A stretch of DNA of 64,000 nucleotides. Source: Phoronis australis (taxonomy: Eukaryota; Animalia; Phoronida). This document shows positions 1 to 64,000 of this stretch, one piece after another (position 1 is the first letter of the stretch; every line of letters begins with the position of its first letter). The position numbers and the translations under genes are program-made. Location: the NCBI GenBank assembly GCA_002633005.1, contig NMRA01000474.1, positions 248,001 to 312,000 of the forward strand, read 5' to 3'. The notes beneath the pieces are model-generated. The model was given only the letters and a program-made list of their open reading frames with translations, had not been told where the DNA came from and searched no databases.

Positions 1-10
1 ATTAGCATAA

Positions 11-150
11 GTTATGCTTCGTTGTTACCATGGCTTCTGATAAAAGTTATCGCAAAATTTCAGTATGATATCACCTGGCAAAAATAATTTGTTATGCTTT
101 GTTGTTAGCATGTTTTCTGATAAAACTTGTCGCAAAATTTGGCATGGCGA
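11..150. repeat. Degenerate ~80-bp tandem duplication
   Basis: gttatgctt(c/t)gttgtta..atg..ttctgataaaa..t.tcgcaaaattt occurs at about 11 and about 91. Confidence 0.6.
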
Positions 151-1616
151 AATCTCCCCAAATTGGACAAAATAATTCTAATGTACAATTCCTCCGAAAG
201 ACTTCTGACATTGGGGATGCCAAAAACCTATTAAAACATTGTCTGATGTTACCTATGGTAAAGAACTTCAAATAAATAGAGCATTTAATTTGTGTTACAT
301 ATCTTTCTCGCGAAAATTTCAATTATTTGTCCTTTATATTGCATTCTACTCTGGCAAGATTTTGTCGCAAGGGTTTTAACATTTACATCAATGCAGTACA
401 AACACAAATGGCAATTTTAGCGAATTTTTTTGGCCTGGATTTACAGATATTCACAATCAAGGCCTTGGATATCTCATAAATGTTTTTACTACTAAACAAA
501 TAAATCTAGTTTAAAACAGACTTCTCAGTACGTGACTGGATCTAGAGATGCCCCCTGCTGGATCAAACTAAACTATTTGGTTTTCTGAGTCGTACCTTGT
601 GCGTTTAAATTGCCTCTCCTGTTCTCAACAATATACAATACTTTCTTTGCCAGCAAATTTTAAAGCGGCTGAGAACTCTTGTAGTCAAAAATGTGGACTT
701 TTGATTCCAAACACTAAGAGTTATGAAAGTAGTCTTGAATTGTTCCTTTGTCAATTTTGAGGTGATTTTAGGGCCCCTTTCATGAAAAGTGACACAAGAC
801 TAGAAACAGAAATTCACAAGACCTGAGTAAAGGCACAGCCAAGTCAGTGCACCAAAGTCAAGGTCAGCGCCAGAGATGCATAATGGATGCACAATTTTAA
901 TACAATCTCCTAACACTCATTCCTAGCACTAATGACAAAACAAACCCAAATGCCTTTGCACTAAAGAAAACAATAAAAACTAGATACTCATCCATCAGAA
1001 CTCCGATGCTATTCACAGACTTAAAGATGCAACAACTATGTACCCATCTTCAGAGTGGCCTATGAACAAACTCCATCTAGTGTTTGGTCAATGAATCAAC
1101 TGTTGGCCCATAAAATGGCAAGCCCAATCAATCCATCTTATCGAGCTTGGTCACAAGAAATGTCCTTGCCAAGCCCAGAAATTTCTTTTGATAAGAAACA
1201 AGTTAATACCAATATAAATAATGCTTCCAAGTCAAAATCAAAGTAACATTACTTTTTGAAAGACGGCAGGCACATAGCATCTTAAAGTAACCCTGAACGT
1301 AATTTATTTAAAGCTGCATTTTACCCTGTCTAATCGGCTAAAAACAAAAATCGCCCTCAGTCATTTACATTCACATTCTTGGCTATGACAGGATTCTATT
1401 CCCGTTGCCAACAGTACATCAAAACCATCAGTGCCTCAAGAAAAAGCTTCAACATTTATTGGAGTTGGCCGACCCTGGGTATTTGAAAATGTCGCATGTT
1501 CGCACCACCTGACTTGTGTTGCCTGGCACACTTGACACTAATTGAAGATTAGATGAACATGGTCACATTTTTAAGGTAACAACACTGATGGCTATAAAAA
1601 CCGTCACAGTGCAGCT

Positions 1617-4600
1617 TTAAAGCATTTTCCTTCCATTAATAGTTTTGAACCTGTTTGACCCAATTTGGTCAAACATCAGCAGTCCTGATGCTCTTTGGAC
1701 TGACTCCAAGGGCACCAGGAACCTGTTGATGTCAATGCCTTCTGGTAACTTTTCATTGGGCAAAACGTACGAGAGCAGATGAAGTTCGTGACTACTCGAC
1801 TCGCAGACAACAACTTTGAAGAAATGAGTCGGCACGGCAACTTGGTTTCGCCCAATCACCTGATAAGTTACAAATAGCTTTCCATTTGAGGGATCTCGCC
1901 TGTGAAGATAAAACAACACATGAGGTATGAATGGCAGGAACCTACTTTTCATGTAAATGTAAACAGGTGAGAGTAAACCCCACAGGCTACAGCATTTTAA
2001 GAAAAGCTGACAAACTCCCTGGGGTGATATAGATTATATTATGTTGTTTTTGTGGCATAACTAATAATTTTCAAAAAACAATGAAGGCATGAGTGACATG
2101 GCTTAAAATAACCAAGGAAACAATTCTCTTAAATAGAAGCATGCAAAAAGTCATATACTACAACTGCAAGCTTTCAAATATCCGAAACTATGGAAAACCG
2201 TGCATTACCAAAATTGAACTCTCCAGTTACCTGGGTAAATACAGTGGCCCTGTGCACACATAAACATGGGTGAAACTCTTCGTCAGACCTCTGATATATT
2301 TCTCCAGTTCGTTCCATGCATGCCGGTTGAAACCTTTGCCTACCTGGAAAATAATATAACACATGGCAGTTTTTCGCCTATTTGACACAAAACAAGATGG
2401 ACAAGAGAAAATTTTTATTTTGTCAAATTTCTCTGCAAAAACAAACATCAAACAAGTTTTGATGGTGTATGGTAAAATCTCCTCAAACATGACTTATAAG
2501 TCACCTTTACAAATTACACAGGCATTTATCCCTCTCACCTGCAGACACAGCATTTAATACCAATAGACTTTGTGTTTTCAGTGCAATATACCTAATCTGA
2601 TGGAAATAATTACACTAGCACTACTTTCTAACAAAGATTTACTCGCAAATAACACGAACATGTCCTTATGAATACGCTTGACTAGCAACTTGGGTGAGGT
2701 AGAGATGTCTACCTAGCCTAGTCTTGGTGTAGCAAGATCTGCAAACGCTATTCTCATGGCACAATCATTGGAGCTAAGCTCAGAAAGCTATAGAAAGCAT
2801 TATATCTCATACGTTATACAGTAAAGAACAAAGTGTCCAATTCTTTGTAGGTTACAATGACAACAATTGACTAACAAAGGCATGTACACCCCAGAATGTA
2901 GATTTGAGAGATATGAGTTTACATTTGTGAGATAAGAGTTATCACCTTCTTTGCAAGGTGGCAGTTGATTGGATACATGATGTACACCTGAGTAGTATCA
3001 TCTTTTGGCTGCCTGAAATACAACCGAAATAAAGAGATTCCACAAATCTTTTATCTGCATCTACCAGAGGTATCAATTTATATACCCACTTTCCCATAAT
3101 GCTTTGCATATCTATGGCATCTCATTCAATTTCATTCATGAGTTACCAGAAGCTGTTCACTCAAATAACATTCAGATCATAGTATACTAAAACCACTTGC
3201 ACGAGAGGTATCATACTGTCTGCAGTATAGTGTCAACGACTGTCAATAGGAGCGCTAAAATACTGGTATTCCGGTTGTCAACAGGGAGCCTAGGGGACAC
3301 GACTGTTTGTTAAATTAATCCTGTTAATTTTTTCCTGAAATATTTCTGGGATTTGAAAATATGTGGGACGATAAATGTTATACTTCTGCACTACAGCAAT
3401 GCGACAGCAAACAAGCAGGGAGTCCGAACCCCGGTCCCTCCGCTGACTCTGCACCACCATGACACTGACTTATAGCCTTGCAGTACCTGAGGAGCAATAT
3501 TGCTCAGAAAGAATGTCTGACCCTGTGCCCTGTTTGAAGCTCTGTGATTGGCTGCAGCAGCAAGGTGACCCCTGTCATATCCACTTCCTGTAAAAAGAAA
3601 AAAATGTGTGAAACTAGAAGACCAGAGCTGTGTTCCATACCTAAGACACCAGATTGTACTTGGAAACAAACCTTTTTTTTGCCTAACTAATGTAAGCATT
3701 GTCAAGTGAATTCAATCCCATGCCACACTCTAACCTCACTGACTACGTACTTCAACAGCGGCCATATTGCTATGTTACACTAGTGAGGTCTTGCGAACTG
3801 GCGAAGCACTCGCCTTTCACTCACGTAATTTAGCAGAGTTTTGCTAGGTCTCCCTTTTCTCACAAGAAACCTAGTCTGTGGAATGCTACAGGGAGTGACC
3901 ACACATACTTTTGACTCCATGTGCCTGAGCCCTATATTAACAATGATCCATTTCTTACTAGTGTTAAACCGTTGCGTGGTTGGCCTCTAACATGTAAGTG
4001 ATTCTGTGGTGTATATTTCACAGCAAGCAAAGAAGGTGAAAGTTCTAAAACACTAATTTTGCAAAGTTATGTGAAGAAATATTAAAGCTCACACATATCC
4101 TATAGACTTGAAACCTTTCATTGGTGCTGTAAAAATTCCACAAAATTTCCCAAGTTTAGAACAATAACTACAATAAGGATCAAAGTCTAATTACTTTGGT
4201 TAAGTCAAACAAACTTTTCTTCACCTACCAAATCTGTTAGATTAGTTTATAATTTCTTACACGTCCACTAAACAACTTTGAACATTTTTAGCACAATAGA
4301 ATATTACACAAAATCCTTTGAATATAAAAAGGCAATTTTAATAGTAATCCCTTCCATTCACACATGAAGAAGTCTTACCATACTTGGTTGAATAGCGACC
4401 CTATTTTATAGCACCTCACCCTAAAATTCTTCGATTTGAGACAAAAATTATTGCTAAATTGACATCAAGGCCTCACTTCCCTGCTACTACTGGGCAAAAA
4501 GTGTATCATAAACGTTGTTTTGCGGCAACAGCAAGTTAATTTTTGAAAACTCATGATTGAAATGCAGCGACCCCTAGAGGTCAGAGTGAGAGAACATGAG

Positions 4601-5127
4601 CCTAAAGGCTTCAGTTACACAAAGAGCAAAACATATTCATAATATTGACCTTTGAAGTCTTCATTAGATGAGCGAAAGTAAGGATGTATGGCTTGATCCT
4701 CTTCAAAATCAAACTGGCTACGATCATTGTTCTTGGTGTATTTCACGCTATCTGCTGTTAGACGTTCGAATACCCAATGAGGAACACGCTTTCTTCTGTC
4801 GTACGCCAGGACATGGCCGTCATAAGACAGCAGATTGTCAAGACTCGGGAAGCCGTATTTCATGATTTCGGCAGTATGGTTTACTGGCTCAGAAGATTTG
4901 TAGGTGTCTAATTCCATAGACTCAATATTCCGATTGTGTGAAATGACAGAGGCAGCGAACACAGTTGTTGAATTTTGAACAAAGTGAAAAAGATTGTTCA
5001 GCAAGGAGTTGTCACGTAAGACCAGTGTTTCTTGATCATTCCTGAACTGTTCATACTGGCGGCCGATCCAAGCGCTGGCCCCAGCAGACGTTGCACACAT
5101 AAGTGTTGCTGAAATCCGACGTAGCAT
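1617..5127 (-). CDS. ENDOG: Mitochondrial endonuclease G (DNA/RNA non-specific nuclease), 4 coding exons, about 324 aa
   Basis: Exons 5127-4650, 3587-3487, 2343-2231 and 1899-1617 join with GT-AG boundaries and phases 1,0,2, giving 975 nt. The protein has KYGFP, YDRRKRVPHWVFE, catalytic SGYDRGHLAAAANH, TFFLSNIAPQVGKGFNRHAWNELE, VYVCTGPLYLP and VAVPTHFFKV, plus an Arg-containing N-terminus resembling a mitochondrial presequence. Confidence 0.96.
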
Positions 5128-6670
5128 TTTGCTTTCTGGTTGTTAGGAGGAACTTCAACGAAGAGAGAGCGTATTTACTTTTCACACATATGTAGAAGCC
5201 TGGAACGTGTAAAGAGGAACACAGAGTTAAGGCAGTATAATTAATAGCATGTGGCAAACATATGAACCAAAAGCATTTTGTGGATTGTTTATTCAACCAC
5301 AAAATGTAAATTCGAGAGGTAATGACTAGCAAAACTTATTTAAAATGGCTATAAATCCGCCTTCTATCACATCAAACAACATCACCGCTATGAAATTAGT
5401 CTAAAAATGTTGATAATCAAATTTGGGGCTGGATTACCAGTGGTGGACAATCAAGTTGTTATTGCTTAAGGCCAGACATGTACTACAAATCACCTTTAAT
5501 ACCAAACCATATTGTCATTCTATACACCAAGCACAGTCTCAAAGCGAAGTGCCAGACCTTTGGAAAACCAGAAATCTGAGTTATATGGAACAAAGTGAGA
5601 CCAATTTTATAGGAGCACTGATGAGGAAAAAATAAGACGCCGGAAGGCTTGTTAAAATACTAATAACCTCTTAATTCATTGGTATCCACAAAGTTTGAGG
5701 AAAATGCCAGTATTCAAAATTTGAGTACATTTTTGTAACAATTGCTATACACACTCTGGACAGAAAGTAATAGTTCAAAGTACATGAGTGTCCTTAGACT
5801 CAGGACCACAACATTGATTAGCTTATTCCCCACCATGCCCAGCCGGCAGAACACAAAAATTAAGCTAGCATAAAGTGTACGGTTAAAAGATGCCTTGTAG
5901 TTGTGCTTCTTTAAGTACCCAGTGCTTCAAAGCGCCATCTCCCCGTCACCAAAAATTTATTTAAACCACTTACCATTAAAAGGCAATTAGCTTACTCTAG
6001 TACTTCGCACTTTAAGTTATATCCCATTTTGAAATAGGTTAGCGAGCAACTTCTACTCATAAATAACGTACCCGGCGTTATTCGGTGACTGTCTAATCTC
6101 CAAATTTTAGACTGATATGTCTGATAAGTTCCTGCAATAACAGTAACATAAAATTCGATCTGAAAGTTAGAAAACTGACCAAGCAGGCAAGCTGTCCTCT
6201 TTGTGTTAGTCAATGAAGGGTAGGCCTAATTGAATGATGTTGTCAGAGTTCAGAACACAAAATGAAACGTACTCGAAACGACATAAATTGTTATTAAAAG
6301 CTTCCGTACGCGCTGAAACTATGAATTCCCCAAAAAACATCGAGTCACCACTCAATATTCCCCAATGGTATTTTGAGCAATCATCCGGCTCGTCTGAGCA
6401 TGCTCTTATTTCACACACTTCCGCCAGAGGACACTGCTGTTGTTTCGTTTCTTGGAATATTTGAAAGGGTTTCTCTTTGAAAATATGAGTCAACACTGCA
6501 GGCTGACCTCAAGGACCAACCAATCAACCAAAAATGAGGTAAGGCTGTAAAATTATTTCGATAGCTTGCGCACTACTGCCAGGAAACGGGTGAAACGAGG
6601 GGAAATTCTGACTAGAAAAAGAAAGAGGAGATTCTCTTGCCTCGTTTTCAATCTAGAATTGTCAGCAAAT
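5128..6670. promoter_or_regulatory. Intergenic region between divergent ENDOG and GTF2B start codons; probable bidirectional promoter
   Basis: The two ATGs are about 1.5 kb apart and face away from each other. A candidate minus-strand acceptor (CCTAACAACCAG) lies 8 nt upstream of the ENDOG ATG, and a candidate donor (GAG|GTCAGC) lies near 6507. Confidence 0.5.
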
Positions 6671-9600
6671 ATGGCGTCCACCAGCAGCGATAACCGGTGA
6701 GAGTGTTGTCTTTTAATCATGGTGCAAGTTTATGTGTTCAGAAACATTTTGGTGTTGTTTTTGTAGCTTTAGCATGCAAAGTGTCTGTTTATTACTTTAA
6801 GACCGTTGAAGCTTTAGACTAGAATAGCCCCCAGAACATTCGACTTCGTCAGCAAGCTATCTCATCTGACATCGTCATCAGCTGCCTTTCTGAACTGTTG
6901 AAGTAACGTCGGTGCCTCCATTTGGCCATTTTGGGGCATCTGCTTTCTGTCTGCCTTATCTGTAAACGACCTAGCTATGTTGAAGGATCTCTGAAGTGAC
7001 GTCTACTGTGTATATTTATCTTTTTTAAACCTGTTATAGTTGTTCTCGTTTTTGTTGATCTTATACACTAATACAGTAACATAATAATACTCTGAACTGG
7101 AGTATGGACATTTGAACCAAGAAGAATAGTGACGCAGCTGATTTGTGAATTATTTTGGAAGTTATATTCACAGGTAGCCTCAGCAGGCGTCTTTATACAG
7201 TGACCACCCTCTCTAGTTGGCCCCAACTTACTAGAGACGGTGAAACTCCTAGGCTGAAGCTGCGTATGCTGGAAGATTTTCGGCAAATTATGCCTTACAC
7301 TGATTAAAACATCAAAGTGTCATTGTTATAACTACCTTTTGTGCATTGAGGGTAACCTTTAAGGAGGCCACCGATGTCTAATTCCTTCCAACTCGAACAT
7401 ATACTCCCATAAACTTTTTCTTTGCTCAGTTGCCCAAATCAGGAACTGGCCAATTTTACCCTGCACGCACACCTATTTTTACCGTGCTTGCCAGGAGCGC
7501 ACGCAATGTTAAAAATGGCCAGTTTGGGCAACTAAATGAAGGACTGCTTGAAGAAAAAGTTCAATTACGGGAGTATTTGTTCAAGTTGAAAGATATCGAC
7601 GGCCTTCTAAGGTGTCCCTCTATGTCCAAAAGGTACTCATAACAACGTGACTTTGATGTTTTAATCAGTGTGAGGCATAATTTGCCAAAATGCCTCTGGC
7701 GTATGAAGCTAGCTGCTATTCTAGTTGGAGTTTCACCGTTTCTACTGCGGCCAGCTAGAGACGGTGGTCACTGTCTATCACAGCTACAAGCATCCTCAGC
7801 TTCTGCCAATACACTGTACTTAGTACTATATATAGTGTATTAGCGATGGCCAGAAGTCGAGGATGTCTGTGGTTGTAGAGAGCTGTAGCCAAGAGGCTCA
7901 GCTCTAATGAAATTCTACACTTTCAATGTATGGACTTCCAATCATGTTAGAGGGTTGGTTTACCGACTATGAAAGTTGAAATTGGGAAAATTTTGAATGA
8001 TTATAAACAAGGACAGTTGAAGATTACCAGATTAAGGAGTTAGTGCTAGCTCATTGTCATGAGAGTTAACAACACCAGCATTGCAGGAAGTGGTGCTGTT
8101 TAGATTGAAAAATTAAATGTTGTTTTTGTTTATAAGATTGCCAATAGTCAAAAAAAGACATTAAAAGTTGGTCAAAAATTATTATTTTATTAACTTTTGA
8201 ATACCTCATGGGTTAACACAACTAGTACGACCATTAAAGCTGTGTGTTGAAATCTCCTTCCAGAATGGTAGTGAGGCGGCCTGCTATGGTGAGTTGCCCA
8301 AGTCATCCGGACGCCAACCTGATTGAAGACTATCACGCCGGCGACCTCATTTGTCCAGAATGCGGACTAGTTGTTGGTGATAGGTGATGTCTTTTTGTTA
8401 TGAGATCAGTTTTCAGGAGAAGTTAATTAATTTTGTTGGAATTCCTCTTAGTTACGTAGTCAAAGTAAGGAATCTAAACAAAAAGTTGTAGCACTAAATT
8501 ATTTTGAAAATGAACCTTTGAGCTTTTCATGTAAAGTAGAGGTTTTGGTTTTTGACAGTCGAGATGTCGAGCTCAAAGACCTTAAAATATCGCAGACACT
8601 CTTTTGTAGCTAATAGACCAAACAGAATTTACTACCATGTTAGGAAAAAATATGATCCGTGGAAGTTACAGCTGTCTCCATGGAAAATTGTGATTTTTTC
8701 GAAAAAACATGATCGTTCGATAGGAATCGTTCCAGCACCACTTTTGTTCATGTTTCCCCGATTATCAAGGATCAAAAAATATAGGGTTTTACGTACTGAT
8801 AATCACTATTTCAAAAGATATTAAACAAAACGTGGCCCTTGGTAATGAAGATAGTGACCTTCATAGAATTATATTTTATTTGCAGGGTGATTGACGTAGG
8901 CTCAGAATGGAGAACATTCAGTAATGACAAGAATACCAAAGATGCATCACGTGTCGGTGGTCCGGAGGTGAGATCATCTTGTGCTTTGTGTTCATCAAAA
9001 CTTAATCTGATGTTTGTTAGTGAGGGAACATGTATCCCAGGCAACAAACACAGTGTGTTTTGTCAAACAATCCAATGTTTGGTTTAGACCACTTGCCATA
9101 AAGAACTGTCATTACCTAACTCTGATAACAAGTGGTTTCTGGGTTTCACCAGGACTTGGAATTTTCTTCTTTTAAGAGGATTTCCTCTTTTTTAGTTTCG
9201 ATTTCCTCTTTGATATTTGATTTCCAGTTTCTGCTTTTTTGTCCCTTTTATCATTGTTTTGACATTATTCACGCAAAAACATTTATTTCAGTTAAATTTA
9301 ACAACACAAAAAATATTTCTATCGCACAAGCCTATTTATTTGGAAAATTTTCCACTTCTTTCATCATTAGTCAGTCCAAGCTGCATGTCATACTGCTGAC
9401 TGTTGATTATTCCGTGAGACGATGCTTGGCGCGTAAAATTGTAAAGTCATGTCTTGAGCCAGAACAAAGGTCACTGGCCAGTTCTTTCCAAGTCTAGAAA
9501 TCACATTGCCTTTGACTAAGAAATGATAGACCAATTTCATGATGACCCAAGTCAAATAATAGGTTTTGTAATTAATGGCAGCTCTTTAGCTCTTTTAAAA

Positions 9601-12600
9601 GCCAATCAGTTTACAGATATCGCGTTTGTCTAAAAATAGATAACATATTATGTGCGTATGGGCTATGAAATAAATTTCAATGTACACTGAACTCAAAATT
9701 TAACTTTCAAGCTCACCACTGCATTGTCACGTGACGTTTGTGGCATACCACATGTAATATACTTAGTACACATTTGTTTATATTTCCTTCTAAAACATGT
9801 TGGAATATTTTATTACAAAACAGAGTTACAAGCTTTAACTCTTTTGCCATAATGCTTTTCGCAGATTGCACAACAATGTTCTCCTTCCGTGCATTCATAC
9901 TGGTTGCGGCATGATATATAAAATGTTCTCCTTCCGTGCATTCATACTCGGTGCTGCACGATATCTAAAATGTTCTGCTCCTTGTCTGGAAATCTTGAGC
10001 CATGTTTGAAAAGTTCTGAGTCATGTGTTAACATTTCGCGCCAGGTTTGAAAGCTTGATTTTTTCTGCTTACAAGACAAATGTGGTGCATAGCATTTATT
10101 CTGCTGCTGAAATGATAGTGGGGTGCTTGTCACGTGAAAATAATGCATAACAACTGATTTTGTGAATTAACAGAAAGGGAGGTAGACACAGAAGCGCGAA
10201 GCGCAATTTACACCATTTTCAAAATTTTGCTCAGGACGTACTGTGTTCAAACTCTTTAATTTCGCAACATGATTCGATGCAGATTGATTTGGCTTTGTTT
10301 GGTTTGTTGTAAAGATATATTCGTAACGTGTTCTCATGCTGTGTCTATTGCATGTTTCAGAACACATTACTGGAGGGTGGTGACCTCTCCACAATGATAG
10401 CCAGCGGACCAGGGTTTGAGAACAGAGACGAGGAGGGACGGACTATTTACAAGAACAGGCGGAATGTGAGTCGGAGTTGTACACTATGGCAGCAACTTTT
10501 TGACTTCGAAAGGGAAACCATCTGTTTTTGAGCAAGGGTTGTAATTTTCTTTCTTTTTTCATCATGTTCTTTCATTAATTTGACTTCTTTCTTGCAAAAA
10601 CACGCTTCTTGTAGGTATGTTTTACAAAACAAAAAATACTTCTATCACATAAGTCTATTTATTTGGGGAACCATGTCACCTGGAAAATTATTTTCCTCTT
10701 TTGTGTGATTGGTCATTGCAGGCCCTGTTTGAGGTTACCGTTACCAAGGATTCAAATCCCTGTTGGTCTTTATGGCATTGGGTACTGCTCCCCTGGCCCT
10801 GCTTAGCGATGGAAATGCTTACTTTAACGACCCTGCAAAAAACCCACATCTTGTTGTGCGTGCCTTCTTTTGAGTTGAGCAAGCACATTGACTATGACAG
10901 TCTGTGTTAAGGAAAAAGTCATTGTGTTTGCTAATCAGATCTGAATGCGCTCACAAGCAGATGCGAGCCTATCGCTGGGTCAGTGGTCACTTTATGATTT
11001 TTACAAGGGCAAGGGGAACACTAGTTTATTTCTGAAAGTGTAACCAGGGATAAAAAATATTATCTTTCCTCCACTCCTGGGGTTTCTTGTTTAAATAACA
11101 TTTTTACACCCTTACAATTCATGCACAAAGTTTGCGTCCCACAGTCAAAAGTGCACAGCCTGAGCTTACAAAGAGTGTGTCTTTTATCATCGTACATCCC
11201 AGCCTCGTAAATAGTGTGTCTATTATCAGTGTACAGCCCGGACTCAACTCACCTAGAGTATGTCTATTGTCAACGCACATCCCAGCCTCATAAATACTGT
11301 GTCTGTTACCAGTGCCTGGACTCAAAAAGAGTGTGTCTTTTATCGTTGCACATGTCAGCATCATAAATAGTGTGTCTATTGTGGGTGTGCACCCTGGACT
11401 CATAAAAGGGGTGTCTATTATCAATGAACGTGGCGGGCTTCCAAGTAGTACGAAACAGTTGGATTGTCGTGGCAAATCTTGTTTTGGTTCGATCTTGAAT
11501 TTGTTGAAAGAAATAATTCATGGAACAAGACAAGGCAATACTAACCGTTTGCTGTAACTTCATTTTGTCCAAATACACTGTCTTGTAAATAGCAGAATAG
11601 TGAGATATGTTCTAAAATACTGTTCATGGCTATGTATGTTATATATTTTTGTATGTTAATTACATGGAAAGTGCATGCCAAGGGGCAAATTAATTTCAGA
11701 ATATCGTTCCCCCATAAGAGAGAATAAGGAATTAACAGCAAGGAAAGTTAATAATTTGTCTCAATGATTTGTAATTTGAATTTTCCACTCAGAATAGTTA
11801 TTACTTAGCTGTTAACAGAATCGGCTCTCATGATAGGGAAATCTGTATTTTGCCGGATTATTTTCGTCATGTACTGTAGGTGGCGTACTTTTGTGGCCGC
11901 AGATGAAAGAAAATGTTGTCAGAAATTCAATTTCCTTTTTTAGATCAGCAGCACAGATAGAACTCTATTGAATGCATTCCGGGAGATCACCCAAATGGCT
12001 GACAGACTGAATTTACCAAAAATGATTGCAGTAAGTGTCGACATTTTGAGTGTATGACTTTACGCTGGTAGAAGAAGCAGCCGCTCACGTAATGAAAGTC
12101 ATGTGACTGATAGTGACAGGGGAGTTAACTGTCAAAAGAGATTAGACAGTTGGGAGAATTGACTAACAAGAGAGATTTCACAGTCGAGTAAATTGTCAAG
12201 AGAAATTTGCAATGAATGAATTTTTTGAAAATATACACTCGTACACATGATAGGCTAATATGCTAAATATACAGTCGTACACATGATAGGCTGATATGCA
12301 AAATATACACTCGTACACATGATAGGCTAATGTGCAAAATATACACTAGTACACATGACAGGCTAATATGCAAAATATTGGAAATTGCGCGTGATTGGTT
12401 AGCATTAAGTTTTTGTGTTTCAGTGCTGTTTGTGATTGGCTAGAATAATTGTACTTGACCGGCTCTTGTAATTGTGTGTGCTCTAATTGGATACGCGTAT
12501 AGGGTCTTATAAAATTGCATCACGTGACCTAGTTTTTGTGGGACTGAGGTATATACTGTATTCGTACACTGTGCTAGAGTCGGAATATCACAACCATGTA

Positions 12601-15600
12601 ATAGCAAGTCTGGTTTTATCTCCGTGTTCAGCTGGTGGTGCCAATGCTGCAGTGGACTCGTCTGGAGTATCTGCTGTAAGTGTAGATGGTACCTCGGTCT
12701 CGAGTCCTGATCGGGACAGAAATCAATTACTCGGTCACGCGATGCCACCATATATGACCCTGTAAAGGTATGCGTGGAATGCGATTGGTATTTTTGAGTT
12801 TCCACATCTGATTATTTACCAATATTCCTAGGATCGTGCCAATACATTGTTCAAGCAGGTCAATGACACCAAATCACTGAAGGGCCGCAGTAACGACGCC
12901 AAAGCTTCAGCGTGTATATACATAGCTTGTCGGCAGGAGGCTGTACCCAGAACGTTCAAGGGTTCGTACTGCTAATTAGTGTATAATTTCATTATTCAGA
13001 TTCAATTGCGGAAACACGATATATTTTCAAAAGTCGACATTAGTTGTTGCAACAATGTCCTCTCCTTACATCTCAGAGGCCATCGGTGTGATCTTACAAT
13101 TGGCGGCTTGTCTCTGTGCGCATGAAATAAGGCTCTGATGATGTCCAGGCCAGAATTGTTTAGTCTTATGGTCTGTATAGCTTTCTGCCTGGGTCCGTAG
13201 GGTAAAGCTTGCAAAGAAGTCAGACAAAAATTAAACTTAAAATCAAGGAAAATTGGCTGTAATGTTTATGCTTCAAAATTTTCCCGATTTTCAATTGGAA
13301 AAAACAATTTCTAACCGTTGAGAATTTAAGTTTCCACGTTCCCAGGAAGTGCACATTATTTGTTTGATTGATTCTTTACAATGAAATTCACACCTTGCAC
13401 GTAGTGCGTATGGTACATATTACCACATAGATATATCTAGTTTGCTGACTGGTGGCCTCTATACATTTCAGAAGTCTGTGGTGTCTCCAAAGTGTCCAAG
13501 AGAGACATTGGCCGAGTTTTCAAATTAATTCTCAAGACCCTAGAGACTAGTGTGGAACTAATTACAACAGGCGACTTCATGGTAAGTAAAACTGTGGGTA
13601 GAGTGTTGCAATTAAGCGCACTGTTTAGTGGCCCAGTGGAAATTTATTTAATGGGCAAAACTATCTACAAAGACAACCGTTGAGTTATTTTTAGTTCATT
13701 ACTGACACTGGATGTACAGCAATAGTCACTTACTGGGCACTGCGTTTTAAGAACCAGTTTGATGCCTGTTATTGAATGGAGGAAACTGGTTCTCAAAATG
13801 CAGGACTTCTTTATGTGACTATCACCGGCTGTACCGTTCACACAACATTTGGACTGTCTTAGTAGTGCGATCATATATTAAAAAACTGAAATGTGCAATT
13901 TTTTGTGCAAAATTCAAGCTGTGTTTCTTTTCGGACTGAGGAAACACTGTTGTGAGGGTAATTGTCTGTCTGAATGCACGTGCCCCTTTGTGGACATTAG
14001 CTTTAAAAATTGACAGAACATAACGCACTCCATTAAACTGGAGACATTCTGATGAGCTGATAATGTCCTCATTCATTGTTTAAGTGTCAAGTTTGATTGT
14101 TGGCATGACGATTGTTGGCATGACGATTGTTGGCATGACGTCAACAACAGTGTTCAACAAGCGTAGCGTTACATGTAATGGGATGACAGCACTGTTATTT
14201 TGGTCTAACAAATTATTACTAACATAATTTCATTAACCGTAGCCCAAAATCACTGGAAGTTAACTTTCATGACACCGCGTTCAACAATAGAGTAACTAGC
14301 TGTCCACTTGTGTATTGCGACAAACCAGATCAGTGTTCACTCAAAATTTAGTCAACTGTTGAACCAGACAGGTTCTTCTGTGATCCGTTCTCTTTGCCAA
14401 ATTGTGCCTACGATATTCTTACAGCTCGTACTCTTATGACCTCTCTGTTGTGTATTTGTGTTTAGCAGTGTTGCCATGTGTGCGTATAATGCTGTTCTCT
14501 CCTTTCAGTCCCGGTTTTGCTCGAATCTCAGCCTTCCCAACAGTGTCCAGAAGGTTGCCACATATATTGCAAAGAAAGCGGTTGACCTTGACCTTGTTTC
14601 CGGGTAAGTGTTGCATTGGATTGTTGGAGTTAGTGCGTATTGTTAGTGTGTGCTGTTACTGTATAATTACTTTGTAATTACTGCATTATGTTATGTGCTG
14701 CTGTTGTATAGTGTTACTTATATTGTTGACCTATACTGTATACTGTTGACCTATACTGTATACTGTTGACCTATACTGTATACTGTTGCTATAGGCTGTG
14801 GATGTATAACTTTACTATATACTGCTGCTGTATATTGCTGGTGTATGCTGTTTTTATGTGATGATACTGTATATTTTTGCTAACTGTAGTTGCTGCAAAA
14901 AAAGCAAAACTTTGAAATTGTTTGTTCACCACATTTATTGAAACTTTAATTTCTGTTCTGAAGTAGCAATCTGAAGGGAAACCAATATTTTAACGCATGC
15001 TTCTTTAGTGTTGATGCCGATAAAAAAATCCATTTTTGTAGTATGTGCCTAAAAGTTGTTACTCTGGGAATGAAGCTGTCCATTGAATTGTAATTTTCAC
15101 TTGAATCCTAATTTTCTTAGAGAGGCCTGAATGACGCCATGAATTGTACAAAATGTGCAAAAATCTGTTAGATTGCATTGTGTAAAGTTCTCAAAAACAA
15201 CGCAGTTAAAATATCAGGATAGTCCATAATTTCCAATATTCTCAATTACAATAATATTGACTTTGATGAGGTGACTGCGCGTAGCATTTATTGCTCTTTT
15301 TTGCAGACGTAGTCCCATATCTGTTGCCGCTGCAGCCATCTTCATGGCTACACAGGCCTCAGCTGATAAACGAACAGAAAAAGGTATGTGTCAGGCTTGG
15401 ATAATGGATTTTTAGTAAGTGTAAAAGATGATTGTTTTGGGGGAAAATGGTAAAATTAAAATCTTCTGGCTGTAACCGCAGCTCTTCAGTGGTTCTTCTA
15501 AAACTTTTGTAATTTTTAGTTAAACATTTTCATACTACAGACGTATTTATCTTTTGTACCTCTGATATTCCTTGATTGCGTCAAGAAAGGTTTTTTACCA

Positions 15601-16135
15601 TAAGTTTGACAATCGGCTTTCGCTCACCATGGAAAGCCTAGGAAATGGCAGAAATATTCTTCATATATATGGGAAATGAGAAAGGGGTGCAAAACCTTTC
15701 TGAATGTTTTAAAGGTTAAATAAGTCACACATAAGTTGTTTGGCTACATTTGTAGGTCCGTGAATTCAGTAGCATGTCATCAACCATCAGCGAGAGTTAT
15801 ATCCTGGCTAACTTATGGAAAATGAATACATGGTTAGAGTAGGTACGCCGTCTTAGTCACATTGGGGGTGATTGAAGTTTCTTCTTTTCAGTACTGTAAC
15901 AGTGGAGCCCCCATTTATGTCATAACGACAACAGACTAGCTCGGTTATTGTCATGAAGTGCCATGAGACCCATGTTCTGCTGATGTCATCATTTTCACTT
16001 CCAGAAATTGGTGATATTGCTGGGGTTGCCGAGGTAACAATCCGGCAGAGTTACAAACTGATGCGACCACAAGTGCACAAACTGTTCCCAGATGACTTCA
16101 AGTTCGTCACGTCAATTGACGCCTTGCCGCTTTAA
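6671..16135 (+). CDS. GTF2B: General transcription factor IIB, 10 coding exons, about 320 aa
   Basis: Exons 6671-6696, 8264-8383, 8886-8967, 10361-10465, 11944-12030, 12832-12961, 13472-13581, 14509-14603, 15307-15383 and 16005-16135 are all GT-AG and in phase, 963 nt in total. Motifs: MASTS start, Zn ribbon CPSHP...[12 protein letters not shown]-reader [13 protein letters not shown], and cyclin folds [28 protein letters not shown] and [17 protein letters not shown]. Confidence 0.98.
7198..7773. mobile_element. Fold-back MITE with Tc1/mariner-pogo-like ends in GTF2B intron 1
   Basis: Starts TA|CAGTGACCACC and ends GGTGGTCACTG. The arms are imperfect reverse complements over about 280 bp, e.g. 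ggcaaattatgccttacactgattaaaacatcaaag vs ctttgatgttttaatcagtgtgaggcataatttgcc. The right TA target duplication is mutated. Confidence 0.8.
9875..9976. repeat. ~46-bp tandem repeat, about 2 copies
   Basis: aatgttctccttccgtgcattcatact is repeated. Confidence 0.7.
11150..11430. repeat. Degenerate ~39-bp minisatellite in a GTF2B intron
   Basis: Recurrent aaa(g/t)agtgtgtct(t/a)ttatc core, about 7 copies. Confidence 0.75.
12228..12378. repeat. 37-bp minisatellite, about 4 copies
   Basis: Repeated aaatatacactcgtacacatgataggctaatatgc. Confidence 0.85.
14095..14140. repeat. 15-bp tandem repeat x3
   Basis: (gattgttggcatgac)3. Confidence 0.85.
14721..14790. repeat. 20-bp tandem repeat x3.5
   Basis: (tactgttgacctatactgta)n. 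Confidence 0.85.
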
Positions 16136-19100
16136 ATGGGTCGAGGTCATTCGTGGTCTGGTAACCATTTGGCCTTAACTGGGTCAAGGTCATTTGCAGT
16201 CCGTGGTGGCTGCCATGCTTTGACTGGGTCATTATTAGTTCACCAATAGTCAATCTCCTGTTGTACCTCCAAAGATCGACAAGTGAAAAGTTATTTCTGC
16301 TGGTTGAAATCAGTTGTTTCAGCTGATGAAAATATTTGTTTCAGCTGATGAAAATATTTGATTCAGGTGATGTTCACTACATACTCAACTGTATGAAACT
16401 GTGCTGTAACAAAAATGGCACAGATGCTCAAACAACTAATCAACTCATCAGAAATGTGAATTTGTTTAATTTCTGTGTAATGTTATTGATGTAATTTTTA
16501 TATGTAAGTCTCATTAAGTGAATGCATATCTGTATTTGATCTAAACAATGCCTACTCTCTGCCCCTCATGTTGATGACCGCTACTGTAGACTCTGCTAGA
16601 GCTTTTGTTTGAATTCTTCCTCGCTTAAAAGAAATTCGTAAGTTTCCATGTCTGAGACAATAGGGTAATTCTTTATGGCCAAGGATTGGTCTCTGGCAAG
16701 TCTCAGCGACGTCAAATACCATGGTGCTGAGTTTGAACTGGAGTACATGTGCTACCTCGGATATCTGGGCTTTGATGGAACTGAGAAGTCATTGCTGTAG
16801 GAGAAAATCCTTGACTTGAATTGACCGGCCTTCATTTCATTCAGTGGAAGCCCTATCAATTGAAATATGAAATAAGATGGTTCCGTGATAAACACATGAT
16901 GGAGTTATGTGTTAGGGCTTAATTACTTTAAAAGAGCTGTGAACATGTCTTCAGTGTAAGGTTCCAATGTCTGAACACTCAAAACCCGAAGTTGTAACAC
17001 CAAATAAACACCCACCGGCATGGACGTTTCATGGGATGCCCTTTTGTGCCGAAATTCCCAGTATAGAAGACGGCAGTAGGGCTTACTGTAAGTAGGAAGA
17101 TGGTCAGTGCTGAGGTCGGAACCAGGGCTCCTTAGGGAAGCAATTGAACAGCGCGCGTGTACCTCAAGACTCAAGGCTGAGAAAGTGCAGCCTACCCGAT
17201 ATTTCTGGTACTGTTCACTGCAAACGAATGCGGTCACCTTGTCAATGCGAGCTCCCCCCCGGGTTCAATCTTTGTATTGGCCTAACTTGCTGCAATGTTT
17301 CTTAAAACCGACTTGCGACCAGACCACAGCGCCCGCCACGGAATTCTTTGGAAAACGAGTTGATCATTGTTTAAAATAAACACATTACATGTACACTGTA
17401 TGATTAATGCGCAAGACAACTTTATTATACACAGGTCAAATTTAAGTTACAAACATGGAGAGTGATAGCATGACAGATGACTGAGGTAAAAACGTTGCAG
17501 GTCGATTCGCCTGAATTTCAGGTTTGCAGTACCACAGTATCTTAGCTAATCAAATCAAAACATATTTAGGAGTAAAGACGACTGTTACCTAAACAAATCA
17601 GTTATAGACCTGCTTTTTCGGCGGTGGATCCATCTTGAGTGCTTTGCTACTTACGAAGTGTCGACGGAAGCACGCGCACAATGGAACTTGCCGATGAGCC
17701 ACGAAAACTCGAAATGCTTTGCTTTTCTGGAATACAGTAAATCACAATTCACAGGAAATTACATTTCAGGGTGAACCCCCATCTATTTTTCGAGTTGGCA
17801 TATTTAGGGCTTACACACTCTGGCGGTGACATTTTGTTTGCTGATTACATTTTTTGTATTTTTTATTTTTTGGTCCTGTCCCAATGGAAGGGGGGCTTAA
17901 GCCCCACGAACCCCGCTCGTAGATCCGCCACTGAGAACATCAAAACCGTTGATATTGCCAGCGGACGATAGAGCTATCTAATGATCGAATGTAAGGTCGG
18001 TAATAGATTAGTGACATTCAATGCACCTTNCATTGTCGTTGCCCAGGTCCCCGCTTTTGCTACACAGGTCGTCTAAACGAACTTGAAAACGTGCACGAAA
18101 TCAATCACACATATATTTCGGAAAATCGAGAACATTTGAAAAGCGAATCTTTTGCGAAGCGTACTAATTTACTGAATTTTTTAAATTCAATAAGTCAATT
18201 TTGCGAATGCAAAAGCTATATTTTTCCAGCTGCCCCTCACTGGCAAGGGATATGACGGAGACAACTTTCGTTTTATTTTTTTTTTCGAAACTGTATATTA
18301 CTTGAGAAAAAATGATGACCTGACAGATTACATCAATTTCTGCTCATTTAGTCCTGATATCTGAAAATGTAGATATTTTCATATTTAGGGGCCCTGCCCT
18401 TGAAGGAGGCCATTGATGACATTCAAGTGGCCACCCTTTTTGTGCTTTTATTGACAAATTCTTAAGGGGCCGCTCACGGAGGGAAGACCCAATGTTGGAA
18501 TGGATTAGCTCTATTTTCCTGGTTTTTGTGAAATCGTGCAACCGACTTGTCATGTTGAAGGAGGCCACTCCCTGTATCGTTTTGGGACCACACGACTTTG
18601 GAATGCACTGTCACTCTTTTTTTCTAAGCTTAATGATATTTAGCCCATTTCAGACGGTACCCGCTCGCGGGGAGCAGTTCGGGGGGAATGTCCCTTTGTC
18701 CTTCTATACATGTAAATCCGAAACTGCCAAGTATTCACGATAGAAGTTGAGATTCCAAGTTCATAAAAAACACAAAACATTCGTGCACAGCACAGAACAG
18801 CCTTTCCACCCAAACAATCAAAAATGTGAAAAATACAGTAGGATTGCCGCCATCGAAAGGGTGAAATTTTGAAGGACGTGAAGACCACTATTTGTAGATT
18901 ACACAAAAGGCTTATTTCCGATGGTTAGTTATAAAATAATGTTATTGTTTCCCTTAGTATCACACGAATAGTGTCTCTTTTGAAGACGATTACTATGAGT
19001 TGTTTGTAAGGAATTCCCACATGTGGAAAACACTGCTGCACTGGCTACTGTTTGAGATGACAGTGTATATGCCTATCAAACGGGGGTTATCAAAGAACTT

Positions 19101-19205
19101 TCCCATTCATAAAAAAAGATTTCAGCGTTTTTTGTCAGTGGAGTTCAAGTTTATCTCGTGAACCGTTACAGGTACCTATGAAATGAGCAAAAATACACCT
19201 TTTAA

Positions 19206-20864
19206 AGGACAATGCCACCCGATTTAATTAGTCTTTTTTACCGTCTTAATCGGTCTATATCCACATTGCCTCTTATACGGTCGACCTCACCTTGCGAGAG
19301 GTGCCGCGTTAACCTGTGTGGAAGGTGAGAAACGACGCAGCGACGTCAGTGGTTCATTTGCAGAGTGAATGCCGCTATATTGCGGTGCATCGTTCCCGCT
19401 TGAAGTTGTCCGAACTATGAAGCTGCAAAGAGAGCGCCGGGTTTATCGTTTTTTCGACTTCCTCGAGAACCCGAAACGCTTAGGAAGTGGCTCGCGGTAG
19501 TGAAGAATGAAAGGTAAGCTGTTAATACCAATATGAGGCCGTGAAACATCTCCGTGTCTGTGGCCGGCATTTCGTCGACAGTGATTTCTCTGACGAATTC
19601 CGGCTTACCAAAGAACTATCCGTACGTTCCGTTGCCTGTGCATGTTCAAGGCGCCTGTCTAGTATTTCTTGATCAGTGTATTCCGGTTCGATTGAACTGA
19701 TAGTCTGTGAAACTTAACGATTCGACCCGTGAAGTCTTCGTCGGATGAGCTCTTGACTAAGTCGGGATTGGCGCCAGGCGAGTTGCCATGTAGACGCTTA
19801 TTATTCTGCGTTCTCTTTCAAAGTGAATTATTCTCATCCTAACCAATGCTTATATGGAACTGAAACAATTCAGTCTGTCTCATTAGATACAATTTGTAAT
19901 GCCTTGGACTGCTTGTGAGTGCAAATGTTTTGAGAAGCTAGCAATGAATAAACCACTGCGTTACCGGCTTTTGATGCCGGCAACAAAGGTAATTGACCGT
20001 GCACCGAGGCCGTGTGAGCGCATGCTAATTCAATGTTTTCTGAAAAGAAAGCGGTTGTGAAACAATACTCGATTTTATATGCTATGGTCAAATGTTAGGG
20101 TGATCTTTATTTTGAAAAACAAATACATTATTCAAATCATTGTTACTGCACAACCTTTGCCCTGACGGTCTGTGGAAAGGGAACCCGACTTCGTGGCCGG
20201 CCCCCGACAAGTAAGTAGACTTTCAGTTTCGTGGCCAATTCAAACAAGAATTATGTGCACATTATTTCTTTGGCTCTTTACTATAATCTTTTCGTGACTG
20301 AAGGTTTAGTGGCCAAGTCAAGCTGGTTTATGTTAGTGCCAGTCCCGGCGGCCGCGACGGGCCTGATCGGGTTCCGAGCCACTGGCCGGGATAACAAGCC
20401 TTTTGTGTGTTTAGAACTCAAAAAATCACAAGTATAAACAACACACATCTAAATTCTCCTGTCTGTATATTTCGAATTTATCTCCGAACAGACCCCAAAC
20501 TCCTTCTACGGACCTTAGTAAATTGGCCTGCCGAACTTTGAAGGTTACGGTGTGTCCAAATACCAGTAAATCCGTAACAACTAAATAAAACAACACGTTT
20601 TTATAAGAACTCGGTGTATTTTTAAGGGTTTTATATCGAAGTGTGATGATTTATTGGTGTTGAACGATGAATTCAAGCGATAAGCTGACACCAGTAACCC
20701 GTGTTGTGAACTGCTGAACAGACTGCGCGTGAAACCAATTACGTCATTGGATAATTTCAATACCTCCGTCTGCCGTCAGGTGTCAGGTAACGCATCCGTT
20801 ATCGAGTAGAACTACTCGATCTAAATTGATACAAAATAGGTTGTTTTTTGGGTGGCATTCTCCT
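19206..20864 (+). mobile_element. Non-autonomous Kolobok-like DNA transposon with frameshifted THAP domain, copy 1
   Basis: Bounded by TTAA|AGGACAATGCCACCC ... GGGTGGCATTCTCCT|TTAA. Positions about 19369-19590 encode MPLYC..(frameshift)..CPNY...SFFRLPREPETLRKWLAVV...LRVCGRHF, a C2CH THAP signature. TTAA duplication, purine-purine termini and THAP are Kolobok hallmarks. Confidence 0.8.
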
Positions 20865-21204
20865 TTAAAATATGAATGCCCCATCTCCTATATTCACCCG
20901 GTTACCCGTCAAAAGTCTGCAAGCATTCATGCGGAAATTGCTTAGTAATCCGTTGTGACAAATTCGTTGGTTTGTGATTTACTTTTTTATAGATAGAGTC
21001 ACAGATAGTTTTTGACAATTAGAAGCTAATCTTGTAAGAATTGATGACGTTTCAGTGAATTTAATGAAGTTGGAAAAACTTTATAGTCCGATCCCCGACG
21101 ATTTTTGCGTACCTAAAATAACTCTCAAATACATTGAAGAAATTCGGACTAGCAAATCGTAGACAGAAAAAAACGTTTAAAAATCCTTAAATAAATAAAA
21201 TTAA

Positions 21205-22321
21205 AGGAGCATGCCACCCAAAAAAAAACAACCTAATTTGTATCAATTTAGATCGAGTAGTTTTGGCCATAACGACACGTACGGTTGCGATACCTGACAC
21301 CTGACGGCAGACGGAAGTGTTGAAATTATCCAATGACGTCCTCGGTTTCACACGCAGTCTGTTCAGCAGTTCACAACACGGGTTACTGGTGTCAGCTTAT
21401 CGCTTGAAGTCATCGTTTAACACCAATATATCATCAAACTTCGATATAAAACCCTTAAAAATACACCGAGTTCTTATAAAAACGTGTTGTTTTATTTCGC
21501 TCTTACGGATTTATTGGTATTTGGACACACCGTAGCCTACAAAGTTCGGCAGGCTAATAAGGTCCGCAGCAGGAGTTTGGGGTCTGTTCGGAGATAATTT
21601 CGAAGTATTTTACGTGAGATACAGACAGGAGAACCTAGATCTGTGTTNCACTCACGAACACTCCAAAGGCATTACAAATTCCATCTAATGAGACAGACTT
21701 TGTTTCAGTTGGTTAGGGTGAGAATAATTCATTTTGAAACAGAACGCGCAGTAATAAACGCCAACATGGCAACTCGCAATCCCGACTTAGGACAAGCTAG
21801 AGCTCATCAGTCCCGACTTCGCAGGTGGATCGTTAAGTTTTACAGGCTATCAATTCGAACAGGAATACAGTGATGAAGAAATACTAGAGAGGCGCCGTGA
21901 ACAAGCTAAGACAACGGAACGTATGGAGTTATTTGGTAAGCCGGCATTCGTCAGGCACTGTTGACTGCAGGCCACAGACACGGAATTATTTTGCAACTTC
22001 ATACTTGCTATTTACAGCGTACATTTGATTCTTCACTACCATGAGCCACTTCCCACGCATTTTGGAGTCTCGAGGAATTAAAAAAAACGATATACCCGCT
22101 TTCCTCGCAGCTGCTTAAGTCGGACAAGCGGGAACGATGCACCGCAACGTAGCGCATTCACTCTGCATATGAACCACTGACGTCGCTAGCGTCTTTCTCA
22201 CCTTCCTCACAGGTTAACGCGACACCTCTTGGCAAGATAAGGCCGACCGTATATGAGGCGATGTGGATATAGACCGATTAAGATGGCAAAAAAGACTAAT
22301 TATATCGGATGGCATTCTCCT
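21205..22321 (-). mobile_element. Second, internally deleted copy of the same Kolobok-like THAP element, inverted
   Basis: Bounded by TTAA|AGGAGCATGCCACCC ... GGATGGCATTCTCCT|TTAA. It is a diverged reverse complement of copy 1 and lacks roughly the 19870-20420 segment. Confidence 0.8.
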
Positions 22322-22932
22322 TTAAAGTTTCCAGTAGTAGGCCTATATTGAGCAATGAATTTTTGTTCTTTAAAACTGAATTGATGGCTTCCACGTCATG
22401 ACTTTCGTACCGACGTTAAAAACATGATCTAACCATGCAGCAGGCCCGCGCAGAATCTCAGTGATCCTTGGAAACTGAATTTGAATTCCAGGCGTTCAGG
22501 AAGTGTGTACATTTTTGGGACATACTATACTTTTCCCCAGCCACCAGAAACAGGACTACCGGTCATGCGTCAACTAAACATTTTGGAACAGCCGCAAGGG
22601 ACTTTGGGGTCTAATCTTTTCAAAAAAAAACTTCTTCAAAGAATGACCATAATAAAATAAAGTTTTATCGAATCTGGGTCACAATAAAACGAATCTTCAC
22701 CTTAGAGCGGCCGAGTACGAGCTGCCTGTCTGAAGTGAATCATAGTTTAGCTGACCAGCAGTTAGCATTAGTTCATCGGAAATTTCGTATTTTCACACTG
22801 TTAGATCTCAGCTATAGCTACTTGAGGCAGCTCCATGCTACCGATCAGTGCACTGGTCCTAGGCCCATTCTTACTCTCTGTGTTGGTTCGCGGTTACTCA
22901 ACTCTTGACGCCTTCGCCCCCCGGGATTGTCT

Positions 22933-23089
22933 CAGGGGCGCATTCAGAATTTTGAGTTGCCGGGGGGAGGCAGAGTATTAGCCAGGGTTTTACCACTTCC
23001 GAAATTCGCACCCCCGAACTGTCAAATAGAATCTGGGAGAATTCTAGGGGGGGCCAAGGCCCTTTGGCCACCCCTGAGTCCGTCACTGT
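22933..23089. mobile_element. hAT-like MITE
   Basis: CAGGGGCG... start, ...TCCGTCACTG end and a G/C-run interior. Related GATCCGCCACTG ends occur near 17922-17933 and 43954-43965. No clear 8-bp TSD. Confidence 0.5.
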
Positions 23090-23554
23090 GCCCCCACATA
23101 GAGCGGACGTGGGAGATTCGGTACAAATATTGTAGCATNGTGTTTGGCGAAGTCGAAATGATGTGCGCCTTCTCAATAATTTTTGCCTTCCTACGGGCCT
23201 GTTGTCCACATGACTAAAACAAAACATTGAGCTATCCCCGAGTAAAAAAAAAACACCAAATGAAAGTGTGATGTACATGAGTCTACATGTAGGTTAAAAC
23301 GCCGTGAAAATACTGACATCAATGCATAACTTAACAAAATTGTGAAGGGCATGTACTCGGGGGAAGGCAAGCCCCAGCTAAAGATGGAAATTCGGCTCGG
23401 TCTCCTTGTCATGAACAAGAACCTCAGTCCTGAAAGACTACGACCAGTGGCCAAATGTATGCATGTTGTTTACCAATTCACATCTCATATGGACGAATAT
23501 CTTCTTCCTCATTCGCATGAACAGCGTTACATTGGACACACAGTGTGTTCGCAC

Positions 23555-23708
23555 GGGTGAGGCGTGTATGTAGAGGTGAGGCGTGTATGTAGGGATGAGG
23601 CGTGCATGTAGGGGTGAAGCGTGCACGTAGGGGTGAAGCGTGCATGTAGGGGTGAGGCGTGTATGTAGGGGTGAGGCGTGTATGTAGAGGTGAGGCGTGT
23701 ATGCAGGC
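23555..23708. repeat. 20-bp minisatellite, about 7.5 copies
   Basis: (ggtgaggcgtgtatgtag(a/g))n. Confidence 0.9.
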
Positions 23709-24817
23709 AGGCTCGTAGTCAGCATTGCGTAGGGGGTGGTTCGATTTTCTGGAACAATTTGCTCTTTGATATTTTGCAAAGGTTGACCCGCCAATTTTTC
23801 AAATCAGGCGTGCTTAAATACTGAGACGGAATTTCTTAGCCTGAGAATGACTTGACGAAATTTTTATCTGGTTGTATTTTTGCGTGTTACTTACCTCGCT
23901 GGAAATGGGCACAGCACAGTATTCTGAACCTGCACTACTCCGATAGCTCACTGCTCCGAAAATATCTAAACTTTCGAAACCAGTTATATTTTTATACTTC
24001 TTCAGGAATATTAAATGCGCTGAGTGATGTACTACATGTATCAGTACCGAAAACAACGTCCGCGTACTATTGGTTTCATGCGCATACAAAATTGCCTGCA
24101 TGTTGTACGAATGCTGAAAACTAAGTACGTTCTTGCATTTTTAAGAGGATACGAAATGTGGGTTTGGCCTATAGACCGATTACAAAAATGACTTTCCCTC
24201 CCAGTTCTCTGAAACAAAATAATACTCTGTAACCATTGACAACCCTCAAAAGTTTGCTGAAAATTTGAACACTGCTTTCAAAGTTTGCTGAGCGAGAAAG
24301 CGTAACCTCGGCATAAAAATAATAATAATAATTAAAAAAAATAATTGTAATGTCTCGTGGGATATAACTTCATGTACGCCACTCTCGGTACGTTTTGTGT
24401 ATGTAGTTAATAGTTCAGTCTCCTGCCAGTCTTCACGAAGTCAGAGAGTGCCATTCAAACCACTTAAATTTACTTCAGATGTTGTTACATAAATAGTCTC
24501 CTTGGCTACGTCATAGACGTCAGTTGCAACTCAGAGGCCATTATAGCTGAGGACAGCCCAACAAAGAACATGGGTGTTGCTTTTTTTAATTAGAAATGAT
24601 ATCAACACGAACGTGCTTTTGCCAATGGAGGACTTGCCTGCTGTTATCAAGGACGTTTGGTGTGTAGTGGAGGTGTTCACGCTTAGATTTACAGCATCTT
24701 TGGGAATAGACTCAATGACTGTGGCCCACTTGAACACGTGAAAGTGATATATACAGCGGCATATATTGTGAGATAAAGCTTGAATGTATGCTGGACGGGT
24801 GAACCTTTTTAGTACTT

Positions 24818-25135
24818 TAAATCGGTAAATAAAACAACAAGAATGGATCAACTGAAATTTGAAATTTTCGGATGTAATAACTTCCTTTGTCAACAAAAAC
24901 ATAAATAACTTCTTAAAATATGTCGTTGAATTTTTTACGCAAAAATGTATCATTTTCATTACACCATATCTTATATGTCAATTGTCATTTTGTGTTTGAT
25001 TTTACTTTATTTCCATTCTTGTTGTTTTATTTACCGATTTATATTCTTCATTTCATGAAACAATAGTATCCTTGGGAGGATCTGGATCGCCTTATTTAGT
25101 TTCAGATATATTTTCTACGTTGTTTAGTACTTTAA
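24818..25135. mobile_element. MITE-like dispersed repeat with ~30-bp inverted repeats
   Basis: taaatcggtaaataaaacaacaagaatgga ... tccattcttgttgttttatttaccgattta. The reverse complement of about 25010-25130 recurs in the ankyrin-exon introns at about 49860-49990 and 50520-50650. Confidence 0.65.
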
Positions 25136-26754
25136 AGTGATACCAAACCAGTTTTGGCTAATTAACATACACTAAAGGCGACATTCTGTTCTTTGAAAAA
25201 ATAATGGGCTGTAACCTCACAAAACTTTGGAGGAAATTTGAAAACCCTTTTCAAAGTCTGCTTATAACGGCTAGCGTAACCTCCGCTTTTAGCGAATTAC
25301 ATGGCGACCTTAGGGAAAAAAACACCGACCAAGGAAAATGATGTCAAATATGTGACATAGAGAGTATGAGATCATACTTGGAAATCTGGCGCTAATTTTG
25401 CACGAGCGGTTAACAAATCGAGAATGTGTACCCTTTTAGAAATGGAGAATATTCCCTGTCCCGCCATGTGCCAACACTGACTGACCGAATCAAGAAGTCT
25501 CTCTGTGGGAGTCTCTCTTTCAAGTAAATTGGACTTCGATTTAGTCGGTAAACTTTTAACTGATTTTTTTTAATAGAACTATACAAACAAACATCATCAG
25601 TGAATCGTTATTTTGTGGAAATGAACTGTCGGAATAAAAGTTATTAAAAGTTATATTATTTATATATATCTGTTAATATTTTTGTTTTTATTCTACATTA
25701 ACATGTACGGCACTTGCTTGACTGCACCTAGTCTAAATGGGGAATGCCTGTGTAATGGGTTATTGTGAAATAATGTGTCAGGCTGCCCTGTGTTGTGTAC
25801 CACCGGGGCCCCAATTTTCTGTCGACGGCACTAAAATAGGGTGTGAGAATGAGGATGGAGGTGGTGGCAATTGGAATGGGAGGGCAACAAACATTTTTGC
25901 AAAGTCGACACTCATCTCTATGTAACACCCAGCTGGCCCGTAGCAACGCTGCTTAACATATCAAATCTACTGTACCTGGTACTATAATGGCATGACCTTA
26001 TAAATATCCGATTTTGGCTAAATTAGGAACATAATATCTGAGATCGTAGATTGGATTCATGAGAGACTTTCAGATATCATGCTTCGTTTACTGATCTCTA
26101 AAATGGTGTTAGCAGTTAATTTCAAAAAGCTCCATTTTCGCATGAGGGAATACTAAAAAGAAGGAGAAAATAAAGTTGCATAACGCCACAAAATCAAGGA
26201 TCTGTTAGAAAAGTTTAACAACGCTTTTGACATATCACTTTGAAATCCATAATCAAATAAAATTTGATGATTTTATTGTCACGTGACAAATAATAACAGA
26301 AGCATGTAGGTAAAAAGTCAAATTTTACAGGTCTTTAACTTCACTTAAGGAGTTGTATTCTACTGCTCTGTACATTTTTGTCTAAATATGCAGACCTCTT
26401 CATGCGGTCTCACAAACTTTTAAAGTCAACCGTTCATATCAAGAGACGAAAAACGCAATCCCGTCAGTCGATCTGCTTTCAAATTAGAACACTCGCAAAC
26501 ACTATCTAGCTGTTGTTTCGCTGATTTCTGACACATACAAGTGCATGTATTACGTAACATCGGAGTAACCAATTACAGCACCTGTGTTTAATGTGTAAAG
26601 TAGTCAGATATTGCTGCTCGGAACATCAGAAAAGCAGTGATATGGCACGAGTTTGTATACAAAACTTGTGTGTTGGTAGACAGCACGCATTTGCGCTGGG
26701 TACAGTGTACGTCTATATATCACCTCATGTCCGTGGAGCTAAGACACCTCCAAC

Positions 26755-28336
26755 TGAAATAAGCGCCAGATAAACTAAACAATGAGTAGTAAGTTAAACG
26801 TGTTTAATTCGCAGTCGACAATAAAACCAGACGGAACCGGAAAAGGTCGAACCAAACACAGTCGTACGAATAACAATGCAATGGCGTAATTGCCTCTCCT
26901 GTAACAGAAAATGAGGCAAACTTACATTAAGAACGGGTAGTTGAAAACAAAAATAGTAAACACAGAGCTAATAAGATTCACAGTTACTATGGAGTTAACA
27001 CAGTACAAAGTAAAATCAGTCATAAAGCCAATCGTCCGTTTGCCAATGAGGTTTGGTGGCGCTGCCGTTGCGATCTTCTCTGGGCCTCTGAATGATCAGG
27101 AAAGATGGGGGGTTCAACAGCAGGCGTTGTCGTAGAACCATTCTGGGGGGATACATCAGGGGGAGGAACGACGGTGGATGGCATAGCTGGGGTGACAAGT
27201 GGGCCACGTGAAGGTGGTAAAGCATCGTTGTACCATGGAGCTGGATCGCAAGACGAAGGCAACGATGAAAGGGATACGGGAACAGCAGAAGACGGTGGAA
27301 ACTCGTTGTCGTCATCGTGGTCACAAGGGGACTCTCGTGACAAAGGAATTTGATAGAAAGCACACGTAAGATCGGTCTTGATGATGAGCTTCCATTGAGC
27401 AATCTTCCGGAGCACGGAATCTAAGTCAGGCATGAGAGATGGTTGGGACTTGGCGTACAGGCCGACGTCTGAAAATGCTGTAACTAAACGAAAACTTCCT
27501 TGAGGTTTCTTGACTAGAAACGAAGGATTAAGATATTCTACTGTGATACCAACATCCTCTGGACGGGCGAATACTTCCAGTAGCTCCAGCTCGTTGAATG
27601 TTTGTTACAATTCCAGGAGCTTTTCCTTGGAGTATTGGGGGAGGCAACCTTTACTCTGTGGAGGTTGCTTAGGACCCATGTTGACAATGGCCTCGAACGG
27701 GCCTGCGGCGCCATTGTACACGGGGTATTGCGGATCAAATACGTGAGCTAATTTGCGATGCAGGGCCTGGAACCTGTAACGATCTGCAGCATGCAAAATA
27801 TTATCGGGATCAACGGCAACAAAGCGATGGAGATCCAAGCTAGTTTTGGGGGATGAGGTACATTGGGTGGCTGTCGGGGATCCAGATGGAACCTCCGAAT
27901 GAGTGAACACAGCGTGCACCTGGCAAAACTGATCATCTCATCGCAAAAATCATGGTTCGTCGGTGTTGTTGAGCAAGCGAATCTTGCCATTAGTAGGAGC
28001 AAGAATGGTGGGTTTTGGCCATAACTGGGAAACACCCGTGGAGCGGAGGCTAACGCTGTCGGAGCGAGGTTTGATGGCAAGATGTTCTTCAGGATCGGTG
28101 AAATCGGACGGTGCCTCCAACTCACCACGCCATATGGCAGTCATGTGAGGGGGAGCACGTAATACTTGGGACAGCCGTGATGTGGGTCGTGGGCATTGGT
28201 TTACGGGTTGGCCATGCGTGTATGTAGATCCGTCAGCCAACGTCATAACTGGGGTTGTTTCTAATACGTCTACGTCAAGGGACTTGATAACAAGACCGTC
28301 AAAAATGAAGGAATGTTTGTTACGCCAATCGAACAT
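26755..28336 (-). mobile_element. Degenerate Ty3/Gypsy LTR retrotransposon pol fragment with possible PPT and 3' LTR remnant
   Basis: Minus-strand frames give [49 protein letters not shown] and [31 protein letters not shown] (RT N-terminal motifs), with stops and frameshifts. These are fused to a Pro-rich RRSQRQR pol tail. A purine tract AGGAGAGG at 26893-26900 is followed by about 140 bp ending TTTCA. Confidence 0.8.
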
Positions 28337-29442
28337 CCTAGTTTACTATGCAATAGGCCTAACCAATCAGAAAAACAAGTCGAAGGTCATTGAGTGCAAA
28401 CTAAAATTTTGAGCTAGAGACTTCAAAATTACAACTGTTTAGTAAATGTGATTGAGTTTGAATTCTAAATTATGAGGTCATTTGGTGCACCCATGGGGTC
28501 ATTAGGTGCATTTTTCTTCTGAAAGTTTGACCAATTCATTCATGTTGTATTCTAAAGTGCTTAAAGTAAAACATCTGTGATTCTTAACATTAACCACACT
28601 TTTAATCCAGCTTACAATTATTCCTCATCCGTTCTCACAATGCACCGAAAGAGGTCAATTAGTGGAAAGGTCATCAAAATATTAACATGTTATTTTTCTT
28701 ACAGTTTTAGAGAATTCCTTTTCAAATTGGTTAACGGGTTGCTGTCAGTAACTTCCCATAACATATCGTTTAATACACGCGCGCAGAGTCCATTATTGTC
28801 ACGCCGTGACAATAATCTTTCTAGTTTTCCTCCTGTAAGGCACATTCCAACACTTAGAAAAATAAGAAAATAAATTAACGTAACAGTGTGTCTCAGTTGT
28901 TCAACCTAAATTTTCTTAGAAAGAAAATAACTGTAATTTTGAAATAAGCCCTTCAAATTCCCTTCCCAGAAGTTCCCACAAGTCCAAATTAGTTCTGCGT
29001 CACACTAGCCAGTAATTATGCAACCAAAATGTCAGCCTTGTTTACGCCACCCTTTTAGTTGATCTATAGCTGAAATTTTTGAACAGCAAAATGTTTACCA
29101 ACTTTCTTCTTTGAATTAGCCAGTTAACAAAACATCTATATATAAATAGAAGGAAACAGAAATTGTCTTAAATTCTAAATGATTGATATTTAGCTATTTC
29201 ATTACAGTTGGCAGGATATATACATGTACATGTAACGTGTTACATCGATAGTGAACCATAACTTGCAGTAGCGCTCGTACAGACAACAGTGCAAGTATGC
29301 GTGTTGTCAGAATAAGCCATTAATTTTCTAATGACACTTGTAACTGTATGGCGTGGATGGGAGCGAAGTAGACGCGAGTGCAACCTCTCTCCGCTCAACC
29401 GTGCAGTTTCGCATCCGCCACAGCCCGTTTCGTCAGAAACTG

Positions 29443-29449
29443 TATAAAT
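29443..29449 (+). promoter_or_regulatory. Candidate TATA box of the defensin-like gene
   Basis: TATAAAT about 500 bp upstream of the ATG. It is followed by candidate 5'UTR donors (gtaaga 29532, gtacgt 29635, gtaact 29649) and an acceptor at 29934. Confidence 0.4.
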
Positions 29450-29947
29450 CTACACCTCCTTCGACAGCAATTACGCCCCTGGACAACACTTCTTTATTTG
29501 CGCCCCCTCCTTCGATTGATTCCACACGATCGTAAGACTTAAGCAAGATAAGGAAGGGTGTTAGCATAATCTAATTCCGCTTCGTCAAACCTTTGCTCCT
29601 TGGCAACTCAATAAATAAACTAAAGCTAGGAAAGGTACGTATTTTCAGGTAACTACCCGTTGTTAAGTTACAGGCGTATTTCAAATCCACAATTCCTCAG
29701 TGGCAATTTTCAGTGACGTAGATGTTTGACTCTTTAACTGTACCTTGAAATCTAGGGGACACAGGGAGTGCACATTTGTTTCAATTTGCACTTCGCAATA
29801 CGGAAAGGTAGTTGCTTTATGGAGCAAAAGGAATTGCGAACACCTATTCACATTTTGTTTTATCTCATGTGCAGCGCTTGTTTCTCCTTTTATTTTCTTG
29901 TTTCTCAATAACTTGATCTGACATTGAATTTCAGAAAACTAGAAGTC

Positions 29948-32034
29948 ATGAAGTGCATCGCGGAACTCATTGTATTGGTACTGGCTGAGGGCTGCATCCA
30001 GGCGCAGCTGGTAGATAGCGAAGACGGAGGTGAGAACAAAAACTGTCAGTGCTCTGAGCCAAGTTTTGCAAGAATTTCGCAAGTAAAATTAAAGTGATCG
30101 CTGTCCTTGTAATGCCTGGCGATATCTCATGAAGTATTGCGTTTTCGCGAGTTTCTTTTGTCCGTCTGCAGAGTGCCAGTCTGGTCGAGCTTGTGACATG
30201 GATGAATAATTTGGTACCCCTTCAAATTTAAAACTGCATTTCGTCCTACAGTTTAGCTGACTAAAAGAAAATCGAATTTGGACTTATACTCTAATAAAAT
30301 CGGTCTCGGAATGTTTCTTACTGCGGTGACATTCTATTTCCGCTACCAACAAAATATCTGAACCACCCACTACTCAAAATGGTCTTAGAGATTTTTGGAT
30401 TTGACAACCTTGAAAATGCGCATTACAAAAACACGCATGTATGCATTGTTTGTGACTTGAGTTCCCAACTCAAGATCAGACGAGAATGCTCATGAGTCAT
30501 GTTTCAAAACCCCATGACGCTTCGGTTTAGAAGTCGACAATGACAGCTAAACAGCGGTGAAATGAACCTTTTAGCTTTCCCTTCCGTCTTTGTATAGTCT
30601 GCGTGATCCCATTTTGGAATCCAAGTAATGATCTTAAGAAAATTAATTTTCCTTTTCTATATATTACTTTATGAATAACTAAAATGATACCCACTAGTTC
30701 TTAAGCCACCGGGAGGTGGCGCTTCAAAACTGTATGATGACCAATCGGGTCAATTTGAGCCCACTTCCAGTAAGTTTATTTTCTCTGCTTTTGCTCATCA
30801 GCCAAACCGTTAAGAACGATGTTGGCAGACCTTCTGCGTAGCTCTGCATCTTATTTTGTCCCTCTTTGCTTATGCAGGGGAACTCGGAGGTTGTTTCCCA
30901 ATGAATGTTGACTCTGAAAAAAATAGCAGCCCCGACAATATTGTTGGTTCGCTACATATATTTATCCCAGGCTTCATTTCCGTCTGCTTTTTCTTCGAAA
31001 TCTACTAAGTGTTGGATTTAGTTCGGACAGGCGACTGGGCCCGTCTTTGGCAATGAAAGGTGTTCATTTTTGCATATAAATTCACAGGCCTCCTCGTTTT
31101 CCATTTTTACTGTGTTTTGACCCTAAGTGGCACCATGAGCTTCCTTGCAAAGTAATTGAATGTTGTCGCACCCTATCTGTGCTGTTGTCATAGCGTTCGC
31201 CCTATGACATGTCTCGACGACTGGTTGGTGATAAGCAACCCCAGAACTAATCTCCTCGCCGACGAGAGTTTGTTATGGACCTTTTGTTCGATCTAGGCTT
31301 CATTGTAAATGTAGATAAGTCTGAAATAAATGCCCACTTAAACTGTGTGTCATATCGTGATTCTGTTTCCATTCGACAAAGGTCTGCTTTTTCTATTCGA
31401 GACTAAGTAGCTTTTCTCAGAATTTCGGCTGCGTGCTTATTGCTGGCTCTCCTTACGACTCGACACCTTCTAGTCACGTTAGGGAGGATCACATCTTGCA
31501 CAGACCAGGTATTGAAAATGACTCCGAATCAAAATTTAGGTTGTTGATACACCTGGAGATTGGTTCTATCCACGTTTACCCTGAATTTAAACGTGATCCG
31601 GAAATTTCCATCGCTTCACGAACTGCACTGACGCTCTCAGTCGTTGATAATAATTGATAACATTCTGTTCTCTTCACACACTTCAGTTTATTCCCACGTA
31701 CTTTAATCTTTCCCTTACAGAACGCACCTCCTCTCCAGCATTTGTTATGTAACTACATGTGTTTCTGTGACTTTCTACATTATGCTCGTTTTATTTCAAT
31801 GTCGCAGCCCACCCCCCTCGCCTCCGAACCTCGAACGCGAGCTGAAGCTGCACACGTTTACTGTTAGAATTGTAAGAATGAAGTACGACTGAATTTTACA
31901 AAATATTCCGTTCTATTTCAGTTGCACAGCAAAGATTCTGCAGAATTTGTATTGGTACCAAGTGCATTGTAGATTGCAAGAGAATAGGCAATAACGGGGG
32001 ATTCTGCGGCAGTTCTGGTTGTACCTGTGGGTAG
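29948..32034 (+). CDS. CS-alpha-beta defensin-like secreted cysteine-rich prepropeptide, 64 aa, 2 coding exons
   Basis: Exon 29948-30029 (G|GTGAGA, phase 1) plus exon 31922-32034 (tttcag|TT) gives MKCIAELIVLVLAEGCIQAQLVDSEDGVAQQR-FCRICIGTKCIVDCKRIGNNGGFCGSSGCTCG*. This is a signal-like leader, an acidic propiece ending in R, and a C...CxxxC-x9(GGF)-C-x4-CxC pattern. Confidence 0.78.
31040..31620 (+). mobile_element. Highly decayed DIRS-type retrotransposon RT fragment inside the defensin-like intron
   Basis: CLDDWLVIS (equivalent to YLDDWL) and, after a frameshift, DLLFDLGFIVNVDKSEI (equivalent to LGFxVNxxKS). Both are typical DIRS/Ngaro RT motifs. Confidence 0.65.
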
Positions 32035-32940
32035 GTAAGTAAACAAAATGTACAAAACCACGTAAAATAAAATAATTGCCCTTGTTCCGCAACTAAGCCG
32101 CTTTGATCAGCACCCAGCATCAACAATTTTGACATTTTTTTATCCAAAAGCTTCACACACTAATGTAACAACATTAGCAATAGTCACCAATTTCTTAGTT
32201 GCGAGTGGTGTGTGGTTTTGGGTCGAAGCCAACTTCTCGAACCTCATGAGTGCAATCACTTCCTGTCGACCTGAGTACCACTGCATCATTGGATCGTTGG
32301 GGCGGGAGAAAAGCGTGCACCACTTTAACGCACAAAACGGTGACTTTCTGAAATATAAAAGTACATGCATTTTGTGTTACCGCATCAATTGTAAAAAAAA
32401 CACAAACTAGGGCCCATTATGCCTGTTTAACCTATCCATATCTCAGTCATACGACGGAAGGACAATGTAATATCCGATCTCAGAAATGTCCACGTCAGTT
32501 TGTGGGGTCAAGTTAATGAGTGATGACACTGCAATGTAACGCATACAATGATGAATAGATATGAAGTTTTTCTGAGTTCCTCGACCCAGTGGATCAATTC
32601 TGTAAATTCAGTCTCCTCTCACACTTGGACTCAGAATTTTCCTAAATCGTTCGCGTACTTGAGTGTCGTTCATGAGTCTCACGTGTAATCAACTTATTTT
32701 TTATGAGCTCCTTTTTATCATTGACAAACTTTAGAAATGTAACTAAACACTGAGCGTTTAGTTGAATGTAAATAAATACTGGCTTATTCCCAAATTTAAG
32801 GCGTTGTCTTAACAGTTCACTACGCATTGTTAATAATCACAGACACTCTAAAGTGTTTTAAAAGTCTGGTCTGTACTCCACCTGTTGGTCACGTCATGTG
32901 ATATATTGGACATAATTCCAAAACAATTTCTGCCCCCTAC

Positions 32941-33144
32941 CGGGTCTCGAACGAGCTCCCCCCATTTGTCGAAGTCGGCAAAAAGGTCCACCTCAGAGAA
33001 AGAAAAAGACCAAGGGAATGAGACAAAAGTCCACTAAAAAGGCACAAGCGCGCAATTCACAACTGTGGACGTGGTGCACCATTTTTTAGTCTTTTGGATT
33101 TTTTTTGTCTGTAAGACGTCCAGAAAGTCGGAAATTCGAGCCCG
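32941..33144. mobile_element. Short MITE-like element
   Basis: Imperfect termini cgggtctcgaa ... ttcgagcccg; no TSD seen. Confidence 0.35.
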
Positions 33145-34748
33145 CCATATTAAAGGCTGGGTGCGCACATGTTGTGTATTTTGTTAAAATTTCAGTTCTA
33201 GTGGTCTGTCTTTACGCGGCACAACCTAACAAGGATAGTTCTTTATTAGTGAAAATATAAATTTCGCAAGTTCACGATCATTCCACATCAGCTGAGCAAC
33301 ACAAGTACATGTATACCCAAACAGTGGCACGTGCCCGGAGGTGCAAATATAGTATCCAGTCCGATCTATCATCTAATAGTTGCCATGGCAAATGAGGCAA
33401 GAAAGAGAAAACTACTCATTTATAATGTAAAAACAGATACCAAGTGAAACAACAATTTTCAAGTTACAGTTAGTAATGTCCTTTTGCTTTGTTGATGGAA
33501 AAAGCAATCAAACTGTTCAAAATAAATTTCAACAAATAATGTTTTTGATGAAGTTTAAAAAAAAACATTGCTAAAAGAATGCCACATTAGTCAAATAGTG
33601 CTTCATAGTAAAGAGAAAGGTTAAGTGTTGGAAAAAGAAAAATTCTCTGAGTAAAGATCGACGCAAATACACAAAATATTTAGGTGCCTGACCCTTTTTG
33701 GATTTTTTATGCAACTGGGCACAAGCGACTTCGCAACATTTATGGAATTACTTTGTAGTAAGTTACAAAATATGTGATTTTGCTATGCTGTTCGTATTGG
33801 GTCATGTCGACACTGTTACTGGAAATATACTCTTTGAGCTAAAACTACATGTACAACTCTGACTTGTATCAAGGAGTGTTGTATTACACTCCTTTCCTGA
33901 AAATGCATCACTCTAATTATGTGTCCATCTGCACTAAACACAAGTGTCTTTCATTTTGTGCTCGGGTATATCTCTACTATAATTCCATACATGTAATTAC
34001 TGTTTTAAACTTCATTTTCATGCAAATGGTAGGCCAACGACATTGGTGACATTTACACAGTTAAGTAAATGTACTGACAACCAAGGAAAAATAAAAAAAA
34101 ACTGTCAAAGCAACTTCCATTTGTTTCTTTATTGCTGCATTTCTCGCACCTATGGGTGTACATGTAGATGGCTGCAAGTTTGGGTTTTTATCACGTTCAA
34201 AACGAGATTTTAGCATAGAATAGCCTCGCTGAGTGGACAACTGAACATTGACTGCTTGGGTAAGCGTTGGTATCAGATTCGCCAACAGACATGAATGAGT
34301 TTTTGGGGATGTATCTTGTGTGGAAAATTTTTGGACTGTTCACGATGTACCGAGTGTCTAACGAGCTAAGTGCGCACCAATCTGCAGCGTACAAAGAAAT
34401 ATCATTTTTGGGCGATTGTGACACAAAACTCTCACGACTTTGAGAACTTCAAATTACTAACATTTGTCACCTACAAATTGTTCTCAATAATCTTCCTAAA
34501 CCCATTCAGAAGTGGTGTTGTTATATTGAAAGAATTGGAAGATCGTTATTGCTTTAAACCAAGTTTAAGTGTTTTCAAGTTGTCTTGTTAAGACGAGGTT
34601 ATTTAAGCACCGTGCTCGAAAGAACTGCCAATCTAATTAAACCCAGCATTCACTTCTCGTCTGAGTAAGGAACAAGTTTAGGTCAAAGGTCGTACACCAA
34701 TTATGGGATCAACCAAATCTTAATTTCTTTGCCGGAATGTGGTTTACA

Positions 34749-37700
34749 TAGTCGGTGGGCCAGATTTTGTAGGGCCTCTAGAAAATGGTTTTTGTGAGTA
34801 CTTTAGGGGGGCAATTTTATTTTGGTGTTTTTTAATTCATTTATTAGAGTGTTTTTAAAATCTAAAAAGTTCCCACATATAATGTTGCATATTTTTGAGA
34901 AATTTGAGTTTGAAGTTACATAATAATCACCAAAGAGCTTAGTAAACTTATATTTGTAAAAACAACAGTTTTGGTGATTTTTTTGTAAAACAAGGAATAT
35001 GGTCCCATCAGTGCCATTGTATTGAACAATATTAAACTCACATTACACGTTTTACTATTGTAAATTAATTGTAAAAAGTGAAATTTAAAAAACGTAAAGA
35101 GACTCCTAGTGGCAAAAAATCAAACTAAGTCTGATTGTTACTAGGAAGTTATTCTGGCATTGTCAGGCAATAAAAATAACACAAAACACTTGAGACTGGG
35201 CAAAATTTGTGCCTCAATGACTAAAACATTGACTAATGGTGTAAAATACAGCTTGTTTGCATAATACACCAGAAATATGTTATAGTACAAAAACAATATA
35301 GTTGAATGATCTCTGTGAATGTGCACAAAGACTGTATGAAAATCAGATTATTCTGACAGCGTTTATCAAGCAGTATGAGACAAATACATGACAATGATCA
35401 AAGTATGTACTTTCTATGACTTACTCAACAAATAAAATTAACTATTTAATACAAAAAGGAAATAACGGGGTAAGGTTGGAGGTCTATTAAGGGTTACTTG
35501 TCAAAGAACTATCCAATGTTATGCAGTCAGTGTTGCTGATGTTACTACAGTTGTCACAGCTGCACATTTCTGTACAGTTTGACCCAGCATTGCAGCGCAA
35601 ACTCAGTTTCCCAGCACACATGTTCTTTTTGCACTTGCAGCGTACTGTCAATGGAGATGCGGTCATTGCTATACATATTAACTGCAAAGCTCCACCGCCA
35701 AGGGGCCAACTATGGTCGATTAGAGAGGGTACAACACTGCACACTGGATTAGCCCGCAGGCAATGAAGGGTCAAACACTAAGTCCTTGTTTGGAGGCGGG
35801 CACTATTTGGGCAAACGTTTGATTCAAAATATGTTATAATGGGCTGTGTTAATTAGAGTCAGCCTGAGCAAGTGAATAGTTGAACACTAGCCTCAATTCA
35901 ATTTCGTATCTCTTAGTCGGGCACAAACTACAACACTGAATAGCTTCAACAATATTTCTTAAGATTGCCTGTCCAAATAACTTCATGCACACCAGCTTTC
36001 TGAAGAACAGCTGTCTTGCTTTAGTTTTGAAAGGCAAATGACATCTCCTTGTGTTAGAAGCTTCGATTCAATGAACTCCAAACAAAACTGTAGAAAAACA
36101 TCTCTGAAAACTGTGAATTCGTCACTCTTCACAATCGTTGTCTTTCTATTTTTTACAGCATGATGATCTGTGGTACTTGGCTTCTAAGACACAAGGTCTT
36201 TATCTTTGAATTTCATTTGCATATTCAGGGCTCTGGACTGAGCTGTTGCTTTCGATACAAGTCCAACTGAAAAAAACCCGAACTGTTAACACTAATTTAA
36301 CATTCAACTATGAGTGAGTTGGCATGCAACTTTTTCAGACGGACTTATCAGGAACTGATCCACCACCAGCCTAACAAATTTACATGCCGTCTGATCTGTC
36401 GCCTAATAATGTTGATCGTCTAATAATTAGATCAGTTGATGCAACTGAAAAGAAATCAGCTGATATACCAGTGCAGTGATTGAAATTGAATTTTTTTAAA
36501 TCAGATGCTCAAACCATAGTCAATCAATTTACACTTAAGGTAATCGACGTTTGACGAAATGGACAGTGGCTTCCATCGTCCTCAAATTTTGACGGTGACG
36601 ATGGCCACTTAGGCACTTTAATTTAATTATCATTGCAGCTACCTAAGTAATTAATGTTTACAAAAAATCGAGACTACGGCAGGGGATGACGGCCACTTGG
36701 GTATGTTGTTTGCAACCATCTACTCCATTTAACATTCTCAAAAATTTTTGACTTAAAGTGCTTTAAAATCACACCCACAGTATAACGCCATAGGATTATC
36801 CCTTAGCGCAAGCAGTGTCGATGTGGCAACTGAATGGAGTGTTCGAAAAACAGGATTGCAGGAGTATTTGTTTAAGCTGGGAACAAATGAAAACATTAAC
36901 AACCTCCTCAGAGGCATCTCACTACGCGGTACTTCTAAACTTATAGGAACATAACTTGCCGAAAAGTATCCGGCATATGGAGTACCTATGGAATGATCAT
37001 CGTCTCTACTGGGTCAGCAGTATTGTCTAAGGCCTAGGCAGCCAAGGGGCTGAACAAGTTAAAAAACAACTGGTGATAATACTGAAACACACATGGAAAA
37101 CACCAAGATGTATTTTTAAAAAACACGTACCTGTTTTTGAAAGCTATACTTCTTTCTCTTTCTTGAAATGTGGCCCATAATGTACTTTTCCTGCTAACAA
37201 ATGATGCACTCATGTTTCAGAATGTTCCTATCTTGTTCAGGTTAATTGGGTGTTTCAGATTTTGGAAGTAATTGATTTTCTTGGGAAATCTTGGATAACA
37301 TCTGTATCACTTTCAGCAACTTCAGCTTTAGTACTACTGTTGGTGCCTTGAAACGTTGCTATGCCGTTCTATGTCCTTTCAATTTTCTGGTCTGACACTT
37401 GGTATTCTAGTCTATAGCACTCAGCAGTATACTGTGTAGGCTACCAGGGCATGCAGCTGTTTTCTGCACAAACGTTTGTGACACCTCTTCTTCTTTTTGA
37501 TCTACTGATCTACAGAATTCCACAGTCAATCCGCTTTCGTCAGGAAGCTTTCCTAAGCTTCTTTAGGCTCTGACATCACAATTTTGTGCTGTTTGATAAA
37601 CCTTGAATTATACAGGCATCACACTCCATGGGAGCAGCCATAATGAAGTAACTAAGCACAATACTATCTGGCTCTCTGATTGGTCAATTCAATAGAAAAG

Positions 37701-37894
37701 CACCATCAAGTGGCAGGAATGTGCACAAATTTTGTGCAACAAAAACACCTTTTTTAAAATAATGTGCAAGTGTAGACGTGGGAACTTTTTGGAATTTGGT
37801 TAATAGGTATATTATCTAGCCACATAGAAAAAACTAGGTTGCCCCCCGAAAGTACTCACAAGGATGAACGCTATGAGATCTGGCCCACCGACTA
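34749..37894 (-). mobile_element. Academ-type DNA transposon, degenerate and internally deleted
   Basis: Perfect 17-bp TIRs TAGTCGGTGGGCCAGAT / ATCTGGCCCACCGACTA with a 3-bp TSD ACA, plus subterminal inverted repeats tgtgagtactttaggggggcaa / ttgccccccgaaagtactcaca. The minus-strand remnant LHCLRAN...RCKCKKNMC...CTEMCSCDNCSN matches the Cys-rich C-terminus of AcademX transposases. Confidence 0.8.
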
Positions 37895-39765
37895 ACAACC
37901 ACTCTTACTAACTTGAAAAACGGCACAACTAAATACCGGGCATTATAACTGTGTACCTACATACATGTAGGTACGTCTTCCGTTCGTCAAAAACCATGTC
38001 TGGAAGTTTTTGCTTGTTGTGGAGAACATTTTATATTGCGTTTTTTAGAAGCAGATGCACCGCTTTCTATCCGGAAATCCCGATTTCAAATTCATTTATT
38101 GTGCTTTTGTTTCCTAATTTTGACCGTGACAACTTTGCAAGAGCTGTTCAAAATAACACTGTCTCTTTACTATCAATATTTCTCAGAGTACTCTTTTTAT
38201 TAACATGAATAATCGTAAACTGTGTTACAATGCCTCTGCTTTACGGTAAAACACACTACATTCTTGTATCAGGGTCACTAATTCTTCGTTTCTAATACAG
38301 GGTTAATGGTCACGGTATCACACACTATATACATGTATTGGGATCACTAATTCTTACATGTACTTTCTGATAGTGGGTTAATGGTCACTACAGTACTTGC
38401 ATCCAGAGAGGATCATCTTTATGAAAATGTGTACATTGACTATTGAAGGCAGATGCTCCAGAAATATGAACAGGTGTTTACATATCTTTAATACTGTGCA
38501 CGTGCACATGTATTTACACAGAAATACCAATGGTGGATAAGCTGTAGATGACATGTCTCAACTAGATATCCTTAGAATACCAATAGCGACTAAGTCTGAA
38601 AGTGCAAAATAATGGCAACTTAATATATTAACAACACACATAACAAGATATCTTTACACACAAAAACAAGCCACAAAACATAATCCCAATACTCATCTAA
38701 AAGCAACTATGTTCAAAGTTAACATATTTTAGTATTGCATCGCCACCCTAGGTAGCCATCGCAATGACTTACAGTTGACCTATGCATTATGGGTACCCAC
38801 TCAATTATCGCCGCATGTTAAGAGGTTTCCAAGGCAACCCTGCAGACATTGGAAATTAAACAGCAAAAAAGACCAACACAGAGAAGTTCGGAAGTTCTGA
38901 TTTGTTAACATTTTCGTGATTTTTTTTAATCAGCAAAACTCATCTGGTGTTCTGAATTGATGAATGTAAGGTGTTTAAAAGAATATAAATCGTTTCTTTT
39001 CTCCGGTTGTTCTGACTGTACTATGATGGCAGAAATCCACTCACTCCACAAACTGACTTTGACATAGTGATAACGTTAGAGCTGTACATGGTTTGAAATA
39101 TAATTAAGACAATGGGAAGATATAACAGGCAACAACAGAATGAGCTAAAATACTGCAAACAATGTGATTACACCAGGAAAATGCAGTAATAGAACGTTGA
39201 GGCCATTCCAATTCTCAGTTGCCTAACTGTAGATCTACATGTAATGTGACATCATGGTGCGCTCAGAACTCAGTGTTCAGGCCATGTCCATGACCTGCAA
39301 CCAAACAGACAAGCTTCCATTTCCCCTTTTCTCATGCTGGTGATACATAAGTGGTACAATGCGGGGACTTTAGGCTCATCCTCGTCTTAGTAAAGTTTAA
39401 GCCGCCATCCAAATAAAAAACAGTCAACTACATTTGTGTTCGTTTCCTAATAGCACCATTGCAAGTGAAATGATAGCTCGACTGCCATATATGACGTTAC
39501 AAACAACATGTCTATACCTATGTCTATCTCTCAATAACTAAGTCTATACATATGTACATGCACGTGTAAGCTTTTGAATATTTACCAAACCCAGTCTACA
39601 CGGTTACAAACTTATTCGTAATTTTGTAAACCATACAGTATTCTGACTTTCCTCACTTAATTTCGAAAGGTTTGACCAATAGGTAATACACAGGGACTTG
39701 GTTTGACCAATAGGAAATACACAGGTTCTTGGACACTATAACAACTTGTTGTGGTAAAACAAGTT

Positions 39766-42700
39766 TCAACGTGGCCTTCCATTAGGGAAGATTTCGGTGC
39801 ACAATTGGCTATCACTGACGTTGATGTCGTCGTATATGGCCTCCATGCGGATTCCTTGTTCAACGGAACGAACGGCAATTTCATCAAAAGGCACAGTGTG
39901 GATGGGTGGCACATTCGGAAAAATAAATGTTTGCATTACGGCCACGCTGGCTTCATGTTTCTCGTCAGGCACGAAACCGGGACATCCGGAACTACCTTTA
40001 CCAAAGTTTGAACTGGTTTTGTAAAGTGCTCGGCGACCATCACCGAACTTCGGGAATACGTCAAACCCAAATCTAGCTTGAGACCATTGCTTTAATTCGT
40101 CATGCTGAAATAGACAAATGTCAAATATCTCTCCTAGATAATGAAGGAAAATTCTCTGAAAATCAATAAGACAATCAGAGGAAGCAATAGGTAGAAACAA
40201 AGACACTACCTTTGCTATGAACACCAAATCCTCTAGACTTGACATAAAGCTGAAGCCATGTATGACTGATTGTCAAAATGCAGAGCTAATCTTCAATTTG
40301 CGAAACATTATCTGTGTCTTTGTGACCCAGGGTTGCTCTATTGAAATTAGTTCAAGCTGAAACTGCAGGTATGAAAGGGATTGAAATTATAAAACAAACT
40401 ATTGTTCTGTGTAAATTGAGAGTCTGGTGAGGAATTCAATTGTTGATGGCATATCTTGGTCGCAATAGGCCTACCGTTCTGCGAAAGTCTCTTGGCTCCA
40501 TTTGCACAACACTGCAGCTGACATCAGCAACTTTGTTTTTCCCGTCAGGGTGACCAGCAAAGTGAAGTTGTGTTTCTTTGTTAAGCTTCTTAAACCTAGT
40601 AAGAGGAGGTGGTAGCGAATCCAACTTCTTGCAGCCGCTTACTGAGAGAGGAAGATCTGCTTGTAGGTCCAATTTTAAAACGGCCATGTCCAGATCATCG
40701 TTAGAGTACACTAGTGACCCCACACAGCTGCCAGCGGCTGGCCCAAGTCCCAGCAACGATGGTTTGTCGTAATAAAAGAGCACTGCACTGTTTCTGACTG
40801 CAACGAATAAGGTGACACGTGTACTTAAGTACTTTGTAACATGTAATGCTAACATTAACTAACTTGTGAAACATTTGAAAGTAATTTTGGTTTCAGATAA
40901 CAAGTTGAGTGGTTTTAAAAGTTAATTTTGAATGTTTGCTATTTTGGCGATTGATTATGGGACACTTCTTCAAAGTTCACAACGACGTCGTGTGCCAATA
41001 AACAACAAAGACGATTTTAGGAGGGGGGGGGGGGCAGGGGNNNNNNNNNNNNNNNNNNNNNNNNNNNNNNNNNNNNNNNNNNNNNNNNNNNNNNNNNNNN
41101 NNNNNNNNNNNNNNNNNNNNNNNNNNNNNNNNNNNNNNNNNNNNNNNNNNNNNNNNNNNNNNNNNNNNNNNNNNNNNNNNNNNNNNNNNNNNNNNNNNNN
41201 NNNNNNNNNNNNNNNNNNNNNNNNNNNNNNNNNNNNNNNNNNNNNNNNNNNNNNNNNNNNNNNNNNNNNNNNNNNNNNNNNNNNNNNNNNNNNNNNNNNN
41301 NNNNNNNNNNNNNNNNNNNNNNNNNNNNNNNNNNNNNNNNNNNNNNNNNNNNNNNNNNNNNNNNNNNNNNNNNNNNNNNNNNNNNNNNNNNNNNNNNNNN
41401 NNNNNNNNNNNNNNNNNNNNNNNNNNNNNNNNNNNNNNNNNNNNNNNNNNNNNNNNNNNNNNNNNNNNNNNNNNNNNNNNNNNNNNNNNNNNNNNNNNNN
41501 NNNNNNNNNNNNNNNNNNNNNNNNNNNNNNNNNNNNNNNNNNNNNNNNNNNNNNNNNNNNNNNNNNNNNNNNNNNNNNNNNNNNNNNNNNNNNNNNNNNN
41601 NNNNNNNNNNNNNNNNNNNNNNNNNNNNNNNNNNNNNNNNNNNNNNNNNNNNNNNNNNNNNNNNNNNNNNNNNNNNNNNNNNNNNNNNNNNNNNNNNNNN
41701 NNNNNNNNNNNNNNNNNNGGGGGGAAAGAAACTGGCCAATAGTGACGCAATATTTCATGGTGACGAAAGCCGACGCAGAGATAGCACCACAGCCTCATCA
41801 ACAGAAAAAACATAGAATGCCAATCCGCCATAATTGTCTAAACTTCACATATATTAAGCAAAACAACATACCAAAGCGACTATTTAAACCTGGAAGATAT
41901 ATTTTTCACCAAACAGTGTTTAACAGAAAGTGCGGGATTAGTGTTTTGGTGCAGGTTTCCTGTCCATTCCCGGGGTCCCTGGTTTAAATGCCAGAGTTCG
42001 AGTTTTTTCGGGTTGTATAGCCGTTTTGAAGGCACCTGTTTAATACCGAGTTACTGTCTTGACGGAACATCATGTTATTGTTATTAAATGAAATAAGACG
42101 GTCTCTATCACGGCCATACATATGAAAATAACCCGCAGTGACAAGTAATATCCACGAGCCTGATTTGAGGCAATCACGAAGTGTCAGTTATTCTAGACCA
42201 GCCTTAGATGGGATCAATTTCGTAAATGTTAAAGGTGACAAAAAGTTGTTTGTTACAGAAATAGCGAGTTTGTTGCGACGTTAAGGAACAGACGATTTCA
42301 CCTTTTGTCTTGAAAATATAATGACTGAGTAGGGTGTTCTTGTTTCATATCAAAAACAATAAAACATTTATTGATAATTTGAAGAACATGCAAAGTTTTT
42401 CAGAAACAGTAACAGCATGTTCAGGGAAAGCATTTAAACTTTCTTTGGGAATTTATCCGCGTTTTAGTCACGTCAAGCAGGTAATGTATTAAAGGTAGTG
42501 AGTTCGTAAAGTTTGCTTCTGCTCTTACGAAATTCCCGGCATTTTCGTACTATATCAAGCACGTGTTTAACTTAAACTAGGTTCCTAGACTTAAAATAGT
42601 AGTAGGTTTGACAAAGCGTTATTCAACCAACAGTTCACCAATAATGGTGCACGTGACACTTACGATCATCGCCCAGTTGTTCAGCAACGTGCTTATTGGT

Positions 42701-45700
42701 CATGACGTAGTCAGGGCCAACACGGAAACCTGAACCTGTGCCGGTTTGTCCAACAATCAGAGCTACTGATGAAAAGGCTGTTGACAAAGATGTGAGGAAA
42801 TGCGCCGACATCGTCTCTTTGTTCCAATCAAACGCCAGACCGAAACTACACTGGGTTGGCTCTTTTCTGGGACTTTGTACAGGAAAGTAGTCTGAAAGAA
42901 AAGAATTGTCAAATACCCTTTTCCAGTATCATCACTGACCTCTTCAGTTACACCAAAGTGATGTGCATGTCTCCGTTATATTGTGTCACAGGTGTAAATG
43001 TTAAAACCATCGAAACTTGTATTTAAGCTCAGGGAAATGTGCTACATCAAAGTCTTGCCTTCCCAAGTGGGCTTGCTTTACCATGTGAGACAAAAGCGAG
43101 TCAGGAAGTGGCGAGGAGATGATGTATTTGAAACCAATTTAAAAACGCTTTGCCATAAACAGACATCCAAAATCTTGACGAATAAACTGTAAAAAATACG
43201 TGGTGATCAAGTTGGATCCTGTTTTAGTGGCAGGGAACTGTACTTTGAATAGTGTAATTTAGCCTGTTTTTTGTTCGCCGACGACAATTTTACAGTGGAG
43301 CAGCCACGATTTAGAAACCACTGTGGCCTAGATTTAAAAACAAATGCGGTTCTTTTGCAATGCTGGGAAACTCCGGGTGTATTGAGATTGACTGGGAATG
43401 TGTAAGATGCAAATAAATCGACGTGGCGGTAGTTCTTACAGATTACATTGAGCTCCATTTATCTAACCTGTTGTAAGTAATTAGGTGATTGAGAACAGAG
43501 TGAGAAATAATATAATGCATTAGACAAAACGAGCTTTACATGTATTTGGCATGTCGTTGGCGGATTTATTTATCAAACCTGAACTACATGAAGGCATTGG
43601 TAAGCACCGAGTCAGAGCACGTTACGTGCATCTCATAAGTATTGTTTGACCAATGGGCATTCTGCATAGGCAGATTTAGAGGGGGAAAGGGGCAGGGGGC
43701 CCGCCCCCTTGGCTGACGCAGAAAAAATAAAACAGCAAGAGCGTGACGAAATATTGAGTTCATTAAATAACGTGGTAATTAACCTGGGGCTGAAACAACA
43801 TTTTGATGTGTTGAGGGTTCCCCGTTTTTTAGTCCCCCAATTTGATTCTTAGCAGAACCTCCGCTTACCCGAAAGTTTGAGCCCACCCACCCCTGGTTGC
43901 GCGCATGCAATCGTGCTTTGCGCGGTTGCCCCAGACAACATGTTGATATACCAGATCCGCCACTGTTCTGATATGTACAATGAAGCTACATTCACTACAA
44001 CACCATGTATCTGAACTCGATAGACACTCAGTCTTATACAGCTGAATGTTTAGACCTAGAACAGTGAGCAATACCATATTAGAATGCAGCCGGTGAACAA
44101 GCAAAATTGATTCATGTAGCAGTGTTTACCAGTGACACAATATCCCGCTAGATGTAAGTGGTATCACATATTGTATCAACTTATTCAATACACACTAACT
44201 GAATGTATGAAATCAACATCTCATTTAGAGCATTAGGTGAATAGTACCGGCAAAACTATGTGTATGAATCACACCGATAACAATTCATAAATAATCTTAC
44301 ATTCCTACGTGGCCAATAAAAGTCAAATTTGAAGATGATTGAAATTTTCTCTCAGTTAATGATTGTTCTGCTACTAAAGGAAAATGTTATCGCAAAAAAC
44401 GTAGTTCCAAAATAAAAGCGGTATGTTATCACCATAAAGTTAGGTTCTACTATTGCAGGTCAAGAGTTTAAAGCCAGTATTTACGATTATACTTCATATA
44501 CCTGATGGTCTGACGTCAACACCCAGAATTCCCAGTTCATTTTTGTCTCCTTGGTGTGCTTGTATATTTATATCTACATCCCCTTTGGGCACTGTTGCCC
44601 CGGAGGACTCGAAGTAATAAGCAAGATATCTTCCAAGGCTAAAGTGCGGGTCAGCACTGGACCTGTTTTTGGCTTCAGCACCCTCAGCAGAACTCGCACG
44701 TTGGTTTTCCTGTCTTTGCTTCATTTGAATCTATACCCAAGTCAAAAACGACACAACCGCATTAACTAATTTATTTTATAACTGATGATGCTACTCTCTG
44801 CTCTGAACATCTATGTAATTCCTGAGTTAGCAATGGATAAAATGTAAATAAAAAACATGGTATTATTAAAAAATTATTAACAAACATGGTCACTTGACGA
44901 GTATCGTTTTCATCAGGTAAATAATGATTATTTAAAGAGTATTCAATGGTTAACAACACACATCCGTTTGAACCTAATTCTCAAGACAAAACTGACAAGT
45001 TATACTGTACCTCAAGGAACCCCTTTAAGGTTTTAATATTTTCGGCGGCGGTCTTGTCAAAAAACACGCTACATTCTCTTCCACAAACATCATAAGCTGT
45101 TTCGCCTTCCTGAAAATTAACAAAATAGAGGTAAAGAATTAAAAAGTACATATAATTTTTCAGAAAACACGCAAAATGAGCATTTTTTTGATCTCGTGGT
45201 TCTTGGATTCCGGCATGTTTCCGTCTGTATTTGTTCAGGGTCAAAATTTTAACCAAGTTTCAACGTGTGCCTCTTCTTTTCTCAAGAGTTACAGTTAATC
45301 TGGGTATAGGTCTTGACTTGGTGTGGTCGAATAGTGACACTCAGTGTCAGTTGTTTTACACCTGCGTCTGCGTTGCCTCTGTAAATGTTGGAAGAAGTGT
45401 CTCATTTCAAAGAACATTATACACGTGTTAGATGGGGTTCCAGTCGGGAGGTGTACTCCATAGGATTAGCAAACTGAGGTATGAACTTGTTAGATGGGGT
45501 TCCAGTAGAGAGGTGTACTCCATGGGATTAGCAAACTGAGGTATGAACGTGTTAGATGGGGTTCCAGTCGGGAGGTGTACTCCATAGGATTAGCAAACTG
45601 AGGTATGAACTTGCTGACAACTTGTCCAGGACATCTTTCACTGTAGTCTACTGAGATGACATCAAAAGGCAGCATAAACTGACTGGGGTGCGGATGTCAC

Positions 45701-48700
45701 CATGGCGACCACGTGGTAAAAATGCTTTTATTTTTTGTTCAAACATTGACTTTTACCAATATTTGAACTCTCGCGTACATGTATACACGTAGATACTGTG
45801 CATTCCTGAACCTCCGTGGAAAACGGTTGGAAGTTACTTTAGACTTCTGTTGTTTACTGTCAGCTTGCATAATAACAACCTCCACCCAGCAGTAATGACC
45901 AACATCGTCCGATACAAATACATTTTTCATGGAAATTGTTAGGTACGCATCCAAAGTGTCTTCATGCTTCAAGGAAGGCTATTTACCGTGTTAAAGATGC
46001 GTGTTTGGGTAAAGGAAAAGGTATATAATCCTTAGCTATGGGGATTTAAACAGGTAATCAAATTTTCTAATAATTTATAACGCCCTTTTCCTTTATGGTC
46101 AGTACTTGGTTAACTAAATATTCATCACCTAATCAAATGACAACACCTAATGAATTACTGAATGTTGCACACAAAGCATCGTTAAAAGTACATTTCAACC
46201 CTAACAGACGTTAATGTAGAAAAGCGGACATGTTGAATATTAGATAACATTTTTTAAAATAAAGGAAATGGTTAAGTACCGAAAGGATTTGATGATTCTA
46301 TTACGTCAAACATTTGAGACCATAAATTGTAACGCGATTAAATATTTTTATTACAAAACATTTCCCATTGGCGATTGTTCCTGGTTTTACGCGTTTACTA
46401 AGTTTTAAGACTTCCTCATTCTCAGCAGAAAACATTATTTTCAAACTTGCTGAAGAATGATGCTAGGTCCAAGATCCGATAATCTCAAAATTTGAAACCA
46501 ACGAATTGCACTACTCACTACATCGTTGAAATGTTAACAAACTTGTCAAAATTATTACAATTTGGTTTATTTCCAGTTCAAATACAAAAACTAATGTTGA
46601 AAATCATGCCCCTTTCATCTTTTCTGGAGATATCAAAGTTTTTGTCCAAACATTTACTTTTTGGGGTGTTTTGATTTCCGTGGAATCGGTTGTCCAGCCG
46701 ACTTTTTTTACCAAAACGATAGTTGCATCAGGCGTTTGCTTCCTTGAGTCGTAGTAGTACCCGAAATAAGATGCTCTCATGAGAGGTGAACTTAATAAAT
46801 TATCGTCAGATTAAAATGTTTAAGAAATTTGGACCTTTGTAATTATGTCATCAGGTATCTCGTCTAAATCCACGTCACGCATAGTGGTCTTTAAGTTTAA
46901 CAAACTTTCTCATTCCAATCTACGACATAACGCGCTTTTAACCAAGTCCACCTATGAAGTCTTCGCAACATTTTTTTCCAAAAATAAATTACATTATTTT
47001 TTGAATCGGTGTTTTGTGTAAAACTATATCGATAGTCTTGTCATTGGGGATTTGTCTAATTCATATAATACATATATAGTATCTTTTCGAGTCCTATCAA
47101 GGCTAAACGTGGTTTTCACAGCCTCAGTCTTGGTTGTTTGCTGCAGCATGACTTGAGATTTATACAGGTTGGATAGATCGCAGATATATTTATATACATG
47201 TATTTCAAAGTGATCAACTATTGCTGTCGTTGTCGCTGTAGTTTCTCAAATGCGTATCCACATTTTCCATGAGGTGCAACGGTTCCTTTGTGTTTTGTCG
47301 TTTCCTATAAATTGTCCACGTTTTAGCTTACCTAGCAAACAAAATCAGAGCTCAAGGGTCTTTTCGTTATCTATTAATTATAGTTTCCCGCTTCAAAGCC
47401 ATGTCAGAAACCCTATTGTTAAGGCTAAATGTCCGTCGCTTTACATTTATCAAATGTGTAAGAACAGATTTATGCACACGTTTCCGTGGTCCTGTCAAAC
47501 GTTGTTAAAAGAAGTTGCCTATATATAGAAGATCCACTCACCAGAGTAATGCATTTTAAAAGGCTCCACAGTCTCACAAACACTGTACCATAGCTACAGT
47601 GTAACATACATGTGCAACGGATCTCGTTGTATACATCCGGTCAAAGCTAAAGGCGTCTCTCCAATGGCAGAAATGTATTTTCGGAACGATGTTAGAATTG
47701 TTCTTTGGACAGCAAAAAAATGGAAACAGATTAGGGATACTTGCACTCTGTAGTTGTAGTTCATTTCCAATATCTCAGATGAATTGATAAATAATCGAAC
47801 AAAATATCTATTAACTACTGCTCACAAAACTGAACAATATGGTCCAAATGCCGAGTTCTTTCAATCTCCAGTTTTGTCGTTTTCTGATAAGGTTCCACAT
47901 CACTTATTTAGGTTGTCATTATGCTGTTTCATAAAGGAGATGTTTGGACTGGTACGTTTGACATGGGTAATTTCTGATAACGTGGCCACCCACGCACATT
48001 AAGCGAAGACCAATTAAAATTTGCCAAACAGGCACTACGAAAAAATAAGAACGATGAGAAAATGTGTTAGCTTTTGAACAAACTGATGAATTACATTCTC
48101 AAGCTCAAGTTTTTGCAACTAACGGATAAAACTGATTGACACAACACGAAGATGTGATTTGAACGAAAATAAAATATGGGGTGATATAGAAAGCGTGTTG
48201 TGTTTCGGACAACTGAATACACCAACAGTCAGAAACAAATCAGATCGCATATTTATACACGTTTTATAAGAATCTGAAACAGACCCTGGATTTAGAGTGG
48301 ATCAGAAACGATCACTGTGCGCAAATTAGTCACACAGCGCTCTGCTTTTTCTGGGGTCTAACTTATGCAGACTTCTGGAACAGCGAAAACCGCACTTGTC
48401 TTTTCAAAAGGCTGGACTTTGACTAACTCACGCCCAACATTACTCCACCACAGAATATATCAAACAAAACATGGCAGGAACTTATTACACAGTAGTGCAA
48501 TTGCATTACAAACAAACCAAAAAATTACACGACTTTGAAATTTGGTTTTTAAAACAGTCGCTTTTTAAAGCAACCCTGACTAAAAAGTACTTGTAGGAAA
48601 ATCAAAATGTGTGCCTGTGTTGGGCGCCTTCCTCCGTGGTTGGTCTGTTTTTAGTTTGTGTACCGATTGTACGATCAGACGAGCAGCCTTGGTTTCGCTG

Positions 48701-51700
48701 CGTGTTCTGGGAAGGTACTTGCATTGAAGAAGTGACTCTATGTAACTCCAGTAAAGAGGTAGATCAGTTTTAATGAGATATTTATTATGAGTGAACAATT
48801 CCTCGAAATCAATATTCATTTAAAACACATTTATTGCAGCATTAACTAAACTTGGAGTACAACACTCTTGAGATACCTTGTTTACGGCAGTCACGTCGCA
48901 GCTGCCATTATGGACCAGCAGTTCCACGACTGCTGCCTGTCCTGTCTGGGAAGCTAGATGTACGGGTGTGTTTCCATCCTACAGTAAACGAACAAATATG
49001 ATAGAATGCTGGTCAGCATCATACATAGCAAAGTGGGTGCGTCAACAGAGAGTCACGCTTAACACCTTTCAGAACTTCGCCTTCAGTTGCATACTTACTG
49101 TATGAAGTGGGTGACTCAACAGAGCACGACTACAACTGACATTTAAACTCAGACAAAAATGAGCGCAATTTCCTAAATGCTGATCTGTTGTAGTCACGCG
49201 ACTGAAAAGATGATTTTAAATATCACAATTTGATGTTATATATTACAACAGAGCCACGATCATTTAGTGAGTGCTATGGTAATGCAAGTAAAGAACAAGT
49301 GCTCAATGTACAACTCCAGGTGAAGTGAAAACTGTTTCTAATAACATAATGTCACGAGCACGTCACGTCACGTGCGCGTCACTTCACGTGCCGTGAATTC
49401 AACGTTTACAAACAAAATTACAATTTGTGATTATTTAATTAAAACACCCAATAATTCAACCTCGTCACGTATTGTGTGTTCATCAACCTGTGTGTCGTTA
49501 ATTACCTGAGTACGGACATCCACTGTAGCGTTGTGTTCCACAAGACACTTCACTATCTGTGTATAACCACACCCTGCTGCACAGTGCAGCGGTGTCCGGC
49601 CCACCTATGTAATATATAATGGAGATGTGTGAACGAACGATCAACGTTTAGAGCAAATTAACAAACACGGGGGAAAGTGAACTTGTAAGGTGACATAAAT
49701 GAAACATTACTGACCTCTCTAAGACGCAACAATACGTGTAATGATTTCAACAGGGAAATGTTGAGTTTAAGAACAAAACAACAGAGCGTGTTCAGTGTTC
49801 CGTCTCGTTACACGCTGATAACACACAGCAAGTAATTGTGCGCTGTAAAGTGTTGGACAATCAAAATAACGTAGAAAATATATCTGAAACTAAATGAGGC
49901 GATCCAGATCGTCTGAAGGAAATTATTGTTTGACGAAATGTAGAATATATATAGGTAAATAAAACAACAATAATGAATCAACTGAAATGTTCGGATGCAG
50001 CTTTGACAGTTCTCTGTTGGAAAGCAGACGACATTTATTTTGACATTGTTTAAAGACATAAAATTGTGAAAAATATCAACAAAATTTGTTCTTCAATAGT
50101 TTTAATCATCTCTTGTGTAAACAACTAATTCAACCAAACAACCTGTGTGTCATTAATTACCTGAGTACGGACATCCACTGTAGCGTTGTGTTCCACAAGA
50201 CACTTCACTGTCTGTGTATGACCACACCGTGCTGCCCAGTGCAGCGGTGTCCAGCCCCTCTATGTAATATATAATGGAGATGTGTGAATGGACGATCAAC
50301 GTTTAGAGCAAACTAACATACACGGGGGAAAGTGAACTTGTAAGGTGACATAAATGACACATTACTGACCTCTCTAAGACGCTACAATACTTGTAATGAT
50401 TTCAACAGGGAAATGTTGAGTTTAAGAGCAAAACAACAGAGCCTGTTCTGTGTTCCCTGTCTCGTTACAGGCCGGTAACACACAGCAAGTAATTGTGCGC
50501 TGTAAAGTGTTGGACAATCAAAATAACGTAGAAAATAAATCTGAAACTAAATGAGGCGATCCAGATCGACTGAAGAAAACTATTGTTTGACGAAATGTAG
50601 AATATATATAGGTAAATAAAACAACAATAATGGATCAACTGAAATGTTCAGGTGCAGCTTTGGCAGTTCTCTGTTGGAAAGCAGACGATATTTATTTTGA
50701 CATTGTTTAAAGACATAAAATTGTGAAAAATATCAACAAAATTTGTTCTTCAATAGTTTTAATCATCTCTTGTGTAAACAACTAGTTCAACTAAACAACC
50801 TGTGTGTCATTAATTACCTGATCACGGATATCCACTGTAGCGTTGTGTTCCACAAGACACTTCACTATCTGTGTATGACCACTCCATGCTGCACTGTGCA
50901 GCGGTGTGAAGCCCCACACCTATGTAATATATAATGGAGACGTGTGAATGGACGATCAACGTTTAGAGCAAACTAACATACACGGGGCAAAGTAAACTTG
51001 TAAGGTGACATAAATGAAACATTACTGACCCCTCTAAGACGCTACAATACTTGTAATGATCACTCAAGTTTTACAGGTGATTTTAAAACCTTGAAGTAAG
51101 AACAGAACATGGTGTAGAAGACAACTGCCAGAAATTACTGAGCGCCGCCATAACTTCACAGTGACCCCTCCATGTTGTGTTCATACACCGGTTTAATGGC
51201 TTCCTGTTCAATATAAAGTTGTAATGTTGAATGGACGCTTACCATTAAGAATAGAAAAATATCAACGTTAAGTCGCCAAATATATTGTTGACACAATTCA
51301 AACCTCACTGTTTCTTAAGATGCATGTACCGGGTACAGATTGAAAATACATGTCGAAATCTTGAGAAATAAAAAGTGTATATACACACAACATGTTTAGT
51401 TAAACTTCAGATAGTTTACAGCTTTGTAACAAAGATATCACTGTCTTAATTATAAAATCGTCTCAAGTAGTTTCTATTACCCCGTCTTGCTTGTTGACGA
51501 TAGCGCCTGCTTCACACAAAACACGCGCCACCTCTGTATGTCCCAGCCCTGCTGCACTGTGTAGTGTTGTCCAGCCCTGCAGAAACAATGAACAAGTTAT
51601 AGCAAACTTCACAATCATTAACTTCACCGTGAATCTTAATTACTCATCATGGAAACGTTGAAATAACACATTTGCACACAAAATTACTAAATCTACTCTC

Positions 51701-51773
51701 TGCTTACCACATAATATATCAGTTGTCGTTGGAATGGATCATCAATTTTAGAGAACAAGGTTACGTCGCTCAT
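39766..51773 (-). CDS. Ankyrin-repeat protein with C-terminal FAM111-like trypsin-fold serine protease, about 590 aa
   Basis: Exons: 51773-51708 (tentative start), ANK exons 51576-51481, 50919-50818, 50259-50161, 49604-49506, 48978-48877, cap 45109-45011, linker 44730-44502, protease 42891-42664, 40797-40475, 40104-39766. All junctions are GT-AG, in phase and free of stops. Triad motifs: GSGFRVGPDYVMTNKHV (His), DLDMAVLKL (Asp), FGKGSSGCP (Ser). It also has AGHPDG and the FAM111-type tail RSVEQGIRMEAIYDDI...EIF. Confidence 0.85.
41041..41718. other. Assembly gap (N run)
   Basis: 678 Ns flanked by G-runs, inside a protease-gene intron. Confidence 0.99.
43665..43965. mobile_element. hAT-like MITE in a protease-gene intron
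   Basis: G-rich left end (gcagatttagaggggg...ggggcccgcccc) and GATCCGCCACTG right end. Confidence 0.45.
45426..45612. repeat. ~62-bp tandem repeat x3
   Basis: Three near-identical copies of tgttagatggggttccagtcgggaggtgtactccataggattagcaaactgaggtatgaac. Confidence 0.9.
49485..51060. repeat. ~655-bp tandem segmental repeat (about 2.4 copies), each unit carrying one ankyrin exon
   Basis: aacctgtgtgtc.ttaattacctga starts at about 49486, 50140 and 50797, and the intervening sequence is near-identical. Confidence 0.95.
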
Positions 51774-54700
51774 GTAGAACGTTTGTTAGTTTCAGTAATA
51801 ATCCTCAGATTAAAGACATGACATGTTCTTTAAAAATATGGACACTTTTATAAAAGTCCGACTTACGACTGGTTGTAGCTAAGACAAGCTATCACTGTTA
51901 TTGTCATTAACGTGACCTTGATATTTAAACTTAAAAATTTATCATTTTAAGAGATCAATTTTTCGAGAGATCAAGGCAAAAGTATTGTTAGTGTATATGA
52001 AAACTGCAATTATATGGGTAAAGCTTACATGGTCGTCTGGTTTTCTTTAATTAGTAGGTCTACCCCAAACCAATCCCTGCTGGAGGCATGAATTGAAAAA
52101 CATGATCAAACTAATTTGTAAAGTCCAGTTTCACTTTTTTCCTGAGGTCCAAAATAATTTCTAACAAATTAAAGTCAGGAACAAACAGAAATAGAAGGAA
52201 GAGAGAAAATCAATATAGGGTAAATTCGCCATTGGCATAGGATATTATCAAAACGCAACTGAAGTATGAAGTTTTTCATGGAAAAAAATGCAGGGCAATC
52301 CTTGGTAAAGGGTCTGTTACTGGTCAGGAACTAAACACATTTCAACTTATAAATGGCATCCAACAAAATCCAAGCAGGCAAAACGTTCAGGAAAAGAATA
52401 AAGAGTTCTCTACAAATTAAACGCACGTTGAAACACATTTCACCAAAACCATTCTTCTTGTCAAGATTGCTGTTCAGAAATCCAATCAATCATTTGTCTC
52501 CCACAAATTGTTCTGCTATTCTTGAGACGACGTGACAGCGGTCTGGACAGGCGAAGCGTTGCTTTTAAAAAGAGCGCTTTTCCAGACAGTTTTCGCGTGT
52601 ACACGCGATAAATTGATACATTAGTCAGTTCTTGAATATATTTAAAGGGGCATTTAATAATCGCAAGGAACTAATTAAAGAGAGCGTGACTAACCAAATA
52701 AAAGGTGTTGCAATTTGTTTTTTTTAACTCTCGTTTGACCCTTTTACAATCAGACGTTCAAAATGGTGTTTCGGCGTTTATACAACTTTCTATATTGCAA
52801 CTAAAAATTTGAGATTTCTGCTGATTTACTTTATTCAACATTTCGCTTCAGAGTGGTGCGTAAAGAGGGAAATGTCAAAAATATATGGTCTCAGAGAATA
52901 TGCAACGCTACAATCACGGCTGATTTGATGACAAGCAAACAAGGAATACAAAAATTCAACAACTTGAACAAAAGCCGCAATTTCAGGTTGCGTCTCAAGT
53001 AGCCGAATGCCATTTGGATCCGACGGCCACTTGGACAAAATATAGAAAGAAATACGGATAGATAATGTGTACAATTGGAAAATATTGCGCGGTAGAACAA
53101 TAGCAGTCACCACAAAAAATACAACATGTTGCACTATCAAACAATTGAATACTAGAAAAATATCTGAATAAATCTTTAAAATTCCATTCTTTATATAAAA
53201 TCACCCAGTAGTACAATGCGTCACGTGTACACCAGTCCATCTATTAATAGAACAAAATCTGGAAATCAATAATTAGACGTACACTGGCACGTCAAAACTG
53301 TACTTCATTTCACTAAAATTTAAAAACTCGATACACGTTTGAGCAATAAAAATGTGGCCTGATTAAAATCAAGCAAGCGTCATTGCTATCATTTTAATTG
53401 TTTTGAGAAATATTTATTAAGCTCGCCGTATATTAGTGACGTTTAGAACAGAGCATCGAGATCAAATAACAAAATTAGGCCTACATGTAGGTCGCTTTCG
53501 CTTACATAACAAGTGCAATTCCCAGACACGACTGTTCTTTGGTGACCTGCTCTAAGGTAATATTCACTCGTAGTGATTAATTTCATAATCCACTTTCATC
53601 AACTGAATGCCCGTTAATCTTTTAAATACGGCAGCGCAACCATGACAAGAATGTTTCTATTTTAAAAATAAAGTTACATCGTTACCGTTAACTAACTGCT
53701 ACTATTGAATTCAGTCTCCACACGTCAGAATGATGCAATAATACTACTCTACACACCCAAATTCAATTGAAAGCTCAGGTTTTGACCTCTCGTGTCAAGT
53801 CAAACTGTGCGACCTGAAATTTCAAGCATAATGCGTGCTGAGTTTGTGTCTCTACACTTCTACCGACTGATACCTTGGAAATATGAAAAAACTCATGTGG
53901 GTCCGGCCATTAGTTAGTTGTTGCCAAAGCAAGTTCGAAAGAACACTAACACATGCTGTGAACAGACATGTATCGCGTGAACATGAAATAGTGCAGATTC
54001 GATCTTTAAATCGTTTCGTCGACTAGTATTTTTGACTACTTTTGAAAATTTTCGGATGCGCCTAAGAAAGTTCTGCACCCCGGAAGAACAATTTAAAAAA
54101 CGGTACAAAACAGCAATGTTTCCAATAATTCTGAAACGATCAACGTAACTAGCGTTGTGGTGAAAAACATATCAATTTTTCTTGTAAAATGTCCAAATTA
54201 TCGAATTAAAATATCCCAGGTCCTATCGCATTTTTAAAACTGCTTGGTCAAGTTATTTACGCGCACGGTCGTGGTCCCACCAGAGAATCATTATTCGGAA
54301 TATTCGCGTACAGCAAGCGATTTTTTTTGCTCCCCGGGTACATTGTAGTCAGCCGACTACAAATACGTCACTGATCTTTACTGGTGTAAAACTCGCTTGG
54401 AAGGAATACTGTTCCGAATGAAACATCAGCCAAAGGAAATTAGAATTGCGGGTGTCTAAAAAGCTGTAAGTATTAACGATATCCAGGCATTTACGCTTTG
54501 CTGGTGTGCGACGCACAAAAATATAGTATTACAAAAGTTCTTGCTACTGCAATCAATTCTCAGTTCGGCAATCATTCACAACAACGGCAACACTCAAATT
54601 TGCGCCAAATTCCATATCTTTGAAATTTTTCGGAACAAGCGCGCACTGCTCTACTAATCGCAACCCATAACATTTGAAAAACTTCAATAAAACGCCAACA

Positions 54701-57700
54701 GCTCTGGCAAGCGCCCAACCGTTGTTTGACTCACTAAAATTGGTTTTCAAAACTGCATAATGCGAAGTAACCCTAGCAACATGCATGCTGGGGTCATGTG
54801 TCGTTTTGAGTCTACCTATTTTGTGGAATAATTATGTGACACGTACAGTGTATTTCTCGTGCTCAGGAAACAAATCTAATTACCCGATAATGGAAACCCG
54901 CACGGAATGGTTACTATTTGGAAGCTAGTTATGATATGAAAAACTAATGTCTGAAAACGTAAACAGTATAAGCCACATAAATGTTGTAGTGATATTTGAA
55001 CTGAATTGGTCCTGATGATCGATCCGTTGGTTTGACAATTGTTGTCATTTTAAGAAATTGAACCAAAAGTAATACAAATTCTGTCCCAAATCGATAACGT
55101 TAAATGCACAATACGTCATTCGGCTAGGAAAAATTTAAGCGGTTTTGTTTATCGACAGGATTTTTCAATCGTGTGAGTCGCAAAATTTGAAGAGCAAACA
55201 AATTGAAGAAGCTTGCACTCATAGTTACAGGGTATATCTTTGCTTTTTAACGACTTTGATGACAGTCATACCGTAGATCAATAACAAAAGAGTCCTGGAT
55301 ATTTTTTCAATGAATATTTTGTTCAAGTTTACGGTCAATACTTGCTTACCGGAAAGCACGTGGCTGTTTTAGAGCACGGATTCAATTTTCACGTAGGCTT
55401 GCGACAAGTACTTAGAACTTGCAAAAGGATGTGTCATAGCATGGCAGATGTATAAAGCCCTTACGGGAACGTCAGGCAGCACAGATTTGATTTGCATTGC
55501 AACATGCGCATCCAGGGCTTTTCAATAGCTGTAGAGAAAAACAATTTCATAAAACATTAAGAATTCAATCTCGCGGCCTAAAATTCGGGAATACCTACAT
55601 CAGAGGAAAAGGCAATATTTAAATATTTTCTCCATTGGCTAGAATCAATTTGGCGCATACAATTTGTGGGTAATTTTTGCGAGCTGGAATTCGTGTAGGG
55701 AGCTAGAAATTTGGTTTCAAAGGTAGCAAAATGCAATTGTAAGGCGAGTTATCATTATCTTTGCTTCTACCATGACCAAAATGTTACGTACTGTCTAAGA
55801 ATTTGAACAATTGCTTGGATAAAAAAAATTGAACAAATGATACACCAAAAACAAGCAAAAACAAGCAAAAACAATGCTTTTACTCATGCCCTAAAGCAAA
55901 TAACCCAGAATATTAGACTTTGACCTAATACTAGAGTATCAAAACATAGTTTTTATTCCTTTACTGTGAAGCATCTACACACCGTGTATGGTTGTGGTAT
56001 CTGTGAATGAGATCTAACATGAATTTACCCCACAAGACTTGATCACTGTGGATTAACAAAAGTTTTCCTTATCCAAGTACGTTTTAGTTAGTTTTTTAAA
56101 TAAATGCGATAATGGTTATGTTCAATCCACCCATATCATATACAAAACTGACGCCACCTTTCTAAGCAGAATCAGGTGAAGAACGGACACTGTGAAAAAA
56201 GACACACCAACTTTTGTATTAACAAAACATACAACCATAACACTACTGGGTACCGGTAGCAGCATTTTAGACCAACAAGCAGTTGCTTTATCAATACTGC
56301 AAATAATATCATATCACCTTGAGCACTGAATTTTAAAAGTGCACTAATTCGCACTATAACGTAACTTACGGTCCGTAGGCGCTACGTTTAAATGCCAAAA
56401 GGCGGTTGGCTGCGCTTACGTGCGCTAACACCCAACTACAGCACTAAATTAGACACAGGGTGCCTTGTCTGCATCTGTGGTCAATTGGAAAAAAATCAGA
56501 AAAAAACATGTAGGATACAAAGCTTTGAAATTTCTTACAGTAATTCAAATCACCTTCTAATAGTGTTTCCAAAGTTCACAACATAAAAATGAATCATTTT
56601 TCACAGTCCGATTTGTACCAGTAGTCCAAGCGTATCTTGTTGAATAAATAATACATTGTATTATTATCTCATATAAAATGAGGCATGTATTTTCCCCAAT
56701 AAAACTCGTTCAGCAACAACACCTGAAAAACTTAGGTCTATTAATTTAAGAGAGAACTGACAATTATCAACTTATCACGATACTCTTTTTAGGAATAACT
56801 CAAGATAAAGTTTGACTGATTCTCTGAGTCCCTTGTTTTGTTAGCTTACAGTGCTCCGTTAACAAAAGTTCCAATACATTGGAATCCATTGTATGCAAGA
56901 TTTCACATTTCCAAAACATCTCCTACTTCCTACACAATTATTTCCCGGTCCATTTTTTTCGAACTTCATGTGATTTTGGAAGGACAGTTGCCGATGGGGT
57001 TGTCTACGCACCTGTTGAACCCCCTTGGCTACAGTAATGACCCTTAGTAGGCTCATCTCATACTAGTCCTTGTTCGACGCACAACTAACATTGGTCAGCA
57101 AGATCGCACAAATTAATGAAGCCTAGTAAGCTATATCAAGCTTTCACTGAACGCTATACAGCACATTATGCTCCACGAACTCAGTTTGCGTACGCACACG
57201 TTGAAACAAATTTTACCTAAAATAACATCTTTTTCTGTTCAAGATCTCTATCCAGTCAATGATGTCGACACAAATGCATACCCTAAATTTTTAATGTACG
57301 CAGTTCAGTGAATTGAAACGGAATGACCAATCGCAATTTCAAAAAAGCAGCGCTTTGCTGCCAGGCATCGATACATTGGCATTCATCGATCACGAAGAAA
57401 TTCTAATAATTATTTGGGTGCACAGTTACGATAGGGCCTTTTTAAAAGTATTTTCTAATATGCAGGACCTAAGTTTCAGACTGAAGCTGAAAATAATTAT
57501 TCATCTGAAGTACCGTAATATGAATTACATGCATGTATAGTGTACTACGAATTTCACAAAAATGCTAGAAAATCCCAGCAATTAAAAATGACGTCATTGT
57601 GAGCACCAGATTCAGGATGAGCGAATCTAAGGGACCTCGGTCACGCAAGCGCAGTGGCCTTGAAGAAAGATTTGTTGACAGATTTTTTATAAATTACCTT

Positions 57701-58064
57701 CAGGTTTATCTCAGGATATGTTCAAATTCTGTCTGATATATTTTTTATCAGTTAGACGGAAATCCCGAAAAATTTTCCAAACGTCTTAGCGGACTGTGCC
57801 GTTACACCAAAAGGAATGCCGATAAGTTTCTTATTTTACATTTATTTGACGGTCACGTTTGCAAGTGTCTATGGTTCATACACACTGCTCGAAATTTCAA
57901 CTATATAAGCACGATGTTATTACTTTTTCCAAGCGTAATATTTGCACAGTTGTTATTTGAAACGCGCCGGTGAAACGTATATTTGCCTCTTATTATTTTA
58001 ACGAACAATTCCCCAAGTGGTGCGCGTTAAAACCAGCATTCAATATATTAACGAGATAAATTAA

Positions 58065-61000
58065 CCCTTTCATCAAATCAGTTGGTCTATATCATGTCAT
58101 GTACTTGAAACTGGTTAATTTTGGATGGGTTTTTCAATATCTTCAAAATTGGTTGCATTCTGATTTTTTCGTATTTGCTCGACCTATGTTAATATGCTTG
58201 TGCAATGATATTATATCGTGGTTGCAGAATGGTTTGAGACAACTGTTGTGTCATTGCTTTACCAGAGTGATAATAAAATCTTACTTAAATGACAGACAGA
58301 GCATCTACTATGCTGAAGAATGGGATACCGTAGCAGGAGGTCGCGTCACCTAGGGGGAACTCTTATAACGAAACTGCATTTTAGGAATGAACCAGTTGTG
58401 CATGAAAGAAATTGGAAATTAATACGCCCAGATCTTGAATGCAGCAAACCGGAACACTATTATCTACGACAACAAAAGTGATTGCACCGACTATGTAACG
58501 AATAGAATAAGTAAAATAACATAAAAGATGTGCCTCGATCCGCCGAACACTCAGTTATTCAACGAAATTCCACTAACAGGAACCTATCCTACTATTTGAA
58601 ACTTGGATTATGGTACCCAATTAGCAAACAATTGAGAATCACTGCTGTGCTGTAACACTTCAAAATTCTTTCTTTAAATTGGGCATTGAATGAAATGTAC
58701 AATTGCATCACTTTCTATAAATTGCAATAAATTACCAACTTCGCCTTGACTTGATGAATGAGAAGAGTACCGTCTCTCACCTGTACGAAACTGTTCACGG
58801 GATACGATAATAATATGGAAAATGGGTATAATGTTAGATAATCAATCCGCGTTTGACACAGTTTCACAAGACCCCTTCTTGTACAAAGTTTTCTCTTATC
58901 CAATATCGGACACTCTGCACACACTCCGCACTTTATACTTGTAAATTAACTCTATCCATCCAATCGGGTAGTAGGACTAGACAGTGTGTTTTCAAAACCC
59001 TCACTCCCCGTCTTTGTTTACGTAGGGGTATCGAAAGCTGATGTCCTATTTCTACTCTTCATCAATCATGACAGACATGAGCTCCAAAACCATCCATGAC
59101 ATAATCAATGGTAAAACGTCTGATACAGCCGAATTTTATACAAATCTCAAAAACATCCCAAAAGCCTTTCTTTCCAACTACAGTTGAAACTTGGTTCCAC
59201 TCAGGGCTCGTAATAAGCACATGGAAGCTTCAAGGCTGAGATAAAGTGTTGATCTTACATTTTCTAGATGCCTCCATTTCAAACTAACACAATCTTTATC
59301 TGAATCCGCATGGTGAAATTATTCCCCAAAACATTTGTAAAGAAATCTAGTCATGATAGTTGATGATGAAATGTCATTTGAACCACAGTGTCAAATCCGT
59401 GTGCAAAAAAATCAAATTCTAATCAACCTACTGAAATTCGTTCATGCAAGTTTCAAATCGTTTGGTACCTACAAACGATTTGAACATTTTGACTATGGTG
59501 AGATAATCCACCAAGTCGTGTAGATAGTGCGAGACCTTTGCTTGAGCTACACAAAGTATCATAAAAAGCTTGCAATAACCAATGCTGGTGTCATGAAAGG
59601 GTCTAACACAGTAAGTGGTCCAAAATGTCATTGTGTTGAAAGGTATTAGCAGCTCAAGTTCTTAACAAAGTAAAGAATGTATTACGAAATACAAAAGTCA
59701 AAAACATCACTCGATCTAGGTACAGTTCAAGAACGCTAGTACATGCTATGCCCTTCGCGAGATTACGCCGTGTATTTTAAACAAGACCATGTGAATTTGG
59801 ACAGTTTTTCCAACCCGCAAAACAGCTACACTGAGAACTCTACTAGGGTTTCTCTTGTCGCACATTTTTCTTATTTCCACCATCTTACAGTCGAGCAACT
59901 AGTAAATCCACAATTACCAAGGCATAGATGCAGGTCACATCCTCTCATAAAAATGATATGCCGTAATTAAAATTTCATTTTCACAAATGCTTTTGCGAAA
60001 AGAATAAAATTATTCTTCCTACAGTCGTATACCGCCGTACAATAACAAAGGAAATCTGTCAACAGATTTAGGTCAAGATTATTGCTAAACTCTGAAAAAT
60101 TCAGACACACTTTTCAAAATATGTCTTCCCGGTGCGCCTGCGGATCTGTCCAAATTGGTCTGTTTCTAATGCTTTCGTAGATCGTTTGCGTGATCCTTGT
60201 TGCGGATCCTGGAGACGGTCGACGATATAACAGATAAAATTAATAGTATTCCACGGCAGATTGGTAAATACATCTTGTTAGTAACTGATTCTCATGACTA
60301 GCCCAATGGCGTCTATTAAGTGCTACTTAGTCAATTTCTCTATAGTATGTAACCTGTCTTATAATTGCTGTTCGTAGGACTCGGTCATGATTTCATTGTA
60401 TTTTTCTCACCGACATACGTGTGCTGTTAAGGCAAGTTAAGAAAAAACGTCTGTTTTATATCTAAACTTCCGTAGCTATACATGTACTTGTATGTGAACA
60501 TTTTGTTATTACTGTTTTGTATTGTTACCACGATTTTGACATGTCGCTTTGGTTAACAGTTTACAGTGTTCATACATGTATATACTATTCAACATAAAAT
60601 TAGGAAGGCAATGCCAATCGTGATGAAGTTCTTAAGACAATGGATGTGTAGAATTGTTTTTAACAAGGTGCATTTCAAGTCAATGATGATCAGACAAGTG
60701 TTCATGTGTAAATACTCACCGACCGACCCAGCGCTTGGTCCACATCCCAACCACGGTTTACATACTCCAGTAGAGTAGAACAGTCACCTTTTTTGGCGGC
60801 TGTTCTAACCTGAAAATAATAACAAATAAATTTTAAATCGAATGGTGTACATTCATTACCATTACGAACTCAATTTTACAAAAAAGTGCTCCTTAGATGA
60901 TATGAACATTGAGGGACTAGGGTCGGGGTTGTTCCTGGGTCTTGATAATGCAGACCATATGAAATACTCTTCGCAAATTTTGGCTCTTGTTCATATTAAA

Positions 61001-63285
61001 GCTTCCTAATAACCACACATTTATACCAACTTTATGAACGAGAAACACCACAAGTGTCGTCCTCTTCCTTCTGACCCGTTGTTGATTGTGTCCACGTTGA
61101 CCTTTTTTCCATTTTGACCTACATCGTACCGTGACCATTTTACCATCAATATCATTTCAACCTCTTATTATGTTTAAGTTCAGTTGTCCAAAACGTGCTG
61201 CAATCTGCAGTAATCTGCCCCCTCAAACATTGTTTGGATAAGGTATGAGTATCATTTAGGGTGTATAGTCTGGAGTTAATAATTATTTGTTCATCAACGT
61301 AGTGTCTCCCAGTGTTTGCTCATTGAGGCATCGGCTAGGATGTATGTATTGGGATTTTCGTTGCGTCATCTCAAGAACGTGCAATAGCGAAGGAAGACAT
61401 GTCGGATGGAAGGACAAAGGTGATGTTGTCTCAAACTTCTCCGCATTTAGTGTTCGCTAAGATACTCATTTCTTATTACCCAATTATTGCTCTGATCTGG
61501 AATTTCGCTGTTTGACGTTTACCTCCCATTTCGATTCGTACGTTTTGTGAATGACTGTAGGCACATAATAGTCGATAACTTCCCATATAACGTAAAATTC
61601 GATATAAAAGCAGTGAGATGTAACTTGGTGTACCTTTTGTACCATAGGTTGTCTGCACTTCATTTTTGTACATTTTTGCAAACTTGCTTTTAACGTTACT
61701 CCATTCAAGGTGATTTTTAGTCTATCGAATATTACACATTTATTTACTGTGGTTCCTGTACTTTTGTTTGAATTCTTCCATACTATTTCCGTTATTAACT
61801 ATCATTGTTAATAAGTAACATTTACCAACCTGGCCCTCGCCTTTTTACTGAGAACTAAATTCAGATAACACCACTATTATTTCTGAATCAAATTTAAAAA
61901 ATCGTTGATCAATGCTGATGTAAAAAAATAAGTTGTCTTTGTTGGGCACATCAAGATTAATTACATTCCCTCAGAATATATTTTCCAATGAAGACGACTT
62001 CACTAGCTGTAACATTTACGGCACATTCTCACTTCTCCGAGTTTATTCATAGTCTGAATGAGTATCATGCAAACAATACATACAGCATTGGTTCCTGGGA
62101 GACGTGAATTTATATTGTGATAATGAATAATTGAACTCAATCTTGCACCTTGTAGCATGACTATAACTTTATCTTAACACTCTTCTTCAACATACGTACA
62201 CCACTCAGATGATGAACAGACATACAGTTGGCACACCATCAGGTTCTACCCTTTGTTTCGAGAGTCAATCATAGGACTTATCGTGTTATCTCGGTAAGTT
62301 TTGACAAGTTACCTCAAGAGGGCGCTCCAGGTATCATTTGACTAGATTACATCCAAAGTTGAAATCCAGCGCTATAAATGAGATCTATTTAACAATGGTT
62401 ATACAAATTCTTTGTTGATAACCAAACAAAGAAAAGGGCAAAGTGAGCGTGTTAGTCGGTACCTGAAGGTCACGTGGTTCAAGCGAAAGCCAAGTGTTCG
62501 GTCAATGGCATGACAAGATTTTTTTACCAAAATTAAGACAGAAAAAATACATATTTGCTGAAGAAAAGTACAATAATAAAGTTCCAATTTAAGAATTTTA
62601 GCGGAGCGTTCGGTTCAGGTTGTTTGTGTGATAACGCCGTGTTGTAAACTACAAGATTGTCTTTTGTACATCGTTCCTAGAACGAGCGTATCATAAAATC
62701 AAGAATGAGACATTTCTTTACTGAAGTGAACGAGCAAGAATACGAAAAGAGCGCAACCTTTTCTTTGAAAAAAGCAGTACTTGTTGGTGGTTGCGAGAAT
62801 TCACTTCACGTGTCGCTCAGGTGATATTTTCCTAACCACCAGCGGCTAAACCACAATCAAGGTCCATATTCGAGAAGTGACTGTGTTACGGTATAAAATA
62901 ATTTTGTCTGGTCACTTACCAAATGTCAACTGAATCTCATATGCAAAGAGTTATTTAGTTGTGCAAATTGAAAAAATAATCATCAAAATTGGACAATGTT
63001 TGAGAAATGCATGCTTGCTTTTGTCTATGAATTCCATGCATTTTCAGCGTTACGAGTGGCCATTTTAAAAATTGCAATTTTCAACTGTCAGCAGTAGAAA
63101 GGAAATTTATTTTAATAAGCAAGTAATTGTTTTGACATGACTGGGAATGACTTAAGTCAATTTCGAAATCACTTGGACGAAGTTGCGCTAAATCGTTGAG
63201 AAATGATGGAGTTCATCATAAAACAGGCACTGGTTACGAAAATTGTGATATCGGCGATTCTAACCCCCACCTACTGTAAAGAGGG
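58065..63285 (-). mobile_element. Heavily decayed piggyBac-like transposon
   Basis: TTAA|CCCT at 58061-58068 and AGGG|TTAA at 63282-63289, although the TIRs diverge after a few bases. Minus-strand scraps include RLDG..F..KCGVCAE...TRRG..KLC (Cys-rich tail, about 58850-58970), VRPF..GY..LFM (about 59560-59620) and LLYWS (about 60765). Confidence 0.45.
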
Positions 63286-63439
63286 TTAAAAACTAAAGTT
63301 CACATTCTGTAATACAAAGAACTGTAGAATAAGTTAGCCAAGGCAACACAGCAAATTATTCAATATCTAAACAAACCAAAAGTTTGGATATTTACTGGGT
63401 TCTGCTATGGTGAAAATGGGCCAAAAAGGCTAACAAAGT

Positions 63440-63980
63440 GTAGTGTACGTACCCCCATGTAGAATTCAATAACACAAATGGTCATTGCAAATGAAATTAT
63501 TGCCTTTTAAATAACAACATGGTGGTTATTATCACCAAAGAAAAAATAATTGGCCATACAACATTATGTTACCATGTGACGCAGAAACAGTGATGTAGTG
63601 TATGTACCCCGTTTTGTAGCGTATGTACCCCCATGTTTACAAATGTCATGAAATTAAAATATCACTTGGAAAGTAAGCAACATTGGTCATGGACAGTTTC
63701 CTTCCTTAAACATGTTAGGTTAAAAGGGTGTTTATTGCAAATACATTTGTTTTGAGTGAAATATTAGCATTTCTGTAGTGTACATAACCCCATATTTCAA
63801 TTTGTGCCCATTTTCAAAGTATGGCAAATATGGGTATTAATGCTGTGCTTTTTATTTTTTCTCTTTGAATTGATTAAGTAAATCAACTAACTCTCAGTAG
63901 ATTCTTAGTACATAGTCATAAACCTGACATGTCATTGAAAGGTAGTGTACGTACCCCTGTGTAGCGTACGTAACCCGGTG
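63440..63980. repeat. Dispersed gtagtgtacgtacccc motif copies, probably subterminal repeats of a DNA transposon running off the window
   Basis: Motif variants at about 63440, 63596, 63616, 63775, 63942 and 63961. Confidence 0.55.
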
Positions 63981-64000
63981 TGAACAAATACCGTGAAACA

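Follow-up and report, generated by a model that had tools for sequence, protein, structure and literature searches.

An expressed gene of Phoronis australis joins an ankyrin array, varied at predicted binding positions, to a predicted trypsin-clan protease

Within a 64,000-nucleotide stretch of Phoronis australis DNA (hereafter the window, to which all positions refer), a gene on the minus strand joins an ankyrin array to a protease domain, and this fusion is real and expressed. What is new here is the presence of ~655-bp ankyrin cassettes, with changes concentrated at predicted binding positions, fused to a predicted protease. With moderate confidence, we lean towards a model in which a diversifying ankyrin recognition module would gate or aim a predicted intracellular protease in host–invader conflict. 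In known variable-repeat receptors, the output is an NTPase, a GTPase or a kinase; joining repeats that diversify at their binding face straight to a protease would represent a simpler sensor–effector design in animal innate immunity.

The window has a G+C content of ~38% and introns of kilobase size. Three-frame reading, combined with a splice-site check, yields a gene of 11 exons with matching phases, in which 10 out of 10 introns are bounded by GT and AG (Table 1). The spliced frame comprises 601 residues without an internal stop and runs from an N-cap-like repeat through five Pfam ankyrin repeats, a cap and a linker to the putative trypsin-clan protease. The first seven exons, starting from 60809-60720, are all in phase 0/0 and 30–34 codons long, each encoding one repeat or cap. 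Among 12 pieces scanned, five exons match the Pfam Ank profile PF00023 at 29.3–43.4 bits, above the cut-off of 21.1, and the Pfam search gave no match for exon 60809-60720, exon 51773-51708 or the C-cap-like exon 45109-45011. Candidate poly(A) signals accompany the 3' untranslated region at 38930 and 38492.

Table 1 Features of the ankyrin–protease gene (window positions; aa, amino acids)
Feature	Positions	Strand	Details and evidence
Likely upstream coding exon, N-cap-like ankyrin by eye	60720..60809	-	30 aa, phase 0/0, AG..GT ends; matches RNA loose end at 51577
Putative first exon of the earlier note	51708..51773	-	ATG..GT frame only
Ankyrin repeat exon 1	51481..51576	-	32 aa, phase 0/0, PF00023 E 9.3e-7
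Ankyrin repeat exon 2, cassette copy A	50818..50919	-	34 aa, PF00023 E 3.9e-10
Ankyrin repeat exon 3, cassette copy B	50161..50259	-	33 aa, PF00023 E 2.8e-11
Ankyrin repeat exon 4, cassette copy C	49506..49604	-	33 aa, PF00023 E 9.4e-10
Tandem exon-plus-intron cassettes, unit ~655 bp, spanning ankyrin exons 2-4	49484..51060	.	Self-BLAST
Ankyrin repeat exon 5	48877..48978	-	34 aa, PF00023 E 3.3e-9; RNA joint to cap exon
Degenerate C-cap-like exon	45011..45109	-	33 aa, by eye; RNA joints on both sides
Linker exon	44502..44730	-	76 aa; RNA joints on both sides; Pfam rows weak, unrelated
Protease exon 1: Phe322-Gly323, putative N-terminal helix, His373 motif	42664..42891	-	Weak profile matches and RNA joints
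Protease exon 2: Asp418 motif	40475..40797	-	Weak Trypsin_2 match, Atlas trypsin clusters, RNA joints
Protease exon 3: Gly-x-Ser-Gly with Ser528, C-terminal extension, stop	39766..40104	-	Acceptor 40104 by RNA; Atlas clusters
3' untranslated region, reaching at least 38800	38800..39765	-	Sense-strand RNA depth 15-48 over 38800-39463

The RNA set consisted of one contig run (X1), which contains 0.08 of the sampled words, and three stranded raw runs, all carrying the same species label and originating from two studies; it was mapped onto 38800-58700 only, at a likeness of at least 88%. Each of the five joints between ankyrin exon 5 and protease exon 3 is seen on the sense strand in the three raw runs and also among the X1 contigs, as a chain assembled from separate records, none of which spans the whole transcript. 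In the three raw runs, the joint from ankyrin exon 5 to the cap (48876/7-45108/9) is supported by 9, 7 and 13 reads, that from the cap to the linker (45011-44730) by 16, 9 and 14, and that from the linker to protease exon 1 (44502-42891) by 8, 14 and 13. Protease exon 1 is spliced to exon 2 (42664-40797) in 20, 26 and 86 reads, and exon 2 to exon 3 (40475-40104) in 21, 10 and 12, the latter joint fixing the acceptor at 40104. A gap of 678 Ns lies inside an intron that the RNA skips whole. The largest read class is only 90–95% alike to the window, the RNA coming from other animals; these reads therefore stem from alleles or paralogs. An earlier note, made from the DNA letters alone, had proposed that ankyrin repeats and a protease belong to one spliced gene, and this is borne out by the five PF00023 exons, the stop-free GT-AG model and the five RNA joints. 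Its inventory of five ankyrin repeats, a cap, a linker and a protease with His, Asp and Ser motifs is likewise all present in the 601-residue frame. Seen in every raw run as well as among the contigs, the joints argue against two separate genes and against a lack of expression, either of which the note had named as fatal to the idea.

The N-terminus is where the earlier note probably went astray. Its first exon, 51773-51708, has no joint among the 15 listed out of 112, and the RNA favors another candidate: a loose end at acceptor 51577, seen in 2 contig records, matches the end of the 90-nt exon 60809-60720 (1 match, versus 0 in 100 shuffles). That exon lies outside the RNA-mapped stretch 38800-58700, and its link to 51576 is a match of loose-end letters. 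It is probably the true upstream exon, in place of 51773-51708, which may be an alternative first exon. Exon 60809-60720 itself begins at an acceptor, and the start codon should therefore be located further upstream; a search for a start-codon exon upstream of 60809 did not find one. The 601 known residues, which do not include the start exon, contain no hydrophobic segment, the highest Kyte-Doolittle mean over 19 residues being 1.43. The lack of a signal peptide put forward in the earlier note is therefore provisional, and a site of action inside cells is likely.

Ankyrin exons 2–4 lie in cassettes that are 94.3% identical over 922 nt by self-BLAST. Between the two cassette introns that are complete, 24 of 556 sites differ, and the three cassette exons, compared in pairs, show 11, 12 and 7 differences of 99 nt, of which 0, 0.67 and 0 are synonymous. 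The minimal number of changes among the three copies is 16, with at most one silent. Assuming that the numbering of these repeats follows the usual consensus, 10 of the 16 changes are located at ankyrin positions 3, 5, 10 and 13, within the 6 of 33 codons that are randomised in a designed library (binomial p 1.1e-4). This library randomises positions 2, 3, 5, 10, 13 and 33, which form the binding surface (PMC4308713). The six binding codons (18 nt) carry 10 changes as opposed to the 1.4 expected from the intron common to the three copies (11 in 141 nt; Poisson p 2.3e-6), a comparison of three copies only, with some multi-base codon changes and substitutions that are not independent. A Fisher test on variable columns (8/18 binding versus 11/141 intron) gives p 2e-4. 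The rate of change at the binding codons is about seven times that of the adjacent intron, and patchy gene conversion from paralogs, together with homogenised introns, could inflate this selection test. Codons 18–29 are identical in the three copies. The framework codons show 6 changes versus 6.3 expected at the intron rate, and all six are replacements, so that no purifying selection is demonstrated on the framework. For one of the three pairs the whole-exon excess over the intron is not significant (p 0.30), and the scarcity of silent changes is of marginal significance (p 0.012–0.07).

This pattern resembles that of designed ankyrin libraries, in which the framework hardly varies, N- and C-cap-like repeats are present, and most of the variation sits at positions 3, 5, 10 and 13 (PMC4308713; PMC8683736). 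Unlike those libraries, the array described here is natural, encoded exon by exon and joined to an enzyme. An alternative, which we judge rather unlikely, is that the array serves as a substrate adaptor or inhibitory lid of an ordinary regulatory protease, its variation reflecting young duplicates, loose constraint and gene conversion. Ankyrin positions 2, 3, 5, 10 and 13 are described as naturally high in entropy (PMC4308713), only three copies are compared, each of the three raw runs shows expression of the gene, and FAM111A, the protease to which ours is compared below, acts in DNA replication as well as against viruses (PMC9798293). However, the elevated rate at the binding codons goes beyond what loose constraint alone would give, and the transcripts contain many further junction variants.

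Those variants appear in two forms. RNA joints that go back by ~99 nt point to further tandem copies of the same ankyrin exon type, and, upon decoding by hand, all 10 ankyrin–ankyrin junctions among the 12 listed of 179 rows proved to be residue combinations absent from the window. Their position 2/3 pairs include Glu/Trp, Glu/Leu, Gln/Glu, Lys/Val and Lys/Asp. The cap, the linker end and a protease loop likewise occur in divergent versions among the transcripts, the variable protease loops being read from hand-decoded loose ends. These variants may represent alleles, paralogs, pooled animals or somatic change. A six-frame profile search of the window for spare silent or inverted ankyrin exons returned only the 6 input exons, and it also missed the divergent exon 60809-60720.

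A comparable exon organization has been described for the ROCO (LRR) and NB-ARC-TPR candidate immune receptors of Ectocarpus, which carry one repeat per exon and show diversifying selection on the repeat domain (PMC3341825). Our gene shares with them one repeat per same-phase exon and diversifying change (in three copies here), and its cassettes recall the local recombination by which their repeat number is altered (PMC3341825). It differs in using ankyrin instead of LRR or TPR and a protease instead of a GTPase or NB-ARC, and in that no spare intronic repeat exons were found in the window. As evidence of diversification suits any arms race, the array could instead recognize conspecific self or non-self, in allorecognition, gamete or selfish-element conflict, with the protease as output; fungal allorecognition is described as employing variable repeat sensors. 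We hold this to be quite improbable, and the lack of a transmembrane segment in the 601-residue model argues against it. Taken together, the excess of replacements at the ankyrin binding positions and the junction variants in transcripts lend weight to the sensor–effector idea of the earlier note, even though the N-terminus used for it was probably wrong.

The assignment of the protease domain relies on several weak signals. Motifs place the triad in order at His373, Asp418 and Ser528, with Gly526 in a Gly-x-Ser-Gly motif, and a glycine is present at the oxyanion position beside His, Asp and Ser. The His exon aligns with positions 1–20 of the Trypsin_2 profile (E 0.016) and the Asp exon, collinearly, with positions 41–96 (E 0.19), both below threshold. 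Of the two profiles that the earlier note named for a check of its model, Ank is found above its cut-off in five exons, and Trypsin_2 in collinear but sub-threshold form in two of the three protease exons. The His exon also matches, weakly, a PADLOC trypsin-like profile (E 5.8e-4) and MarP (E 6.8e-4). In the Atlas, the Asp exon falls among trypsin clusters (best 0.91) and the Ser exon among serine-protease and trypsin clusters (0.92–0.93); these trypsin-clan clusters are mostly bacterial, have low shared-feature counts, and none is named FAM111. These signals, each of them weak but all concordant, lend tentative support to membership of the trypsin clan, and none to that of a family.

Other families were considered. 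A match of Ntox25 to the His exon (E 5.7e-4, below the cut-off) was rejected as a partial chance match. HtrA/Deg (S1C) was set aside, with TIGR02037 reaching 12.6 bits for one exon versus a whole-protein cut-off of 416 and no PDZ row appearing. The rice protein NAL1 is also a trypsin-fold protease, with a triad spacing of 57/94 (PMC12012508) versus 45/110 here. Our protease does not look NAL1-like in the exon-wise searches, which are of low power: Pfam shows no Nal1 row up to E 1, and NAL1 chains are absent from the PDB matches. AlphaFold prediction of the last exon by itself gave a pLDDT of 37.

In FAM111A, the equivalent landmarks are Phe334-Gly335, His385, Asp439 and Ser541 (PMC9798293), and the protease domain spans residues 335–611 (PMC10920703). 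As in FAM111A and FAM111B, a C-terminal Trypsin_2-type domain with His, Asp and Ser is predicted here to follow a non-catalytic N-terminal module, which in our gene is an ankyrin array, unlike the PIP box and two ubiquitin-like domains of vertebrate FAM111. The Phe-Gly pair lies 51 residues ahead of His in both proteins, a likeness of position only and one that, we presume, may hide compensating indels. From that glycine to the end there are 279 residues versus 277 in FAM111A, and from Ser to the end 73 versus 70; the spacing within the triad is different, with 45 residues from His to Asp and 110 from Asp to Ser, as opposed to 54 and 102. A phmmer search of the PDB at E up to 10, exon by exon, returned 10 matches for the His exon and none for each of the other two. 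All 10 correspond to His-motif stretches of bacterial or viral proteases at E 0.27 or worse, and no FAM111 chain is among them, split single-exon queries being of lower power. The label "FAM111-like" proposed by the earlier note is therefore retained for layout, on the position of Phe-Gly and the length of the domain; no sequence search returned FAM111, and membership, based upon geometry only, is putative.

Whether the predicted protease would behave as FAM111A does is a separate matter. The S1 pocket of FAM111A accepts Phe and is lined by Phe538, His556 and Glu573 (PMC10920703); by eye, our protein carries Lys in place of Phe538 and Gln in place of His556. Consequently, the Phe specificity, the self-cleavage or even the activity of FAM111A may not carry over. 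These substitutions fit a further alternative, which we find improbable, in which the protease is weak or inactive and the protein acts as a scaffold or as bait for protease inhibitors of pathogens, many transcripts giving protease-less ankyrin products. Such an explanation would agree with the protease loops that vary among the loose ends mentioned above and with the inhibition of FAM111A by viral proteins that has been described. It would also agree with the reads over intron 50920-51480. Sense depth in this intron, at 51060, is 38, 55 and 161 in the three raw runs, compared with 31, 21 and 77 at 39715 in the 3' untranslated region; one contig runs from ankyrin exon 1 through the intron, where read-through meets a stop after five codons. 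Slow splicing may account for these deep reads, as may a product without the protease or sequence from paralogs. With the intron as deep as or deeper than the 3' untranslated region, the complete fusion may be missing from many transcripts. Nevertheless, His, Asp, Ser and the oxyanion-position glycine are all present, and every run contains spliced protease exons.

Homologs were sought with single exons as protein queries throughout, and no usable one turned up; the blanks are accordingly weak evidence. A word-seeded search of longer proteins retained 0 of 36 candidates for the last exon and 0 of 44 for the His exon; for one ankyrin exon it retained 4 of 5, all of them ankyrin-only proteins without a protease domain. 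When the last exon was compared exhaustively with 1.84 billion representatives by phmmer, a single match emerged, an HYR-repeat protein, which was rejected as spurious. One metagenome scan confirmed 0 of 264 stretches, and another gave 0 matches. Top-ranked results of the literature, mainly non-subscription, contained no ankyrin-FAM111 or ankyrin-trypsin fusion in animals. Automatic database annotations may already contain the ankyrin-protease architecture.

Based on the above, we propose a mechanism for the favored model, in which the diversifying array would gate or aim the predicted protease. The array would act as a variable recognizer, binding a foreign protein or one altered by an invader. 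Each phase-0 exon would constitute a swappable repeat, so that unequal crossing-over or conversion could alter both repeat number and specificity. Peptidase activity of FAM111A needs dimerization through its N-terminal helix, whereas its self-cleavage does not (PMC10920703); by analogy, ligand binding might cluster our protein, or else free the protease from the array. The protease would then cut the bound target or a host executioner, and it might also cleave its own linker near Phe322-Gly323. As a result, the invader could be restricted or the cell could die; an increase in FAM111A activity is described as a trigger of apoptosis (PMC7534640).

A bolder version of this model is that the gene belongs to a family of animal intracellular receptors not described so far, which would work as a natural designed-ankyrin library. 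Its cassettes would be duplicated and recombined so that the binding face varies, and each variant would be wired directly, with no nucleotide switch of NLR type, to a divergent FAM111-related protease that carries out the response. We offer it tentatively and consider it unlikely as it stands. If it were true, it would suggest that the FAM111-type protease is an ancient effector of defence whose targeting modules can be exchanged. In a review of FAM111, the coral and lancelet proteins are described as lacking ubiquitin-like domains, and host restriction is suggested as a possibly older role (PMC9798293). Our gene would bear on the question raised there, namely the role of FAM111 proteases before the ubiquitin-like domains and the PIP box arose (PMC9798293).

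A parallel from outside animals is provided by prokaryotic conflict systems, in which a trypsin-like peptidase serves as effector beside adaptor or repeat domains (PMC8195603). The available text of that source describes no ankyrin-trypsin fusion for these systems (PMC8195603). Unlike them, the architecture reported here is carried by a spliced animal gene, without a STAND NTPase or a Death-like adaptor.

In the gene that joins an ankyrin array to a predicted trypsin-type protease, the minus-strand intron between ankyrin exons 1 and 2 (50920-51480) is covered by sense-strand RNA at a depth at least equal to that of the 3' UTR in all three raw stranded runs. Translation that runs on from the exon into this intron meets a stop after five codons. 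The sense coverage may reflect retention of the intron, a short product, or sequence from a paralog.

Two tandem repeats also lie within the gene (table below). Transcripts carry extra copies of the 31-bp repeat, as seen from joints that go back 62 nucleotides (17, 13 and 46 reads). An element of about 120 bp occurs within the introns of the tandem ankyrin cassettes and elsewhere in the window; the copy at 24999-25125 is inverted and 86% identical relative to those at 49864-49988 and 50521-50634. Bins holding this element, possibly a small mobile repeat, have higher antisense RNA depth.

Features in and around the fusion gene
Feature	Position	Strand	Remark
Endonuclease G-like gene, spliced	1620-5142	-	PF01223 matches
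TFIIB-like exons	about 12487-13680	+	by-eye resemblance
Nested long inverted repeats	19201-19924 / 21646-22326 and 20440-20868 / 21201-21647		79-87% identical
Broken frames, pol-like	27019-28342	-	by-eye resemblance
31-bp tandem repeat	39669-39732		shortly past the fusion gene's stop codon
62-bp tandem repeat, three copies	45426-45613		intron separating ankyrin exon 5 from the cap exon

The TFIIB-like exons, which we take by eye to resemble that general transcription factor, gave no Pfam match among the pieces scanned, and a Pfam scan of the pol-like frames, which to the eye resemble a decayed retrotransposon pol, was likewise without a match. Weak, sub-threshold matches were found to zf-MYND at 26558-26770 (+; E 8.5e-4) and to CXC at 35490-35777 (-; E 0.043). 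Four pieces of the endonuclease G-like gene match PF01223, with E from 2e-9 to 2e-11.

Follow-up and report, generated by a model that had tools for sequence, protein, structure and literature searches.

A multi-copy ankyrin exon family with a hypervariable binding face in Phoronis australis, and its likely link to a predicted trypsin-like protease

Three tandem ankyrin exons of the phoronid Phoronis australis are members of a multi-copy, expressed ankyrin family, in which the codons of the binding face are far more variable than the silent sites. It is very probable that diversifying selection acts on this face. The locus is likely to be a gene that combines ankyrin repeats with a protease and belongs to a diversifying family, and the exons that are predicted to encode the protease lie downstream of the ankyrin exons on the same strand. 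The window, i.e., the whole stretch of 64,000 nucleotides that was analyzed, is intron-rich eukaryotic DNA with a GC content of ~38%; its features are listed in Table 1.

Table 1. Features of the window (positions are those of the window)
Feature	Position	Strand	Remarks
Exon N, candidate N-terminal capping ankyrin-like repeat, 30 aa, phase 0	60720-60809	-	AG..GT, open; cap-like by eye only; no Pfam match
Exon D, divergent ankyrin repeat, 32 aa	51481-51576	-	Pfam Ank, 29.3 bits
Tandem array, 2.4 units of 655-657 bp	49484-51060	.	Units 91-94% identical
Exon C, hypervariable ankyrin cassette, 34 aa, one extra codon	50818-50919	-	Pfam Ank, 39.9 bits; family reads
Exon B, hypervariable ankyrin cassette, 33 aa	50161-50259	-	Pfam Ank, 43.4 bits
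Exon A, hypervariable ankyrin cassette, 33 aa	49506-49604	-	Pfam Ank, 38.7 bits; RNA depth ~330-845 from family members
125-bp dispersed repeat in array introns	49864-49988, 50521-50645		Inverted copy at 24999-25125
Exon E, divergent ankyrin repeat, 34 aa	48877-48978	-	Pfam Ank, 36.9 bits; RNA reads cover the exon
Candidate intronic polyadenylation site after exon E	48802-48835	-	AATAAA at 48835-48830, with a cluster of read ends at 48802
Exon F, candidate C-terminal capping repeat, 33 aa, phase 0	45011-45109	-	Open; no Pfam match
Exon G, linker	44502-44730	-	G-H joint in RNA reads
Exon H, predicted trypsin-like protease start, candidate catalytic His (TNKH)	42664-42891	-	Trypsin_2, 16.3 bits (E 0.016), below cut-off
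Assembly gap, 678 bases	41041-41718		Within the H-I intron
Exon I, predicted protease middle, candidate catalytic Asp (DLDMA)	40475-40797	-	Trypsin_2, 12.9 bits (E 0.19), below cut-off
Exon J, predicted protease C-terminal part, candidate catalytic Ser (GSSG), stop	39766-40155	-	Open, phase 0; no Pfam match
Spliced endonuclease G gene	1617-5142	-	Pfam Endonuclease_NS; EndoG structures matched, best CG8862, which we take to be a fly entry
Nested, degenerate inverted repeat, 3.1 kb	19201-22326		Arms 82-98% complementary; foldback-like
Broken frames	27020-28342	-	Two frames scanned, neither with a Pfam match at E 0.1; by their motifs, presumably an LTR-retrotransposon pol remnant
Short tandem array, 62 bp	45426-45613
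Short tandem array, 19 bp	23555-23707
Short tandem array, 36 bp	12228-12378
Short tandem array, 39-44 bp	11156-11380

Structure, assembly and splicing of the ankyrin array

An earlier note, made from the sequence of the window alone, had described three tandem units of ~655 bp, each with one ankyrin exon. The translations of the three exons given there were reproduced exactly; the unit count has to be corrected, because the array contains 2.4 units and exon C shares only a 265-bp core with the other two. This core, which is common to A, B, and C, consists of 141 nucleotides of upstream intron, the exon, and 22 nucleotides of downstream intron. Each of the three exons is in phase 0 and is bounded by AG..GT on the minus strand. 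Exons A-E score above the cut-off of the Pfam Ank profile (PF00023; 21.1 bits) and thus count as ankyrin repeats, N and F are without a match, and a six-frame ankyrin profile scan of the window revealed no ankyrin exon beyond those modelled. The introns of the array also contain a dispersed repeat that has an inverted copy 25 kb off and stands out by its very high DNA depth; it is probably a small transposon.

Over the exons, the first mates of RNA reads are almost all on the plus strand, which indicates minus-strand RNA, as in most stranded libraries. Joints that go back 99 nucleotides over exon A were found in 15, 16, and 103 reads of the three RNA runs (two main rows), indicating that one cassette is spliced to the next. 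In addition, 81 reads of RNA run X8 join an E-like exon (48876) to another ankyrin-type exon; the six-frame profile found no counterpart of the latter in the window, so family members differ in layout.

It should be noted that an array of this kind could be an assembly artefact of stacked haplotypes, and misassembly was one of the grounds on which the earlier note would have given up its reading. The A-B-C order is not spanned by any read or contig listed, and the best DNA run contained 35% of the sampled words. Conversely, the copies differ at 24 of 556 intron positions (4.3%), about five times the divergence seen where DNA contigs overlap single-copy introns of the window (23/2925, ~0.8%). 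The latter value comes from six of the eight contig pieces listed; the two others, with 57 and 70 differences, were taken as repeats or paralogues and left out. Moreover, there are RNA reads that pass from one copy to its neighbour, with tandem exon-exon splices, and three variants are more than two haplotypes can supply. We therefore judge misassembled haplotypes to be highly improbable.

Variation in three copies and across the family

The evidence for selection comes from count-based tests. Exons A and B differ at seven nucleotides, and all seven differences are nonsynonymous (~74 nonsynonymous and 25 synonymous sites); our recount agrees with that of the earlier note, and this pair taken alone is within chance (p = 0.13 for all differences being nonsynonymous; p = 0.06 for the exon compared to the paired introns). 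For A, B, and C together, parsimony gives 15 changes at 14 sites, in addition to the extra codon of C, and no silent change is needed, as had been claimed (15 nonsynonymous versus 0 synonymous, p = 0.015, or 0.006 with transition bias allowed for). When adjacent double changes are merged, leaving 12 events, the absence of silent events has p = 0.016-0.034. Pairwise path-averaging of A and C yields 0.67 silent steps in one multi-hit codon, which vanish with B as the intermediate. The nonsynonymous rate is 0.20, compared to 0.074 in the shared intron flanks (2.7-fold; p = 0.005, or 0.037 by events); thus, the exons have diverged beyond the neutral intron level.

The positions of the changes were compared to those randomised in designed ankyrin libraries. 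According to passages of PMC4308713, the ANK-N5C library randomises positions 2, 3, 5, 10, 13, and 33, in the beta-turn and helix 1. Nine of the 15 changes fall within these six of 33 codons (p = 0.0004), and the remaining 27 codons carry six changes, where the intron rate predicts ~4.4; purifying selection on the framework is therefore not evident from the three copies by themselves. If the classic DARPin set, as we take it to be composed, is used instead, the count is 8/15 (p = 0.002); position 14 is also varied in classic DARPins. The placement of variation at the binding face, proposed in the earlier note, consequently applies to the nine changes, whereas the other six lie outside the library-randomised positions. 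Pairs of the three exons share 25-27 of 33 residues, i.e., 76-82% protein identity.

Variation across the family was studied using RNA runs X6, X7, and X8, which carry the same species label and of which ~18-19% each was read, and DNA run X1. With exon C as the reference and 80% likeness required, 306, 259, and 967 RNA reads and 69 DNA contigs were collected. There were at least 40 variant rows at a frequency of at least 5%, and 36 of them were used; four rows over codons 1-2 were left out, where the extra codon of C spoils the alignment. In this comparison the read counts are expression-weighted, paralogues and alleles are pooled, and degeneracy is defined on the codons of C.

Among the variants listed, ankyrin positions 1, 2, 5, 10, 13, and 14 are multi-allelic, and all four letters occur in family reads at the first base of codons 5 and 14. 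Mean heterozygosity among these variants is 0.37 at the 11 zero-fold sites of DARPin-type positions, 0.022 at the 49 zero-fold sites of the framework, and 0.015 at the 15 fourfold sites, two of which vary. In the worst case, with 10 further variant rows that are all silent and at 9%, fourfold heterozygosity would be 0.125. Heterozygosity above 0.3 was found at 7/11 DARPin-type zero-fold sites versus 0/15 fourfold sites (p = 0.0005); for all zero-fold sites pooled, the comparison is not significant (11/64 versus 0/15, p = 0.08). Fourfold sites 1-3 bases away from hypervariable codons (positions 4, 6, 11, 12, and 15) are invariant among the variants listed. Further combinations at positions 5/10/13/14, read by hand, include W/W/V/E, V/Y/E/E, and V/Y/V/E.

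The variants are genomic because DNA contigs carry the same alternative letters (for example, 31 contigs of X1 have another base at 50883), and RNA editing is ruled out as their source on the same ground. The summed depth of DNA contigs is ~1,100-7,400 on the exon, compared to 40-90 in single-copy introns; this depth is not itself a copy number, and it points to many copies. The family majority differs from exon C at position 19 (50867, ~74% Thr) and at position 32 (50829, ~98% Val), so some residues of the window are minority or private states; the private base of C at 50829 was seen in 6/221, 4/182, and 16/735 reads. Reads matching exon C at 99% or more number 1, 3, and 20 in the three RNA runs, which is thin support for this exact gene.

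Could the same pattern arise with no positive selection, from young duplicates under purifying selection on the framework, combined with hotspots of mutation or with tracts acquired by conversion from divergent ankyrin exons? The non-significant A versus B comparison and the whole-exon count of zero-fold versus fourfold sites (p = 0.08) are in line with this explanation, as are three changes that are adjacent double substitutions and the CpG context of 3/14 variable sites. However, purifying selection cannot raise free sites above the silent rate, no variant is listed at fourfold sites beside the hypervariable codons while all four bases occur at the first position of codons 5 and 14, and the excess persists when counted by events (p = 0.0001-0.0008 versus the intron rate). 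An origin free of positive selection is therefore improbable. Diversifying selection on the binding face, as suggested in the earlier note, is supported by the three copies and more strongly by the family-wide reads, and the overall pattern fits concerted evolution combined with diversifying selection.

Gene model and the predicted protease

Eleven exons, from 60809 to 39766 on the minus strand, with canonical AG/GT boundaries, form a model of 618 codons with no internal stop. Their order is N, D, C, B, A, E, and F (seven ankyrin-like exons), then the linker G, and then H-I-J. Each ankyrin repeat is encoded by one phase-0 exon in tandem, an arrangement of the Ectocarpus type, which allows copies to be added or removed without a shift of the frame. 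A search for the start exon gave no more than one weak candidate, which ends at 62033. The 618-residue model, which lacks the first exon, has no signal and no membrane helix (maximum hydropathy 1.4). A NACHT or NB-ARC domain has no Pfam match and no room in the 11 exons of the model, whose first exon or exons lie outside it. The earlier reading of the locus was right about the ankyrin cassettes and missed the downstream protease exons, which are the candidate effector.

Judging by the shared phase and by related transcripts, the ankyrin exons likely splice onto the protease exons in this gene. In these related transcripts, an F-like exon is spliced to G in 101 reads of X8, the G-H joint occurs in 4, 1, and 38 reads of X6, X7, and X8, respectively, and H is spliced to an I-like exon in 103 reads of X8. 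Among the joints listed, from a mapping that left out N, D, I, and J, there was none between A and E or between E and F. The gap in the H-I intron does not have to contain an exon since related transcripts splice H straight to I.

Read ends cluster 28 nucleotides past the AATAAA that follows exon E (7/20, 5/16, and 15/55 molecules in the three RNA runs), and read-through past exon E adds 18 codons before a stop. An ankyrin-only transcript thus probably exists, from this gene or a paralogue. A different reading of the locus, with diversifying selection retained, is that the cassettes mainly serve as ankyrin-only binders or as arms of other effectors, F-J being separate or rarely joined. The read ends in all three runs, the X8 joint from the E-like exon to another ankyrin exon, and the length of the E-F intron (3.8 kb) are in accord with it. 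So is the DNA depth, which is far higher on the ankyrin exons than on exon H (~165-275); given this excess, many of the cassettes may be parts of genes that have other effectors or none. On the other hand, F is in phase with E and has a canonical acceptor and an ankyrin-like beginning, and we regard this reading as unlikely compared to a joined ankyrin-protease gene.

From their sequence, exons H-I-J are predicted to encode a trypsin-like (PA clan, Trypsin_2) serine protease domain. The His, Asp, and Ser motifs occur in the trypsin order in one open frame, at model positions 373, 418, and 545. Single-exon Trypsin_2 scans of H and I stayed below the cut-off of 27.6 bits. The His motif of exon H gave a weak alignment with SplE and other serine proteases (E 0.27-0.7). 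The Atlas neighbours of exon I are largely of the trypsin type (top score 0.91) and those of exon J are largely trypsin-like clusters (<0.9, low recognition); both come from one source and serve as leads only. The single-sequence fold of exon J has a pLDDT of 35.

Other searches with these short queries were weak negatives: none of the 36 and 44 candidates for exons J and H was a homologue, and PDB sequence searches returned no match for exon I and one chance match for exon J. The frame of exon B retrieved four generic ankyrin proteins among five candidates. A search of 1.84 billion representatives with exon I gave a single match, a repeat protein, which was rejected as unrelated, and a Pfam match of exon H to Ntox25 (E 0.0006, below the cut-off) was treated as chance. 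FAM111 proteins were not matched in sequence searches with the short queries H, I, and J; the order of the motifs and the C-terminal helix of the protease part may resemble those of FAM111.

Comparison with known systems and a possible mechanism

Passages of PMC4986451 describe fungal NLRs with near-identical ankyrin repeats that evolve in concert and are under positive selection in the inner helix and the beta-hairpin; there, high internal conservation is defined as >85% identity over 100 residues, and such repeats are rare in animals (0.8%). The Phoronis locus resembles these genes in positive selection on the concave face, found here by counts, in a pattern that fits concerted evolution, and in the likely combination of a repeat arm with an enzymatic effector. 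It differs in having no NACHT or NB-ARC domain, in N-terminal repeats with one exon each, in an effector that is a predicted C-terminal trypsin-like protease, in the identity of its copies, which at 76-82% is below the 85% threshold, and in its animal host. With no NTPase in the 11-exon model, the locus is not an NLR.

One-repeat exons are also described, in passages of PMC3341825 and PMC11378527, for brown-algal ROCO (LRR-ROC-COR) and NB-ARC-TPR genes, which are candidate immune receptors. As far as those passages go, the likeness includes one repeat per phase-0 exon, tandem cassettes, and diversifying selection on ligand-facing residues; the differences are ankyrin instead of LRR or TPR, a protease instead of a GTPase or NB-ARC, and a different kingdom.

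On the protease side, FAM111A, a Trypsin_2 protease, is reported to be antiviral (PMC9798293 and PMC10469034), and soft coral and lancelet FAM111 members without ubiquitin-like domains are mentioned in passages of PMC9798293. Like FAM111A/B as described there, the present model carries His, Asp, and Ser in a C-terminal domain that is predicted to be Trypsin_2-like, and this domain is preceded by an N-terminal region with a putative targeting role. The model has an ankyrin arm, in contrast to the PIP box (mammals) and two ubiquitin-like domains (vertebrates) of FAM111 in those passages, and its triad spacing is 45/127 versus 54/102-106. Invertebrate FAM111 members are likewise devoid of the PIP box and the ubiquitin-like domains. 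The ankyrin arm resembles DARPins and ANK-N5C, as described in passages of PMC9611651 and PMC4308713, in its internal repeats between two candidate caps, its fixed framework, and its variation at positions 2, 3, 5, 10, and 13. It differs in being natural and evolved, in having no variant listed at position 33, and in varying at positions 1 and 19.

In this gene, the cassettes likely form a variable arm for recognition, attached to a predicted intracellular trypsin-like protease. The near-identical intron-exon cores would undergo unequal crossing-over or gene conversion, which would homogenise and reshuffle the cassettes, and selection would retain new binding-face surfaces. The seven-repeat arm would bind a changing, probably foreign, protein; binding would recruit or switch on the protease, provided that the enzyme is active and cytosolic, and the protease would then cleave either a protein of the pathogen or a switch of the host. 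Taken as a whole, we consider this mechanism somewhat probable. The ankyrin-protease enzyme would probably have an immune role. In passages of PMC8195603, ankyrin sensors belong to immune-type expansions of animals and trypsin effectors occur in bacteria; an ankyrin-trypsin fusion is absent from these passages.

The recognized partner could instead be self or kin, as in allorecognition, gamete recognition, or a conflict between a selfish element and its suppressor. Diversifying selection itself does not name its cause, and fungal genes with the same repeat regime act in allorecognition (in passages of PMC4986451). The model, however, has neither a signal nor a membrane helix in its 618 residues, which lack the first exon, and trypsin-like domains are recurrent effectors against invaders, with bacterial examples in passages of PMC8195603; a conflict with self or kin is therefore the less expected cause, and we think it unlikely. 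A bolder version of the immune-sensor mechanism may be put forward tentatively. The locus would be part of a natural DARPin library, whose dozens of interchangeable ankyrin cassettes would recombine in the germ line and perhaps also through splicing. Wired directly to a FAM111-like protease, they would make up an NTPase-free innate immune sensor-effector class, tuned by ankyrin-only decoy transcripts.

Invertebrates have no antibodies, and the way in which they achieve diverse recognition inside the cell is an open question. Repeat arms that are both hypervariable and homogenised are already documented in fungal NLRs and brown algae; we found no description of an ankyrin-trypsin sensor in an animal in the open full-text literature, and supplementary domain-architecture tables could list such a fusion. 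Much of the variation of the Phoronis cassettes falls at positions that protein engineers randomise. If the mechanism is true, an expressed animal family of ankyrin exons that feeds a protease directly would add a class of receptor to those already known.
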